Source: a virus. From it: a stretch of DNA of 64,000 nucleotides. The position numbers were made by a program, and so were the translations under genes. The DNA lies in the IMG/VR virus record IMGVR_UViG_3300047157_000162, positions 1 to 64,000 of that record. One strand, given 5' to 3'. This document shows positions 1 to 64,000 of the stretch, one piece after another (position 1 is the first letter of the stretch; every line of letters starts with the position of its first letter). The notes under the pieces are model-generated. The model did no database searches. It was not told where the DNA came from and saw only the letters and a program-made list of their open reading frames with translations.

Positions 1-540
1 TTATAATAGTATTAATGTTTGAGTATTTGCAGAATTATTTGGTGAAGACGGTACAATATCTACAGTTGCACTTATTAAAGTAAACTTAAAGTAAACGGTT
101 GTATTATGTCCTCCTGACCCAAATGTAAATGGTTTATATTGATTAGCATTAAAAGAACTAGTAATTGTGGGTGTAACATAACCGGTAGACCTTGTCACTC
201 CTCCGTATTGTACATCAACTCCACTACCTCCCGATTGAGATACGTACTCCCAAGTGTATGAGATATTTTGAGAACTAGTACTTTGATTACCTAAATCCAC
301 GTGTGAAGAACCTCCACTTACAGGGCTTTGAGCAACTGTTAAAGTAGTTGTCTGTGTACCTCCATAGTTTCTAAAATTCAAAAGATTATTATCTGTACCG
401 TCTGAATTAGGGTTATAGTTCGTATCAAAACTACTTGAAGTAGCATCATCAAAGCAATCTTGCAAAGAGTCTCCATCGCCCAATCCTAGTTCTTGCAAAA
501 CATCATCAAGCGTAAACGTGTCTGTATTTGGTACTGCCAT
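1..540 (-). CDS. putative virion/fibre-associated structural protein (179 aa)
   Basis: ORF rich in S/T/G/N beta-strands, coupled directly downstream of the long fibre gene; stop codon at window positions 1-3. Confidence 0.55.
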   Translation of the reverse strand: MAVPNTDTFTLDDVLQELGLGDGDSLQDCFDDATSSSFDTNYNPNSDGTDNNLLNFRNYGGTQTTTLTVAQSPVSGGSSHVDLGNQSTSSQNISYTWEYVSQSGGSGVDVQYGGVTRSTGYVTPTITSSFNANQYKPFTFGSGGHNTTVYFKFTLISATVDIVPSSPNNSANTQTLILL

Positions 541-3500
541 TATTTTTCTAGTTTTTCTAATCTTGCTTCTAACTCAGCAATTTTAGCAATTAGTAAATCT
601 ATATAAGCTACAGACTTAAATCCTTGACTGTCTTCTCTTACAAACTCAGGGTTAGTCTTTTCTAACTCTTGAGCTATAACACCATATCTTTTCTGTCCTT
701 TTTCTGTTTTTAACTCAAAAGTTTTCCAATCTGCTTTAACTCTATTATCACATACTTTTTCAATATTTTCTTTTAGTCTTTCATCAGAAGATAATATGAA
801 GTTTGTAGCTGTTACAGTGGAAGTAAAAGTTGTTGCTCCGTTATTTGCAATACGCATTTTTTCAGAAGTAGTGTATGGAGCACTAGGTAGAGACGTGCTA
901 AAAATAAAGTCGTTACTTGTATCTACAGTTATTTTGTTACCATAACCTGGTGCTGCACTGCCCGCAAAAATAATACCATCAGTTCTATTTACACCTAATG
1001 TACCATTTACTTCAAGTTTATAATCAGGACTCGTCGTCCCAATCCCGACGTTTTTACTTGTGTCTATAGTAACTGCAGTTGCATTGTTTTGAACAAGTAC
1101 GACTTGAGTATTTGAATCAGAACCTATCCTTGTAGTATTACCTTCTTGCTGGAATATACCAGCACCAGCATCTGTATCGTTTATATATATATAAGGGTTT
1201 GATGCGTTTGCAACTGTTACATTGGTTCCAGTTACAGCAACGCTCCCTGCAACTTCTAACTTTTGGCTAGGACTAGTAGTTCCAATCCCTACTTTACCGT
1301 CGGAAAGAATAGCTATTCTAGATATGCTATTAGTTAAAAGACTAAAAGGCTGAGCATCAGACGTTCCTATATTAAACTTCCCCGCTGTTGAAATTATATT
1401 ATTAAGACCACTACCCGTTGATGGCGCTACGAAATTAGTTGTTATATTCTGTGACCCACTTATTGCTTTTATAACGTCACCATAGTTTCCTTTAACATCT
1501 AACTTAGCACCTGGGTCATCATTTCCGATAGCAATATTACCTGCATGGTCTATTCTTAAACCTTCATTATAAGTACCTGAGTTAGCACTATAAAGCACCA
1601 TATCAAAACTGTTACTTGAGCCTTGACGTTCAGTTGCAATCTTCCCTAAATCCCAGTCGTATTGAGTATTTCTAAATGATATACCTGTTTTGGAATCAGC
1701 AACTGTTCCTCTTTGACTTAATTGTAAGTATGGATGAAAAGTTGTGATTTGTGGAGTTACTCTTGTAATATCAACAGCAGCTACAGGACTCGTCGTCCCG
1801 ATCCCAACGTTGCCGTCAGAAGCAATACGCATTTTTTCTGAGCCGCCTATAATAAATCCTAAAGGGTTTGCTGACGTTTGTGTCCCAATTTCCATTGAGT
1901 TTGAGGCTACATATATATTACCGTAAGCTGTTCCATTAGCGCCAAATGAAAGATTAGAAGAACTAGTACCGTTTATACTAAGTGTTTTTCTTGTTGTACT
2001 TGTGAAGAAGGGACTATCAGTTCCTATACCTACGTTACCTACATTGTTGACGGTCATAGCCGTTACGGGAGCATTACCATTGGTAGTCTGAAACTTAAGT
2101 CCTGATGACCTTAGTGCTGCTATTGAGTAATCGGCAGTACGGTACGCAATGACCTTTGGTGCAGAATCATTACTACTTAAACTACCATTAGATAAAATAA
2201 GTTCTGCGGTAGTTGTGGTATTCCCGGTTTGTCCGGATGCTTTTACAAGAATTGAAGGGCTGGTAGTGGCTGATTCAATGTTTAGCAGCTCTGTTGGACT
2301 AGTAGTTCCGATACCTACGTTACCACTGCTAGAACCAGTTCCACCTCTAACAGTTAAACCTACATCTCCAGCAGGCGCTATATTAATTCTATTTAAATCA
2401 GTTGAGCTTTGGTATCCAGTTGCTATTGTAAGTGTGTTTTGAGCTGCTTGATCAAATGTTATACTAGCATTCTGAGTAAGCCCATCATTATGTTCAAGTA
2501 ATATTTGAGCAGCACTACTACCTGTGCTTGGGGATTTAATTAATAATTGAGGTGCTGTATCAGAAGATACAACTAATTTTGCTGCTGTAGGACTAGTCGT
2601 ACCGATACCTATGTTACCCGCTTGAGTCATGGTAAAATTAGTTTGTGAACTACCACCTGGAGAAGATTTTAAATTGAATGATCCGGCATTTTGAGTTATT
2701 TGTATTTCACTCGTTAAATCATTGTTTTGACCAAACCATATATAATCACTACCTGACACGTCTCCATTAGAAGCATCTATATATAATCTAGAAACACCAT
2801 TACCAGTGTTACCAATACTCACGTCAGTTTGACTATTTGAGTCACTTACAACACTTAATTTTTGTAGAGGACTAGGCGTCCCGATCCCGACGTTGCCGTT
2901 AGCAAGAATACGCATTTTTTCTGTACCCTGTGCTGAATTATAATGGTTTCTCAAGACCATATCTCCTAAGCCTCCATTTGTTCTTAATGCTCCCCAAGAC
3001 CATCCATAATTAACGCTATCGCTTGTAGCAAATGTCATTCCCACAAACCCTGTATTATCTGTTGCATTTAACGCTGTTAAACTTAAATGAGGACTTGTAA
3101 ACGCAGTAGTAGTACCTGCTGTCATATTTTGCGCAACATCTAATTTGCCATCAGGACTAGTCGTTCCGATCCCGACGTTACCTCCATTAAAAAGTGTGTT
3201 TCCTGTTTCACCTTGAAAGACAGCCATTTCAACTCCGTCATTAGGCATTATTTTAAAATGACCTCCTACTGTTAGTAATCTAGTATACTTTGTATCGTCT
3301 TTTATTCTTATTTCAGATATTGAATCTGTAGATTCAAAAGTAGCTAAAATATTATCACTTGAATAAACATGCAATGGATTACTAGGCGTAGTCGTTCCAA
3401 TACCTACGTTGCCCGCGCTAGTGATACGCATTTTTTCTACACCACTTGTTAAAAATCTATGATACCCGCCAGTGTTATAGCCCATGTAACCATAAGTACC

Positions 3501-5531
3501 ACCTCCAAAAATCTTATAATTAGCGTCAGCAGTACCAAAGAATAAATTACCTTGGTTTGAGGCCGTTTTTAGATACAAATCACCTGTCAAAGGATAACTT
3601 GCCCCAGCTGAAAGTGGTAGATAAGGACCGCCGGGTAAAGTTTTTGTTGTAGTAACAATTTCAGCCCAGTCATTCCAAGTTCCGCTGTATCTACTTCTAT
3701 AATACATACCTGTATTATTGGTAGAGTAAGGAATAGCAAACTGCGTCATATTACCATCATTATCATAGCCAGCATATTCCCAAGAAAATGGGTGGTAATA
3801 TTCACCGCCAGCAGGTCCGTTAGTTGCGTTACCTCTTAACAACGTGTGACCATTACCAGACCTAGCATTTGTGCTATCGTTCCAGTCTAGAGTTCCGCTA
3901 GTTGTTAGTGCTCCAAAACCTCCGTATATTTGCCCATTAATAAAAGCTTTTCCATCCACATGTAGTTTCTCTCCAGGACTAGTCGTACCAATCCCGACGT
4001 TGCCGCCTCCTGGATTAAGTGCCAAAATCCCATACTGTCCACTTGTAAAAGTTTGTAAGCTTCCGTAACTTCCATTATGTGAAGATCTTAAAAGCGTGTT
4101 TGTTGAGCTCCAAACATCAATATCTCCCGCAACTACTAATTTAGCTGAAGTAGGACTAGTTGTCCCAATGCCGACGTTACCTGAAGTATCAATACGCATT
4201 CGTTCTGAACCATTTGTGCCAAATCTAATAGGGTCACCAGTAGTCGTAAACATTGCTAATTGATTATTCCCAGCATTAATAATCGCTTTAGTGTTGCTTG
4301 ATTCTAAAGCTAATAATCCTCCGCTTGTAGAATTTTTATAAAGGTGTAAAACTGTTGATGATTCATCCCATCCACTACCTCTTGGATTAGTCGTTCCAAT
4401 CCCGACGTTACCATTGTTTTTAACAAACATTGCATTGCTAATAATACCGCCAGCGTTATCACCTACATCAAATCCTAAACCACCATTATCTATTCCTTGT
4501 ATTCTACCTAAAGTTCCTCCAGGGTTTGTAAATGAAATTAATGCATCTAAACCATCTGTTGAATTATGTAATTTTAGTAAATCTTCAGATGTATTTTCCA
4601 CTACTAGTCTGTAACCTGTTGGACTAGTTGTACCGATCCCTACGTTACCGCCGTTGAAATATGAGTCTCCATTTGTATCTATTTTAACCTTTTGAACTTC
4701 ATCTCCGTCATACATTCCAAGATTAGCTGCATTACCACTTTGTCCAACTTTAAAATTAAAACGCTGCTCTCCATTATCAGCTCTAAATCTAATGTGCTTA
4801 TCAATATCACCATTTCCCGTAGCTGAGTTTGTTAAGATATCTAGTCTAGCTGTAGGACTATCAGTACCTATACCGACGTTGCCTGAGGATTGTACGTTAA
4901 ACAAGTTGCCTGCAGTTCCACCAAAAGATGTTACATTAACAAGGTTTGCTGTTTGCCCATTTTTTGAAAGGATTGATAAAGGTATATGTGATGTGGCTGA
5001 AGGATTAATTTCTAAAACTCCAGTTCCATTAAACCCGTAGCTGCTATTAATTTGAAATCCGTTATCACTAATTGCTCCACCGCCTCCTGATATTACAAGT
5101 TTAGCCCCAGGAGCAGTCGTCCCGATACCGACATTGCCGTTGTTTAGTATACGTATTCTATCACTACTACCTGTTTGAAAACTTAATTGTTGAGCTGATT
5201 GATTTGCTCCAATATAACCAATAGCTGAAGTTGGATCAACCCATAAGTCTAATCGTTTATTACTAGCGGAATCTTCTTCAATTCTTATCCAAGGTGCACT
5301 ACTTCTAACTACTAATTGTTTGGCAGGACTAGTCGTCCCAATCCCTACGTTACCCGAATTACTATTATATATACTGTTACCACTAGTAACCCAGAGACCT
5401 GTTCCAGGCACCGAGTTAGCGTCAACCCAGTCTATACCTGTTGAAGTTGTTGATAATATTTGACCTTCGCTTCCTCTATTATTATTACTGTCTAATAGGT
5501 ATTTAGTTGAATATGTTTTTCCTGTACTCAT
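540..5531 (-). CDS. long tail fibre with 17 GNVGIGT(T/D)xP-type repeats, an internal knob-like domain and a C-terminal intramolecular chaperone (peptidase S74-like)
   Basis: 17 GxVGIGT repeats; LDWND...YRSRYSGTWNDW knob-like segment; SDERLKENI...YGVIAQELE...coiled-coil C-terminus. Confidence 0.9.
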   Translation of the reverse strand: MSTGKTYSTKYLLDSNNNRGSEGQILSTTSTGIDWVDANSVPGTGLWVTSGNSIYNSNSGNVGIGTTSPAKQLVVRSSAPWIRIEEDSASNKRLDLWVDPTSAIGYIGANQSAQQLSFQTGSSDRIRILNNGNVGIGTTAPGAKLVISGGGGAISDNGFQINSSYGFNGTGVLEINPSATSHIPLSILSKNGQTANLVNVTSFGGTAGNLFNVQSSGNVGIGTDSPTARLDILTNSATGNGDIDKHIRFRADNGEQRFNFKVGQSGNAANLGMYDGDEVQKVKIDTNGDSYFNGGNVGIGTTSPTGYRLVVENTSEDLLKLHNSTDGLDALISFTNPGGTLGRIQGIDNGGLGFDVGDNAGGIISNAMFVKNNGNVGIGTTNPRGSGWDESSTVLHLYKNSTSGGLLALESSNTKAIINAGNNQLAMFTTTGDPIRFGTNGSERMRIDTSGNVGIGTTSPTSAKLVVAGDIDVWSSTNTLLRSSHNGSYGSLQTFTSGQYGILALNPGGGNVGIGTTSPGEKLHVDGKAFINGQIYGGFGALTTSGTLDWNDSTNARSGNGHTLLRGNATNGPAGGEYYHPFSWEYAGYDNDGNMTQFAIPYSTNNTGMYYRSRYSGTWNDWAEIVTTTKTLPGGPYLPLSAGASYPLTGDLYLKTASNQGNLFFGTADANYKIFGGGTYGYMGYNTGGYHRFLTSGVEKMRITSAGNVGIGTTTPSNPLHVYSSDNILATFESTDSISEIRIKDDTKYTRLLTVGGHFKIMPNDGVEMAVFQGETGNTLFNGGNVGIGTTSPDGKLDVAQNMTAGTTTAFTSPHLSLTALNATDNTGFVGMTFATSDSVNYGWSWGALRTNGGLGDMVLRNHYNSAQGTEKMRILANGNVGIGTPSPLQKLSVVSDSNSQTDVSIGNTGNGVSRLYIDASNGDVSGSDYIWFGQNNDLTSEIQITQNAGSFNLKSSPGGSSQTNFTMTQAGNIGIGTTSPTAAKLVVSSDTAPQLLIKSPSTGSSAAQILLEHNDGLTQNASITFDQAAQNTLTIATGYQSSTDLNRINIAPAGDVGLTVRGGTGSSSGNVGIGTTSPTELLNIESATTSPSILVKASGQTGNTTTTAELILSNGSLSSNDSAPKVIAYRTADYSIAALRSSGLKFQTTNGNAPVTAMTVNNVGNVGIGTDSPFFTSTTRKTLSINGTSSSNLSFGANGTAYGNIYVASNSMEIGTQTSANPLGFIIGGSEKMRIASDGNVGIGTTSPVAAVDITRVTPQITTFHPYLQLSQRGTVADSKTGISFRNTQYDWDLGKIATERQGSSNSFDMVLYSANSGTYNEGLRIDHAGNIAIGNDDPGAKLDVKGNYGDVIKAISGSQNITTNFVAPSTGSGLNNIISTAGKFNIGTSDAQPFSLLTNSISRIAILSDGKVGIGTTSPSQKLEVAGSVAVTGTNVTVANASNPYIYINDTDAGAGIFQQEGNTTRIGSDSNTQVVLVQNNATAVTIDTSKNVGIGTTSPDYKLEVNGTLGVNRTDGIIFAGSAAPGYGNKITVDTSNDFIFSTSLPSAPYTTSEKMRIANNGATTFTSTVTATNFILSSDERLKENIEKVCDNRVKADWKTFELKTEKGQKRYGVIAQELEKTNPEFVREDSQGFKSVAYIDLLIAKIAELEARLEKLEK

Positions 5532-8500
5532 TTAATATGTATTTCTTACTATGTTAACCCATTCGTATGTTGAACTACCTGTTTGCATACACATATCTGC
5601 GTAGCTTGCATCTTCTTCTGTTGCCTCTATTACTGATACGTTGTCTATTGAGCCTGTGAAAGATACACCACCATCAAAATATAATCTATCATCTCCTAAC
5701 GCTTCTATGTACTCTATGTATGTTCCATTAGCACTCCTTATACTGCCTACAGAAACATTCCCACTTCCTAGCTCTATCCTGACAGAACCACTAACGTAGT
5801 TTGATATAGTGTAAACCACCTTGTATATCTTACCTGACACCAATCCCGTATTTATTTGAAAAGCTGTTGAAGTTGTTGAGGAACCGTTAAGAGAACCTCC
5901 GCTAATTGTCCACCCTGCCCCTTTATTCCAATCACTATCAGTTGCAAAATCTCCATTAGTAACTAACTCTTCTCCATCAACCTCTACATACTCTGTATCA
6001 GTTCTATATCTCATTGTACCTACTTTATCTGCTGAAGCTGTATCTGTATCATCACCTATCTTTACTCCCCCATCTACATCTAATTTAGATTTAGGACTAG
6101 TCGTGCCGATACCTACGTTACCGCTTGAAGTAACACGCATTTTTTCTGTAAAAGTTGCGTTACCACTACTACCTGAAGGAGTTGTTCCAAAAGCAACATA
6201 CTGGTCGCTTAAGGTATTTGAAGCTTTTAATTTAATAGCTCCTCCTAATCCTAAATTAACATTGTCAGCTCTTAAAACGCCTTCAATAATAGCGTCTCCT
6301 TCTAAATGCAACTTAGCACTAGGACTAGTCGTCCCGATGCCTACGTTGCCATTTGTAAGAATACGCATTCTTTCACCGTTGCTGTATAACGACAAGCCAG
6401 AGGTATTATTCCCTAAAATTTGTTGATTACCATTGCCCCATTTAATGAATTTAGCGTCTCCTAAACTTACATTACCTGCAAAAGTTGCGGTAGTGTTTGT
6501 TAATATTAATCTATCATCACCTCCTGTTCTGAAGGTCTGTGTATCAGCTGTAAATCTTATATAAGTATTCGTATCTCCACTGTGATAAATATATTCAGGA
6601 ATATAAACATCCCCTGCAAAAGTTGCGTTTTGAGATTCGTCTAATCTTAATGTTTCTGCGTTACCTGAGTATAAAATATTTTTATCTGCCGCAACAATAT
6701 ATAAATCATCACTAATTACATCAATATAATCAGAAGAAGATGTAATCATTAATTTAGTACCAACAGTTACGCTCCCTGCAAAAGTTGTATCATTACCACT
6801 AACTGTTATTGGTGCGTTACCTAAAGTTTCTGAATCTGTAACAGAACCAGCGCCCTCCCATAAAGCTACAGTTTGACCTGTACCTACACCTGACAATACA
6901 GATGAGTTATCAATTTTTTGCCATTGACCTGTGCCACTAACATCGTTGTATATAACCCAGTCACCAGTTTCCCAAGTGTCAGGTTCAGTACCTGTACCGT
7001 TAGGCTCTGCGGTACCAGCAGCGCTACATATATAATAGTAACCAGATGTTTGAGTTACACCGCTTAAATCAGGTGAACCATATCCACCACCACTTGGATC
7101 CCAAGCACCTCTATATATTGTAGCTCCAGTAATTAAACCATCTACATAGCCTTTTGTTGTTAGGGTTGATGATGCGTCTCCAGAAGAGGTTGCTGTTGTT
7201 GCAAACGCTTGATCAGCAAAAGTTCCATTTCCAGCACTATCTAAGTTTAATAGAGTTCCGTTATTGTTTATAAAATCAAAACCTCTAACAGAACTGTTTA
7301 AATTAAATGTTGCTGCTGTAGAATTTGATTCTATTAAAAATGAATTAGTTCCTGAGACTGTTAAACCACCTGATACACTAACGCCCGAACTTTGAGTTTC
7401 AAACTTTTTTAAATCGTTATAATATAAATCAACTGAACCATTTTCTGTGGCTATTATCATGCTTTCTGCACCACCCGCGCTTCTTACTCTAAACTTACTC
7501 GTGTCAATTCTTAAATCTCCTGTTCCTGAATCTTTAATATAACTATCGTTACCATCGTGGTATATTTGTAGGTCATACGATGCACCCAGCAATAATTTTC
7601 CTGTATCTGTATTTATACCTACATTTCCGTTTGCTCCTGTTACAGTAATTGTTCCTGTTGAATCTATTGTTCCTGTGTTTATTGTGCCTCCTGCTGTAGT
7701 TTCAAACTTTTTAGCTCCATAATGATTTAATTCTACTGAGCCCTTAGAGCCATCTATTTGAATATATGTAGCAATACCACCACCACCATTATCACTTTGT
7801 AAAATAATATCTCTGTCCTGAAAATTACTTCTTATGTATAAATCTCCAGTATCATTTTCTATATAAGAATTTAAGCCATTATGGAATATATTAAAATCTC
7901 CTGAACCACCAAACTGTGCTTTTACATTATCATTTAATCTTGTATTTTTATTAAATAAAGTTCTTCCTTCACTACCGTCAATTTGTATATAGTTTTCAAC
8001 CCCGCCAGATCCATTATCTGACATAAAAACTATATCGCCATCGTTTTGGTCGTTTCTAATTTTTAAATCACCTGCTTGATTAAATATCTGCGAATCAGTA
8101 CCATCGTGAAAAATTAATAAATCCTCACTTGTACCTATTTTTAACCTAAAATTATCAGGCATCAAAACACCATTAGTCCCAGTCATTGTACCACCAGCAA
8201 GCGGTAAGTAAGGACCGCCAGCGCCACCGCCACTTGATACTGTGATATTACCAGAAGCATCTGATACTAATGTACCAGCTGTATACGTGTTTAGTTTTAA
8301 TGCTCCCGCCCCACTGAGCTCCATGCGCGTATTACTACCATTTTTCCAAGAGTAGTTGCCATTGTCTCCTGTAAATAAATTTACCGTACCTAGTAGTATA
8401 CTTCCATAAGCACCATTTGTAGTATGAGAAAACTTAGCAACTCCTACGTCTGCATTACCAACAACATCTAGTTTTTTACCAGGAGAGGTCGTCCCGATAC

Positions 8501-10025
8501 CTACGTTTCCACTGTTAAAGTATGAATTCCCGTTTGATGTTATAAAAACATCAGTATTGTTGCTTCCATCAATTAAAGATAACTCTCCACTGCTATTAGC
8601 AGATAAAGATATCTTAGCCTTTGCAATGTTGTTAGAGTTTGAGAAATGAGCTATATCTACGCTTGTAGTTACGCCCGCACTAACCTCTAACTTAGCACTA
8701 GGATTAGTCGTACCAATCCCGACGTTACCTGAACTAGCAATACGCATAAATTCATTAGGTCCATTCTCAAACTTAATAAAAGCACCATTAATTTCTACAT
8801 TTCCCCATTTAGCACCATTATAGCCTATATTAAGAGTAGAAGTGTTATCAGCTAAGGGAGCTAAGTAGTTTTCAGTTCTATTAAAAAACACCCCGTGTCC
8901 TCTGTAGTTTGCGTAAGAATCATCTGTATGTACTACTTTTATAATACCATCAACCTCTAACTTCTCACTAGGACTAGTGGTTCCTATACCTACGTTACCA
9001 GAGGAATGAGCTAAGGTTAATACATTATCAGAATTTAAACCTGAAGAACTAGAGAAAACAAAATTTTGCTGAGTATTATCTCTTCCTACCGACCACTTGG
9101 TTATTCCATTGTCTTGGAATCTAAACTGACCATCTCCGGTTGAACTATTTATATCAATAGTAACTCCACTAGCATCTTCTATATCTAAATTTGCACTAGG
9201 GTTTGTAGTGCCTATACCTACGTTGCCTCCGTTAAAGTACGAATTACCTGAGGAGTTTATTAAGCTTTTTGTTGTCCCTGAAGTATCTTTTACTTGTAAA
9301 GTTGTATTTCCAGCCGCATCTGAAGTTACTTCTAACATTCTAACTCCTCCAGAATCTTCTATGTGAAAAAAGTCTTGACTAGTTAATCCAGAACCTTTTA
9401 CTGTTAACTTAGCATTAGGACTAGTCGCTCCGATACCTAAGCGTTGATTATCGTGATCTATATATAAAGGAGTCGGTACATCGTTGCTCCTCATTATAGA
9501 AGATACAGTAAGTGATCCAGCGTTACCGCCAGATACTTTACCAACTAAACCTACGTTTTGTATAAAATTAACTCCTGTTGGTTTTGTAAGGGTAAGTCCA
9601 CCCCCTGGTTTTACATATATTGTATCTCCAGTTGTAGGTGTTACACCGTCTATAGGTGATGTTGTAAAGTTTAAAAGCTCACCTGTTATTACTACGTTAC
9701 CAAAATCATTGTTATCAATGTTAGTTTGTAATAACCCTATAGCAGCCATTTTATCTTCATCAGAAGCATCAGCTTCAGCTACTTCAATAACATCTGTAGC
9801 ACCAACTGTACCTGTTTGATAAACTGGAGTACCTTTGGTTATGGTTGCGCCTGAAGTATTTTTACAAGCTATTACAACTAATTTAGAAGCTGCTGAAATT
9901 ATAGCATCTTGGTCTATCCAGTCAACTTGACTGCCAGTTGAAGCTAATATCTGTCCACTGCTTCCCGTCTGACCGTCTTTATCTTTTATACCAGCCTGTA
10001 CTTCTATATCGCTTTTAAACTTCAT
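5532..10025 (-). CDS. second long fibre/spike protein with GNVGIGT repeats and a C-terminal carbohydrate-binding-like insert
   Basis: about 7 GxxGIG repeats, repeated DLxIFHDGxDSxI units, YLPLAGGTMTG fibre motif, ELVTNGDF...IDNVSV beta-sandwich-like segment. Confidence 0.85.
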   Translation of the reverse strand: MKFKSDIEVQAGIKDKDGQTGSSGQILASTGSQVDWIDQDAIISAASKLVVIACKNTSGATITKGTPVYQTGTVGATDVIEVAEADASDEDKMAAIGLLQTNIDNNDFGNVVITGELLNFTTSPIDGVTPTTGDTIYVKPGGGLTLTKPTGVNFIQNVGLVGKVSGGNAGSLTVSSIMRSNDVPTPLYIDHDNQRLGIGATSPNAKLTVKGSGLTSQDFFHIEDSGGVRMLEVTSDAAGNTTLQVKDTSGTTKSLINSSGNSYFNGGNVGIGTTNPSANLDIEDASGVTIDINSSTGDGQFRFQDNGITKWSVGRDNTQQNFVFSSSSGLNSDNVLTLAHSSGNVGIGTTSPSEKLEVDGIIKVVHTDDSYANYRGHGVFFNRTENYLAPLADNTSTLNIGYNGAKWGNVEINGAFIKFENGPNEFMRIASSGNVGIGTTNPSAKLEVSAGVTTSVDIAHFSNSNNIAKAKISLSANSSGELSLIDGSNNTDVFITSNGNSYFNSGNVGIGTTSPGKKLDVVGNADVGVAKFSHTTNGAYGSILLGTVNLFTGDNGNYSWKNGSNTRMELSGAGALKLNTYTAGTLVSDASGNITVSSGGGAGGPYLPLAGGTMTGTNGVLMPDNFRLKIGTSEDLLIFHDGTDSQIFNQAGDLKIRNDQNDGDIVFMSDNGSGGVENYIQIDGSEGRTLFNKNTRLNDNVKAQFGGSGDFNIFHNGLNSYIENDTGDLYIRSNFQDRDIILQSDNGGGGIATYIQIDGSKGSVELNHYGAKKFETTAGGTINTGTIDSTGTITVTGANGNVGINTDTGKLLLGASYDLQIYHDGNDSYIKDSGTGDLRIDTSKFRVRSAGGAESMIIATENGSVDLYYNDLKKFETQSSGVSVSGGLTVSGTNSFLIESNSTAATFNLNSSVRGFDFINNNGTLLNLDSAGNGTFADQAFATTATSSGDASSTLTTKGYVDGLITGATIYRGAWDPSGGGYGSPDLSGVTQTSGYYYICSAAGTAEPNGTGTEPDTWETGDWVIYNDVSGTGQWQKIDNSSVLSGVGTGQTVALWEGAGSVTDSETLGNAPITVSGNDTTFAGSVTVGTKLMITSSSDYIDVISDDLYIVAADKNILYSGNAETLRLDESQNATFAGDVYIPEYIYHSGDTNTYIRFTADTQTFRTGGDDRLILTNTTATFAGNVSLGDAKFIKWGNGNQQILGNNTSGLSLYSNGERMRILTNGNVGIGTTSPSAKLHLEGDAIIEGVLRADNVNLGLGGAIKLKASNTLSDQYVAFGTTPSGSSGNATFTEKMRVTSSGNVGIGTTSPKSKLDVDGGVKIGDDTDTASADKVGTMRYRTDTEYVEVDGEELVTNGDFATDSDWNKGAGWTISGGSLNGSSTTSTAFQINTGLVSGKIYKVVYTISNYVSGSVRIELGSGNVSVGSIRSANGTYIEYIEALGDDRLYFDGGVSFTGSIDNVSVIEATEEDASYADMCMQTGSSTYEWVNIVRNTY

Positions 10026-10044
10026 GTACTAAATTTTATTATTA

Positions 10045-11401
10045 CTACCCTATCTTCTGTACCAAAACTCTAACGCTATTAGTTGGTGTTGCAGCAAATG
10101 TAATTGTTGCCTCAGAAGTAGATCCTCTTTCAACATCTGCATAAACAGTTTCATCGGTTGTTACATCGTAAAGCTGTATAATAACATCCTTAGTACCTAA
10201 GCTATGAGTTATGGTTGCCGTATCTGTTATTGTTACCGCATATGTGTTTGAAGAATTTGTATCTGTGTTTGTTACAGTTGCCGTACCTGATGCATAAGCA
10301 ACACTTATTCCAGTACCGGCATTTACATTACCAATACCTACCGTTGTAAGATCCGCAAGGTCAATGTTATTTTGTACTGTTGTCCATTCTGCTAATGTGG
10401 TTGGTGCATTATTGTTAGCTATAAGCACATCACCTACTCTTACTTGCTCTGTGAAGAATAAACCATCTGCTGTAACCGTATATGTCCATCCAGTTTTAAT
10501 AGCTGAACTCGGTGAAGAATCTAAGTCTGGTGTATTTGTTGCCGCATCATATCCACCTTGATAACTCAATGCTCCTGTTACTGCTTGATCAACATAATGC
10601 TTTGAAGCCGCGTCTGTATCAGCTGACGGTACTTGTGGTATTGTTAACTGACCTGCAACACTTGATTGCCCGGTTCCAGACACTGTTAATTCGCCTGCTA
10701 GATCTATACTATCATCTAAATTTACTGTTACCGTATCGGTTGCACCTACAACTGTGGTTATATTAGTACCTCCGGCTATATCTAAAGTATTTCCGCTATC
10801 TATTGTTTGATCAGTTCCTGAATCAGCTGTTACACTAAATGTATAAGCTTCAGCGGAAGGGCATTGTAACTGTTTTAACATTTAAAGCAGTTATGTGACC
10901 TGTTGTATTTGTTGTTACAGAATCTACAACTGTAAACGTACCTGCGTAACCAGGAGAGCCTGTAGATGTTGTATCTGTTCTAGTTGTTAAATCATGATTA
11001 ACAATAGGTACTGGCCCTGTTTGATCTGTTACATTTATATAAGTACCTCCTTGTACTTCAGTTACATCTCCAAAAGGAATTGTTGCCCAGGTATTGTCTT
11101 TAGTTAAAAACCTAGACGCTGAAGTAGAGGTGCCATCAACCGCTGATAAGTCTACAGTATACGCTCTTTTTATCGATGTTCCTCCATTAGTCAGACTTAC
11201 AAATGTACCATTTGCAAAATCAGTTTGAACTAAACTTACCCAAGTGTCTGTTGCATTGGAATAGTACTTAGCTATTGTATCGCTACTGTCAAAGTATATC
11301 TGAGCCGCTGCAGCTGTTGGTGCCGTACCGGTGATATGTAGCTTAGCGTTCTGTAATTGATTATCGCTAAGATTAATGTTATTTAAAAAAGGTATTGCCA
11401 T
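10045..11401 (-). CDS. virion structural protein, one gene split by a frameshift near 10860
   Basis: ORFs 10850..11401 and 10045..10881 overlap; removing one C in atgcccttccgctgaa gives VTMPSAEAYTF continuously; T-rich, ends in the ITHSLGTKDV...VRVLV beta-domain. Confidence 0.7.
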
Positions 11402-11403
11402 AA

Positions 11404-12261
11404 TTAGTTCATATATGCTTTGCCTGATTCAGCAGAAGCGAAGGTTATTGTTAAATTGTTTTCATCGATGTATACTATATCTCCGTAACCTTTCTGCCCG
11501 GTGGACAAAACCATAGTTACAGAAGGAAATTTATCTAGGTTATGCTGAACAGTCCACGTTGCACTAGCTCCTGCTTGTACAAATGTATATGTTTCGTTCG
11601 CTCTAGCCCAAGAGTTATCTCCTCGTAGGAATTTAGTATTATCAGGCGTACCAGTAGCTGACAATGATGCTGTAATCTCTACGTTACCTGTTTGAGGCGT
11701 CGTAGGTGTCATATCTATAAACTCAGTATCAAGAGCCCTGACACTGTCAACACCTGTAGCACCGAGTTCTAGATAAAAGTTTACAAGAGTATAATAGTGA
11801 TCCATATCTATAGATCCATTACCTCCTAAATATTCTAATGTTAATGTATAAAAGTTAGTTGTACCAATTTGCGTGTACCCTCTCATTATATAATGCCCAA
11901 ATGAGCCTTTACCGGCTACATCTTGAAACAGTACTTGCTCATCTACTAAGTACTCTAAGAAAGGTGAAACAATTTGACCCGACAGGTCCATGTTTGATAT
12001 TACTATAGATGTAATACTTGACCAAGGTGTGTCATCACCGCTTCCGGCTGCAAAAGCAAAAGTACCTGCTTTAAATGAAGGGTCTTGAACAAACTGATAA
12101 TTCATTTGCCCTGCAATTGCCACCTTACCGTTTATATTCAAGTAGTCCGCCACTGCTTTAGCCGTGTATTGCTTAGTCTGTCTATTGACAGAGTCAGTTC
12201 CAACCCAAGCATCTGTATCAGTTATAGTCTGATCGTATGGATATGAATATATTATTGCCAT
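11404..12261 (-). CDS. virion structural protein
   Basis: FLRGDNSW fibre motif and WTVQHNL...ITFASAESGKAYMN C-terminal domain; in the structural operon. Confidence 0.6.
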   Translation of the reverse strand: MAIIYSYPYDQTITDTDAWVGTDSVNRQTKQYTAKAVADYLNINGKVAIAGQMNYQFVQDPSFKAGTFAFAAGSGDDTPWSSITSIVISNMDLSGQIVSPFLEYLVDEQVLFQDVAGKGSFGHYIMRGYTQIGTTNFYTLTLEYLGGNGSIDMDHYYTLVNFYLELGATGVDSVRALDTEFIDMTPTTPQTGNVEITASLSATGTPDNTKFLRGDNSWARANETYTFVQAGASATWTVQHNLDKFPSVTMVLSTGQKGYGDIVYIDENNLTITFASAESGKAYMN

Positions 12262-12263
12262 GC

Positions 12264-12530
12264 TTATCTTTTGTTTTGTCTTCTTTCGGCCTTAGTACCG
12301 TCTTTTTTACTCTTATTCTGCGTTCCACCTCTGTTATGAGACGATGTAACACATTTTTTAGTATTATGGTCGTAGTCTTGACCTTTAGGACAGTCTATTC
12401 TTTGGCTTTCTGCTTTCATTTTTCTTCTTCTGTCTGTCATAGCGTATTTAAGGTCTCTTATTGCCTTAGCCTTCGCTGCTGCTGGACTTAATTTTTGCTT
12501 CGGTCCGCCTTTTCTTCTTGGTTTTGCCAT
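12264..12530 (-). CDS. small basic protein with an HNH-like motif
   Basis: K/R-rich; GQDYDH...SSHNRG resembles a truncated HNH signature. Confidence 0.4.
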   Translation of the reverse strand: MAKPRRKGGPKQKLSPAAAKAKAIRDLKYAMTDRRRKMKAESQRIDCPKGQDYDHNTKKCVTSSHNRGGTQNKSKKDGTKAERRQNKR

Positions 12531-12556
12531 AATACCGTTTTAGTATACTCTATATA

Positions 12557-12581
12557 CTTACTCGAAAACGCTTATTTTTAC
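12557..12581 (-). promoter_or_regulatory. class 2 (middle/late) promoter motif
   Basis: minus strand GTAAAAA-N11-GAGTAAG upstream of the 12530 start. Confidence 0.55.
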
Positions 12582-12609
12582 AAATTTAGCAGCATATACT
12601 TATATAGTG

Positions 12610-12651
12610 TGACAATAGCCTATTACTATCTAATATAACTAGCTAATGTCA
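12610..12651. repeat. 42-bp imperfect palindrome, copy 1
   Basis: TGACAATAGCC-tattactatctaatataact-AGCTAATGTCA. Confidence 0.85.
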
Positions 12652-12849
12652 TAGTATCGATTTAAAAAGTTATTACAAATATAGGGCAAAGGTATTGCGC
12701 CTTGTCCAAACGGTGTACGCATTTTTCCCTTTTACGTTTTCAAAAGCCGGGGCCCCCCTTTTTTTTCAGAATCACGCGAATTTTTTCGATTTTTTACGTA
12801 CGTTTTACCGTAGAGGTTTTGACTTTATATTTTATGTATACTATTTTTA

Positions 12850-12882
12850 ATCAAACTTTATACAGAGATATTTAGATAATAT
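12850..12882 (+). promoter_or_regulatory. class 1 (early) promoter motif, copy 1
   Basis: atCAAActttATACagagatatttAGATAATAT. Confidence 0.75.
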
Positions 12883-12940
12883 ATTTGTTATTAAAACTTA
12901 TAATAATTCAAACTAATATTAACTTAAATAATAAATAATT

Positions 12941-13174
12941 ATGTCAACAATGAAAAGTAAAAGATTCGTAGTAAGAAAGTCGTTAATCGGTAAGAACCAA
13001 GTAATAGAAGTTACTTTCAAAAATGGGAAAGACTCGCCAAGTATAATCATGATCGACGCCTTCGAGTGTATGAAAGAGAAACTTGAAAAAATGAACTGTT
13101 GGGAGAAGTACAAGAGTTACACAAGTAGTACAAGTATTCCAGTGAGTGTTAGATCTGTGTTAATCACAGACTAA
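12941..13174 (+). CDS. early protein, paralogue A of 13632..13865
   Basis: KSKRFVVRKSLIGKNQ...CWEKYKSYTSSTS shared with the 13632 ORF; the middle is out of frame (KYNHD is present in another frame). Confidence 0.75.
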   Translation: MSTMKSKRFVVRKSLIGKNQVIEVTFKNGKDSPSIIMIDAFECMKEKLEKMNCWEKYKSYTSSTSIPVSVRSVLITD

Positions 13175-13178
13175 TACT

Positions 13179-13211
13179 TACAAATTGAGTACAAACTGAA
13201 TTAGATAATAT
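13179..13211 (+). promoter_or_regulatory. class 1 promoter motif, copy 2
   Basis: TACAAAttgagTACAaactgaattAGATAATAT. Confidence 0.75.
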
Positions 13212-13226
13212 AATAAATTAATAATT

Positions 13227-13376
13227 ATGCAAATTTCTTTTAAAATTGATCAAGACAATGATCTTTATGAATTGACAGTGGACAATAAAGTATATACAAT
13301 CTATAATGTGTATGATACAAAACAAACTGGAAAACTGTGGGATGATCTCAATATGTTGATTGATGAGCATCTGTAA
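13227..13376 (+). CDS. small acidic hypothetical protein (49 aa, not in ORF track)
   Basis: MQISFKIDQDNDLYELTVDNK...; directly behind promoter copy 2. Confidence 0.55.
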   Translation: MQISFKIDQDNDLYELTVDNKVYTIYNVYDTKQTGKLWDDLNMLIDEHL

Positions 13377-13382
13377 AAACTA

Positions 13383-13425
13383 TGACAATAGCCTGTTACT
13401 ATCTTAACCTAATAGGCTAATGTCA
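13383..13425. repeat. 42/43-bp imperfect palindrome, copy 2
   Basis: TGACAATAGCC-tgttactatcttaacctaata-GGCTAATGTCA. Confidence 0.85.
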
Positions 13426-13499
13426 CACTTTTCTTGGCCTGATCCTGAAATAAGATCGGAAGAGTAGACTCCGTCCTACGCGACAGTTAAGTAAAACCC

Positions 13500-13560
13500 C
13501 CTCACCCCCTAAAAGTGTATAGCACTTTGTATAGCACCTCACTCCCCCGCCGTAGAGCAC
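13500..13560 (+). repeat. short direct repeats (GTAKAGCAC x3; CCTCAC-C-run x2)
   Basis: gtatagcac at 13517 and 13529, gtagagcac at 13552; cctcaccccc / cctcactccccc. Confidence 0.6.
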
Positions 13561-13563
13561 TTG

Positions 13564-13596
13564 TACAAACTTTATACATTTCATTTCAGATAATAT
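13564..13596 (+). promoter_or_regulatory. class 1 promoter motif, copy 3
   Basis: TACAAActttATACAtttcatttcAGATAATAT. Confidence 0.8.
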
Positions 13597-13631
13597 ACAT
13601 GAAAATAAATATTAACTTAAATAAATAAATT

Positions 13632-13865
13632 ATGTCGCAAGTATTAAAAAGTAAAAGATTCGTAGTAAGAAAATCACTTATTGGTAAAAATCAAATCATT
13701 GAAGTAACATTCAAAAGTGGTAAAGTTGCAAAGTACAATCACGATCAAGTGTTCGAAGTAATGAAGAACAAATTAGAAGCAATGGCGTGCTGGGAAAAGT
13801 ATAAATCCTACACTTCAAGCACTTCAATGCCTGTAATAACAAGAGAACTACTTATAACTGAGTAG
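13632..13865 (+). CDS. early protein, paralogue B of 12941..13174
   Basis: 77 aa with clear similarity to the 12941 ORF; near-identical leader aatattaacttaaata...aattATGTC. Confidence 0.8.
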   Translation: MSQVLKSKRFVVRKSLIGKNQIIEVTFKSGKVAKYNHDQVFEVMKNKLEAMACWEKYKSYTSSTSMPVITRELLITE

Positions 13866-13945
13866 TATCTTGTACAGAGAGGTGTAGTATAAAACTTCCC
13901 ATACTATTTCATGGAGTAAATAATAGTACACCTCTAAAATCAAGT

Positions 13946-13978
13946 TTCAAAACTAATACAAGTCACTATAGATAATAT
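13946..13978 (+). promoter_or_regulatory. class 1 promoter motif, copy 4
   Basis: ttCAAAactaATACAagtcactatAGATAATAT. Confidence 0.8.
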
Positions 13979-14016
13979 CTATGTAACAATTAATAACTAT
14001 AATAAAAAGTAATACT

Positions 14017-14151
14017 ATGCAAGTAACATTAACATGCGATAATGGTAAAATAATAGATCTAACTAGCGATATCTTAGATCAAATGGAAGGTAAAGTAACT
14101 AGAAAAGACGTTCTTAACAGAATAGAATTTTATAAAGAAACAAACAGATGA
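14017..14151 (+). CDS. small hypothetical protein (44 aa, not in ORF track)
   Basis: MQVTLTCDNGKIIDLTSDILDQMEGK...; behind promoter copy 4. Confidence 0.5.
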   Translation: MQVTLTCDNGKIIDLTSDILDQMEGKVTRKDVLNRIEFYKETNR

Positions 14152-14247
14152 GAAGTTTAAATAAAAGAGTGTTGTTAACACTAGAGAAAGTAAACAGAGT
14201 ATTAACCGAGCTAGGTAGCGCTGCCGCCTTCGCGATAAGAAATTAAT

Positions 14248-14496
14248 ATGGAATATAAAGGATATACTTACGAGAAAATACAAGTAGAAAACTGGAAGGG
14301 TGAGATCAATACTATGTATCTATGTAGCGATAATGATCTACTACAACATGTGAAAACAAGTAGTTTTACTAAATTAACTTTGCAGAGAATGAAAGACGAG
14401 ATCGATTACTTAGTCGAGAACGCTAATCACCACGTAGAGCTTAATAAATTAGAGTACGAAGCAACTAAACACTTCTTACAATATAAATACGATTAA
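14248..14496 (+). CDS. hypothetical early protein
   Basis: 82-aa ORF on the coding strand of the early block. Confidence 0.6.
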   Translation: MEYKGYTYEKIQVENWKGEINTMYLCSDNDLLQHVKTSSFTKLTLQRMKDEIDYLVENANHHVELNKLEYEATKHFLQYKYD

Positions 14497-14509
14497 AGCG
14501 AGATAATAT
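14477..14509 (+). promoter_or_regulatory. class 1 promoter motif, copy 5
   Basis: TACAAtataaATACGattaaagcgAGATAATAT. Confidence 0.8.
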
Positions 14510-14531
14510 TAATGTAAATAAATAATAAACT

Positions 14532-14744
14532 ATGCAGAATACTATTAAATTTTTCAAAGACAAAAAGAATCAAGCGCCAATGGCGAGACTAAACGATGTA
14601 ACTTACAAAGGTTATTTAATCGGTGAACTACCAAGTAAGTTTGCCTTCATGTACGATCAAGAACAAGAAAAAGAGGGTGTTATCGAGTGGTTTAACCACG
14701 AAGGTTTAACTTATATAGAAAAGTCTAATAATCCGTGGGCGTAA
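14532..14744 (+). CDS. hypothetical early protein
   Basis: 70-aa ORF behind promoter copy 5. Confidence 0.6.
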   Translation: MQNTIKFFKDKKNQAPMARLNDVTYKGYLIGELPSKFAFMYDQEQEKEGVIEWFNHEGLTYIEKSNNPWA

Positions 14745-14926
14745 TATGAGTTTATTCCACTGGTCAGAAGAAACTATAAGTCACTTCGAATTTATGAGTA
14801 GTTACTTAAGTAAAGAGCAAACTATAGACAAAATAAAGCAATTTGTAGTAGTTGACTGTGTTCCTGCAGAAGAGGAAACTGAAGAAATGTTAGTAGAAGA
14901 TTTAATTAATATAATATACAAGTAGT

Positions 14927-15109
14927 ATGAAGCTGACAAAGAATGAAATAAAGGGAATAGCGTATCAACTAGATGAAGTAATAAGTAATAACTTTCATAA
15001 CACTATATATAATACTGTATGGGAAAGAGAAATGCACTCTGACGAAGACATAGAAGTAGACGACGAAGATATATTAGCAATTAAACAAGAATTAAAAAGA
15101 ATACTATGA
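14927..15109 (+). CDS. small acidic hypothetical protein
   Basis: 60-aa ORF overlapping the next start. Confidence 0.55.
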   Translation: MKLTKNEIKGIAYQLDEVISNNFHNTIYNTVWEREMHSDEDIEVDDEDILAIKQELKRIL

Positions 15110-15348
15110 TGACAATGAAAGAAATGTGTGCATACGTAGATCAGAAAAGAAAAGCTGATGCTATACACCATCGTAAAACTGTGACTAAAGGTGAATTTTG
15201 TAAACCTTTCACTGAAAAAGAGCACAAAATGGTGAAAACAAAGTCTAAAGGAGCGGGATCTAAAGGCAGGAAACACGCTCATACCAAGTTGTGGACTTAC
15301 CATAACTCAGGAGTGTCGTTCAAAACTAATACGAAAAAAGTAAGATAA
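15106..15348 (+). CDS. small basic hypothetical protein
   Basis: 80-aa ORF with ATGA coupling to the previous gene. Confidence 0.55.
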   Translation: MMTMKEMCAYVDQKRKADAIHHRKTVTKGEFCKPFTEKEHKMVKTKSKGAGSKGRKHAHTKLWTYHNSGVSFKTNTKKVR

Positions 15349-15351
15349 TAT
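15319..15351 (+). promoter_or_regulatory. class 1 promoter motif, copy 6
   Basis: ttCAAAactaATACGaaaaaagtaAGATAATAT. Confidence 0.8.
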
Positions 15352-15592
15352 ATACATGAAATCAACAGCAGATATATTACAAGAGCTATCAATGTACGCT
15401 AACCTCAACTATGAGGACGATTGGTATTTAAAAGATAAAATTAACGAGTTAAAAACTAGAATATATGAGCAAACAAATAGTTAAAAGTCCATGGGATTTA
15501 GCCTATGAAGAGTATAAAGATGTATACAGCAGAGCAGAGATAGATGATATGCTTTTCTGTGAAATAGATGAACTAATAAATCAAGAATAGAA

Positions 15593-15787
15593 ATGAGTAT
15601 AACAAAGCAAATAGACGAAATAGCAGAAAGAATAGCTGAAATTACACTGCAACTAATAGAAGACAGTGTTGATTGGCAAATAGCGGATCAAGATTTAGAC
15701 GGTGATGAGTACAGTGAACTACATGACTACGTTGTTAGTGAGTCGATAGAAAAACTTTACAAAAACAATACGATTAACTCTAGATAA
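15593..15787 (+). CDS. small acidic hypothetical protein
   Basis: 64-aa ORF. Confidence 0.55.
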   Translation: MSITKQIDEIAERIAEITLQLIEDSVDWQIADQDLDGDEYSELHDYVVSESIEKLYKNNTINSR

Positions 15788-15790
15788 TAT
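15758..15790 (+). promoter_or_regulatory. class 1 promoter motif, copy 7
   Basis: TACAAAaacaATACGattaactctAGATAATAT. Confidence 0.8.
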
Positions 15791-15814
15791 ATATGTAACA
15801 AAAAATAATAAACT

Positions 15815-16003
15815 ATGTACTGTAAATGCGGCGACGAGGTCCACCCTTACCGATTAAACTTAGGATATAAGACATGTCCACCCTGTTCTGAAGTAAAAAA
15901 ACATTCTTATGTTCCAATTACTTACCATAAAACAGGTAATACAATTCAAATAGTAAGTCAAGAGCTAAGTGCACTTGTACATAAATCACAAAGACGAAGA
16001 TAA
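15815..16003 (+). CDS. C4 zinc-finger protein, DksA/TraR-finger-like
   Basis: CKCGDEVHPYRLNLGYKTCPPC resembles the C-x-CG...RL...CxxC pattern. Confidence 0.5.
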   Translation: MYCKCGDEVHPYRLNLGYKTCPPCSEVKKHSYVPITYHKTGNTIQIVSQELSALVHKSQRRR

Positions 16004-16004
16004 T

Positions 16005-16457
16005 ATGAATACACTAACACAATGGCAAGCTCGCCGAAAAGAGCTAGAAGACAAGTATGTAGAGTTAATGCTTGCTAAGTACCCACTACTAACTGATGTA
16101 ACTACAAATACACAACGTGAAAATGGTACTAGAACGTTCCAACTTAACCACAAAAAGTATGGTTTATGTAAATTTGCTACATACAAATCAGGTATGGTGC
16201 GTAAAATAATAAGAACTAGATTTAAAGATTTATCTTGCTATCAACTAAATCCTCAAAGATCAATAACTAATTATTATATGACACTTGGTGACAATAGCGA
16301 GTTAAATATGAGCTCTTATGTAGGTAAACAAAGAGTAAAAATAACTAACGGCCTTGCTAGATTAGTGTATCTAGAAAAATACTTAATAAAAAACTACGAC
16401 TTAGACTCAGTGCAAGACGTAATCGAGGTTGATGGTGTATTGTATAAAAGAATATAA
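16005..16457 (+). CDS. hypothetical early protein (probable start MNTLTQW)
   Basis: ORF 15969..16457; the ATG at 16005 directly follows the previous stop. Confidence 0.6.
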   Translation: MNTLTQWQARRKELEDKYVELMLAKYPLLTDVTTNTQRENGTRTFQLNHKKYGLCKFATYKSGMVRKIIRTRFKDLSCYQLNPQRSITNYYMTLGDNSELNMSSYVGKQRVKITNGLARLVYLEKYLIKNYDLDSVQDVIEVDGVLYKRI

Positions 16458-16612
16458 ACACGGTGGAGGGCTTAGTACGGCTACGGTATTTTAAGTAGTT
16501 AAGCTAACGAAGATCCTCTAATGTGTTTATTAGTCAGCGAATAAATAACGACCGCGACAAAGTGTGGGGAATGTCTGGCGAATAGTAGAGTTTTACGGTA
16601 TATAGCTCTCTC
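16454..16612 (+). ncRNA. candidate structured non-coding RNA
   Basis: nested stems ataaacac/gtgtttat, ggagg/cctct, gctt/aagc, ggctac/gtagtt; gtcag/ctggc; agagtt/agctct; no convincing ORF. Confidence 0.4.
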
Positions 16613-16628
16613 TAAATAAGAAAACCGA

Positions 16629-16717
16629 CAACTAGGTCAGGCAAAACATTTACAAGTGCACTTGTTAGTGTGTATGGGCTACCGACGGGTATGAGGTTCG
16701 AATCCTCACTAGTTACA
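16629..16717 (+). ncRNA. tRNA-like element with non-canonical D and anticodon regions
   Basis: T-arm TGAGG-TTCGAAT-CCTCA, acceptor-like pairing (C)AACTAG/CTAGTT(A), extra hairpin TACC-GACG-GGTA. Confidence 0.5.
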
Positions 16718-16720
16718 AAT

Positions 16721-16794
16721 GGCGCGGTGGAGAAGTTGGTTATCTCGCGAGTCTCATAAACTCGAGGTCGAAGGTTCGAATCCTTCCTGCGCAC
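16721..16794 (+). tRNA. tRNA with CAT anticodon (Met, initiator-like features; Ile2 not excluded)
   Basis: GGCGCGG/CTGCGCA acceptor, GAGA/TCTC D-stem, CGAGT-CTCATAA-ACTCG, GAAGG-TTCGAAT-CCTTC; CCA not encoded. Confidence 0.9.
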
Positions 16795-16814
16795 CTAATT
16801 TAAAATTAAATAAA

Positions 16815-17018
16815 ATGAGTAAAACTAAATTTAATGGATTTGAAAAGTATTTCATCCAAACAGCGTTAAACCACGCTATCAAACAAGCTGAAGAAGATGT
16901 TAAAGAACTAATAAGCGAAGGTAAAAGACCTCTCTATTCAGAAGGTTACTTTACTATGGTAGGTAATGAAATATTAGATAAAGTAAATAGTATGACACTT
17001 AAAAAATACCAAGATTAG
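16815..17018 (+). CDS. hypothetical protein (true start MSKTKFNG)
   Basis: the listed ORF 16719..17018 runs through the tRNA; the ATG at 16815 has a typical A-rich leader. Confidence 0.6.
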   Translation: MSKTKFNGFEKYFIQTALNHAIKQAEEDVKELISEGKRPLYSEGYFTMVGNEILDKVNSMTLKKYQD

Positions 17019-17019
17019 T

Positions 17020-17052
17020 TACAAATTTAATACGATACACTACAGATAATAT
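17020..17052 (+). promoter_or_regulatory. class 1 promoter motif, copy 8
   Basis: TACAAAtttaATACGatacactacAGATAATAT. Confidence 0.8.
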
Positions 17053-17076
17053 ATATGAATTTAAAATAACAATAGC

Positions 17077-17310
17077 ATGAGCAATTTACTACAATCAATT
17101 AAACCCAAGTACATCAAACTTATTAAACAAAGTGACTACAAGTTTACTTCGTCAAGAATTATTGCTAAACTAGAAAGCAGCAAGTGGTATGGTGAGCTAA
17201 CTATACAAGAGATCAGAGATATATATGACATGTGTAGTATCAACGCGTTAAGAGTATCAGCGTGGGACTACAGATTCGGCGATAACATTTTAATAGACGG
17301 CGATGACTAA
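17077..17310 (+). CDS. hypothetical early protein
   Basis: 77-aa ORF behind promoter copy 8. Confidence 0.6.
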   Translation: MSNLLQSIKPKYIKLIKQSDYKFTSSRIIAKLESSKWYGELTIQEIRDIYDMCSINALRVSAWDYRFGDNILIDGDD

Positions 17311-17741
17311 GCAAGAATTACAACAACGAGCAAGCGACAAAGCTTTCGCTAGAATGTCTATGCTCTTGATTACAATCGAGCAAAACAAAGAAGATATACG
17401 TACAGGTAACTACGGAGGTGTTACATCACACTGAGATGGATATAGTATTAAATAGTAATAAAACAGAATTAAAGGTGTGGCAATACATCGCTAAATTAAT
17501 AGAAACAGATGAAGAATAAATATATAACCGACGAGTTAATAACTCAGAGAATGTCCGAGAAAGGTTGGATCGAAGGATGTGACGACGAGCATGCTAGAAA
17601 CCAAGTACTTGCACACTATGAATGTGAATAACTGATCAATGGCGAAACCCAGACTTCAGTGTATACGAAGAGTCAACTGCTGACGGCTACTCTGTATGGA
17701 TAGCTGCCGCTGATACAACTCGTATAAACGTAAACGAAGAT

Positions 17742-18167
17742 GTGTACTACTATGAAAACGAACTTACAGACGCGTTATACGAAGTAATACCTGACTACAA
17801 TCAGATATACTGTGACAACTATGACTTTGTTGAAGATGCTATCACTAGACACTACGAAGATCTATTATGTAAAATGGAAGACGAAATTATAGATGAGTTA
17901 CTTAATGAAGGTTATAACCATAAAATAGTTAACCCTATAAACACGCTACAATATATAGAAATGATCTCTCAAGATTGTAGTTTTTTAGACGGTAGCTCAA
18001 GAGCTATAAATCTAACAGTAGATGAAGACTATAGGTATTTAAACTATGCTAGTCAAATAATTAAAGACAGAGCCAGGTATGAGATTGTAGCTAATCATTA
18101 TGGTCTAACTATCGAAAGAGCTGTTAAAGGTGAATTAATATTTAAAGAATTAAAAAATGAAAACTAA
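17742..18167 (+). CDS. acidic hypothetical protein (N-terminus probably extends upstream across a frameshift)
   Basis: GTG-start ORF; the upstream sequence from about 17509 looks coding. Confidence 0.5.
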   Translation: MYYYENELTDALYEVIPDYNQIYCDNYDFVEDAITRHYEDLLCKMEDEIIDELLNEGYNHKIVNPINTLQYIEMISQDCSFLDGSSRAINLTVDEDYRYLNYASQIIKDRARYEIVANHYGLTIERAVKGELIFKELKNEN

Positions 18168-18420
18168 AAAACAAACAGTACCTAAATGGTTTAAAGGAAC
18201 CATATATGGTGAAGGTGAAACAGTAACCAATCCGTTCAGTGGCGAATGCTATACACTCAACAGCCTCGAGCTCTCAATGTACGATTATATTATGGGTAGC
18301 CAATATATATTTGAAGTAGCACCTAAAACTGTTACACCTAAACAAGTCAGTGAGTTTCAAAAAGCGTTAAACTGGTTTCGTAAAAATAATACAGAAGCAT
18401 ACTTCGTGTTGCTTGATTAA
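18157..18420 (+). CDS. hypothetical protein
   Basis: 87-aa ORF, overlapping start. Confidence 0.6.
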   Translation: MKTKKQTVPKWFKGTIYGEGETVTNPFSGECYTLNSLELSMYDYIMGSQYIFEVAPKTVTPKQVSEFQKALNWFRKNNTEAYFVLLD

Positions 18421-18453
18421 TACAAACTAAATACGATCGCTAATAGATAATAT
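18421..18453 (+). promoter_or_regulatory. class 1 promoter motif, copy 9
   Basis: TACAAActaaATACGatcgctaatAGATAATAT. Confidence 0.85.
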
Positions 18454-18464
18454 AATAAAAAATT

Positions 18465-19070
18465 ATGAACTTATTAACACAAAATTCTAAACTAAAAAAA
18501 ACATCAAAAGAACTCGGGTTCCGGGTCTTTAACTTCGGTATTCCTGCCTACAAATCTGCTAGCGGGAAACTGACGTGCCCAATGGCTGACAGTTGTGTTA
18601 AATTCTGTTATGCCAAGAAAGGAGCCTACATCTGGAGTAACGTAAAACCTGCGTTTGAAAAGCGTTATCAACTCAGCAAGACTGACATGTTTGTTGATGC
18701 TATGAACGCTGAAATACGTAAGAAGAAACCTGATTACGTCAGAGTCCATGATAGCGGCGATTATTATTCTCGCGCATATCTAAAAAAGTGGATCGACATT
18801 GCTAATAGCAATCCTAACGTACGGTTTTACAGTTACACCAACATGATTGATATGATGTTAAAAACCTCATTACCAAGTAATTACGATATAATATTCAGTG
18901 ACTCTGGAAAACAAAAACATTTAATAGATGAGACAAAGCATAGACACACTAAAATTTTCTCAAGCCATGCTGATCTTGATAGGGCTTCGTATACTGATGC
19001 CAGCTCTATTGATTTAATGGCTACTAAGTGGTTTAATAACACTAATAAAGTAGGTTTAGTATTTCACTAG
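18465..19070 (+). CDS. Gp88-family Cys-cluster (radical-SAM-like) protein
   Basis: NSKLKK N-terminus, TCPMADSCVKFCYA, VRVHDSGDY and FYSYT motifs. Confidence 0.75.
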   Translation: MNLLTQNSKLKKTSKELGFRVFNFGIPAYKSASGKLTCPMADSCVKFCYAKKGAYIWSNVKPAFEKRYQLSKTDMFVDAMNAEIRKKKPDYVRVHDSGDYYSRAYLKKWIDIANSNPNVRFYSYTNMIDMMLKTSLPSNYDIIFSDSGKQKHLIDETKHRHTKIFSSHADLDRASYTDASSIDLMATKWFNNTNKVGLVFH

Positions 19071-19103
19071 TACAAACTAAATACAATTAACTATAGATAA
19101 TAT
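19071..19103 (+). promoter_or_regulatory. class 1 promoter motif, copy 10
   Basis: TACAAActaaATACAattaactatAGATAATAT. Confidence 0.85.
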
Positions 19104-19143
19104 AATAAACAAAAAACTTATGAACACATTTAAAAAGCAATAA

Positions 19144-19425
19144 ATGACAGAAAAAGATATTACTAAAATAGCCGAACTAGCAGCTAAAATTATTATAGAT
19201 CACTTAGAAGCAAAGCAAGACGAATGGAATCAAGACTTTCAAATATCAATGGAGAATATTAAACAAGACGGCTTTGGTAATATGCGTATGATGTCTGAGC
19301 AAGAAATAATACACATGCAGATAGACGAATTACAGCAAGAATTAGACAAAGCTGTTGAAGATCAAAACTTCACGTTAGCTAGTAAAATAAATAGCAAAAT
19401 AATAGATTTAAAAGCAAAATTATGA
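19144..19425 (+). CDS. protein with a C-terminal UVR (UvrB/UvrC)-like helical hairpin
   Basis: LQQELDKAVEDQNFTLASKINSKIIDL. Confidence 0.55.
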   Translation: MTEKDITKIAELAAKIIIDHLEAKQDEWNQDFQISMENIKQDGFGNMRMMSEQEIIHMQIDELQQELDKAVEDQNFTLASKINSKIIDLKAKL

Positions 19426-19907
19426 ATATATTTTATTTAAATTCTGATCCTAAAAAAGCTGCAGTCATACAATATAACAAGCACGTCGTAAAGATGATCT
19501 TAGAATCAGCCCAGATGCTCTGTACGGCACATCATCATTATGCCGAACTTAATTATCCGATGGTTAAAGTGCCTTATAAGAAAGCGCATTACAATCATCC
19601 GTCTACTATATGGTGTAGACAAAACGCAAAGCAATACATGTGGTTGTATAATCATATGATAGCACTAGGCGAAGAGTATACTAAAAGATATAATAAAATA
19701 CACTTAACAATAACTAAATGCAAAGAACCTTTAAAACAATTACCATTAGGAATACCGGACAATACTTTTACAGAACCACCACAATGTATGCCAGAAGAGT
19801 ACAAAGTACAAGGTGACAGTGTATCAGCATACTGGAATTATTATGAAAACGAAAAACACACTGTAAAAAGCGCAAGCGAACAAATAATAACTAGAAATAA
19901 TGGGTAG
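19422..19907 (+). CDS. pyrimidine-dimer DNA glycosylase (DenV-like family)
   Basis: MNIFYL...KHVVKMILESAQMLCTAH, YKKAHYNHPSTIW, EYTKRYNKIH, PPQCMP. Confidence 0.8.
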   Translation: MNIFYLNSDPKKAAVIQYNKHVVKMILESAQMLCTAHHHYAELNYPMVKVPYKKAHYNHPSTIWCRQNAKQYMWLYNHMIALGEEYTKRYNKIHLTITKCKEPLKQLPLGIPDNTFTEPPQCMPEEYKVQGDSVSAYWNYYENEKHTVKSASEQIITRNNG

Positions 19908-20009
19908 AACTAAACAATTATTCGAGGAAATGAGGCTAGAACAAAAAGATTTTTTTAATGAAAAAAATATAATATACCAAACATTAGGTTATTGTGAAAG
20001 TGTAGACTG

Positions 20010-20051
20010 TGACAATAGGCCTTTAGATATAATAGTAACTGGCTAATGTCA
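20010..20051. repeat. 42-bp imperfect palindrome, copy 3, overlapping the ATG at 20046
   Basis: TGACAATAGGC-ctttagatataatagtaact-GGCTAATGTCA. Confidence 0.85.
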
Positions 20052-20666
20052 TACAATAGAAAATTAGACTTTTTTAATAAGCATCGTATTATATATAGAA
20101 GAGATCCCATTAATGATATTCCAACAGAGGTATATGATTGGGGTAGTTACTATGAGAACGGTACAAACGAATGCTATACATTGTTCCGCAGTAAGGCTAA
20201 AATAAATACTTATAAAAGCTTGAAGTGGCACATGCTAGTTATATGGTACTTAAACCCTCAATTAACTCACGATAAATTCTCTGATATATGTATTTTCATA
20301 TGTAACAAGATAAATGGCTTTGTAACATTTGAAATAAGTAGTTGGCATTTTGAGCAAATGGTATACGATGTTTTGATGTCTGATCTTGAACAACCACCTA
20401 AAAATAAATCACGTAAAATTATATTTAAAGAATACACAGGATTAACATTAAGTGAAAAAATGAAAATAGTAGGTAAATTAGTAGGTAGATCATCTGTAAT
20501 AGATGAAGAATCAATATATCAATGCATGCTAGATCTTCACGACGATGGTAATAAAATAACAATAACTAGAATAGCAGGTCTATTAGATTGCTCTGCTAGA
20601 ACTATATATAGAAATATGGGTAATGAATTAAAAAAAGAAAAAGAATTATTAAATCAGCAATTATGA
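20046..20666 (+). CDS. DNA-binding protein with a C-terminal HTH (possible replication initiator or regulator)
   Basis: KITITRIAGLLDCSARTIYRNM helix-turn-helix. Confidence 0.65.
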   Translation: MSYNRKLDFFNKHRIIYRRDPINDIPTEVYDWGSYYENGTNECYTLFRSKAKINTYKSLKWHMLVIWYLNPQLTHDKFSDICIFICNKINGFVTFEISSWHFEQMVYDVLMSDLEQPPKNKSRKIIFKEYTGLTLSEKMKIVGKLVGRSSVIDEESIYQCMLDLHDDGNKITITRIAGLLDCSARTIYRNMGNELKKEKELLNQQL

Positions 20667-20759
20667 GACAAAACTTTAATGAGTGGATGGCTAGTATAGG
20701 TAATATATACTATGCAAACGATAACTTAATGGCAAAAGCATTTGAAAAAATAGATCAAT

Positions 20760-21527
20760 ATGAAGAAATATAATATACAAAATTACATAAGGTATAAAGC
20801 AGATGTTAAAAAATCTATAGCTAATCTTGATGGTAAATTTTGGGATGAATATACTAGAGATGAACTTATAGTAAAATTTATACCACTAGTTGAGAACTTA
20901 GCTAGAAAGTTTTCAACATCTGATCAAGCTTCAGGTGTATTAAGTATTAATGATCTTATACAATGTGGTTGCGAAGGACTAGTTAGAGCTGTCGACAGGT
21001 TAGACTGGACTGTTTTACACGAATCTGAAGACGTTGAAAAAACTTTAAAATCGTTTTTAAGTAAAAGAATCAAAGGAGCTATAAGAAGACGTATAGATAT
21101 ATGTAGAGGTAATATTAGAATACCAGAGCATAAGCTAAACGAAATACGTAAAAATCCTGATGACAAAAAAGCAGTTGCTTTGTTTTTTAATTCAGTGTTC
21201 TTAAGTCTTGATAAACCGCATGAGGATGATAATGAAAACGGTGAGTCTTGGAGTAATTCAATACCTGATAAATCTGAGGTTTATAATATAAATTTACTAA
21301 ACTCTTATCTGTTAAGTATACTAAATAAATATTTATCTGAAAAAGAAGCAGACGTTATTAGACTTTCTTATGGTTTAGACTGTGACAAGCATTCAGGAAA
21401 ACAAATAGCAGCTAAACTAGGAATAACTGGAGCACGTGATTATGTGACTGTATCTGAGATAAAAAAGCAAGCTATTAACAAGCTTATAGAAAACGTAGAT
21501 CACTCACAAGTGATTGACTTACTGTAA
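20760..21527 (+). CDS. phage RNA polymerase sigma70-family factor
   Basis: RDELIVKFIPLVENLARKF, DLIQCGCEGLVRAVDR, IRIP, SLD, and region-4 HTH LSEKEADVIRLSYGL...IAAKLGI. Confidence 0.9.
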   Translation: MKKYNIQNYIRYKADVKKSIANLDGKFWDEYTRDELIVKFIPLVENLARKFSTSDQASGVLSINDLIQCGCEGLVRAVDRLDWTVLHESEDVEKTLKSFLSKRIKGAIRRRIDICRGNIRIPEHKLNEIRKNPDDKKAVALFFNSVFLSLDKPHEDDNENGESWSNSIPDKSEVYNINLLNSYLLSILNKYLSEKEADVIRLSYGLDCDKHSGKQIAAKLGITGARDYVTVSEIKKQAINKLIENVDHSQVIDLL

Positions 21528-21546
21528 GTTAGGTGATAAAACTAAC

Positions 21547-21571
21547 GTAAAAAAATACGTATATATGTAAT
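21547..21571 (+). promoter_or_regulatory. class 2 promoter motif driving the recombination/replication operon
   Basis: GTAAAAA-N11-ATGTAAT between the sigma and ERF genes. Confidence 0.6.
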
Positions 21572-21600
21572 TATAATAATAACTAAAACAATTAAAGCCT

Positions 21601-22146
21601 ATGACTTTAAATGAAAAACTAGCAACAATTCAAACTGAATTAAAAGCTAAGAAATCAAGATTTAATTCTTTCGGTAGATACAACTATCGATCAGCTGAAG
21701 ATATATTAGAAGCTGTAAAACCATTTTTATTAAAACTAAAAGTAAATGTAACTATCAACGAAACACTAAAAGAAATAGCAGGTATACCAGTAATGGAGTC
21801 TCAAGCTGTATTAAGCGATGGACAATCTGAAATAATTGCTCAAGCTATAGTAGGTGTAGATATGAATCAAAAAGGTATGAATGTACCTCAGCAATTTGGT
21901 AGTGCTTCTAGTTATGGCAAAAAATATGCTCTCGGAAATTTATTTCTGATTGATGACACTGCGGACAGTGATGCTACTAATACACACGGTACTACAAGTA
22001 AGAAAACAAAAAGTACTTTAACCTCAGAAAAAGATCCAGCGTTTCCAAAAGCTGTAGACTTTATTAAAAAAGGTGGTAAATTAGAAACCATAAAGGCCAA
22101 ATATGATCTATCAAGTGAGATAGAAACTAAACTTAAAACATTATAA
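21601..22146 (+). CDS. ERF-family single-strand annealing protein
   Basis: YNYRSAEDILEAVKP, QQFGSASSYGKKYALGNLFLIDDTADSD. Confidence 0.88.
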   Translation: MTLNEKLATIQTELKAKKSRFNSFGRYNYRSAEDILEAVKPFLLKLKVNVTINETLKEIAGIPVMESQAVLSDGQSEIIAQAIVGVDMNQKGMNVPQQFGSASSYGKKYALGNLFLIDDTADSDATNTHGTTSKKTKSTLTSEKDPAFPKAVDFIKKGGKLETIKAKYDLSSEIETKLKTL

Positions 22147-22887
22147 ATGGATAAAAAAGTTTTAAATGATGCTATTGAGAGACTTAGAAACGATGAGGAC
22201 TACTACGGAGAATTTGGTAGACAATTTAGAAGTAACTCTGATATATCAACATTATTAACTAATCCATTAGCGCTAAGCGCAGAGCAAAAGCCTAACATTA
22301 ATTTCTTAATAGGTGGTTATTTTCACACAGCAATACTTGAGCCAGATAAGCTTAAAAAGTATAGGATAATAGAATCATCAACAAGAAATACAAAGCTCTA
22401 TAAAGAAATATCAGGTGGCGAGATGTGTTTACTGCAACATGAGGTTGACAAGTTAGAACTAATGATAGATACGATGCTATCTAACGATGCTTGTAATGAT
22501 CTTATAAACGGTATAGACGTCGAGTATGAAAAACCAGGTATAAAAGAAATAGAGGGTTTGTTGTGGAAAGGTAAAGCTGATATTGTAAATCATGATGAGA
22601 AGTACGTAGTAGATTTGAAGACTACATCTAATCTTCATAACTTTAGAAGCTCAGCTTATAAATATAATTATGACAGTCAAGCTTATATATATAGAAAGCT
22701 TTTTGGTTATGATCTTATTTTTCTAGCAATAGATAAGGTTACAAGGCAGATAGGTATATTCGACTGTTCTGATAAGTTCTATGACAGCGGTAAGGAAAAA
22801 GTTAAACAAGCAGTAGAGCAATGGAAATTGTTTTACGAAAACCCGGATTTTGATCCAAAAAATTATTTTATTAATTCAACACTTTAA
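22147..22887 (+). CDS. PD-(D/E)XK exonuclease (RecE/ExoVIII-like)
   Basis: GGYFHTAILEP, KGKAD...DLKTT, YNYDSQAYIY; adjacent to ERF. Confidence 0.85.
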   Translation: MDKKVLNDAIERLRNDEDYYGEFGRQFRSNSDISTLLTNPLALSAEQKPNINFLIGGYFHTAILEPDKLKKYRIIESSTRNTKLYKEISGGEMCLLQHEVDKLELMIDTMLSNDACNDLINGIDVEYEKPGIKEIEGLLWKGKADIVNHDEKYVVDLKTTSNLHNFRSSAYKYNYDSQAYIYRKLFGYDLIFLAIDKVTRQIGIFDCSDKFYDSGKEKVKQAVEQWKLFYENPDFDPKNYFINSTL

Positions 22888-23059
22888 TCAAATGGCAAGA
22901 AGTAAAAAAAGAGTATGCACAGTAACAGGTATGAGAACAAATGAATCAAACTTTTACAGGAATCAAACACATGTAAAAGCAGTAGATAATGTTCGGCGAA
23001 CAACTGGTGCAACTAAAGAACAATTAACAAGAATGTTTAATCAATTAAATACATACTAA
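22872..23059 (+). CDS. small basic hypothetical protein (probable start MARSKK)
   Basis: ORF 22850..23059 with an internal ATG near the upstream stop. Confidence 0.55.
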
Positions 23060-23063
23060 AATT

Positions 23064-23375
23064 ATGGCTAGTATTATCAAAGCAAATATTAATTTGAACG
23101 AGATCCCTAAGGATAAAATATACAAAGGGAAAAAAGGATCTTATTTACCAATTACAATCACAATAAACGATGAGGTTGATAACTATGGTAATCAAGGCCC
23201 TGTGGTAGTAGAACAATCAAAAGAAGAACGAGAGGCTAAAGCTCCTAAGGTTTATTTAGGTAATGTTAAAGTTGTATGGACTAACGGTGATAATGTTGCC
23301 GCTGCTCCTAGAGAAGGTCAACCTCAACAGGCTGCCCCTGCTTTAACCCCTCAAGAAGATGACTTACCGTTTTAA
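23064..23375 (+). CDS. single-stranded DNA-binding protein (Bacteroidota-phage type)
   Basis: short beta-rich body and acidic DDLPF C-terminal tail. Confidence 0.75.
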   Translation: MASIIKANINLNEIPKDKIYKGKKGSYLPITITINDEVDNYGNQGPVVVEQSKEEREAKAPKVYLGNVKVVWTNGDNVAAAPREGQPQQAAPALTPQEDDLPF

Positions 23376-23503
23376 TGTATAAGAATAACGGAGAAACAGC
23401 GTGCCAAATATGTCATGCTGGTATGACTATAGAGGAATTTGAATTTTGTGACATATGTCCTCATTGTAGAGACGGAGAATAATTAAATTAAATTAAATAA
23501 CCT

Positions 23504-25231
23504 ATGCAAATAGAGACTACAGAGATCAATGGATTTGCGATTGACACGTTTAATCAGCATGGTCTAGAAGAGGGTAAAAAACAGGGTATATGCCCTAATT
23601 GTTCTCATAATAGAAAACCCGCGAATAAAAAAGCCAAGTGTGCTTCTTATGACTGGGAACGGGGTCTCGGTACTTGTCACAATTGTAATACATCATTCCA
23701 ACTGCATACTTACAAACGTAAGGGTAAAGCTGAAAAGGTGTATGTTAAACCTGATATAAAAATAAATCTAGACAAACCTGAGTTTGTTAGTGATAAAGTT
23801 ATTGAATGGTTTGGAACAAGAGGTATATCATCTCAGACTCTTATTGATCTAAAGATCAGTGAGGGTCCTGAGTGGATGCCACAGACCGGTAAAACCGAGA
23901 ATGTAATAAAGTTCAATTATTTTATGGGCGGCGAATTAACTAACGTTAAATACCGAGATGGAAGAAAGAACTTTAAATTATATAAGGGTGCTGAGAAAGT
24001 ATTTTATAATATAGATAGTATTGTAGGATATGAGTACTGTGTTATTGTTGAAGGTGAAATGGATGTATTAGCACTGTATGAAGCTGGTATAACAAACGCT
24101 ATATCAGTTCCTAATGGAGCAACACTTAATTCTAATAACTTAGACTACTTAGATAGTTGTATTGATTACTTTGAAGACAAAGAAAAGATTATATTAGCCG
24201 TAGACTCTGATGAAGCTGGACAAGCTTTACAAACAGAGTTAATTAGAAGGCTTGGATCTGAAGTTTGTTTTCTATCAACATTTGAAGACTGTAAAGATGC
24301 AAATGAATACTTACAAAAATATGGTAAAGAAAAACTTACAGAGAGAATCGTTGAAGCAAGGCCCGTACCTCTTGAAAACGTTACTACGTTCAGAGATATC
24401 GAGGATGAAGTCACTGACTTTGTTCGCAATGGTTTTAAGCCTGGCTTTCAAATTGGTTTACAGAACTTTGACGATATATTTTCTACGTATACTGGTCAAT
24501 TTATTACTGTCACTGGAATACCTTCTTCAGGGAAGTCGGATTTCGTGGATCAAATGGTTGTTGGGTATAACGCGAACTACGGTTGGAAAACAGCTTTCGC
24601 ATCTCCAGAGAATGTACCGACATATCTACACGCTCATAAATTAATGCGTAAGACTTGGCAGGGTATGCCAACGAAAGAAGATATCGGTGGGGATAAATGG
24701 AATCAAATAGCAGATCATTGTAATAGTAATTACTTTCACATTGATATGGAACGTTATACTTTAGAGTCAGTGCTTAAAAAAGCTGCTGAGCTAGTTAAAC
24801 GTAAAGGTATTAAATGCCTAGTTATTGATCCATTTAATAAAGTTAGAGACGTAGACTGTAAGACAGAGGATGTTAACCGTTATACAATGGAGTATCTTAC
24901 TAAGATAGAAACATTCGCTAAGAAGTTTGATGTACTTGTATTTATTGTAGCTCACCCAACTAAAATGTATAAAGACAAAGATGGTAAGATTGAAGAGCCT
25001 ACAATGTACAACATTAAAGGTGGTGGTGAATGGTACGATGCTTCTTATCACGGTTTATTAGTACATAGAGATTATGAGAACAAAACAGTTAAAGCTAAGG
25101 TACTTAAAATAAAGTTTCAAAACCTCGGTGAAAACGGAGCTGAAGCACATTTTAAATGGGAGCCTAGATCAGGTTGTTTTCTTCCTCATGAGCCATTAGA
25201 TGTATCAGCAGATAAAATGCCTTGGGAGTAA
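23504..25231 (+). CDS. primase-helicase (T7 gp4/Twinkle-like)
   Basis: Zn finger CPNC...CHNC, TOPRIM VEGEMD and DSDEAG, Walker A GIPSSGKS, VIDP, VAHPTK. Confidence 0.93.
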   Translation: MQIETTEINGFAIDTFNQHGLEEGKKQGICPNCSHNRKPANKKAKCASYDWERGLGTCHNCNTSFQLHTYKRKGKAEKVYVKPDIKINLDKPEFVSDKVIEWFGTRGISSQTLIDLKISEGPEWMPQTGKTENVIKFNYFMGGELTNVKYRDGRKNFKLYKGAEKVFYNIDSIVGYEYCVIVEGEMDVLALYEAGITNAISVPNGATLNSNNLDYLDSCIDYFEDKEKIILAVDSDEAGQALQTELIRRLGSEVCFLSTFEDCKDANEYLQKYGKEKLTERIVEARPVPLENVTTFRDIEDEVTDFVRNGFKPGFQIGLQNFDDIFSTYTGQFITVTGIPSSGKSDFVDQMVVGYNANYGWKTAFASPENVPTYLHAHKLMRKTWQGMPTKEDIGGDKWNQIADHCNSNYFHIDMERYTLESVLKKAAELVKRKGIKCLVIDPFNKVRDVDCKTEDVNRYTMEYLTKIETFAKKFDVLVFIVAHPTKMYKDKDGKIEEPTMYNIKGGGEWYDASYHGLLVHRDYENKTVKAKVLKIKFQNLGENGAEAHFKWEPRSGCFLPHEPLDVSADKMPWE

Positions 25232-25485
25232 TGGGTAAGAAAAAGTCACCGTGGGATATGGGTGATTATACTCCGACAAACGAAGAGGCTGAAGCTATGA
25301 GATGGTGTGTAAGAAATCAAATATACATATCACCAGTAGCTATAAGGGAGTCTAGATGGACTATAGAGATACTAAATAACGGTAAGACTAGTACAGACCC
25401 AGCTGACTATAAAAAGTTAGATATATGGATTAAGATGTACAGCTACTATAAATATTATTACGACAAATATGAAAACAAGATTTAA
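25222..25485 (+). CDS. hypothetical protein
   Basis: 87-aa ORF coupled to its neighbours. Confidence 0.6.
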   Translation: MGVMGKKKSPWDMGDYTPTNEEAEAMRWCVRNQIYISPVAIRESRWTIEILNNGKTSTDPADYKKLDIWIKMYSYYKYYYDKYENKI

Positions 25486-26110
25486 TAATGCTAATGAAGC
25501 ATATGAAGGTGTTATAGATGAAATACTACAAAAAGGTGTAGACTTTGGTGATACAAAGGCTATATTCAATTGTGGTTTTTATATAGATAATCCTTCAGAC
25601 AAGGTTATAACAAACGTTGAGCGTAAGTGGAATGAAAAATATGCTGCAGCTGAATGGGCTTGGTATTTATCTGGCGATCCTAGTATTAACAAATTAGGAG
25701 AACTATACGGTAGTATACCACCTATATGGGAACGTATGGCCGACAAGTACGGTTTAGTTAATTCTAACTACGGTTATCAATGGCAAAGAAATAACCAACT
25801 AGATTATGTAGTTGATAAACTAAGAGAAGACACAGACACAAGGCAAGCAGCTATAAGTATATATGATGCTAAAGAGCATAACAGGTTTACATACGATACG
25901 CCTTGTACTTATGCTATACAGTTTTCTATAATTGATGAAAAGCTTTGTATGTCTGTCTATATGCGTTCTAATGACGTCTGGTATGGTTTCTGTAATGATC
26001 AGTATCAATTTGCATCATTACAAGAATTAGTTGCAGATATGTTATCTATTGAGACTGGTTGGTATTACCACCACGCTCATAACATGCACTTATATAATAA
26101 TAAATTATAA
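25469..26110 (+). CDS. thymidylate-synthase-fold enzyme, dCMP hydroxymethylase (T4 gp42)-like
   Basis: PIW...NSNYG, TRQA, PCT catalytic Cys, MRSNDVWYGFCND with Asp at the base-specificity position, HLY. Confidence 0.8.
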   Translation: MKTRFNNANEAYEGVIDEILQKGVDFGDTKAIFNCGFYIDNPSDKVITNVERKWNEKYAAAEWAWYLSGDPSINKLGELYGSIPPIWERMADKYGLVNSNYGYQWQRNNQLDYVVDKLREDTDTRQAAISIYDAKEHNRFTYDTPCTYAIQFSIIDEKLCMSVYMRSNDVWYGFCNDQYQFASLQELVADMLSIETGWYYHHAHNMHLYNNKL

Positions 26111-26112
26111 TT

Positions 26113-26937
26113 ATGAAAGAGATATTTTATTTATACCATATTCCAGGTAAAAAAATAGGAATAACACGTAATCTTAAGGATAGAGTTACGCGGCAACAAG
26201 GTTATACCGCAGATGAATACGAAGTTCTACTTACTAGCGATGATATAGATTATATATCTGACAAGGAAATAGAACTTCAAAAGTCTTATGGCTATAAGGT
26301 AGACAGGCAAAAATATAATTCTTTAACTAAAAAAAATAATGACAATATGAAGATAAACGTAACAGAGCAAACAACAACTTTTCCTGTTCCAATAGCTAAA
26401 CTTAGAGGTAGGCTAATGGATAATATAGGTTTAAAATGGAAGCATCCAGAGTTTGGTACATTTGAGATAACTAAAGATAATATACCTTGGATATTAAGTA
26501 ATGCTAAAATATCTATGTACAATACGCAAAGGTGTTATATATATAACAAAGCTTTTTATGCTAGTGAAAAACCAAGTACAGTTAATTCTACTTATACAGA
26601 AAAATCTTTTTCCTATAACAATACCGAAAGTGTGTATGATCTAATTAGATCTTGGGCTACTGATAAAGGAATATATAGATCTGGCGATGCTAGAACTCAG
26701 TTTGTAAAACTTATGGAAGAAGCAGGAGAGTTAGCTCAAGCTATATTAAAAAACGACGAACCAGAAGTGATAGATGCTATCGGTGATATGGTTGTTGTGT
26801 TAACTAATTTAGCTAAACTAAGAGGTCATAATATAGAAGACTGTATAACAAGTGCTTACGATGTTATATCTAACAGAACAGGTAAAATGATAAATGGCAC
26901 GTTTGTAAAACAAGAAAGTTTAAGTGAAACACTATGA
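26113..26937 (+). CDS. GIY-YIG-like N-terminal domain fused to a MazG-like NTP pyrophosphohydrolase
   Basis: YLYHIPGKKIGITRNLKDR; KLMEEAGELAQA...DAIGDMVVVL...R.GKMINGTFVK. Confidence 0.75.
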   Translation: MKEIFYLYHIPGKKIGITRNLKDRVTRQQGYTADEYEVLLTSDDIDYISDKEIELQKSYGYKVDRQKYNSLTKKNNDNMKINVTEQTTTFPVPIAKLRGRLMDNIGLKWKHPEFGTFEITKDNIPWILSNAKISMYNTQRCYIYNKAFYASEKPSTVNSTYTEKSFSYNNTESVYDLIRSWATDKGIYRSGDARTQFVKLMEEAGELAQAILKNDEPEVIDAIGDMVVVLTNLAKLRGHNIEDCITSAYDVISNRTGKMINGTFVKQESLSETL

Positions 26938-27056
26938 TAACAAAAACAGAAACAAGGTTACAAAAAACTAAAGAACGTATTAGTAAAAAACCTATTAACA
27001 AACACCTTAGCTGGAGAAACAAAAGAGTAACTGGCTTTGATAAAAACTAAAATTAT

Positions 27057-27380
27057 ATGCTTATAAAAACAAAAGACAAGATAGTTCAAAAAGTTTTAGC
27101 TAAAATGGATCAACGTAGTTTAGTAGGTCAAAAAAAGTACGGAGCTACAATGATGGAAGAGATTGAAGGTCAAAAGAAAGATCTTAATAGATTCTTAATA
27201 GATGTACAAGAAGAGCTAATGGATGCTTTACTATATATAGAAGCTGCTAAAACTTGTTTAGCTGACGAGGTTGAAGAAGCTATGATCAATAGAATAAATA
27301 TAGTAGCTCAAAACGGTAATGATGGTTTACATTATGATAATTTAGGAGATCTAGATGTTGAGTATGAAAAAATTATTTAA
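27057..27380 (+). CDS. small all-alpha NTP pyrophosphatase-like protein
   Basis: RSLVGQKKYG...QEELMDALLY acidic helix motif. Confidence 0.5.
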   Translation: MLIKTKDKIVQKVLAKMDQRSLVGQKKYGATMMEEIEGQKKDLNRFLIDVQEELMDALLYIEAAKTCLADEVEEAMINRINIVAQNGNDGLHYDNLGDLDVEYEKII

Positions 27381-27822
27381 AAGAAAAAGCAGAAAGCGTG
27401 GACCTGTAAGATCGAAGAAGGTATCATATGATGGTATCGACTTCGCTTCTGGTCTTGAGAAATATATGTATATAGCTTTGAGAAAAGCAAAGATAAAAGC
27501 TAAGTACGAAGGAGAGACGTTTGTTTTATTAAATGGTTTTCATTTTGAAAATGAAGTTTACGAAAGACAATCCAATGGTAAGGGTGATTACAAAAATAGA
27601 GGATGCAAACGTATTCTACCTATTAAGTATACACCTGATTTTATTGGTGAAGATTTTATAATTGAGACTAAAGGTAGAGCAAACGAGTCGTTTCCTATGA
27701 GATGGAAGTTGTTCAAGCAACTTATAGTCAGGCAATTCCCAAATGTAACATTATACAAACCACAAAATCAAAAAGAATGCGACAAGACCGTAGAGTTAAT
27801 CCTTTCGAAGCAAAGAGGATAG
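27355..27822 (+). CDS. endonuclease I (T7 gp3-like Holliday junction resolvase)
   Basis: FASGLE, KYE, YTPDF, IIETKG. Confidence 0.85.
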   Translation: MLSMKKLFKRKSRKRGPVRSKKVSYDGIDFASGLEKYMYIALRKAKIKAKYEGETFVLLNGFHFENEVYERQSNGKGDYKNRGCKRILPIKYTPDFIGEDFIIETKGRANESFPMRWKLFKQLIVRQFPNVTLYKPQNQKECDKTVELILSKQRG

Positions 27823-28262
27823 CAAGACAAAAATACGCAGAGCGCCAGATTGACAAGTTTGTTAAATGGAGCTGGGAGGCAAAAGGCAAAGTGAGATCAA
27901 TAGATATAGAACAATTACACAAAAGACATAATATAAAATGTACATGAAAGAAAACGAAAACGAAACAGCTTGGGTTATAGAAGTAGGGTTTTATCCTGGA
28001 GTACTATTTGGATTTAGATCTTATATAGAAGAGGATATTGCTATACACGTCTTGTATCTACCATTTTTTGATATAGCTTTGAAAATATTCAAATAATGGA
28101 TGATAACTTAGAAAGCGTAGTGGCTTCGGTAGGCTTATTTATAGACAATATATTGAATGATATGAAGAATGTATCTAAGTCTACAACAAAGCCTGTTATA
28201 CTAGCTCATATAGATGCCTGGAAGAACGAATTAGAAACAATAAAACAATTTACAAAAACATA

Positions 28263-29231
28263 ATGGGATTATTTGATAAAAGAATACCTTATAAGCCTTT
28301 TGAGTACCCTGAGTATTATACTGAGGGTTGGTTAAAACAAGCTCAAGCTTTTTGGTTGCATACAGAAATATCGATGCAAAGCGATGTTAAAGACTGGAAA
28401 GAAAAATTAAATGAAAAAGAAAAAAACTTAGTAGGTAATATACTACTAGGGTTTGCTCAAACCGAATGTGCAGTATCTGATTATTGGACACAAAAAGTAG
28501 TTGGTTGGTTTCCTAAACATGAAATACAACAAATGGCAATGATGTTTGGATCGCAAGAAACTATACACGCGGTTGCTTATAGCTACTTAAATGAAACTTT
28601 AAAACTAGAAGATTATGAAGCGTTTTTACACGAGCCTGCTACAGCAGAAAGATTTGATAATCTTGTATCTTATAGTGGGACTAGCTCAATTGGTATTGCT
28701 AAGTCTCTCGCTGTATTTTCTGCATTTGCCGAAGGAGTTTCTTTATATTCTGCCTTTGCAGTACTTTATTCTTTTCAACTTAGAAATTTGCTTAAAGGTA
28801 TTGGGCAACAAATGAAGTGGTCAGTAAGGGATGAATCATTGCATAGCAAAATGGGTTGTACTTTATTTCGTCATATGTGCGAAGAAGATAATCAATTACT
28901 GAGTTTATGTCGAGAAGATATAATAAAAGCTGCAGAAACAATGGTTAATCTTGAAGTTAAATATATCGACAAAATGTTTGAAATGGGCGATATAGAAGGT
29001 ATATCATCTAATGATCTAAAACACTTTATAAAGAAAAGAACAAATGAAAAACTTGTGGAGCTCGGTTACGTCGATCTTGGAAACTATTTCGCGTATAACG
29101 ACAAAGCAGCTAGTAATCTTGATTGGTTTTACCATCTTACCGGGGGCGTCACTCATACTGATTTTTTCGCTATTAGGCCAACTGATTATTCAAAAGCTGG
29201 AGAAAATGAGGACTATGAAGACATGTGGTAA
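28263..29231 (+). CDS. nrdB: ribonucleotide reductase class I beta subunit
   Basis: FW..EI...D, QETIHAVAY (radical Tyr), EGVSLYSAF, RDESLH, DFF. Confidence 0.95.
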   Translation: MGLFDKRIPYKPFEYPEYYTEGWLKQAQAFWLHTEISMQSDVKDWKEKLNEKEKNLVGNILLGFAQTECAVSDYWTQKVVGWFPKHEIQQMAMMFGSQETIHAVAYSYLNETLKLEDYEAFLHEPATAERFDNLVSYSGTSSIGIAKSLAVFSAFAEGVSLYSAFAVLYSFQLRNLLKGIGQQMKWSVRDESLHSKMGCTLFRHMCEEDNQLLSLCREDIIKAAETMVNLEVKYIDKMFEMGDIEGISSNDLKHFIKKRTNEKLVELGYVDLGNYFAYNDKAASNLDWFYHLTGGVTHTDFFAIRPTDYSKAGENEDYEDMW

Positions 29232-29252
29232 TAATAAAAACAAATAACAAAT

Positions 29253-30971
29253 ATGTGGAATAATGATTGGAAAAAAGGAGAAGATTACCCTGCGTGGGGT
29301 AATAACGACGTATACAAGAAGACAATATCCGGGGGATATTTATTCGACGGAGAAACACCTAAAGAAGCATACTATAGGGTCGCTAAAACGGTTGCTCGTA
29401 GATTATATAAACCGGAAATGGCAGAAACTTTCTTCGAGTACATATGGAATGGTTGGCTATGTCTCGCTTCCCCGGTATTATCTAATACAGGTACTGATCG
29501 CGGCTTGCCTATTAGCTGTTTCGGGATTGATGTTGCTGATAGCATACAAGATATAGGTAGTAAAAATTTAGAGATGATGCTACTCGCTAAGCACGGCGGT
29601 GGAGTTGGTATCGGTGTAAATCAAATTAGACCCGCTGGCGCTAAAATAACAGGTAATGGAACATCAGACGGAGTCGTACCTTTCTGCAAGATATATGACT
29701 CAACAATTCTTGCAACTAATCAAGGGAGTGTCCGTCGTGGAGCTGCCTCAGTTAATATCAACATTGAACATGGCGACTTTGAGGACTGGCTTGAAATCAG
29801 GGAACCTAAAGGAGATGTTAACAGACAATCGCTTAACCTTCATCAGTGCGCAATTGTTGGTGATAAGTTTATGCGAAAGCTTGAACAAGGAGATAAGGAA
29901 GCAAGATCTAGATGGGGTAAATTACTTAGAAAACGAAAAGGAACTGGAGAACCGTATATTATGTTTAAAGGAAATGTTAACAAAGCAAATCCAGAAGCAT
30001 ATAAAGAAAACGGATTAAAAGTACATATGACCAACATATGTTCAGAAATTACATTACACACAGATGAAAACCATAGTTTTGTATGTTGTTTATCATCATT
30101 AAATTTAGCAAAATATGAAGAATGGAAAGACACTAATCTTATATATGACGCCACTTTCTTTCTTGACGGAGTTATGGAGGAATTTATTCAAAGAGCCAAG
30201 GGACTTCGCGGGTTTGAAAATGCTGTTCGGTCTGCGCAGAAAGGGAGAGCATTGGGACTTGGTGTACTCGGATGGCACACCTATCTCCAAGAAAATGGTA
30301 TTCCTTTCGAAGGTTTACTATCTCAGTTTGAAACTAGGAAAATATTTTCGCAAATTAAAATTGAAAGTGAAAGAGCCTCAATGGACTTGGCTGAAATTTA
30401 CGGCGAGCCTTTATGGTGTGTTGGGACGGGTATGCGTAATACTCATCTCCGTGCTATTGCTCCTACTGTTTCTAATAGCAAGCTTAGCGGTAATGTTTCT
30501 CCTGGTGTTGAGCCGTGGGCTGCGAATGTTTTTACAGAGCAGAGTGCAAAGGGGACTTTCATTAGGAAAAACCCGACGTTAGTTAAACTATTAAAGAAAC
30601 ATAAACTAAATACAAATGAAACATGGAATAAAATATTGGCTGACGGAGGCAGCATACAGGATATCGATGCTTTGGATAATATCACTATGGGTCATGACAT
30701 TCCAGTTAAAGAAGTTTTTAAAACTTTTAAAGAGATTAATCAACTAGAATTAGTTAACCAAGCTGGTCTTAGACAGCAATATGTAGACCAGTCGGTTAGT
30801 TTAAACTTAGCTTTTCCATCTGAAGCTACACCTAAGTGGTTGAACAAAGTTCATTTTGAAGCTTGGAAGAAAGGTGTTAAAACCTTATATTATACTAGAA
30901 CAGAATCTGTTTTACGTGGTGATATAGCTCAGCAAGCTATGAATGAAGATTGTTTAGCTTGTGATGGCTAA
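29253..30971 (+). CDS. nrdA: ribonucleotide reductase class I alpha subunit (no ATP cone)
   Basis: PISCF, GGGVG, RRGA, TNICSEI, AIAPT, KTLYY, C-terminal CLAC. Confidence 0.95.
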   Translation: MWNNDWKKGEDYPAWGNNDVYKKTISGGYLFDGETPKEAYYRVAKTVARRLYKPEMAETFFEYIWNGWLCLASPVLSNTGTDRGLPISCFGIDVADSIQDIGSKNLEMMLLAKHGGGVGIGVNQIRPAGAKITGNGTSDGVVPFCKIYDSTILATNQGSVRRGAASVNINIEHGDFEDWLEIREPKGDVNRQSLNLHQCAIVGDKFMRKLEQGDKEARSRWGKLLRKRKGTGEPYIMFKGNVNKANPEAYKENGLKVHMTNICSEITLHTDENHSFVCCLSSLNLAKYEEWKDTNLIYDATFFLDGVMEEFIQRAKGLRGFENAVRSAQKGRALGLGVLGWHTYLQENGIPFEGLLSQFETRKIFSQIKIESERASMDLAEIYGEPLWCVGTGMRNTHLRAIAPTVSNSKLSGNVSPGVEPWAANVFTEQSAKGTFIRKNPTLVKLLKKHKLNTNETWNKILADGGSIQDIDALDNITMGHDIPVKEVFKTFKEINQLELVNQAGLRQQYVDQSVSLNLAFPSEATPKWLNKVHFEAWKKGVKTLYYTRTESVLRGDIAQQAMNEDCLACDG

Positions 30972-31044
30972 AGGCTAAAAGTTATGACTTTTTTATACAT
31001 ATAATAATTAATATGTATAAATAATTAAATAATTTATATATATT

Positions 31045-31080
31045 AAAAAAAGGGGTCTCATAATGAGGCCCCTTTCTTTT
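31045..31080. terminator. bidirectional intrinsic terminator between the convergent blocks
   Basis: aaaaaaaGGGGTCTCA-taa-TGAGGCCCCtttctttt. Confidence 0.85.
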
Positions 31081-31120
31081 ATAGGAATTGCAGGTATGGT
31101 ACGCCTGATAATTTTTATTC

Positions 31121-31405
31121 CTATTTATACTTTTTTGCAATATTTTTATAATAAGCTCTAGAAGCTTTTAAACTACCGTGTTTTTTAATGGCATTTTTCT
31201 TATAGCTACTAGCTTTTTTAAAGTCATACCCTGGAGTTACAGAATTTCCTCCATCATCTTGAATAAATTCATGAGTCATACCTGTTGCGGCATTATAGTT
31301 TCTAGTAAATTTATTTGGATCTTTTTTAGGTTTAGGATCTTTGTTTTGAAAAGGAGATTGTTTAGTTAAATATTGTGCACAGTGTTTTGATGTAAATGGT
31401 TTCAT
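31121..31405 (-). CDS. small basic late protein
   Basis: 94 aa, K-rich, SKHC and SPF motifs. Confidence 0.55.
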   Translation of the reverse strand: MKPFTSKHCAQYLTKQSPFQNKDPKPKKDPNKFTRNYNAATGMTHEFIQDDGGNSVTPGYDFKKASSYKKNAIKKHGSLKASRAYYKNIAKKYK

Positions 31406-31450
31406 TTTTATTAGTTGTTTTTGGTTTATATTTGCTATTATTATTTACTT

Positions 31451-31720
31451 TTATGATACATTACTAGATGAAGATCTTCTTCTACCCATACCAACCTTCT
31501 TTTTAGCTTTTATAACTTTTTGTTTTTCTTCTGGACTCATATTGCTCCAGGTTTTTGGAGATTTAGAGTTTACTTTTTTCGAAGGTCTACAAACTTTAGT
31601 ATTCTTATTTTTAGACGATCCGCATGGATTTCCTTTTTCATCTTTCCACTCTTCCTTAAACCATCGTTTTAAAGAAGCTCCTTTTTCTGTTTTTCTAACG
31701 AACAACGGTGATTGTCTCAT
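31451..31720 (-). CDS. small basic late protein (LKRWFKEEW...CG...CRP family)
   Basis: motif typical of conserved aquatic-virus proteins of unknown function. Confidence 0.6.
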   Translation of the reverse strand: MRQSPLFVRKTEKGASLKRWFKEEWKDEKGNPCGSSKNKNTKVCRPSKKVNSKSPKTWSNMSPEEKQKVIKAKKKVGMGRRRSSSSNVS

Positions 31721-31857
31721 TATTTCTTACCTTTATTTTTTCTACACTTAGCAATCATACCACTAGCATAAGCTGAAGGAAATACTTTGTGTGCTTTTTT
31801 AGCCTTGTAATAACAGTCGTCTTTTAATTGAAATGGTGTTCCTTTTGTTAGTTTCAT
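31720..31857 (-). CDS. small basic protein (45 aa, not in ORF track)
   Basis: MKLTKGTPFQLKDDCYYKAKKAHKVFPSAYASGMIAKCRK; stop overlaps the next start. Confidence 0.6.
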   Translation of the reverse strand: MKLTKGTPFQLKDDCYYKAKKAHKVFPSAYASGMIAKCRKNKGKK

Positions 31858-31867
31858 AATTTTATTT

Positions 31868-32227
31868 TTAATAAGTCCATAATACGTTTTGTGCTTTATC
31901 TTTATCTATATCAGCGTGAATAAAAGTTTTAGCAATACCAATTCTTTTAAATCCAACTTCTTTTAATATACCTGTTAATTTAAATCTGTCAGTAGAGTTA
32001 TTACATGCAATATCAACTGCTAAACCTTTTGTGTGAGATGATTCAGGTGTACCTCCTACTTTAGCATTATGCTCTATAGTTCTGTAGCCTGAATTAATAA
32101 CAATAGATTTACCATACTTTTTCCTAACAATATCAAGCATGTTAAGTAACTCTTCATTCATTAATTGACCACTACCTTGAACATCTGGTGAGTCAAACTC
32201 TTCGTGCGTAAAGTATTTTAATTTCAT
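31868..32227 (-). CDS. peptidase M15 endolysin
   Basis: INSGYRT..HN..VGG...SSH..GLAVDI, FIHAD. Confidence 0.9.
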   Translation of the reverse strand: MKLKYFTHEEFDSPDVQGSGQLMNEELLNMLDIVRKKYGKSIVINSGYRTIEHNAKVGGTPESSHTKGLAVDIACNNSTDRFKLTGILKEVGFKRIGIAKTFIHADIDKDKAQNVLWTY

Positions 32228-32238
32228 ATATATAAATG

Positions 32239-35200
32239 TTAATTTAGTACTCTTCTCTTACTGCTTTTTCCTCTTACGTTCTTTCTACTTTTGGATTTTT
32301 TAGATTTTTTAATACCTAACTGCCATTCAGACCATCCAGCTAGTAAAGCTACTCTCTGCGCTACAGATATATTTTCTTGAGTAGATGCTGTTACATTATT
32401 TATTTTCTTAACAACTCTATCTAGAGGTACGTTTGTCGTAGCTGATATAACATTAGCTCCCGCTAAGTAAGCCGGGTTGTCTAAACTAAAACCTTTTTCT
32501 TTTATTTCTTTTTCATCCCAAGAAAAAGACCTACCAGCGGCTTTTAATTTACTTATTTTAGAAGATATTGGTGGTGATAATTTTAATAACTCTGAAGCAG
32601 CATTTTCGTACTTAGGATTATCTTTAGCACTCTCTTTAGCTAGTTTTATACCAGCGTTTTTAATCACAGTAAAAACCGCTCCACCTATACCCGTACCTCT
32701 AAGTATTGAATCAAGCATACCGTTTGCGATACCAACTACTTTCTTTTCGTCTTCTTCTTCATCTTCTCCAAATGTTATAGCAAATAAAGCTTGCTGCAAC
32801 GCATTAAATATTAAGTTTTGTGCTACACCATAATATATAATCTTAGATATATTTGTTTTAGCATCACCTCGACCATTCTTGAGATCACTAGCGGCTTTTT
32901 TAATTAATCTAGCGTATTGCGCTGGTGTGTTAGCGAAAGCTAGTATAATACGCCCTAATGGACCCGCTTGTTGTTGACTTATTCTATCAGGTCTACTTGA
33001 CTGTTGAGATTCTTCTGCTATCTCTCTAAAGTCTCTTAAAGCTTCTCTTTCAGCTGCCATACTGCTTTTACCTTGTTTCATAAGAGATTTAACTCTATTT
33101 CTATAAAAAGTTGCACCACCAGATGCAATAGCAAAACTATCAGCTATTTGAGTTGGCGTAAATCCTAATTTTAATAGTTTGTTTATAACACCTCTAACAC
33201 CTCTTTCTTTAGCTATATCAGCAATATCAGCTTCATTAACATTCATCTTTAATCCATCACGTCTCTCGATTAAGAACTCAGAGTTAAATAGTTTTTTGAA
33301 GTCTGTCCAATATTGTTTTTGATTAGCAAAAGCTTTACCTGCAGCTAGTATATTATTGTCTCCAAAATTTATAAAGTTTACAGCAGACAATGTTTGTAAC
33401 ACGGCTGATCTAGTGTTAAAAAACATTATAGCACCAATACTACCTGTTAACCAGTCAGTTACTCTGGTTGTTAAAGAATCTACACCTGTAGATCTATTTC
33501 TACCAGTCTTCATTCTTTTTAATATATTCTCCATAGCCATACGATATTGTTTACCATATATAGCCTCTAGTTTATTTAAGTTTTTCTCTGAAAATATAAT
33601 ATCAACATTTTGTTGCCAAAGTTCTAAGTACTTTTTTCTTTTATTTGTATTTAAAGTTTCTAATAAATCAGTCGTTATGGTACCTGTATTCCAAGAGTCA
33701 GTAGGTGATATATAGCCAGTACCTTTGTTAAGTTTCATTATTTCTGTACCAAATACTTTTAGATCTGGGTTTGAGTCAACGTATTTAACTAAACTATCTA
33801 TATCGCTTTTGTCTAAACCAGGAACATCTTCACCTATTTGATTCCATATCCAAACACGAACAGCTTGCTCTTTAGTGAAAGAATCTCCAGGTATCTTCTT
33901 TTTTAAATCTTTTGGAACTATTTTAAGTTTCTTTTTTAACTCTCTAAAATCCCTACCTAAAGCATTTCTATCTCTAGATATGTTTTCCATAGCTCTAGCA
34001 AATGGGTTTAGTAAATTTTTCTTATACCAAGCCATTTGAGCGTCTCCTGTCCTACCCTTACCTAATGTAGCATATAACAAACCTACAAAATCTTCAGCTG
34101 AAGGTGGTATAAAGAATTTAAATCTACCTTTACTAGCTCCAACAGTCTCTGCTTTTACTCGCTTATATTCTTTATCAGAAGCTATACCAGACTTTTTCTC
34201 TAATATATCGTTAAAATCTTTATCTAAGTTTTGAATATTACTGAACTGTATACCAGCTTCTGATTGCTGATCATCTAAGCTTTTCATTTCATCTAAAACT
34301 TGATCCATAGTAAAATTACCTTTTAATCTTTTAGATTTAGGTAACGTGTCATTATTAGATTTAGACGCTTGCAGTGTTGACTTGTATAATTCTTTTATAC
34401 TTTTTACATTTTTACTTTCACTAAAATCAAGTATTGGTGTCAAAGATATATTAGCACCGTTATTTTCATTAGCATATTTGTATCTAGTAGGAAAACCTTT
34501 TTCGTCTGGATATATTAAATCAAGAGAATAATCACTTTTAGAATCGCCTTTCCTAGGACCATTCATTTTGTTTGTTTTGTTTACTATAGAGTCTTGATCC
34601 TTAGGTATAATAGCAACATCGAAGTTCTTCATTATTTTATCGAACATGCTGTTAAATTCAGCCTCTGTTTTACTATTGTATAAAGCTTTCATCAATTCAA
34701 CAGAAGTGTCCGAAGCTGTTTGAGAATGTTCGTACACGTAATCAGAGTCACTTAATCCGTTTACATACATTATCCACTTAGGTATAGCCGCTGTTCTAAT
34801 TAAGGAATCAGTATTACTATTCATCATAGTAAAAATCATAGGTATAAAAGTCTTGTCATTAGGATTTTTTTTGTTATACTTTATTAATGTTTTTAGTATT
34901 TTCTTTAATCCTTTTCTTTGATCTTTGGCTATGTTAATTCTTTCCTTTATTGTTTCAAAAAACTTACCAGAGTTAATACCTTCTGACGATTGTTTTTTAA
35001 GAACAGATAGCTTTATTTTTTTACTGTTACCATCTATATCTGTATACTCAACAAGTCTATCACCTTTTTCATGAGTTATTTGTTTTAATCCCTTTTTCTC
35101 TCTGTGTTCGTTATAAGACTTAAAAAAATCAGATCTTCCTTCGAAAGCGATATTTCTAACGTTTTTAAAATCTTCAGAGTAAACACTTTTGCCGTTAACT

Positions 35201-38200
35201 GTTTTCCATTTATAGTTGTAACCCTTGCTAGCTGTTGGTAATATGTACTTCACAAAATCATCTTCACTGAAGCTATCAAATACATCAAATATATCTTTTT
35301 TAAATTTATTTACTTTTTGCTCATCATTAAAGTCTACATTAGCCTCTTTATTAGTTGTAGCTTTATATGCGTTTGATATTTTACTAAATTGAATATCAGA
35401 TTTACCTGCTTGTATGTTCTGCTTTTGTACGTCGGTGACATTATCTAACTGCCTTATTTCTGTGTTAGTAGCTAGTTTACCGAACAGCATTGTTATAGCT
35501 TTTAGTCTTTGACCTATTTTTCTGTCATACTTATTAGCTTCACCTTTCTTAATACCTAAGTCTTCTAAAAACTGCTCGTATGTAAGATCTTTTTTAAGTT
35601 CTTTAATAACAACTTGAGATGTAACACCTTTACTTCTTTTACCGGTAGCTTCGTAAAAAGCTTTCATTAAGCTTGTAGGTATCTTTAAGCCTGTACCTTT
35701 AACACTCTTATAAGCTTGGGCATCTACAGTGGCTAACTCAGGAGCTACGTTGTTTGGTGGCATTAACTTAAACAAGTCAGGACCCATAGACTTTATTATG
35801 TCTTGTATTTTACTTGACTCTGATTTTATAATCATACCAACCTTAGCTTCAGGGTAGTATTTTTTAATACTTTCTATATTCTTATTATCTACTACAACGT
35901 CTTTAAAAGCTAAGTTATCTGCAGGATCTGTAACTTTTAATACGGGTATATCAAATATTTCTGCAGTAACTTCAGCTGCTAAATCTTTTAAATTACCAAA
36001 AGTAGATCCGTCTATAGTTGCTTTACCAGATTCAACCATACTTTTAACAGCATCCCTGTATTTTTTCTGTAAACCTAAATCTCTTATTAATTCTATAGGT
36101 TTTATCTTTCTAGACGGTTTTTTAGTAGTTTCTACAGACTTTGTATCTGTTGTCGATGCAACTTCAGCTACTGAACCTACTTCACCAGCTTTAACATCTA
36201 GACTTTTATCTGCTATTTTTCTAAACTTCTCGTAAGTTTGTTGAGCTTTTGGAGCTATATTATTATACACCCAAGTAGAAAACTTAGATTCATCTGGTTT
36301 ATAAGATTCAATTATCTTAGGTAAAAATTGTCTAAGATAATCTCTTACTTCGGTTCTATCTAAATCTCCTTTTCTAGTGTCATATTTTATAGCTTTTAAA
36401 GCCATCGTATCGAAAGACTCTACTAATTCAGACTCTGCAGCTGCTTTATCTTTTCTAGTAGTTTCTTTTGATTTTATAGTCTCAACTAAAGCCTCGTTAT
36501 CATAAGTCTTTTTAGTAGTTTCTTCTTTTTCTGCTTTTTCTTTTTTAACTACAGGTTTTTTTACAGGTGCTTTTTTAGCTTGTATTATTTTATATTGCAG
36601 GTTAGATCTTAAAGCATCAAACTCGTCTGGATCATATTCAAACTCGTTTTCATCTAGTGTTTCAAGCTCTTGCTCTAAAGACTGAATTTTCTCTTGATTA
36701 ACATTAGAAAAATCTGATTGTTTTGTTTTAGAAAAATCAGTAGTTACACCTAACTTAGGAGCAACAAACTGCTTAATGTCTTTGCTTATAGCGCCTTTTT
36801 CCGCAGACTTACTATACTCTCGCATAAAGTTGTAAACATCTTTACCGGTGTCAAAATTTAGTTTGCTAAAACCTAGTGATCTAAATAAAGGCATTAACAT
36901 GTCACCTATCTTGGTAAATAAAGTTTCATTATATTTTATCTCTTTATCAGCAATAGCGTCAGAAAAAACAGTTAGGTATTCTTTATTATAAGTATCTTTA
37001 TTAACAATACCGGTTTCCTTATCTGTGTATCTAGCCTCCATCATGCGCTCCATGAAGTCTAATTGATCTTTAGATAACTGATTTTTAAACTCTTCAACTA
37101 CAGCACCTTGTTGATCTGCATCACCTACAATTGCGTTTAGTATAGGGTGTAATGTTTCGTGAGCACCAACATTTAATTGATTTAATTCCACAAGTCTATC
37201 CTTGTTCATAAAAAACTCGCCATTAGCAAAAAACCCACCGCTGTTATCACTGTAATTAGTGTTGTTTATTTTATTTGTTTTTTCAGCTATTTTAGATTTA
37301 TCTAATTTTTTATCTATATTGTTTATCTCAAGCTCTCTAGCTTTTTTATTAAAATCTTCAGGGCTTAGAGCAGTACTTTTTATACCAATACTAGCAGCAT
37401 CCTTAGCAAAGCTTAATGTTTTTTCTTTTCTATCTTTTTTTATTTCTAGATCCTGCTCTTTATTTATAGCATCTAGTCTTTCTGATTGTGTACCTGTTAG
37501 GGCTTTGTCGTTTATTTCTTTTATTTGAGCTTCTAAGTCTGATTTTTCTTTTTGTAACTCAACAATTTTAATCTCTGCTTTTTCGCTAAGGTTTAACGAT
37601 TTTACTTTATTTACAGTTCCTTGAGTCTTTATAAAATTCTTTTTTATAGCATCACCTTCCTCTTTTGTTATCTCAGCTCTTTTCACTTGAGCATCAACTT
37701 TTTCGTCTAGTATTTTTCTAGAGTTTTTTATTTTAGATATTTTAATTTCTGCATCATCAGTTTTAGTCTCTGGCTTAAAAACATCTACTATGTTTCCATA
37801 CTCAGTTCTATTAATCTCTTTGTTAACTTTAATTCTATCTAGGTTTGTTTGAATATTCAAAGCTTGCTTACCTAAAGTTAAAGGAGCACTACCTAACCCA
37901 GCAACTGCTTCAAAACCAATTTCAGCAACATCCATTTCTTGGTCAGCAACATACCTTCCAGCTACTTCACCTAAACCACCACCAGCTATTTCAACACCAC
38001 CGGTAACGCCAGCAGCAACCATAGGTGCTCTTTTAAATCCAGCAGTTGCTAGTTTACCACCAACACCTTTAGCTATTCCTAATGTAGCCATTTCAACAGC
38101 AGCGATAGCTACACCTCTATTTAAAGCTCTATTTTTTAAATCGGCTAGTTTTTCTGGATCTTGAAGTATTTTCTTTATTTTATCTGGATCTAAACCTCCT

Positions 38201-39102
38201 GCTTCTTCTTGAAGCAATTCAGCAAAAGTTAAACCAGTTTCCATAGCTCCCATAGTACCAGCCATACCACCAGCAACAGCTCCACCTAATGTAGATACTC
38301 CTGGTAAAGGTATTGCAGAACCAGCAACAGCTCCTGTAGCAGCAGCAGCAGCACCAGCTGCCCTAACTTCATCAGAGCGTAATGAGCTTATTTGATTAGA
38401 AATAGAACTAACTAGCATTGTAGATAGCGTTGAAGGATTGTTAACAACACCTTTTATGAAACCCCAAAAACCACCACCTTCTTCTTCATATATTCTATTA
38501 AAATCTTGCATCTCTGCAGATCCTAAGTTTTTTCTAGCTATTTCTTTGTTTTTGTTTACGAAGTTTAAAACATCTTCGTCAGTAGCTTTATCACCAAGCT
38601 TATATAACTCATATGATGGATCTACTAATTCACCTTGTCTCCAACCTTCTTTAGCCGCTGTAGCTATATCGCTAAAAAAATCAACAAAACCTGTAGCTGA
38701 AAAAAAGCTTTCATCTTCTTCTAAAACATCTCTTTCAGCTAAATCTTTTTGATATTCTTTAAATTCTTTTTCACTTACTGGCTCCCCGTTTATCACAAAC
38801 GGATCCATTGATTGTGATTCCAAAGAAGTATCTACCGGCGCTAATTCCGTATCTTTTAGTGCAATTTCCCCTTCCTGCGACTCTGCAACTGCACTTGGTA
38901 CATCGTCTGTCGGAAAATCTTCTGCAGAAGAAAAACCAAACTGTGTATTAAATTCATCTATAGATTTAGTGTACTCTCCGTTGTCGTTCAAGGCTTTGTA
39001 AAGTACTTTTGACTTTTCTTCGTTTCCAAATTGTTCTTTAAAATCTTCAAAAGACCCAGTATAATCACCGGCTTCAAATAAACTATTATATAATTCTTCC
39101 AT
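32239..39102 (-). CDS. giant internal virion/DNA-ejection polyvalent protein (membrane segments, HExxH metallopeptidase motif, sigma region-2-like domain, helical C-terminus)
   Basis: 2287 aa after the tail genes; G/A-rich hydrophobic stretch; AHETLH at about aa 648; DNEALV...ELVESF...IIESYKPDESKFSTWVYNNI...SLD at about aa 865-970. Confidence 0.75.
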   Translation of the reverse strand: MEELYNSLFEAGDYTGSFEDFKEQFGNEEKSKVLYKALNDNGEYTKSIDEFNTQFGFSSAEDFPTDDVPSAVAESQEGEIALKDTELAPVDTSLESQSMDPFVINGEPVSEKEFKEYQKDLAERDVLEEDESFFSATGFVDFFSDIATAAKEGWRQGELVDPSYELYKLGDKATDEDVLNFVNKNKEIARKNLGSAEMQDFNRIYEEEGGGFWGFIKGVVNNPSTLSTMLVSSISNQISSLRSDEVRAAGAAAAATGAVAGSAIPLPGVSTLGGAVAGGMAGTMGAMETGLTFAELLQEEAGGLDPDKIKKILQDPEKLADLKNRALNRGVAIAAVEMATLGIAKGVGGKLATAGFKRAPMVAAGVTGGVEIAGGGLGEVAGRYVADQEMDVAEIGFEAVAGLGSAPLTLGKQALNIQTNLDRIKVNKEINRTEYGNIVDVFKPETKTDDAEIKISKIKNSRKILDEKVDAQVKRAEITKEEGDAIKKNFIKTQGTVNKVKSLNLSEKAEIKIVELQKEKSDLEAQIKEINDKALTGTQSERLDAINKEQDLEIKKDRKEKTLSFAKDAASIGIKSTALSPEDFNKKARELEINNIDKKLDKSKIAEKTNKINNTNYSDNSGGFFANGEFFMNKDRLVELNQLNVGAHETLHPILNAIVGDADQQGAVVEEFKNQLSKDQLDFMERMMEARYTDKETGIVNKDTYNKEYLTVFSDAIADKEIKYNETLFTKIGDMLMPLFRSLGFSKLNFDTGKDVYNFMREYSKSAEKGAISKDIKQFVAPKLGVTTDFSKTKQSDFSNVNQEKIQSLEQELETLDENEFEYDPDEFDALRSNLQYKIIQAKKAPVKKPVVKKEKAEKEETTKKTYDNEALVETIKSKETTRKDKAAAESELVESFDTMALKAIKYDTRKGDLDRTEVRDYLRQFLPKIIESYKPDESKFSTWVYNNIAPKAQQTYEKFRKIADKSLDVKAGEVGSVAEVASTTDTKSVETTKKPSRKIKPIELIRDLGLQKKYRDAVKSMVESGKATIDGSTFGNLKDLAAEVTAEIFDIPVLKVTDPADNLAFKDVVVDNKNIESIKKYYPEAKVGMIIKSESSKIQDIIKSMGPDLFKLMPPNNVAPELATVDAQAYKSVKGTGLKIPTSLMKAFYEATGKRSKGVTSQVVIKELKKDLTYEQFLEDLGIKKGEANKYDRKIGQRLKAITMLFGKLATNTEIRQLDNVTDVQKQNIQAGKSDIQFSKISNAYKATTNKEANVDFNDEQKVNKFKKDIFDVFDSFSEDDFVKYILPTASKGYNYKWKTVNGKSVYSEDFKNVRNIAFEGRSDFFKSYNEHREKKGLKQITHEKGDRLVEYTDIDGNSKKIKLSVLKKQSSEGINSGKFFETIKERINIAKDQRKGLKKILKTLIKYNKKNPNDKTFIPMIFTMMNSNTDSLIRTAAIPKWIMYVNGLSDSDYVYEHSQTASDTSVELMKALYNSKTEAEFNSMFDKIMKNFDVAIIPKDQDSIVNKTNKMNGPRKGDSKSDYSLDLIYPDEKGFPTRYKYANENNGANISLTPILDFSESKNVKSIKELYKSTLQASKSNNDTLPKSKRLKGNFTMDQVLDEMKSLDDQQSEAGIQFSNIQNLDKDFNDILEKKSGIASDKEYKRVKAETVGASKGRFKFFIPPSAEDFVGLLYATLGKGRTGDAQMAWYKKNLLNPFARAMENISRDRNALGRDFRELKKKLKIVPKDLKKKIPGDSFTKEQAVRVWIWNQIGEDVPGLDKSDIDSLVKYVDSNPDLKVFGTEIMKLNKGTGYISPTDSWNTGTITTDLLETLNTNKRKKYLELWQQNVDIIFSEKNLNKLEAIYGKQYRMAMENILKRMKTGRNRSTGVDSLTTRVTDWLTGSIGAIMFFNTRSAVLQTLSAVNFINFGDNNILAAGKAFANQKQYWTDFKKLFNSEFLIERRDGLKMNVNEADIADIAKERGVRGVINKLLKLGFTPTQIADSFAIASGGATFYRNRVKSLMKQGKSSMAAEREALRDFREIAEESQQSSRPDRISQQQAGPLGRIILAFANTPAQYARLIKKAASDLKNGRGDAKTNISKIIYYGVAQNLIFNALQQALFAITFGEDEEEDEKKVVGIANGMLDSILRGTGIGGAVFTVIKNAGIKLAKESAKDNPKYENAASELLKLSPPISSKISKLKAAGRSFSWDEKEIKEKGFSLDNPAYLAGANVISATTNVPLDRVVKKINNVTASTQENISVAQRVALLAGWSEWQLGIKKSKKSKSRKNVRGKSSKRRVLN

Positions 39103-39127
39103 GTAATTCTATTTAATACTATTTATT

Positions 39128-40594
39128 TTATAAGTTATCGTACTTACCACCATTCTTTTTGCTAAGTATTTTTCTAATAGCTTCTAGCTTAGCATTTTTC
39201 TCAGATGAACTTCCTTCACCAGCTTTTATCATAGCTTTAGCGTATTGCATCATGCCATCTTTAGTGTCTAAGTCTATAGTTCTTTCTAAGTCTTCAAATT
39301 CACCAGCTTTTTGACCTGACTTTGTTGTAGTAAATATTTTAACTTTACCCATACCACCTTCTTCTGCTGGATCTTCAAATATAGTGCTAGTAATTTCTTC
39401 TACGCCTTGACCAAAGTTAACAGCTGCGTTAGGCAGTTTTCTTTCTCTAGCGTATCTTCTTAAATCATCTACAATTAATTTTGCAGATTCTCTACTACTA
39501 GCAGCTTTTTTATCAAAAGACGTTGGTTTATAATCGCTAGGTTTAGTTGTTCCAAAGTTTTTACTTGTATTGAACTTAGCGTTAGTATCTACAACATAGT
39601 TTAAATAAGCTTCTTGAATTTTAACTAAATCAGGATCAGGTATTAAATTACCTTCTTTATCTCTTTGCTGGGACCAAGAGCTTTTTTGCTCCATCTCCAT
39701 ATTACCTTTAGACAATACATCATTGTAAAAGGTTATTGCTTCGTTTGTTGGTAACCCAACTATAACGGCATTAACGTCTTCTTTAGCTTGCTTTTTAATG
39801 TATTCTTTATCTGGAAGTCTAGTGTAATAAATTGTCCCGTTTTCAGCTCTAAATTGTTTTGGCTCTGAGTTAGCATATACCATTGAAGTAACAGCATTTA
39901 AATCTAATTTATCTTCTAGTAATTTTTGAGTATCTGTTGTTTGTTTAGATAGGTTAGGTACGTAATCAGGTTGAGCTATACTACTCATGTCTTTGTTTAT
40001 AATACTACCAATTAGTTTGTCGTCTTCGTTATAAACGTCTATGTATACAACTGGTCCATCAGGTCCAGACATGTCATATCTAGCTTCTTTTCTACCAGGT
40101 GCGTCTTTAAAGCCATATAATATATCAAGTGCTTCTAAGTTCTCAGGTTTATTAGCTAAAGAAAAACCACCTTGATTACCCATAGGTATAGATCTTTTTT
40201 CTAAATATTCTTGCTGACCAGCCGAAGTATTTTGTAGTACGTCACCTATATGAGTACCTGCATATTGCATATTTCTTATAAAGTTCTTATCTTCTTGAGA
40301 TCTTTCGTTTGCAGGTATTTTATATATAGAGTTAAGTATATCTATTTGTTCGTTTAAACCATTAAAGTTTATTGACTTATTTTTAGACTGAGCTTGATAT
40401 ATAGATTGAGCAGCTGCTTCAGATCTTTTCTCAGCTTCTCTAATCATTATTTCATTTTTCCTAGCTCTTTCTTTATTATCAGCTGATATTTTATTTGCTA
40501 ATTTTTCAAATGAACTAGCTACAGACTGTTGCATTTGCCTAATGTACTGGCCTGATTGTCTATCTACAACCTGTTCTGGATTTCTATAACTCAT
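39128..40594 (-). CDS. putative internal virion/ejection protein
   Basis: 488 aa, helical, in the podoviral ejection-protein position. Confidence 0.55.
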   Translation of the reverse strand: MSYRNPEQVVDRQSGQYIRQMQQSVASSFEKLANKISADNKERARKNEIMIREAEKRSEAAAQSIYQAQSKNKSINFNGLNEQIDILNSIYKIPANERSQEDKNFIRNMQYAGTHIGDVLQNTSAGQQEYLEKRSIPMGNQGGFSLANKPENLEALDILYGFKDAPGRKEARYDMSGPDGPVVYIDVYNEDDKLIGSIINKDMSSIAQPDYVPNLSKQTTDTQKLLEDKLDLNAVTSMVYANSEPKQFRAENGTIYYTRLPDKEYIKKQAKEDVNAVIVGLPTNEAITFYNDVLSKGNMEMEQKSSWSQQRDKEGNLIPDPDLVKIQEAYLNYVVDTNAKFNTSKNFGTTKPSDYKPTSFDKKAASSRESAKLIVDDLRRYARERKLPNAAVNFGQGVEEITSTIFEDPAEEGGMGKVKIFTTTKSGQKAGEFEDLERTIDLDTKDGMMQYAKAMIKAGEGSSSEKNAKLEAIRKILSKKNGGKYDNL

Positions 40595-40609
40595 GTTTTA
40601 TTTTTTTTA

Positions 40610-41411
40610 TTAACTTTCAAATGCTCCTCCTGCTACCGCTGATCCAAAAGTAGAAGCAAGTCCACCAATCATACCTGTCAAAGCACCTGTTCTATCAGCG
40701 CCTGCTTGTGCTTGTCTAGCTTCAGCTCCTGATATTTGAGCAGAAACTCTATCTAGTTGTTGCATTTCTCTTTCTTCTTTAGCTCCAAAAGTAAACGCAG
40801 CTCCTTGAGCTCTAGCTCCTTGAACTCTTTGACCTTCACTTATTTGAATACCTTGCAGTCTTTGTTGCTCAGCCATTTTTTGGTCTTGAAGTTGTTGCTC
40901 TCCTTGAGCTCTTAGTTTTTCGTTTTGAGCTTCTTGTTGTTCAATACTAGCTGATACACCTTTTTTACTTGATAAAGCTGCTTGAGCTAAAGCAGTTGCC
41001 CACCGGCACCAGCTCCAGTAGATCTTATAGTGTCTAAAGTATTAGCTAATGATATATCAGCTTGCTCTATTTCCATTTCAGCCGCTTGAGTAGCTACACT
41101 TAAGTTAGCATATGGATTAGTTAATTGACTACTAAGATCTTGAGCTAAACCAGCTTAAATTACTTACACCAGCGTAAGGATCGGTTATAGGTTGTCTACT
41201 AGTTTTCTAATGTACTTAATTTTCTATTAAGTTTTGCTTTTTTCTCTGCTAGCTTGCTCTTTTCTCTTCTTTTTAGCAGCTTCCACCGCCGAATAAGACC
41301 GCTATAATCTGAACACCTCCTGATATTAAAGCAACAGCCATAGCTGTTAAGGGTTCTAGCCATTTGAACATTGCCTTGTCCAAAGAAAAATATTTCTAAA
41401 AATTCTATCAT
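40610..41411 (-). CDS. putative small ejection (pilot) protein, broken by several frameshifts
   Basis: fragments 41199..41411 and 40610..40876 with coding-like Q/A-rich sequence between; G-rich hydrophobic ends. Confidence 0.5.
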
Positions 41412-41423
41412 GTTGTTTGTTTT

Positions 41424-42833
41424 TTATCTTCCATAAGTTGCAGCCTACTGCAAATAATTCTTTTAATCCACCTGGATCCGTTGTAGCATCTGTTTTCATA
41501 GTTACTGTAGCATAGTAGGCTTTTATACCTGTACTGCTAGGCCCCATTATTACCTGTCCAGCTATAGGTGTAGGTGAATTGTTTGGTATCGCTGCTACAT
41601 ATCTGTTTTGTTTTCTATCAAATCCTGCTCTATATTGGACATTATTATCTAAGTAAGCGCCTTCATCATAGCTATATATTTTAGTATAAGCGTTAGGAGT
41701 ACTAACATCTACTGTTGCCTGATTAACATTATTAGTCCAGTTGCCATTTAATTCGTCTGCACCGGTTTCATCAGAAACTAAAGATATAACTTCCCATCCA
41801 TTGCTACCTTCGTAATTAATTGTTTTAAAAGTTTTTATCTTGTAGGCTCTGGATTTAAAACAAACTTAACAGAAGCATCATTATTTACCCCGTAGAATTG
41901 ACCTCTTGGTATAGGATTATTGCTATTATCAGTTAAAGAGTAATGCTTATATCCAGAATCTAAATTAGTTGTATAAAATTGTCCCTGAGAGCCAAACATA
42001 AAACTAGGTTTATATGTGTAAAAACTATTCCATCCATTTATATTTTCACTAAATGACAATGTTTTATAGTCTCCATTTGATTGCTGTAAAGACATTGTAT
42101 AACTTTTATTATATATATCATAACCACCTATAATCTTACCTGTTGATGAAACTAAACCAGATTGATCTCTGAAAAAATCAACCATACCATAGTTAGATAT
42201 TTCGGTTATTCCATCCATAGATAATCTAAGTACAGCATTTCTATTTCTGTCAGCAAAGTACTTTTGATAACCATAAACAGCAAAAGATTCAGGATTTGTA
42301 GATATACCAAATTCACCGGCATAGGCTATTATTTGACCTATAACTAATTTAGCAGATGTTGTTATAGCACCGCCTTCAGCAGAGTATATAGCGTCTTTAT
42401 CTATTAAAGCTCTATTTACTTTTCTTTCTTGAAATATAATTAAGTTAGTATCTTCAGCATAAAGCTTTTGTATACTACCATTAATAGGATCTACACTCCT
42501 AGTTATTTCTTCTGCAACACTAAACTCATTAGTTCTATTTATACCTGTTCTTGAATTTAATACACCTGAATATATTAATGAATTTGAAAGCCTTGATTGA
42601 TTATCGTTATCTTCAACTAAATAAGCTTTAACCCCGTAATCAGTGGATGTATTATTGTAACCTCCCCTAATTCTAGATTCCTCAATATACCAGTCTTGAT
42701 CAGCGTCTTCTACTTGAGGAGCTGACCATGGTAACGATGTAATAGTATTATCCACCAAATCTTCATAAGGTACATCAGATATCTTTTTAACCGCGTAAGC
42801 GTTAAAGTATGGTACTTCAAGTGTTATAGACAT
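41424..42833 (-). CDS. tail stabilisation/nozzle-like protein (frameshifted near 41840 and 41445)
   Basis: ORF 41835..42833 continues in a shifted frame as IKTFKTINYEGSNGW...GIKAYYATV...ELFAV; YAGEFGISTNPESF motif. Confidence 0.65.
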
Positions 42834-42842
42834 ATTGTATTT

Positions 42843-42867
42843 ATTACTTGTTTTTTAATTTTATTAC
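42843..42867 (-). promoter_or_regulatory. class 2 promoter motif
   Basis: minus strand GTAATAA-N11-AAGTAAT just upstream of the 42833 start. Confidence 0.55.
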
Positions 42868-45800
42868 GGTCCACAGCTGCTACCTGGGCCTTGCGAATAT
42901 ACAGCATCTCCAAATTTTACATGGAAAATTCCTGCATTAGTACTACCATTACAGTTAGCACCTGCCATTTTAGAAGCAATAACCCTGTATTCTCCAACAG
43001 CATCAAATTCCCAATAATCCTCAACAAAAGTAGGTCCGCTATTATCGATTGATATTCTTTTATATCCTATAGGTGATCCAAAAGTATTACCATTTGCTAA
43101 TTGAGCTGTAGCCCAAGAAGAACTACTTGTTGCTCTGTATTGAACTAAATAATCAACATATACATCATCACTTAAAACTGTTTCTCTTTGTAAGTAAGGT
43201 TTTATATACATTTTACCTTGTGTTAAAGCACCTGTTGTTTTAGGGTTAAAAGTAGATCTGTATTTAGCATTATATATTTTATTTGGAGGGTATGCCGTAT
43301 TAAATGGTGTCCCTGCATAAGTACCACTAACTTGCTCATTAGTTCCGTAAGCAAGGAATTGATATTCTATATTTTCATTACACTCAGCGTTCGTGCCTCC
43401 TTGTCTTCCCGCGCATATAGTTTGCGGTACCGGATCTGTACCAACAGTAAATGAAATAGTACACGTATTTGATAAGCCGAAGCCGTTAGCATCTGTAACT
43501 TTAACAATTATGCTATACACATTTTCGTTAACCAAAGTACCTGAGTTTGCCGTTAAAGCACCTGAAGAACTTATACTAAATCCATTTAATATAGCTTGAG
43601 CGTTGCTTGAATCTAGCTCAAAAATTAACTGACTTTCTTCGTTTCCACCTGCAACATTGCTTCCGTTTTCAGCTTCAAAGCTATAAATAGCAGTAGTTCC
43701 TGTAGTTATTCCTGTTAAAGTAAGAGGGCAACTAGCAGGTAAAATGAAAGAAGGTTGAACATTGGTAAGCGTTGCAGTGTATGTTGTATTATCAGTGTAT
43801 TCTTCTCCAGCAGTTGGTTCGTATACTGTTTGAAAAGTTAAATTATAAACATCATTTGAAGGATTACTAGTTGAACTTTCACTGTACCAGAAATATGATC
43901 CAGCGGCTGTTTTTAATTGGTACTCCGCATCTATATTTGAATAGACTAATTGAAATTGATTGGCTATATTGTTATTTTGTCCTACATCACTAGCTCTATA
44001 AGCTGATAATATAGCAGGTGAAGATGTAAACAAAGCATTATTTGTTATATTAACACCAGAACCATCTTTCCATATTATATTACTACCGCCTATTTGACTT
44101 CCAGGAGCAAGACTTTCTGGGAAAGAAGCAAAGTTATTTCCATCAATACCTATAATTCCTGAATATTGACTATTTATTATTTCATTCAAAACACCGACCT
44201 TACCCTGTAGTGAAGTTTCGTAGAATAATTCTAGAACTGACTCAAATGGTTTTGTTTCAGCTATTGATAAAAATGGCTGCATACTTACTATAAGTCCATT
44301 AGCTGTTGTTCTATCTCTGTCTGTTGTGTAAGCACCTATAGGGCCAGGATTAGTTGGTGTTATTCCAGTTTTAGGTGTTTTTCCATTTTGTGTAGTGCTT
44401 ATTTGCACTATAAAGGGGTTAGAATCTGAATCGTATAATGGCTGTAGCTTTGGTGCTTGCCCCCAAGGTATAGAACCAACAAACCTTGTAACTTCTTCAT
44501 TAGGTGTTACTGTAACGTCAGTAAATTGCACAGTAGCTCCGTATTCTCCCTCGGGAGCATCTGCAACAAAAGGAATAGCTGAAATTTCTAAATCTCTAAC
44601 TGTTGATATAGTAGTTACTCTTTGACTTAATAAATCTGGGTAATACTGTTTATTCCAAGGTGTAAATTTTTGAGGATATCCATAAGGTCTATTACCAGCT
44701 GTTGCATTTGTATTTATAGCTGGATTATTTACTCTTATAAAAAGAGTTTCACTACTACTATATTCTCTATCATTAGGCCCTACTTCGTTTAAATCTCTAG
44801 GTACTTTATTTATATTGTCACTAAGTAATACAGAGAAAGATGTTTTATCTTTTTCTGTTGAATTTAGTATAGGATAACCGTTTACAAAACCAGGCAGATA
44901 TACATTGTAGTATTCTTGCTCTTGTTGTTTAACAACTATTTTGTATGAATACCAACCTAAAGGATTATAAGCACTAGATGTAGGGTCACCATTGTATACC
45001 CCGGGCTGACCTCCTGTGTTTTCAGTACCTATAGCAGAATCTATCCTAACGCTTAAAGCATCACCTAGCCAATCTATAACCTTAGAGTTGTTTTCTTGTT
45101 GAGCATACGTTTTGTATGGTGCATATACGGTTGATCCACCTTCTTCATTTTCATTGTAGTCATGTGAAGATAATACAACATTTGATTGCCTACCGTATCT
45201 ATCAACCAATATAAAACCTACTTGATAAGTTCTGTTTTGTTTTAAAGTGTGAGCTGGATATTCTACTGTATTAGTACTATAAGCATCTCTATCTTTTACT
45301 ATAGCAGCATAAGGTATATTAGGTGGACTTGAATGTTTATCTATGTAATTACCATAAACAACCCTATTTCCTATAATTTCTTGTGACAATGCTTTCACAG
45401 GTACTTTGTCATATACCCTAGTAATGTCGTCGCCGGGAAGTGTTTTATATGGCTTACTAGAAGCATAGTTGTAAGGGTAGTAATAAGTGTCATTATCCCC
45501 GTGAACAGGATCATACCACTCTATATATTCTAAAGCGGTTGACTTGTTAGGCAGGTTTATTATATCTACAGTATTTAAAACCTTTACAGCTAGAGCATCA
45601 GACTCTTTATAAAGTATATCTATATCTTTTATTAAAAGATTATCTATGTTTTGTTGTAGCGTATTATAAGGAAGAGGTATTTTTAATAGTATATTTTGAA
45701 CATTGTTTTCAAACCATGCAATTATAGTTGATTTGTAAGCATCATCCATGTCCTCGGTTAAAGATTTTCCTCCTCCACCAAAGTTACTAAATTGTTTAGG

Positions 45801-47042
45801 TATAAATATAGGTTGTGTAAAAGGAGCCATTAAAGAATGTTCATTATCTTCAAACTTAAACCTGTAACTAAATCTAACAAATTTATCTTCTAAGAATTTA
45901 GAATTAGAGTCTTGTTGAGACCACAAAGGATCGTAGTCTTTATTAACACCTAGCTTAATAAAAGCAGATGCGGGTATCGGTAAATTTATAGGCGCATTAG
46001 ATAACGTAATTTGCCAATCCAGAGTGTCTCCCCCGAAACCTGTCGCTGTGGTTGCGCTTGTTATAGAGGTATTATTTGGTAGATAATTAACTGCGCCAGC
46101 TACATCAGTTATCACGACTAAATCACCTAATTTAGGTATAACAGATGCTTCTCCGTTTAAAGCCGGTAAAGTTACTTGATAAATAGTAGCAACACCGGTG
46201 CCTGATGTAGTAAAAGATTGTATCTTAATACCGTTAGAATTATATTCGTTTGTTTTGTTAGTAGCTGTTGACCTTGTTATAGATAATTTTTCACCAAGAC
46301 TAACAGTCACTGACTTTGATAAAGTTATTGTATTAGCTACTCCTCCTGGATTTACCGATACAACGTATACTCTATTGTCCCATCCACTAGGCACTGTTAT
46401 TGTTTCTAATGGAAACACTGCATCACCTGGATTTATACCAGTAGAGTCACTTACACTTACAGTACTAGATGTTACTGCAGATGACGCTGTAACAACAATT
46501 CTATCTATAGTTATAATAGGCTCACAAGGAGCATACTTAGCTACGGATATTTGATCTTCTTTTGTATAATGATTAGTATTTTTAGCTAGCGTTACGTTTA
46601 TTTTACGAGGTTGGTTTAAGTTATCTGTGAAAAATAAAAGATCTTCCACTAAGTTAACTCCAATTACTGGAAACGACTGATTAAAATTTAAAAAAGCACC
46701 ACTTACTAGTGTTTCTTTGTTATAATTACCAGATAAAGATAACTCGTATATATAATTATTTGAAGAACTGTTGTATGTTCCACTTGCATCATTGTGATCA
46801 GTTGCAAAAATAAACACCCTATTGTTAGATTCGTCTACATAAAAACCTATTATAATAGCTGAATTTTCTGTTTGTGATATTGATTTATTACCTAAAATAT
46901 TTTCAAATTCACCAACGGTAGAACCCTCTGATCTGCTTAAGCAAAGGTTAATAGCTTCTCTATATTCACCGTTAGGTAATATACGAGAGTCAAGATCTTG
47001 ATTCATCTTGCCTTTAAGAAATGTATTTTTAATTTCAGCCAT
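42864..47042 (-). CDS. large tail structural (stabilisation/tubular-B-like) protein with Ig/cadherin-like inserts
   Basis: MNQDLDSRILPNGEYREAIN, LFFTDNLNQPRKIN, FSYRFKFEDNE, GNRVVYGNY, YQVGFILVDRYGR. Confidence 0.75.
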   Translation of the reverse strand: MAEIKNTFLKGKMNQDLDSRILPNGEYREAINLCLSRSEGSTVGEFENILGNKSISQTENSAIIIGFYVDESNNRVFIFATDHNDASGTYNSSSNNYIYELSLSGNYNKETLVSGAFLNFNQSFPVIGVNLVEDLLFFTDNLNQPRKINVTLAKNTNHYTKEDQISVAKYAPCEPIITIDRIVVTASSAVTSSTVSVSDSTGINPGDAVFPLETITVPSGWDNRVYVVSVNPGGVANTITLSKSVTVSLGEKLSITRSTATNKTNEYNSNGIKIQSFTTSGTGVATIYQVTLPALNGEASVIPKLGDLVVITDVAGAVNYLPNNTSITSATTATGFGGDTLDWQITLSNAPINLPIPASAFIKLGVNKDYDPLWSQQDSNSKFLEDKFVRFSYRFKFEDNEHSLMAPFTQPIFIPKQFSNFGGGGKSLTEDMDDAYKSTIIAWFENNVQNILLKIPLPYNTLQQNIDNLLIKDIDILYKESDALAVKVLNTVDIINLPNKSTALEYIEWYDPVHGDNDTYYYPYNYASSKPYKTLPGDDITRVYDKVPVKALSQEIIGNRVVYGNYIDKHSSPPNIPYAAIVKDRDAYSTNTVEYPAHTLKQNRTYQVGFILVDRYGRQSNVVLSSHDYNENEEGGSTVYAPYKTYAQQENNSKVIDWLGDALSVRIDSAIGTENTGGQPGVYNGDPTSSAYNPLGWYSYKIVVKQQEQEYYNVYLPGFVNGYPILNSTEKDKTSFSVLLSDNINKVPRDLNEVGPNDREYSSSETLFIRVNNPAINTNATAGNRPYGYPQKFTPWNKQYYPDLLSQRVTTISTVRDLEISAIPFVADAPEGEYGATVQFTDVTVTPNEEVTRFVGSIPWGQAPKLQPLYDSDSNPFIVQISTTQNGKTPKTGITPTNPGPIGAYTTDRDRTTANGLIVSMQPFLSIAETKPFESVLELFYETSLQGKVGVLNEIINSQYSGIIGIDGNNFASFPESLAPGSQIGGSNIIWKDGSGVNITNNALFTSSPAILSAYRASDVGQNNNIANQFQLVYSNIDAEYQLKTAAGSYFWYSESSTSNPSNDVYNLTFQTVYEPTAGEEYTDNTTYTATLTNVQPSFILPASCPLTLTGITTGTTAIYSFEAENGSNVAGGNEESQLIFELDSSNAQAILNGFSISSSGALTANSGTLVNENVYSIIVKVTDANGFGLSNTCTISFTVGTDPVPQTICAGRQGGTNAECNENIEYQFLAYGTNEQVSGTYAGTPFNTAYPPNKIYNAKYRSTFNPKTTGALTQGKMYIKPYLQRETVLSDDVYVDYLVQYRATSSSSWATAQLANGNTFGSPIGYKRISIDNSGPTFVEDYWEFDAVGEYRVIASKMAGANCNGSTNAGIFHVKFGDAVYSQGPGSSCGP

Positions 47043-47048
47043 TTAATT

Positions 47049-48251
47049 CTAGTGTTTTATCCATTTAGATTTACCTCTCATTACTTGAACTATTTCATCA
47101 AGTTTTATATTTGATAATCTTAATTTAGCATTTCTTAATTTAGCGCTTCTCTCTTGCTTTAATCTTCTAACTATATATTCAGGTTGGTTTATTCTAGAAG
47201 CTACGATAGCGTGGCTTATATGAGCATATAGAGCCTCTTCTGCTAACTTAGGAACTTGAGTGTCCATATCGTAAGCTAATCCGTCAGATATATACTCTAA
47301 AACTATAAGTGCACCAGCTAAATTACTCGAGAAAGACATCTTGCCTTCTCTGTGGTTTATAGTAAACCATCCGTTTACTTGAGCATACTGAGGATCTAAT
47401 CCGTAGTTTTGACCTAAAAGCTGTTCATCCCATCCCCAATTGTCATATCCTTCGTTATATAAATCTTCTACATTATCTTGATTTATCAAAGTATCATCTG
47501 CTGTTCGCCATCTTTCTTCTGTTATCGATGTTCCCTCAACGTTGTTACCAAAGTTATCTTGTGTTGGTACACCTTTAGAGTCTTGTATTGGGTTTTCAAA
47601 TGGGTTTGTAGTTAAATTGTTTGCAGGATATATAGGTCTTTTAACACCTAATTGATCTATCCAAGATACAGCTGTGTAGTTTACATAATCTTGCGGTATC
47701 ACAACACTTAATTCAGGGGGTATATTTAATTCTTGTGACTTTATACTTTTTAATGTATCATAGCTAAATTCCTGCATTCCACGTTTAGCGTGAAATATTA
47801 TATCAGTTCTTTTACAACTAGGTATTAATTTACCTGTTCCAACATAAGCTATTTGAAAGTTATTTATTACATCTTCTAAAGATATGTAACTGTAACTACC
47901 GTAATTTTCTTCAACAGTATTACCATAAGCATCTCTGTTTCCGTATTCACCACCGCTTAATATTTTTAATTGAACAACAATACTTGTATTAGCTGCTAAA
48001 TTACCTGTAAATGTTATTGTATTACCTGATACAGTATAAGCTGAAGTGTATTCTGTATATGTTAAAACACCGGCGTTTGCGGTGTATAACTTAAAATTAT
48101 TTAAAGCGTAGTTTTGCTGAAGAGGATCATAACTACCAAATACTAGTTCAGTATCAAATGTAGTTGTGAAGGCTTGCCCAGCACCAGCTGCAGATAAGAA
48201 CTTTTGTACACCTGCGTAATATTGCTGATTATTTTCTGTAATTAAGCCCAT
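47049..48251 (-). CDS. tail/neck structural protein
   Basis: IPQDYVNY, LEYISDGL motifs; neck-gene position. Confidence 0.65.
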   Translation of the reverse strand: MGLITENNQQYYAGVQKFLSAAGAGQAFTTTFDTELVFGSYDPLQQNYALNNFKLYTANAGVLTYTEYTSAYTVSGNTITFTGNLAANTSIVVQLKILSGGEYGNRDAYGNTVEENYGSYSYISLEDVINNFQIAYVGTGKLIPSCKRTDIIFHAKRGMQEFSYDTLKSIKSQELNIPPELSVVIPQDYVNYTAVSWIDQLGVKRPIYPANNLTTNPFENPIQDSKGVPTQDNFGNNVEGTSITEERWRTADDTLINQDNVEDLYNEGYDNWGWDEQLLGQNYGLDPQYAQVNGWFTINHREGKMSFSSNLAGALIVLEYISDGLAYDMDTQVPKLAEEALYAHISHAIVASRINQPEYIVRRLKQERSAKLRNAKLRLSNIKLDEIVQVMRGKSKWIKH

Positions 48252-48257
48252 GTATTA

Positions 48258-48953
48258 TTAAGATTTTTCGTTTATGTCTTCTTGTTGTATTTTTTGAGCT
48301 GCTACTTGTATTATAGTAGGATCTTGTATTATAACACCTGAGTATAATAATATACCTGTAACAACATCAACTTGCTCAGATGGATGTAGTTCAAAGTTTA
48401 CTGAAGAACTAGCGTCATAGATATATTGCCCTAAGCTACCAACTGAATATCCCCAATTTATCATTGAAGGTTGTTTCAAGTAAGATACTTGAATATTAGA
48501 TGTTATGCTTGTTGGATATACACTTATTTTAGTGTCTTCGTATAAAAATACAGGTTGTTTTTTAGTTGGTGCAAGTAATGGTGCTTTCTTTATTTTGTAC
48601 CATTTGTTTCTTTCTACCATTTGAGCTTCAATAGTATCGTCGTAGATAACAGTACCTAGCCTATAAAAGTTTGGCAATGAAGCAGTTGTGAAGTGATCTA
48701 CTGAAAAAGTAGGTGTAGCTATTGTTTTAAATATATCTAGTTTTTCTTCTAGGTTTTTAACTCTGTTAGCATACTCGTTGTCATTTTCAGGTATACGTAA
48801 CTGTTGATTCAGATCACTCATATATTTTTCAAATATACCTTGCTGAACTTGATTACCTACTTTATTAAACTCGTCTGGAGTTATATAACCTCTTTGCTGT
48901 TGGTTAAGTATTAATAAGACAGTTTTATAAACTAAATCTACATTTATAGCCAT
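48258..48953 (-). CDS. head-tail adaptor/neck protein
   Basis: LNQQQRGYITPDEFN...YLKQP...FELHPSE; downstream of the capsid genes. Confidence 0.65.
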   Translation of the reverse strand: MAINVDLVYKTVLLILNQQQRGYITPDEFNKVGNQVQQGIFEKYMSDLNQQLRIPENDNEYANRVKNLEEKLDIFKTIATPTFSVDHFTTASLPNFYRLGTVIYDDTIEAQMVERNKWYKIKKAPLLAPTKKQPVFLYEDTKISVYPTSITSNIQVSYLKQPSMINWGYSVGSLGQYIYDASSSVNFELHPSEQVDVVTGILLYSGVIIQDPTIIQVAAQKIQQEDINEKS

Positions 48954-49011
48954 TATTTATTTTTTTATTATAATACCAGCCAGCCACGTTAAGTGACCAG
49001 CTAATATTAAT

Positions 49012-49036
49012 ATTACATGTTATTCTAAGTTTTTCT
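49012..49036 (-). promoter_or_regulatory. class 2 promoter motif (weaker), followed by a leader hairpin at 48970-49008
   Basis: minus strand AGAAAAA-N11-ATGTAAT. Confidence 0.45.
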
Positions 49037-49863
49037 CTACTGACCTATAAACTTCTACGCCTTCATCGGTTTTAAAGTAAGCTGCCATTGCAGAGTATGG
49101 GATTTTCATCAAAAGGTACAGTCATTAACTTTCTACCGTTTGATCCCCAAGTAAATGTTCTTTGATCTTGTGACAATTTAATAATACCCATTTCGGAAGC
49201 TTTTATAGCTATGTTTCTTAATTGTACATTATCGTCATTTGCTAATTCCATAAACAAATCTGGTTGTCTTTTAGCAAACAATAATAGATCTCTCTTTAGT
49301 TCTTTAGTTGTCATGGTTGAAACTTTAGACCCTAACTCAACGCGAAGTATTGCTTCAGCATCATCAACATCCATAGTTCTTGCAGCCATCATTGCATCTA
49401 TTTGAACTTCTAAATCTTCTAATTCATCTTCGGCTATAGCTACTGGATTATGCTCGTAGTATTTATTACCTAATAATGGATGATATAAAGATAGTAATTT
49501 TTGTAAGTTTTGTTGTTCCTTTTTAACATAAAGAGCACCATCTTTAAACATTATATGCCCTAATGTTGCTTGACCGTTTTGTTCATCTATAAAAGGAGAG
49601 TTTTGATTGGTTGCATACCTAATCTCTCTTTGAATACCTTTTTCTTTATCAAAATATAACAAAGGATGTCTTGATGTATGTTTTGATGAAATTGTAAGAG
49701 TTAGAGGCGCTTGACCTATAACTATATACATTCTATCTTTTATTTCCCAACTTGGTTTTGCTGGTTCTTGTTTTTTTGGAGCAGTCATTACTTCTTGCTC
49801 TTGTACTATTTCTTTATTTGCTACAGGCTTTTTAGCTGTAGGCTTTTTTGCATTTGCTGCCAT
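49020..49863 (-). CDS. conserved phage protein downstream of the capsid gene (true C-terminus ...ENPYSAMAAYFKTDEG...LE after a frameshift)
   Basis: ORF 49072..49863; one extra C in aatcccatac, with the corrected frame ending at 49020. Confidence 0.65.
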
Positions 49864-49891
49864 AATATAATATAATAAAATTTTTAATAAG

Positions 49892-49933
49892 AGTAATAAT
49901 TACCCCTGTCAGTTCAACAAGGGTAACTACTAC
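49892..49933 (-). terminator. hairpin/terminator after the major capsid gene
   Basis: gtagtagttaccc...ggggtaattattac inverted repeat followed by a T/A-rich tract. Confidence 0.55.
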
Positions 49934-49949
49934 ATTAATTTAATCGGTA

Positions 49950-51421
49950 CTAGTCTGTGAATAACACAAAGTTGTTAGCCGCTTGAGTCACTAAACATCT
50001 TTCAGATAAGAAGTGAACCTCCATAGCATCTAAATCAGAAGTAGCAGCGCCACCTACAGATCCAGTGATCCAGTTTTTCATTCTTCTATCATCAGCTTGA
50101 GAAGCTCTATATCTTACGTGTAAGAAAGGTCTTCTGATGTTAGTTCCTAATATTTGATCGTAAACTGTAGAAGTTCCAGCAGGTACTAATACTCCTTCGA
50201 TTCCAGCATCAGCAACACCTCCACGAGTAGAAGCATCGTTTAAGTATTTCCAGTCAGTTTTGTAGAAGTCATAAGAACCTCTTCTGAATCCAGAGAAACC
50301 TAAGTTCAATGCCATTTCTTCAGAATTTTCGAATACACCAAAAGAACTACCACCGTTGTAAGCAGCTGTTCCAGCTTGTTGTCCAACTCCAGCTAACATA
50401 TCATCAAAGTCTAGAGAAGTTTCTCTATTTAAGAATAACATGTTTTCTTCGATAGCTCCTTGAGTATCTAAGTTTTTAAGAATTGAATCAAACTGAGCTA
50501 AACCAGTTGCTGCAGTAAAGTCTACTAATACATTTCCACGGCTTTTAACAGCAGCGAAAAGACCTTCAGTACCTTTAGCGGTTGTAGTTGAACTTCCAGA
50601 TTTTAATTCACCTTCTACCATAGACATTTCTAAGTAGTCTTCAAAACGTAATCTTGTTTCAGATTCAGCTTTTAAGTACCATAAGAAACCTCCTTGACCA
50701 GACTCAGTAGCTACTTCAACCCATCCAATCTGAGCAGTGTCAGATCCGTTGATTGCATACTTGTCTTTAATGATAATAGGAGAGTTAGAATATTGAGTGA
50801 AAGAAGGTGTTACAGAAATTCTGTTAGCATCTCCAGTTCCTTTTCCGTACTCAGATCCATATACAAAGATTTTAAGATTTGGTGCACCAGTTACTAAATC
50901 AACATCAGTTCCACGTTTTGATCTACTGCTTCTTGAGTATAAGGTGCTACAGTTAATTCACCAGCTGCTAAAGAGCTACCAGGAGTTGCTCCAGAAGCAA
51001 CAACGTAACAGTTTAATTCTGCCCCATTTGCTGGATTCATCACTACAATTGTAGAACCAGGAGATACAACATTTTGAATAAGAGTTGCTCCAGATCCTCC
51101 AACAGGAATAGTTAAAGTAGAAACTTTAGATGGAGTTGTACCTGTTACAGCGGCTGTTACATTCTCGTAAGAGATGTGTAATCTATTTTGCTCAGACCAT
51201 ACTACTTGATCAGAAGTCATTGGCATTTCAGCTCCTACCATTCTTAAGAAACCACCTAAGGTTCTGTTTCCATAACGCTCTACTTCAGCTTCATAGATTT
51301 CTGGTAAGTACTGTTGTGCGAAATCATTCGTACCATCAGTAAAGTTTAAATAATTGCCTTCTAAGGCTTGCTTTTTTTGCGTTGGGATTAAGCTTCCAAA
51401 CGCTGGGCTTACATTTGCCAT
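49950..51421 (-). CDS. major capsid protein (about 490 aa, split by one missing base near 50913)
   Basis: LPEIYEAEVERYGNRT..., continuing as GTDVDLVTGAPNLKIFVYGSEY...WYLKAESETRLRFEDYLEMSM...GTEGLF; between the scaffold gene and a terminator. Confidence 0.85.
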
Positions 51422-51436
51422 AATTTTTTAATTTTT

Positions 51437-52564
51437 TTAGTTAAATTTTTTTGTTTTAATTCTAAGTTTAGAAGAATCATAACCGCTTATTGACTTAACT
51501 TTTATTCCGTTCACAAACTCACTAGAGCTAGTTTGCCTTGGCTCTGTACTTGGATTTTTAGAATTGCTAACTATTTCTTTAGTAGCATCTGTTCTTCCTT
51601 GTTCATAAAAATGATTAATAATCTTGTCAGCATTTGAAGCGATATAAATAGCTTTGTGATAACCTTTCGTGTCTTTTATATTACCGCTTTCGTCAAGAAA
51701 CTTTCCTACGAAATTGTTAATGCTTGATTGGTTCTCTGCAACTTTATTAGGATCTTGTAAACCATATCTAAACTTCTTTTTACCTACATTGAAGTCAAAA
51801 CCTTTGAATTCATTAGTAAAGTAATCATTTGTTTTTGATTTAAAGTCCGAATGCTGTTGCTCAGCTATCTTCTGATCTTCTTGATATCGGTTGAAAAACT
51901 CTGTTGCTTTTTGTTGTTCCTGAGTAACGCCGGGTCTCAACTTGATTTCGTCGTAATATTTACTCTTGGTTTTTTCCAAAAAGCTTTTAGCTTTTCCAAC
52001 TTCTTCTTTAAACGCAATTTTCTTTTTGCGTATATCTCTTTCCTCATCTATGTCTTCATCATAATCGTAGTCTTCTAATAGTAGGCTAACGTCATCTGAT
52101 TCTAAATAAGGTTTTGTTTGTTTGTAATATTCTTTTAATAGTGTTTTATCATCAACACTTGAGTAGTCTGCGTTTAATCTAACGTAGTCTTCCACTGATC
52201 CACCTGTCTCTTCCATAAAAGTAACAAGCTTATCTATGTTTTCCGGTAGCACTCTTTGTTCAGCTACTGGCTGAGGTTGTTGTTCAATAACTTTTTCAGG
52301 CTCTTGAGTAGGCTCTTCATCTACAATTTCTATAATACCATCTTGTGCCGTATTCTCTGGTGTATCGTTAACAACCACTACAGGTTCCTCTGTTACATCT
52401 TCTTTTACCTCTGGTATTACTACCTTAGCAACTTCTTCAGCTACTGGTTCTTTTACTTCATCTATGTTAACCTTTATAGGTTCATTAGATTGATTGCCTA
52501 ATTTTTTAGGACTTGTTTTCTTGGATTTAATTTTAAAATCCCCTTCTTGTTTTACTTCTGACAT
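51437..52564 (-). CDS. capsid scaffolding protein
   Basis: very acidic low-complexity N-terminus, coiled coil, between portal and capsid genes. Confidence 0.7.
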   Translation of the reverse strand: MSEVKQEGDFKIKSKKTSPKKLGNQSNEPIKVNIDEVKEPVAEEVAKVVIPEVKEDVTEEPVVVVNDTPENTAQDGIIEIVDEEPTQEPEKVIEQQPQPVAEQRVLPENIDKLVTFMEETGGSVEDYVRLNADYSSVDDKTLLKEYYKQTKPYLESDDVSLLLEDYDYDEDIDEERDIRKKKIAFKEEVGKAKSFLEKTKSKYYDEIKLRPGVTQEQQKATEFFNRYQEDQKIAEQQHSDFKSKTNDYFTNEFKGFDFNVGKKKFRYGLQDPNKVAENQSSINNFVGKFLDESGNIKDTKGYHKAIYIASNADKIINHFYEQGRTDATKEIVSNSKNPSTEPRQTSSSEFVNGIKVKSISGYDSSKLRIKTKKFN

Positions 52565-52594
52565 AATATAATATAATTAAATAATTGTTTAGTA

Positions 52595-55004
52595 TCACCT
52601 AGGCTCGAACTGTTCTAGTCCAAAACCACCTAGATTATCATTACCAGCGGATTCAAAATCCGTAGGTAGCAAATCATTTTGTCTTTGATTTATTAACTCT
52701 GATTGTTGTGTTCCTTGTATTCTAACTCTTTTATCTTTTCTATCTTCTGTAGCAGCTTCTTTCTGCTTTTGAACATCAGCTTGAGCTTTAGCTAATTGAA
52801 GCTGGTAGTTAAACTCTTCAGCCATTAACTCTCTTTTTATTTGAGCTTCAGTTTGCATTCTTTGTATTTCAAACTGCGACTTAGCTTGCTCTATGCTTAC
52901 CTTCTCTTGAGTGAGTGCTTGTTGTTTTTGTACTTCAGCCATAGCGGCTTTTTCCGCAGACTCTGCATTTGCTTGTGCTTGTGCTTGAATATTAGCTTGT
53001 TGCTGTTCTTGTTCTCTTTTTATTTTTTGACTTTTGTCTCATCTTTAAGAACTGATTAGCTAGCTTTATGTTCTTAATATCTCTAATATCTATAGCGTCA
53101 GATAAAGCAATTGCTTGTGTTTGTAAAGCAACTTGTATGTTTTGTTCTAATAAAGCTTTTTCTTCATCCTCTGGTTCTAGTTCTAAGTAAATACCAAAAT
53201 CATGAAGCTGCAAATTAATTAATTCTTCTAGAGTTTTTGTATTAAACGTGCTTATAGCGTTTGTCAAAGCATTTTCAGTTAAAGGGTTTTCAATAACATC
53301 AGCTACTTTTAAACTTATATTTTCACAAGTTCTAACTGTTAAGTATAACAAAGAATCTAATACATGCTTAGTTGCAATATTAGAAGCGTTAGCAGCCATT
53401 TTTTGCAAACCTAGCAATGAATCTTTATTTGGAGCGCTACCATCTCTAGCTTCGTTTAATCCGGTCACGTCCCTTATCATTTGTAAATAGTACTGATATG
53501 TACCTATTAAACTTTGTATTTTTGCTTGACCGCTTGAAGATGATAATTCTTGTACAGGCACTTTACCTCTATTCAATTCACCATCTTGTGTAAGTGATCT
53601 ACCTACAACAGAACCTGTTTGAAAATACATGTTTAATGCTTCAGCTGGATTGTATGTTGTGCCATTACCCAAGTCGACTTCTGCTAAACCATCCATATCT
53701 AAGAATACACCATCTGGTACTATTCTAGACATCACTTGTTGTAATTTAAGGTGCGTTATTTGGATCATATCAGCAAAGCTAGTAATTTTACTAACTATAG
53801 ACTCTATACGTCCCTTATACATTCTAGGTGCTGATATACAGTAATTCATCATTACTTTTGTAGTATCAGCTGTTGGTCTAGTCATATTTTCAGCCAACTT
53901 CCATTCTAGCATCATATTTGTACCTAGTACTTTTGCCCCAGTGTATAAAACTTCTATTGTTCTAGATATTCTTTCAAAGTTATCGTTAACTGGTGGATTA
54001 AATGTGTCAGGCTTTTCTAAAGTTTTTTCTAACCCTTGATCTGTTTTCTTTATTTTAAATACCTGATCTGAGTATGTTTTGTATTCAAAGTATAAAACTT
54101 GAATAGTATTTTCATCGTAATTACCCCAGTTTGTTACATACTGAGAATTACCAGGCATATCCTGTATCTTTTCCAACTCTGATGCCGATAATGATGGAAA
54201 TTGTTTTTTAAGTTCTGCTAAAGATATAGATTTCACCTCACCTACATAATATATATCTTCAAAGTTTGGATCTTCTGTATATGAATAAATCATATTAGCA
54301 GGGTCAACATAGTCAGTAACTATACCCTCTGACTTATTAAATGATGTTTTAACAGCTCCAATACCTATAGTTGTTAAATCGTGTGCTAAACGTTTTTTCG
54401 TCTCATTGTACTTGTTAAATGAAAGAACATTGTTTATAACCTCTTCTTCAGCTATCTCCACGTTCTGCTTGTAAGTCATCTGCATATGTATATCAAGCTC
54501 TTCCTTGCTTTGAGGTAAAGCTTCTAAGTCACCTGTCATAGAAAAGTCCATGCCTAAGTTTTGCTGTATGTTTTGTAGAGCTTCTTTAGTATTCATGTCT
54601 CTCTCAACAGCTGCAGCGTAATCAGTTCTACTTTTAACAGAAAAAGGATCTTGAGCAAATGCACTTATTTCATAAGTTTTATTTGACATTCCATTTACAA
54701 CAATGTCAACAAATTTTGATATAACTGGTATTGGTTTCCAATCTAAATTAAGATAAGATAAATCGCCATTTATAGACAACTCATCTTTGTACTTTTGTAT
54801 TGATTGCTCTCCTCTAGCATATAATCGTAGTGAGTGAAAGCTATTCCAATTATTTAAGTATCTATTACCGTTACCTCTTCCTTGATTGAACCATTCTTGT
54901 TCAATAGCTCTAGAGACTTGCAAGCCGTAATCGTAACTAGCTTTTACTTCGTCGCTAACAACCTGGTTAGGGAAAGAACTATCGGTATTTGTTTGTATTT
55001 TCAT
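52595..55004 (-). CDS. portal protein (about 800 aa, frameshift near 53030)
   Basis: follows the terminase; LDWKPIPVISKFVDIVVNG, IRDVTGLNEARDG; Q-rich coiled tail in ORF 52595..52942. Confidence 0.85.
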
Positions 55005-57215
55005 TTATCTTAATATTTTAGACGTAGAACCTCTATTGTCATATCTTTTAATTCCTAAATCGTAAACCTTTTTTTGCACTGGACTGACCGGTGAATATAA
55101 GTTTTTGTTACAAGCCATTATTGCTAACCCTGAACTTATAGAAGCATCATGCTTTGTTCTATTGTTTATATTGAATTTGCCCCAGTCTTCTAATGTTCTT
55201 TGAAAGTACATATCTCCATAACCAGCTTCTGTTCGTCCAACACAAGTTTCTATATATGATTCTATAGCTGCAGCGTGTGCCTGCTTTATATCTTCACTGG
55301 AGTTTGGTATACCACCTATTTCTCTTTCAGTTACAGATAATTTGTTTAATCTTTTATCAGGTCTGTTCATTGAGAAGCCTCTATAACCTCTTCTTTTAAA
55401 ATGATACAGTAATCTAGGTTTATTATTTTCCGCAAGTAATGGCATACCGTAAAATATGCAAGCCATCAATACATCTTCAAAAAATATCTCAGCAGTTTGA
55501 GGTCTAGCTATATATTCTAAAAAGAATCTATTAGGCGGAACATCTTCCATACTAAACTTAGTTAAACCGTGCAAAGCTCCGTTAGAACCTCTTTTATCAA
55601 CCGTACCTGATATATCATAACTGTCACACCCAAAAGCGCCACAGTGTTCGTTACCTGGATATTTTGTATTACCTTTTACTATAACTCTATTTTGCATTTG
55701 TACAGGTGGTACCCAACTAACGTTGAACCTACCGTTTTTATTTGGTACAAATATCACCTTAGTGTCTTTTATACCGTTCTCCCACATAAAACTTCCAGTG
55801 GTTATTATCGATGTATTTCTAAGGTCTTCGTTATAATCTATTTGTTCGTATATCTTTGTTAAGTTAAACAGAGATTGTTTTGCTTCATCCCTAAAAGCGT
55901 GTTGCTCTGTTCTTGGAAACTGACGGTAGTATTCGTTTAAACCATCTTGATCTCCTTTTAATCCTTCAACTTCATTGTTCCAGTATTCAATTACACCTTG
56001 TCTTATAGGTGATCCGTCAGGACCTTCAACTGGTTTTTTTGGCGTTTCAAATACAGGAAATCCATAAGAATCAATGTATCCCTCGTAGTTCCATTCCATA
56101 GGAATGAACAAGCTATAGAGTCCCGAACGAGTCTGTCCATTTGCATTTCTTTTTGTTGCGTCGGAGTCATAGTATAGTTTTTTAAAGTTCTCACCACCTT
56201 TGTCTAAAGCATTTGATGTACTACCCATCATACACTTACCTATAATTTTTGAACCTAATCTCAAACAAGTTTTTGTAACTCTCCAGTTATTTAATATGTT
56301 TGTAGGTCTTTCCCATTTACCACTTTCATCGTGGACTAATAGTTTTAATTTTTCCCCGTCGTACGAGTTGTCTCCGGTGTTTTTCCAGTCGATCGTGGTA
56401 TCGAGACCGGTAATTTCTTGTAGCTTTTCATTGGTATCAAGCTTTTTTCTCGTAAATTTAGAGGCCGGGACTCTGTACGCGAGCTCCGTTTTTGGCCTGT
56501 CCATACCGTCCTGGATTGGTTTGAAGAAGAACGGGTAATTAACTGAGATGGGTACAACTTTATCTGTAAACATCTTTTTTGCATCTGGACCAGACTTTGA
56601 TAAAATGCCGAATCTGGAGTCTGTTGATATTGTAGCTTGATTAACCGTTTCGCCTGAGGCCATGAAAGAAAACCCTGACCGTCTGTTCTTAAGATAGCAC
56701 ATTCCGTAACAACGAACATCTGATTTACAAGCTTCCCAGAATATAAAGAATAATCTGTTTGACTCCCTAAAGTCTGCTGCCCCAACATCAATTTTGGACC
56801 ACTGCAAGTACATGTAGTGAGTACCAGTAATATAAGAAGGCTTGTCTTTATTAAAAAACCAAAAACCTTCTTCACGCCTTTTAAATTCTGTATCAATATA
56901 GTCATACCACTTTTCTTTAAATTGTGAAGGGTATTCGTCCCAATCAAATACCGATTTTATCTTTGAAAGCTCTTTTGGGTATTCCGTGTGTTTCCACTTG
57001 TCTCCTTCAAATTTAATAACATCATCTTTCTTTGGCAATGCTATTTTTACTCCTTGTATTTCGTAAACCTCTCCTATCTGCCCGGTCTTACTGATTACAA
57101 CTACGTCGTATTCTTCGTTATAACCGTACTCCCATTTCTTATACCTGTTTAACCTTTTTAATATCTTAGGTTTGATATAGTCTTTTAATACTGCTACTAA
57201 GGTTTGTTCGTACAT
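55005..57215 (-). CDS. terminase large subunit
   Basis: LKNRRSGFS Walker A variant, VHDESGKW Walker B, GST, GCDSYD nuclease motif, HDASIS. Confidence 0.9.
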   Translation of the reverse strand: MYEQTLVAVLKDYIKPKILKRLNRYKKWEYGYNEEYDVVVISKTGQIGEVYEIQGVKIALPKKDDVIKFEGDKWKHTEYPKELSKIKSVFDWDEYPSQFKEKWYDYIDTEFKRREEGFWFFNKDKPSYITGTHYMYLQWSKIDVGAADFRESNRLFFIFWEACKSDVRCYGMCYLKNRRSGFSFMASGETVNQATISTDSRFGILSKSGPDAKKMFTDKVVPISVNYPFFFKPIQDGMDRPKTELAYRVPASKFTRKKLDTNEKLQEITGLDTTIDWKNTGDNSYDGEKLKLLVHDESGKWERPTNILNNWRVTKTCLRLGSKIIGKCMMGSTSNALDKGGENFKKLYYDSDATKRNANGQTRSGLYSLFIPMEWNYEGYIDSYGFPVFETPKKPVEGPDGSPIRQGVIEYWNNEVEGLKGDQDGLNEYYRQFPRTEQHAFRDEAKQSLFNLTKIYEQIDYNEDLRNTSIITTGSFMWENGIKDTKVIFVPNKNGRFNVSWVPPVQMQNRVIVKGNTKYPGNEHCGAFGCDSYDISGTVDKRGSNGALHGLTKFSMEDVPPNRFFLEYIARPQTAEIFFEDVLMACIFYGMPLLAENNKPRLLYHFKRRGYRGFSMNRPDKRLNKLSVTEREIGGIPNSSEDIKQAHAAAIESYIETCVGRTEAGYGDMYFQRTLEDWGKFNINNRTKHDASISSGLAIMACNKNLYSPVSPVQKKVYDLGIKRYDNRGSTSKILR

Positions 57216-57490
57216 TATCTAGATCTTCCTTCTGCAAAACCTTTAAAAGCTTTTTCTTCCTTAGCTTCTTTTGGGTTTTCATTTAATCTTTCATCCTCCT
57301 CTTCTATTCTAGCAAGTATTTCAAAAGCATCGAATATAGCTAATTTTTTAGTTGCGGCAGCATTTTTAAGTCTGTCAGCTGATAAATCATCTTCTGAGTC
57401 AACGATCTTTTCTTCTGCCACTTTAATTAACTCCTTAACTGCTTTTTGCCCAGCTAGGATTATATTCTTCTTGGTTTCTTTTGTATTCAT
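57215..57490 (-). CDS. terminase small subunit (putative)
   Basis: 91-aa helical protein immediately upstream of TerL. Confidence 0.55.
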   Translation of the reverse strand: MNTKETKKNIILAGQKAVKELIKVAEEKIVDSEDDLSADRLKNAAATKKLAIFDAFEILARIEEEDERLNENPKEAKEEKAFKGFAEGRSR

Positions 57491-58040
57491 ACTTAATTAC
57501 AATATCATTAGATTTCATACAATAAACTCTTTGATCGTCTATTATAAAATCCCATTCACTGCCGGGTGTAAACCCTACTGTGTCCCCTGGATTGATATTA
57601 AGCGCTTTTAAAGAACTATTACCTATTTTTAATATACCAATAAGGTCTTGCTCTTTTTGTGATCTTAAAGTGTCTTTGTTTTTTAAAGGCATTACAAAGC
57701 ATCTGTCTCCAAATGATTTCCAATCCCCTGTATTTTTATACAAATATATTTGATCTGCCGAACAAAAGTGTAAGTCATCTTTAAAATGAGATCTACTTCT
57801 TTTCTTATTACCTCGGATATCATAAAAAACTCTAAATACATTATGATGTATTACTATGATATCGCCTTTTTTTATACTTGTTTTAAAAGCTTTTGGTGTT
57901 TCAACAACTATAGCTAAATTGTTTACAGACTTAAAGTCTTCAATTTTAGTGTTTAGTATTAATGTAACGTCGCCTAGCTTTACCTTGTTATCGTATCTAT
58001 CGCCAATAGGTTTGACGATAAAATCGTATAGACTTCTCAT
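57435..58040 (-). CDS. tandem two-domain GroES-like co-chaperonin
   Basis: two units: FIVKP...AIVVETP...IKKGDIIV and GDRCFVMPL...INPGDTVGF...IDDQRVYCMKSNDI. Confidence 0.6.
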   Translation of the reverse strand: MRSLYDFIVKPIGDRYDNKVKLGDVTLILNTKIEDFKSVNNLAIVVETPKAFKTSIKKGDIIVIHHNVFRVFYDIRGNKKRSRSHFKDDLHFCSADQIYLYKNTGDWKSFGDRCFVMPLKNKDTLRSQKEQDLIGILKIGNSSLKALNINPGDTVGFTPGSEWDFIIDDQRVYCMKSNDIVIKYEYKRNQEEYNPSWAKSS

Positions 58041-58268
58041 TTAATATTCTAAATCATACTCAACGGATATTGCCATGTTAGAATTAAACTTCTTCCATGG
58101 CATCACCTCATTTCCTTTCTTTATGTAAATACTGTAAGAATTAGATTGTGTGTCATGTAGTATGCAATCTATAGTATGTCCACCATAAACGTTTTGCCCT
58201 ACTGAATAGTGCATAGCGTCATTCTTATAGTCAGAACCTATACTTATTTTTCTTACAACAGAACTCAT
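58041..58268 (-). CDS. conserved hypothetical protein
   Basis: 75-aa ORF in the packaging operon. Confidence 0.6.
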   Translation of the reverse strand: MSSVVRKISIGSDYKNDAMHYSVGQNVYGGHTIDCILHDTQSNSYSIYIKKGNEVMPWKKFNSNMAISVEYDLEY

Positions 58269-58528
58269 TATTCCGCTATCTCAAGAGTTTTTGTTTCTTC
58301 TTCTTGCTTAGCTTCTTCATAAGTACCATCAGCTAAGTTTACAGTGATGTCACCATACTCTTCTCTGATTTCAGCCTTAATACCATCTAATTCTTTTACA
58401 GCTTCAAAATGTGCTGATAGGTATTCTGCTTTTCTTGCCTCTAAAAATCCTACTTCTGTAAGTATAGAGTTCATTTTTCCTGTTGCGTCTTTAATAGACT
58501 TTAATTGTTCATCTGTTAATTTTCCCAT
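58268..58528 (-). CDS. coiled-coil hypothetical protein
   Basis: 86 aa, EEYGDITVNLADG C-terminal motif. Confidence 0.6.
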   Translation of the reverse strand: MGKLTDEQLKSIKDATGKMNSILTEVGFLEARKAEYLSAHFEAVKELDGIKAEIREEYGDITVNLADGTYEEAKQEEETKTLEIAE

Positions 58529-58563
58529 TTTATTTAATTTAATTGGTTACTGTTATTACTATT

Positions 58564-58587
58564 ATTACTTGTTTTTAATCTTTTTAC
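58564..58587 (-). promoter_or_regulatory. class 2 promoter motif for the packaging/head operon
   Basis: minus strand GTAAAAA-N10-AAGTAAT. Confidence 0.55.
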
Positions 58588-58985
58588 TTTTTAAATAAAG
58601 GTCCTAGCTTATCTACTATTTTCTCACCACTTCTACCAATTACATAACCTCCAATACCTATTTCTAGTAATTGCCAAAACTCAGGCTCTAAAACAGGTGT
58701 TACAAGTCTTGTAGATAACTGTGATATAAACTTAGTGTATATGATTATAAAACCAAATGAAAGCATTAGTATTGGTCTCCAGCTTCTCTGCAACCAATTA
58801 CCCTTAGCTTCTGCTACAATAATCTCAGTTTGCATTTTTTGAAGCTCTAATTGGGCATCTTGTAATACTTTAAATATTTCATTTCTAGCATTTAACCTTT
58901 CTTCTTCGCTGGTAAATAAGCTATCAACTACATCACCAACTTGTTTAAAGACTTTAGTACTGAAAAATTCTAATATCTTTTTCAC
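58584..58985 (-). CDS. holin (GTA/3TM-type)
   Basis: AEAKGNWLQRSWRP, hydrophobic segments, GGYVIGRSGEK. Confidence 0.8.
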   Translation of the reverse strand: MKKILEFFSTKVFKQVGDVVDSLFTSEEERLNARNEIFKVLQDAQLELQKMQTEIIVAEAKGNWLQRSWRPILMLSFGFIIIYTKFISQLSTRLVTPVLEPEFWQLLEIGIGGYVIGRSGEKIVDKLGPLFKK

Positions 58986-58989
58986 TTTT

Positions 58990-59721
58990 TTAAGAATTAC
59001 CTTTACGTTTAGCTCTTTTAGCTAGTCTTTCTGATTTAGCTGTTAATTGAGCTCTATAAGAAGGATTTTTAGATTTTTTTGCTTTTGCTGAAGCTGCTTC
59101 AGATTTAGATTTAGCTTTGTTAGCTCTCATCTGTGATTTAGATACACCTGCTGCTTTATCTGCTTTCTTTCTTTTTCTTATAGCTTTTCTAGAGTTGTCT
59201 TTAGGCGCGGTTTTTACAGTAGGTTTTTTACTAACATTTACATCAGAAGCTTTAGGTGCTTCAATTGTCCTTTCTATCTTCTTAGCTTTTGGCGCTTGTA
59301 TTGTTTTAGCTTTTGCTCTAGTTCTTGGCGGGGTTTTAGTGTTTGAAGTAGTTGTTTTTCTTTTCTTAACCTCTTCAACTGCTTTTTTACCAGTAACAAA
59401 ATCAGTTCCAGATTTTCCAAAACCTGTATCGAATTCAATATTTTGCTTTGGTCCTTGTATAGGTTTAGAAGGGTCTATTGGTGCAGGAGTTGTTTTTTTA
59501 ACTGTACTTAATCTACCTTGAGCAGATTTGTATTTATTTTCTGCAAGATAATTTCTAACTCTAGAATGTTCTTTTGGATTATAACTACTGTAGTCTGATA
59601 CTATTTTAGTATCTTTCTCAGGGCTGTACTTAGATTTATTACCTCTATTGTTAGCATAAGGATTTTTTGGGTCAAAATTAAGCGGTGACTCTGATATGAA
59701 TTTTTTTATTTTAAATGCCAT
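58990..59721 (-). CDS. highly basic K/A-rich late protein (possible DNA-condensing/internal protein)
   Basis: C-terminal half dominated by K, A, R; N-terminal MAFK...SPL. Confidence 0.55.
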   Translation of the reverse strand: MAFKIKKFISESPLNFDPKNPYANNRGNKSKYSPEKDTKIVSDYSSYNPKEHSRVRNYLAENKYKSAQGRLSTVKKTTPAPIDPSKPIQGPKQNIEFDTGFGKSGTDFVTGKKAVEEVKKRKTTTSNTKTPPRTRAKAKTIQAPKAKKIERTIEAPKASDVNVSKKPTVKTAPKDNSRKAIRKRKKADKAAGVSKSQMRANKAKSKSEAASAKAKKSKNPSYRAQLTAKSERLAKRAKRKGNS

Positions 59722-59726
59722 GATTT

Positions 59727-60044
59727 TTATTTATTTTTTGTTTTTGTATATGCTTCTTTTTCCCAGGGTAAGTTTTTAGCTCCTTCCTGCATTTTAGCTC
59801 TTGAATATTTTTTACCTTTCCAGTAAACATTGTTATCGTCGTAATCTAAATCACCACGTTTCATTTGGTCTATGTGCACCATTTCATGAGATATAACATG
59901 CTCTCTTTTGTTTGGATCTAGGTCTTTACTTATAATTATAGTACCATTGTTATTAGCTTTACCTAAAACACCTTGCTCCATATCTACGCTGTAAATAGGA
60001 GTGTTATCACAATTATAAGGTGGGTTGTTTAGTTTAAAAGCCAT
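59727..60044 (-). CDS. small zincin-like metallopeptidase
   Basis: ISHEMVHIDQ (HExxH) with downstream PWEKEAY. Confidence 0.7.
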   Translation of the reverse strand: MAFKLNNPPYNCDNTPIYSVDMEQGVLGKANNNGTIIISKDLDPNKREHVISHEMVHIDQMKRGDLDYDDNNVYWKGKKYSRAKMQEGAKNLPWEKEAYTKTKNK

Positions 60045-60057
60045 ACAAAAACTTATA

Positions 60058-60201
60058 TTAGCAGTTGCAATGTTTAGACATCCAAGAACCCTTCATAGCT
60101 AATGGGCTTTTGCTTTTACATCCTTTTTTATCTAATGGACTTCCGTAATTTGCCATTGATTCTTTACTTTCGTTTTTTGGTTTTTTGTTGTAATTTTTCA
60201 T
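60058..60201 (-). CDS. small basic protein (47 aa, not in ORF track)
   Basis: MKNYNKK...GSPLDKKGCKSKSPLAMKGSWMSKHCNC. Confidence 0.55.
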   Translation of the reverse strand: MKNYNKKPKNESKESMANYGSPLDKKGCKSKSPLAMKGSWMSKHCNC

Positions 60202-60224
60202 TGTTATGTTTATTTATTAATTGT

Positions 60225-60515
60225 TTAAAACCTACTACAGCACCATCTTTTTCTAGCTGCTTTACCTCTCTCACCTTTCCAGCTTTTTGATCTAGAGCAA
60301 AATGCTTTTTGTCTTTTATAAGCTTTAGTTCCAGGTTTTACATCACATTTAGTAACAGCTGTTTTAAGTTTACTACCTGGGTTTTGCTTTCTATATTTTT
60401 TAACACCAGCGGCTGTCATACCAGCTCCTTCGCTAGTTGTTCTAAAATTTCTTCCTTTACCTTTTGTTGTTTTTCTAACTCTAAGTAGAGGAGATTCTCT
60501 TTGAACATAAGCCAT
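60225..60515 (-). CDS. small basic Cys-containing late protein
   Basis: GAGMTAAGVKKYRKQNPGSKLKTAVT...AFCSR...RWCC. Confidence 0.65.
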   Translation of the reverse strand: MAYVQRESPLLRVRKTTKGKGRNFRTTSEGAGMTAAGVKKYRKQNPGSKLKTAVTKCDVKPGTKAYKRQKAFCSRSKSWKGERGKAARKRWCCSRF

Positions 60516-60518
60516 ATC

Positions 60519-60665
60519 TTATTCTTTTAATTTAACCCACTTAGATAACGTATAACCTATAGTTACCAGTAGTAATAATATCTTTAAGTATACTTCTATA
60601 TTAGTCATAGTTACTGCCATTGTGGCAAGGTTTATTGCGTATAATTTTACATCCTGAGCTAGCAT
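60519..60665 (-). CDS. small membrane protein (48 aa, not in ORF track)
   Basis: MLAQDVKLYAINLATMAVTMTNIEVYLKILLLLVTIGYTLSKW. Confidence 0.55.
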   Translation of the reverse strand: MLAQDVKLYAINLATMAVTMTNIEVYLKILLLLVTIGYTLSKWVKLKE

Positions 60666-60671
60666 AGCTTA

Positions 60672-60848
60672 CTATTTAGCTCGTTGTGTGATAGGTCCTT
60701 TCATAGAGCTACACCCGCAGTGTGCTTTAGAAATTTCCATTCCGTATTTACCTGAACTAGATCCTTTACCTTTTGGTAGTGCGTCTAAATCTAATGGTCC
60801 ATCCCATATAGCGTTTTGACCTGATGCTTTTTTATTAATGTTATCCAT
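60672..60848 (-). CDS. small hypothetical protein (58 aa, not in ORF track)
   Basis: MDNINKKASGQNAIWDGPLD...GPITQRAK. Confidence 0.55.
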   Translation of the reverse strand: MDNINKKASGQNAIWDGPLDLDALPKGKGSSSGKYGMEISKAHCGCSSMKGPITQRAK

Positions 60849-60866
60849 ATCTTTATTTTTTTTATT

Positions 60867-61133
60867 TTATTTTTTATACCCTTCAACTCTAGCCTTTATA
60901 ACATCAGCTCTAGTAATTTCACCATCTCCATTTTGATCTTCAAAATATAAAGGTGTTATTTCTCTTTGTGGCATGCTTTTAGCTCTTTGATCTGGTGTTC
61001 CAAATACATACTGAGCGTTTGCAGCTTGATTTGGATTAAACACAGGTTTAGCATTCCCCATCTCATTTGAAGGTACAGGCGCTCCCGGATTTTGGAATAT
61101 TGGTTGACCCAATAAGTTTTCATCTTGTTTCAT
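60867..61133 (-). CDS. hypothetical protein with an EF-hand-like C-terminus
   Basis: DQNGDGEITRAD. Confidence 0.55.
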   Translation of the reverse strand: MKQDENLLGQPIFQNPGAPVPSNEMGNAKPVFNPNQAANAQYVFGTPDQRAKSMPQREITPLYFEDQNGDGEITRADVIKARVEGYKK

Positions 61134-61560
61134 CTTTATTGACGTTTTTTATAGACACACTTAATACTTTATCTGTATAAGTATCTCCTTTCATTATTCT
61201 GTTTCTACTACTCGTAGGTATATCATCTTGACCTAGCATTATTCTATAAATTCTATTTATAAGTTGCTTGCCCTTGAATGATACTTTATATATATGATAC
61301 TTTTGAGTAGTTCTATTTCTTTTTCGCCAAACAGAAATCCAGTCTTCCTTCAATAATTTATTCCATCTTCTATTATCCCAACTGTATGAAAACGTACCTG
61401 TTTTAAAATCTTGCTTAGTAAACATGTCTAAACAATCTAAATAAATTAATAGTTCTAGATCAGCGTCGTTTAAGTCATTATTTCTACATGCCCATTTTCG
61501 TATGATTCTGTAGTGTTTCAATAACCCTAACTTTTTAACATCACTAGCATCTATTCTCAT
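61120..61560 (-). CDS. winged-helix-like DNA-binding protein
   Basis: LNDADLELLIYL...YKVSFKGKQLI MarR-like pattern. Confidence 0.5.
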   Translation of the reverse strand: MRIDASDVKKLGLLKHYRIIRKWACRNNDLNDADLELLIYLDCLDMFTKQDFKTGTFSYSWDNRRWNKLLKEDWISVWRKRNRTTQKYHIYKVSFKGKQLINRIYRIMLGQDDIPTSSRNRIMKGDTYTDKVLSVSIKNVNKDETR

Positions 61561-61823
61561 AAAACTACAACTATATCTTGCATTTTTATAACTTGATACG
61601 GATCACCTTCTATTTCTATTGTGTGACCAGCGTGTCTATCGTAGTAAATTAAATCACCTTCATTTAGACCTGCTTTGGTTGCTTCTTCTCCAGGAGATAT
61701 TACAGATGCTTTAATGTATCTTATATCTTCCCTTTGTTTTTCGGCAAGAAGTAAACCGCCTTTAGTAGCGGCCACTCCTTCTTTTTGTTTCTTTATTATT
61801 AAGTTTCTACCTATCGCCTTCAT
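61557..61823 (-). CDS. groES: co-chaperonin GroES
   Basis: TKGGLLL mobile loop, GDLIYY, IEGDPYQVIKMQDIV; coupled to groEL. Confidence 0.88.
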   Translation of the reverse strand: MKAIGRNLIIKKQKEGVAATKGGLLLAEKQREDIRYIKASVISPGEEATKAGLNEGDLIYYDRHAGHTIEIEGDPYQVIKMQDIVVVL

Positions 61824-63360
61824 TTGCTCTTAAATTATTAATTACACAATCAGTTGATAATATTGTAGTAGCTACAGATGCAGCGTTTCTTAATGCACTT
61901 TTGGTTACCATTAACGGATCAATTATACCGTGTTTAACCATATCTACAGGTTCTCCTGTTATTGCATTCAAACCAACACCTTTATCTTGTGGCTGTGACG
62001 CTGTGATACCTGCATTTTCTAATATTGTAAAGTAAGGGGCTTTTATAGCTTTTAATAAAACTTCTTCACCTAATCCTTCACTTTTAATATATGTTGAAGC
62101 ATTTAATAATGCAACGCCTCCGCCTGGTACAATACCTTCTTTTACGGCTGCTTTTGTTGCACAGATAGCATCTTCAACTCTATCAGTTTTTTCTTTTAAC
62201 TCTACTTCAGAGTTTGCACCAACTTTAACCACCGCAATTTTAGCGGTTAACATGGATAATCTTTTTTCAAGCTTTATAACCTCCCAGCTTTTTAGCGTGT
62301 TATTTGTAAGCTTTTCTTTTATACTACGTATTACATCCTTTATTTTTTCGGATGCCTCAGAGACCGTTATAACAGTGTCCTCGTGTGAGGTAACACTTTT
62401 TAAACAAGATCCTAAATACTCTACGTCAATTGAATCAAGGTCATCACCTAAATCTTCGTTGACTATTGTAGCGCCAGTTAGTAAAGAAAGATCTTCAAGT
62501 ACTTCTCGTTTGCTAATACCATAAGTAGGAGCATTGATTACATTTACTTTTAGATTACCTTTCTTTTTATTGGTGGCCAGAGTTGATAAAACACCTTGTT
62601 CTAAATCGCCTATAATAAGCAAAGGTTTATTGTTTTTTATTACGTACTCCAGCACTTTTTGTATATCTCTTATAGTATTAACTGGGGATTCCATAATTAA
62701 TACTAGTGGATTTTCTAATTCCGCTGTTTTTGTTTGTTCGTTTGTAATGAAATGAGAGTTTGTTAAACCTTTGTCGTAAGGTACACCTTCAATTAATTCA
62801 GAAACAGTTTTACCGTCACCGGCAGTTTCCATCATTACAATACCTGTGTTATCTACAGATCTAAACGCATCAGCTATAATAGAACCTAATTCATTGTCGT
62901 TGTTAACGGATATAGAAGCTATATTATCTAGCATGTCTCCTTTCACGTCAACCGCTAGCTTTTCTAAATACTTAATTACTTTTTCAACTGCAGAATTTAT
63001 ACCATCTTTTATTTCTCTGGCATTTTTCTTTTCTGAAACAGCATAAGCTTCTTTTAATATAGCGTGAGCTAAAACAGTTGCGGTAGTTGTACCGTCACCT
63101 GCTTCTTGAACAGTTTTTCTAGCAGCTTCCTTTAACAATGTAGATCCCATGTTTTCAACTGGATCAAACAATATTATAGAATCAGCTACAGTAACACCGT
63201 CTTTTGTTATCACGGGTTTACCCGTACCGTCTTCTAGCATCACGCATTTACCGCCAGCTCCTAATGTAGAGCTGACAGCATTTGCTAACTTTTCTATTCC
63301 TTTAAATACTTGATCTCTAGCATCGTCACCAAAGTTCAAGTTTTTGACAATTCCGTTCAT
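61807..63360 (-). CDS. groEL: chaperonin GroEL
   Basis: ITKDGVTVA, AGDGTTTATVLA, EDAICATKAAVKEGIVPGGG, GIIDP; lacks the GGM tail. Confidence 0.96.
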   Translation of the reverse strand: MNGIVKNLNFGDDARDQVFKGIEKLANAVSSTLGAGGKCVMLEDGTGKPVITKDGVTVADSIILFDPVENMGSTLLKEAARKTVQEAGDGTTTATVLAHAILKEAYAVSEKKNAREIKDGINSAVEKVIKYLEKLAVDVKGDMLDNIASISVNNDNELGSIIADAFRSVDNTGIVMMETAGDGKTVSELIEGVPYDKGLTNSHFITNEQTKTAELENPLVLIMESPVNTIRDIQKVLEYVIKNNKPLLIIGDLEQGVLSTLATNKKKGNLKVNVINAPTYGISKREVLEDLSLLTGATIVNEDLGDDLDSIDVEYLGSCLKSVTSHEDTVITVSEASEKIKDVIRSIKEKLTNNTLKSWEVIKLEKRLSMLTAKIAVVKVGANSEVELKEKTDRVEDAICATKAAVKEGIVPGGGVALLNASTYIKSEGLGEEVLLKAIKAPYFTILENAGITASQPQDKGVGLNAITGEPVDMVKHGIIDPLMVTKSALRNAASVATTILSTDCVINNLRANEGDR

Positions 63361-63413
63361 ATTTAATTTAATTTGATTTGATTTAATTCACCTTTTTCAG
63401 GTATACGAGTATT

Positions 63414-63438
63414 ATTACTCGTTTTCTTCGATTTTTAC
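63414..63438 (-). promoter_or_regulatory. class 2 promoter motif upstream of groEL
   Basis: minus strand GTAAAAA-N11-GAGTAAT. Confidence 0.6.
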
Positions 63439-63442
63439 CTAA

Positions 63443-63840
63443 TTAATCTTCAGTCTCAGGCTCTTGCGGCTCTTCAACCTCAGGTGTTGGTGGTACAGGC
63501 TCTCCGATAGTTAGTGTAACACTTGTAGGTGTAATCAAACTATCTATTTGACTTTGTATGCTTGCTTCAATGCTAGCAACTTGTTCGTCACCCATTGCTC
63601 CTTTAGTCCAAGCAACTACTTCATCATTTGTTAATTGATCAAACGGTATGAATTCTGTTATCTGACTTGTGTCTAGAGTTTGTGTTCCAATGTTTGTAGC
63701 TGAGTAAGCTTTTCCTTCAGAATCTACCTCATCTGAGGTACACCTGTTACAATCCAGTGCACATTGTACACTACATCCGCTTCGTTGTTTTGTTCTGGGT
63801 AGCAATCTACTGTTTTGCAATTCCAATTGTAAGTTGTCAT
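63443..63840 (-). CDS. small fibre-associated-type protein (true start MTTYNWNCKTVD, frameshift near 63740)
   Basis: MTTYNWNC...VVYNVHWIVTG in one frame joins TSDEVDS...FIPFDQLT in the listed ORF. Confidence 0.6.
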
Positions 63841-63874
63841 AATTTTTGTTTTTAATTTTGGTTTATTTATTTAT

Positions 63875-64000
63875 TTATTTATTGAAAACTGTTGCACTGT
63901 TAAACATTTCAGACATATTAATCACATTACTCACATCCCAATTTCCTATAGCCGCATTGAAAGAGACTGCACTTTTAAACATACTGCTCATATAAACAAC
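63875..64000 (-). CDS. C-terminal fragment of a BspA/DUF285-type surface-repeat protein (truncated by the window end)
   Basis: MSSMFKSAVSFNAAIGNWDVSNVINMSEMFNSATVFNK*. Confidence 0.75.
   Translation of the reverse strand, partial: VVYMSSMFKSAVSFNAAIGNWDVSNVINMSEMFNSATVFNK

What the first reader, a model, noticed from the sequence alone, without database searches (positions are those of the whole stretch)
36180..36510. Sigma-factor-like domain embedded in the giant ejected virion protein: candidate virion-delivered sigma for early transcription
Seen: residues about 865-975 of the 2287-aa protein read YDNEALVETIK...KAAAESELVESFDTMALKAI...EVRDYLRQFLPKIIESYKPDESKFSTWVYNNIAPKAQQTY...KSLDVKAGE. 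Established: sigma70 regions 1.2-2.4 follow the pattern D-x-x-L-V...A-x-x-x-L-V...D-L-x-Q...A-I-x-x-Y/F-D-P...F-S-T-Y/W...I, and a later SLD motif marks the region 3-4 linker. The stand-alone sigma at 20760 also has SLD. Podoviral internal proteins in this genomic position are injected with the DNA. Inference: the phage injects a sigma-like module that redirects host core RNAP to its early promoters before any phage gene is expressed. This would explain why the 10 early promoters differ from the Bacteroidota consensus although no phage RNA polymerase is visible. It would be an alternative to the virion RNAPs of N4 and crAss-like phages.
Basis: partly seen in the sequence, partly recalled or inferred. 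Interest (0 to 1): 0.9.

Follow-up and report, generated by a model that had tools for sequence, protein, structure and literature searches.

The report
Sigma-like domain in giant phage protein
A giant protein of a marine flavobacterial phage, probably carried in the virion, contains a very diverged copy of the sigma-factor domain that grips bacterial RNA polymerase, so the phage may deliver a polymerase-binding module with its DNA, although its exact job is not shown.

Summary
Residues 862-971 of the 2287-aa ORF (window 32239-39102, minus strand) are a conserved, very diverged sigma-70 region-2 domain.

- **Fold:** in the AlphaFold2 model's fold search, 24 of the first 25 rows are sigma entries.
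- **Profile:** a family profile aligns in register with 30 Bacteroidota sigma region-2 sequences, well above shuffled controls.
- **Docking:** a complex model places it on the RpoC clamp helices (0.67, best control 0.13). That pass may come from memory of solved sigma complexes.
- **Missing parts:** no sigma-4 was detected. The next domain (aa 999-1239) folds confidently and has no known relative.

- **Virion delivery:** it rests on gene position and on resemblance to 'polyvalent' injected proteins.
- **Early promoters:** the same tripartite early motif occurs in both genome copies of this record and in 13 of 50 related records. The sigma-like domain there is only 12-40% identical, while the stand-alone sigma is 58-70% identical. 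This argues against the domain setting early-promoter specificity.

My best reading is a delivered, sigma-2-only module that captures host RNA polymerase. First readers flagged the same idea twice more on this record.

The parts
32239..39102 (-). Giant ORF of 2287 aa (P0001): a multidomain protein at the end of the structural gene block, and a putative ejected 'polyvalent' virion protein.
   Evidence: ORF list and translation. 152 homologs of 1257-4003 aa. Domain map from conservation. Neighbours are portal, terminase, a crAss muzzle-like protein and tail fibres.
37873..38367 (-). Gly/Ala-rich hydrophobic segments in the N-terminal part (aa 246-410): candidate membrane-inserting region.
   Evidence: Kyte-Doolittle 19-aa windows above 1.2 at aa 246-281, 326-349 and 392-410. 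phrog_32588 (function unknown) matches aa 133-536 at 1e-33. Membrane insertion is an inference.
36583..37425 (-). Conserved region with an HExxH motif (HETLH, aa 648-652, nt 37147-37161): candidate zincin-like metallopeptidase.
   Evidence: H, E and H are nearly invariant in 33 aligned sequences. Genome copy 2 has an HExxH motif (QHEFMH) in its counterpart gene. The fold was not predicted. The role is inferred from the polyvalent-protein paper PMC5512222 (passages seen).
36190..36519 (-). Sigma-70 region-2-like domain (aa 862-971). Model helices lie at aa 869-877, 883-904, 916-924, 927-933 and 941-966.
   Evidence: AF2 model. Fold searches. hhalign with controls. PDB profile hit to SigB. Complex model with RpoC clamp helices.
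35386..36108 (-). Domain 2 (aa 999-1239): a conserved alpha/beta domain directly after the sigma-like domain. Its fold has no recognised relative.
   Evidence: AF2 on 41 sequences gave pLDDT 90.8 and pTM 0.88. Present in 44 of 54 related loci. Fold searches are described under Tried and rejected.
34423..35385 (-). Variable insert (aa 1240-1560).
   Evidence: Covered by only 38-51% of 78 distant homologs.
32383..34305 (-). C-terminal domain (aa 1600-2240): the most conserved part of the protein, function unknown.
   Evidence: 95% coverage and 47-83% column identity among 78 distant homologs. 46% identical to the C-terminal part of the copy-2 gene. Atlas neighbours are unnamed viral clusters. 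Not folded.
20760..21527 (+). Stand-alone phage sigma factor (255 aa), given for comparison.
   Evidence: Sigma70_r2 and Sigma70_r4 just under Pfam cut-offs. phrog_351. 58-70% identical in 6 of 7 related records.
12850..19104 (+). Ten copies of the tripartite early motif TACAAA-N5-ATACRA-N8-AGATAATATA, each shortly before a start codon.
   Evidence: Positions came from an earlier first-reader note. I read all ten copies myself.

Best explanation
Residues 862-971 are a true but extremely diverged homolog of sigma-70 region 2. This is the domain by which sigma factors hold the beta-prime clamp helices of core RNA polymerase. It is built into a giant multidomain protein that the phage most likely packages and ejects with its DNA.

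The domain order is: hydrophobic Gly/Ala-rich N-terminus, HExxH peptidase-like region, sigma-2-like domain, a domain of unknown fold, a variable insert, and a conserved C-terminal domain.

Proposed mechanism: after ejection, the sigma-2-like domain docks its region 2.1/2.2-like helices on the host RpoC clamp helices, either still tethered or cut free by the neighbouring peptidase. The phage would thereby capture host core RNA polymerase at the point of DNA entry, or compete with host sigma for it, before any phage gene is expressed. The module is sigma-2-only, like T4 gp55.

Shown here: the fold, the profile similarity, conservation across the family, and the absence of a detectable sigma-4.
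Supported only by a model: docking on the clamp helices.
Inferred: virion packaging, ejection, cleavage, and the effect on transcription.

I do not think the domain sets the sequence specificity of the ten early promoters.
For: Fold: 24 of the first 25 rows of the all-PDB structural search are sigma entries covering aa 862-971 (Z 8.0-5.5). Foldseek against the PDB gives 8 sigma entries in the first 10 rows (best E 0.19, probability 0.98). In the viral library, ranks 2, 3, 5, 6 and 7 are phage proteins named sigma factors (E 0.07-0.19).

Sequence: hhalign scores 28.2 (P 2.4e-4) in register, against shuffles of mean 12.0 and maximum 20.0, with 0 of 60 reaching it. An ECF-sigma profile scanned over the whole 2429-column family profile finds its best local match on exactly this domain (P 0.014; the next best is P 0.35). 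The PDB profile search puts SigB first (E 0.011).

Conservation: 88 of 120 homologs match at E <= 3e-21. HMMs detect the domain in 24 of 54 related viral loci, plus 7 more at E < 1e-5 with a broader profile. A profile search finds 453 clusters.

Docking: complex prediction with a Flavobacteriaceae RpoC fragment (aa 245-350) gave a score of 0.67, with the best of 3 controls at 0.13. That mark was reached by 58 of 80 solved complexes and 2 of 110 mismatched pairs. The runs agree in at least 77% of contacts, and the partner's pLDDT is at least 70. The counts hold only roughly because my own alignment was used. The interface is RpoC aa 276-315 (the coiled coil) against aa 887-894, 917-929 and 962-969 of the giant protein. 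In the hhalign register these align with the region 2.1/2.2 helices of host-type sigmaA.

Context: the gene sits at the end of the structural block after muzzle-like genes. An HExxH motif is nearly invariant. The polyvalent-protein paper describes injected giant proteins rich in zincin peptidases that 'jump-start transcription', and N4-like virion polymerases that are always fused to such peptidases (PMC5512222, passages seen).

Host: all named terminase relatives infect flavobacteria (86 of 87 records; the other record is unnamed). Only 2 of 48 genes have a Shine-Dalgarno-like 4-mer upstream.
Against: No Pfam Sigma70_r2 hit, for the protein or for 0 of 24 family members. hhalign against the phage's own sigma family is not significant (E 0.13).

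The model of the sigma-like part has only moderate confidence (pLDDT about 70-76). Z of 8 or less is within the range the tool warns is common for helical models.

Sigma2-clamp-helix complexes have been solved, so the complex pass may reflect likeness and not binding.

No column of the 24-sequence family alignment is 90% conserved. That is odd for a surface that should grip an almost invariant host target.

Virion location is not shown. tblastn of the whole protein, its N-terminal part and its C-terminal part against 50,697 phage records found nothing. The syntenic 'structural protein' gp101 of Cellulophaga phage phi38:1 shows no similarity. The C-terminal domain and the peptidase-like region were not folded.
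Confidence: 0.45

Rival explanations
1. One reading: the injected domain is a true initiation factor. Together with host core RNA polymerase it recognises and melts the tripartite early promoters at time zero, as a sigma-2-only sigma like T4 gp55.
For: The early motif ends in a -10-like GATAAT(AT) and is not of the Bacteroidota -33/-7 type (consensus recalled; motif read). The motif is rare on a Flavobacteriaceae MAG chromosome contig (4 hits against 2 for the backward control) but clusters on that MAG's phage-like contigs. The stand-alone sigma gene lies downstream of the early promoters, and in copy 2 directly behind one, so it cannot act first unless it is packaged. No phage RNA polymerase was found among the 19 larger proteins scanned. 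The window's domain keeps a KFSTW motif where host-type sigmaA has KFISY in the DNA-melting part of region 2. T4 gp55 is among the top structural matches (Z 7.4).
Against: The same motif occurs in both genome copies and in 13 of 50 related records, including 6 of 6 near-complete ones. The sigma-like domain in those phages is 12-40% identical, and its melting-region motif varies freely. In copy 2 it is barely detectable (E 4.5e-5 for half of the domain). The conserved motif tracks the conserved stand-alone sigma instead (58-70% identity in 6 of 7 records). The motif has three fixed elements spread over 34 bp, yet no sigma-4 or known DNA-binding fold was detected.
Confidence: 0.15
2. The sigma-2 fold has been taken over for a task unrelated to RNA polymerase. 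Examples are holding single-stranded or terminal phage DNA, binding another ejection or portal protein, or serving as a spacer in the ejected protein.
For: Sequence divergence is extreme, with no column at least 90% conserved. Some homologs carry 42-aa insertions inside the domain. Related phages have giant proteins in the same position without a detectable copy: MW202828 (3859 aa) and phi38:1 gp101. The flanking domains have no transcription-related signature.
Against: The complex model docks it on the clamp helices through the homologous helices, far above the controls (0.67 against 0.13). The hydrophobic and aromatic pattern of regions 2.1-2.4 is kept across subfamilies. The domain is kept next to domain 2 in most family members.
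Confidence: 0.25
3. The domain acts inside the producing cell, late in infection and before packaging. It would serve as a late sigma-like or anti-sigma-like regulator, and not after ejection.
For: The gene lies in the late structural block. The closest sigma-2-only precedent, T4 gp55, is a late factor (recalled).
Against: Being embedded in the middle of a 2287-aa protein, with hydrophobic segments and a peptidase-like region, fits a delivered polyprotein better. The stand-alone sigma is the obvious factor for the later class. Nothing tested here addresses timing.
Confidence: 0.07
4. Chance resemblance: a generic helical bundle that only looks like sigma region 2.
For: No curated-threshold family hit. 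Foldseek E-values are all above 0.001. Z is at most 8. hhalign probability is only 44%.
Against: 24 of the first 25 rows out of 48,161 chains are sigma entries. The register is the same in three independent sequence comparisons. Shuffle controls never come close. Under the same search, domain 2 gets nothing above Z 3.6.
Confidence: 0.08

Closest known systems
T4 gp55 (late sigma made of a sigma-2-like domain only)
   Same: Both are sigma-2-only modules of a phage with no sigma-4. gp55 is a top structural match (7d7d_F: Z 7.4, rmsd 3.5 A, 92 residues). Binding of gp55 to the beta-prime clamp helices and its reading of a -10-like element alone are recalled knowledge.
   Different: gp55 is a free small protein made late, and it needs gp33 and the sliding clamp (recalled). 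Here the domain sits in the middle of a 2287-aa putative virion protein, and nothing shows that it initiates transcription.
ECF (group 4) sigma factors, region 2
   Same: The best sequence and fold resemblance is to this group: sigmaE, SigW, SigK, CnrH and AlgU appear among the top rows. hhalign gives an in-register match to 27 ECF and 3 sigmaA-type sequences.
   Different: No sigma-4 domain was detected. It is not a dissociable subunit. It falls below Pfam thresholds.
Virion-packaged RNA polymerases (N4 vRNAP, crAss-like phi14:2 gp66, P23-45 tape-measure-fused polymerase)
   Same: These are giant proteins encoded at the end of the structural block and ejected with the DNA to start early transcription. 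Per PMC5512222, N4-like polymerases are always fused to zincin peptidases. The phage here has a crAss muzzle-like protein.
   Different: No polymerase domain was found. Pfam vRNAP_dom gives E 0.82. A DxDxD motif occurs in the C-terminal 750 aa of only 4 of 32 family members. The module would borrow the host enzyme and not bring its own.
T4 Alt and other packaged host-modifying proteins; 'polyvalent proteins' of phages (Iyer et al. 2017, PMC5512222)
   Same: The concept is proteins delivered with the DNA that act on host RNA polymerase or jump-start transcription. The architecture is giant and mosaic with an HExxH peptidase-like region. The Atlas gives the polyvalent-protein domains LPD39 and LPD38 as weak leads for the C-terminus.
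   Different: Alt is an ADP-ribosyltransferase, not a sigma mimic. The word 'sigma' does not occur in the main text of that paper (0 occurrences). No LPD family of Pfam is hit.
Stand-alone phage sigma factors (this phage's own at 20760-21527; phiEco32 / 7-11 type)
   Same: They belong to the same protein superfamily, occur in the same genome, and likewise redirect host core polymerase.
   Different: The stand-alone sigma has regions 2 and 4, is well conserved (58-70% identity), and is made after infection. hhalign between the two families is not significant (E 0.13).

Membership tests
Sigma-70 family (region 2 domain) | Sigma domain-2 fold (helical bundle of regions 1.2-2.4) | tested here: met
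   24 of the first 25 rows of the all-PDB structural search are sigma entries over aa 862-971 (Z 8.0-5.5). Foldseek's top hits are sigmaE region 2 (probability 0.98, E 0.19). The model's pLDDT there is only about 70-76.
Sigma-70 family (region 2 domain) | Match to Pfam Sigma70_r2 at the curated threshold | tested here: not met
   No hit for the whole protein or for the 170-aa piece. 0 of 24 family members hit when scanned singly.
Sigma-70 family (region 2 domain) | Profile-profile similarity to bona fide region 2, in register | tested here: met
   hhalign scores 28.2 (P 2.4e-4, probability 44%) against shuffles with mean 12.0 and maximum 20.0, 0 of 60 reaching it. The same place is found when scanning the whole family profile (P 0.014). 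SigB is the best PDB sequence hit (E 0.011).
Sigma-70 family (region 2 domain) | Binds the beta-prime clamp helices of core RNA polymerase through regions 2.1/2.2 | tested here: inconclusive
   The complex model scores 0.67 against a best control of 0.13, and the interface is on the coiled coil. It is a model only and may come from memory of solved complexes.
Sigma-70 family (full sigma factor) | Sigma-4 (or sigma-3/4) domain for the -35 element and the beta flap | tested here: inconclusive
   Nothing sigma-4-like appeared in the fold searches of domain 2 or in the ECF profile scan of the whole family (second-best alignment P 0.35). Parts of the protein were not folded.
Sigma-70 family (full sigma factor) | Free, dissociable subunit | tested here: not met
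   The domain is embedded at aa 862-971 of a 2287-aa ORF. Five short hits inspected from the profile search are fragments of giant proteins. Release by proteolysis cannot be excluded.
Sigma-70 family (full sigma factor) | Confers promoter-specific initiation on core polymerase | not testable with these tools
   The indirect covariation test is negative: the motif is constant while the domain is 12-40% identical.
Polyvalent (injected) proteins of phages and conjugative elements | Giant mosaic multidomain protein | tested here: met
   At least five conservation blocks with variable inserts. Homologs range from 1257 to 4003 aa with shuffled parts.
Polyvalent (injected) proteins of phages and conjugative elements | Zincin-like metallopeptidase domain (HExxH plus a downstream Glu) | tested here: inconclusive
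   The HExxH motif is nearly invariant and is also present in copy 2 and in G037. The fold was not predicted, and there is no Pfam hit.
Polyvalent (injected) proteins of phages and conjugative elements | Packaged in the virion and delivered into the host | not testable with these tools
   Only synteny supports this: the gene lies at the end of the structural block after muzzle-like genes, and the syntenic phi38:1 gp101 is annotated 'structural protein' but is not detectably homologous.
Virion RNA polymerases (N4-like, crAss-like two-barrel) | Polymerase catalytic domain or motifs | tested here: inconclusive
   Pfam vRNAP_dom gives E 0.82. A DxDxD motif occurs in the C-terminal 750 aa of only 4 of 32 members. 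The C-terminal domain was not folded.

The most novel reading that the evidence does not exclude
A widespread group of marine flavobacterial podophages injects a sigma-2-only initiation factor as part of a giant ejected polyprotein. Together with host core RNA polymerase, it fires the phage's non-host tripartite early promoters before any phage gene is expressed. This would be a third way, besides virion RNA polymerases and packaged modifying enzymes, of starting early transcription.
Probability: 0.15. Interest if true: 0.9.

Novelty: new variant of a known kind. Interest (0 to 1): 0.7.

Why it matters
Sigma factors are known as free subunits. A sigma region-2 domain built into a giant, probably ejected, virion protein is an architecture I could not find described. 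Four full-text searches found nothing, and the polyvalent-protein survey does not contain the word 'sigma' in its main text.

The family is large: 453 clusters at 50% identity. Its phages belong to a common group of marine Flavobacteriia viruses. These phages also have a sharply defined, non-host early promoter whose reader is unknown.

If the domain binds host core polymerase on arrival, phages would have a way to seize the host enzyme at the site of DNA entry without carrying a polymerase. That could serve transcription start, transcription-driven DNA entry or host shut-off. The idea is directly testable with a 130-aa fragment and a 100-aa RpoC fragment.

Separately, the neighbouring 240-aa domain is a confidently predicted fold with no recognised relative.

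Tried and rejected
Searches with the whole protein gave little. Pfam gave only a weak PF25310 'VG15' hit on the same stretch (E 0.0036-0.12), and I could not establish what VG15 is. PHROGs gave only phrog_32588 (function unknown) on aa 133-536. phmmer, and a whole-family profile, against PDB sequences gave only low-complexity or coiled-coil noise.

megablast and tblastn of the gene, its N-terminal part and its C-terminal part against 50,697 phage records found no match.

hhalign of the domain family against the phage's own sigma family was not significant (E 0.13). That alignment has little diversity.

Domain 2 was folded alone. Foldseek against the PDB gave a best E of 1.7. The all-PDB aligner gave a best Z of 3.6 and no row at Z >= 5. 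So no sigma-3/4, HTH or other known fold was recognised. This does not prove that the fold is new. The Atlas feature search for domain 2 gave no usable hit.

For the C-terminal domain, the Atlas gave only unnamed viral clusters, with LPD39 (28% of members) and LPD38 as weak leads.

I tested whether the syntenic giant proteins of cultured or complete relatives carry the domain. MW202828 (3859 aa, two HExxH motifs) shares only the Gly/Ala-rich part and gives no hit to the sigma-like or domain-2 HMMs. phi38:1 gp101 (1691 aa) shows no significant similarity by BLAST or by four HMMs. I therefore dropped my idea that phrog_32588 links the protein to a proteomically verified virion protein.

I considered record G037 as a natural case of 'early motif without a stand-alone sigma'. 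It has no sigma by protein, profile, r2 or r4 searches. I rejected it because the contig ends inside the HTH gene that immediately precedes sigma in the window. The gene is probably just beyond the contig end.

Five short hits (201-340 aa) that I inspected from the profile search are fragments of giant proteins, not free versions.

No conserved DxDxD motif was found. Supplementary files of papers were closed. File S-type domain lists of PMC5512222 might name this domain under an 'LPD' label, and I could not see them.


Full report
**What is there.** The window holds a 2287-aa ORF on the minus strand (32239..39102). The record that holds the window is a 129.5-kb IMG/VR virus record. It consists of two related genomes of about 63.5 kb joined head to tail, and the window is essentially copy 1.

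The ORF closes a minus-strand structural block:
- terminase (55005-57215);
- portal (52992-55004);
- virion structural proteins;
- a 1392-aa protein and a 332-aa protein, of which the 332-aa one matches the Crassvirus muzzle family;
- a 488-aa protein;
- the giant ORF.

The plus-strand genes encode primase/helicase, Erf, an exonuclease, thymidylate synthase, MazG, ribonucleotide reductase and a 255-aa sigma factor. No RNA polymerase was seen among the 19 larger proteins scanned.

The terminase's relatives in the phage collection are 87 records. Of these, 86 are phages of Flavobacterium, Cellulophaga, Tenacibaculum or Maribacter, and one is an unnamed podovirus. Only 2 of 48 genes have a Shine-Dalgarno-like 4-mer upstream, and GC content is 34%. 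Two MAGs that hold relatives are Saprospiraceae and Flavobacteriaceae. The host is therefore very probably a marine member of the Flavobacteriia.

**Is the sigma resemblance real?** Curated sequence libraries do not see it. Pfam gives no Sigma70_r2 hit for the protein or for any of 24 family members scanned singly.

Structure and profile comparisons do see it. An AlphaFold2 model of aa 850-1245, built on 33 sequences, has a helical first domain (pLDDT about 70-76) and a second domain (about 85). Aligned against 48,161 PDB representatives, 24 of the first 25 rows are, by entry title, sigma factors or sigma-containing complexes. They include SigB, ShbA, the T4 gp55 complex, sigmaE region 2, pro-sigmaK, SigK, SigW, SigA domain 2 and SigC. 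Z runs from 8.0 to 5.5, and all cover model residues 13-122, which are aa 862-971. The remaining row is an engineered scaffold that aligns over the same chain range as the Thermus sigma domain-2 entry. The tool warns that a Z of this size is common for helical models. The argument rests on the uniformity of the list, not on the Z values.

Foldseek agrees. Eight of its first 10 rows are sigma entries. The best is sigmaE region 2 (E 0.19, probability 0.98), but nothing reaches E <= 0.001. In the viral structure library, rank 1 is a piece of an uncultured-virus protein (E 7e-5), probably a homolog. Ranks 2, 3, 5, 6 and 7 are phage proteins named sigma factors.

At the sequence level I built a domain-only alignment from the window and 23 related IMG/VR loci (A2; 12-75% identity to the window).
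- Its profile finds S. aureus SigB as the best of all PDB sequences (E 0.011, in register).
- hhalign against 30 region-2 stretches, taken from the sigma genes of two Bacteroidota MAGs, scores 28.2 (P 2.4e-4, probability 44%, 75 columns).
- That alignment pairs the region 2.1, 2.2 and 2.3/2.4 helices in order.
- The reversed alignment scores 10.0. Sixty block-shuffles give mean 12.0, sd 2.4 and maximum 20.0.
- An ECF-sigma profile scanned over the whole 2429-column family profile finds its best local match on this same domain (P 0.014). The next best, in the sigma-4 part, has P 0.35.

I conclude that the domain is a real, very diverged homolog of sigma region 2.

**Conservation and architecture.** The protein has 152 homologs of 1257-4003 aa in metagenomes. 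88 of 120 match aa 855-985 at E <= 3e-21. A profile search over 1.84 billion representatives finds 453 clusters at E <= 0.001, and the best 150 are nearly all giant proteins or their fragments. More distant members carry recognisably sigma-like stretches of other subfamilies at the same place, just before domain 2.

Conservation along the protein defines these parts:
- a variable N-terminus with Gly/Ala-rich hydrophobic segments;
- a region with a nearly invariant HExxH motif (aa 648-652);
- the sigma-like domain;
- domain 2 (aa 999-1239);
- a variable insert;
- a strongly conserved C-terminal domain of about 640 aa.

Folded alone on 41 sequences, domain 2 is very confident (pLDDT 90.8, pTM 0.88). 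It has no recognisable relative among solved structures: the best Z is 3.6 and the best Foldseek E is 1.7. I therefore found no sigma-3, sigma-4 or HTH partner. The module is sigma-2-only as far as I can see.

**Does it bind RNA polymerase?** I took RpoC from the Flavobacteriaceae MAG and cut out aa 245-350, which contains the clamp-helix coiled coil. I asked for a complex with the domain alignment.

The result was a score of 0.67 with the best of 3 controls at 0.13. That mark was reached by 58 of 80 solved complexes and 2 of 110 mismatched pairs. The runs agree in at least 77% of contacts, and the partner's pLDDT is at least 70. The counts hold only roughly because my own alignment was used.

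The interface is RpoC aa 276-315 against aa 887-894, 917-929 and 962-969 of the giant protein. In the hhalign register, the first two of these align with the region 2.1 and 2.2 helices of host-type sigmaA. From recalled knowledge, these are the core-binding part of sigma. Sigma-clamp-helix complexes are solved, so the pass shows likeness and does not prove binding. A point against binding is that no column of A2 is 90% conserved.

**Is it the sigma for the early promoters?** The ten early motifs are real: TACAAA-N5-ATACRA-N8-AGATAATATA, all on the plus strand between 12850 and 19104, each shortly before a start codon. The motif does not resemble the Bacteroidota -33/-7 consensus (recalled). 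It is rare on the main chromosome contig (C1) of the Flavobacteriaceae MAG (4 hits against 2 for the backward control) but clusters on that MAG's phage-like contigs. The stand-alone sigma gene lies downstream of the motif cluster.

The comparative test goes against the sigma-like domain.
- Genome copy 2 of the same record uses the same motif 12 times. Its giant gene is replaced by a distant homolog, split into two ORFs. The sigma-like stretch of that homolog is detected only in part (E 4.5e-5) and has a different melting-region motif.
- The core of the motif (ACRA-N9-GATAATAT) occurs in 13 of 50 related viral records and in 6 of 6 that are at least 90% complete. The backward control gives zero hits.
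- The sigma-like domains of those phages belong to different subfamilies (12-40% identity).
- The stand-alone sigma is 58-70% identical in 6 of 7 of them and lies downstream of the motif cluster on the same strand. The seventh contig ends just before the expected place.

A constant promoter read by a hypervariable recognition domain is unlikely, though not impossible, because an aromatic residue at the melting position is kept in the subfamilies I inspected. The three fixed elements of the motif would also need more than a sigma-2 domain.

**Best reading.** The giant protein fits the 'polyvalent protein' pattern described by Iyer et al. (PMC5512222; passages seen). These are giant mosaic proteins delivered with the DNA. 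They are rich in zincin-like peptidases thought to process them, and their themes include jump-starting transcription. N4-like virion polymerases are always fused to such peptidases. The word 'sigma' does not occur in that paper's main text.

I therefore read the domain as a delivered module, sigma-2-only, that captures host core RNA polymerase through the clamp helices (confidence 0.45). The downstream effect is open. Possibilities are recruiting the enzyme to the entering DNA, helping transcription-driven DNA entry, or competing with host sigma.

The rival readings are:
- an exapted fold with another job (0.25);
- action in the producing cell (0.07);
- chance resemblance (0.08).

**Limits.**
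- Virion location is inferred from synteny only.
- No cultured relative carrying this protein was found.
- Two large parts of the protein were not folded.
- The complex result is a model.

Four literature searches found no description of a sigma-like domain in an ejected or virion protein. For all of these I saw only search listings and abstract starts. For PMC5512222 I saw passages.

Noticed in passing
whole record (G000: 1-129537); window = 1-64000: The IMG/VR record is a head-to-tail join of two related genomes of about 63.5 kb. Most genes are 72-99% identical at the DNA level, but the giant gene and the tail-fibre genes are strongly diverged. Contig C7 of a Flavobacteriaceae MAG shows the same doubled pattern of early motifs, about 62.4 kb apart.
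   Followed up: partly
window 35386-36108 (-), aa 999-1239: Domain 2 is predicted with very high confidence (pLDDT 90.8, pTM 0.88) but has no recognisable relative among solved structures (best Z 3.6; best Foldseek E 1.7). It is present in 44 of 54 related loci.
   Followed up: yes
window 37147-37161 (-), aa 648-652: An HExxH motif (HETLH) is nearly invariant across the family. It is also present in genome copy 2 (QHEFMH) and in the 4049-aa homolog of G037. It marks a candidate zincin-like processing peptidase just upstream of the sigma-like domain.
   Followed up: partly
window 12850-19104 (+); G000 75179-83037 (+); 13 related IMG/VR records: The tripartite early motif TACAAA-N5-ATACRA-N8-NGATAATATA is conserved across a whole group of flavobacterial podophages. 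It is always clustered on one strand upstream of the sigma gene, and its reader is unknown. The first copy (12850) is followed by TTTG, so a TAnnTTTG-like element overlaps its 3' end.
   Followed up: partly
homologs P0025, P0033, P0044, P0060, P0062: A 42-aa insertion sits in the loop just before the KFSTW motif of the sigma-like domain. In ECF sigmas this position corresponds to the loop between regions 2.2 and 2.3 (recalled label).
   Followed up: no
G000 94900-102289 (-): In genome copy 2 the giant gene is split into two overlapping ORFs of 1261 and 1226 aa. The break falls at the boundary between the sigma-like stretch and the following part. It could be a frameshift, an assembly error or a real split. 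Some metagenomic homologs (1278-1382 aa) also end near there.
   Followed up: partly
window 36184-36444 (-): There is a weak hit to Pfam PF25310 'VG15 protein' (E 0.0036-0.0047; 16-18 bits against a cut-off of 26) exactly on the sigma-like domain. I could not find out what VG15 is.
   Followed up: partly
L091 (MW202828.1 741-12320): The closest complete relative by terminase (64.7% identity) has a 3859-aa giant protein in the same position, with two HExxH motifs. It has no detectable sigma-like domain or domain 2, and shares only the Gly/Ala-rich part.
   Followed up: yes
window 61807-63360 (-): The phage encodes a GroEL-type chaperonin (Cpn60_TCP1, 1e-59), as do Cellulophaga phage phi38:1 and MW202828.
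   Followed up: no
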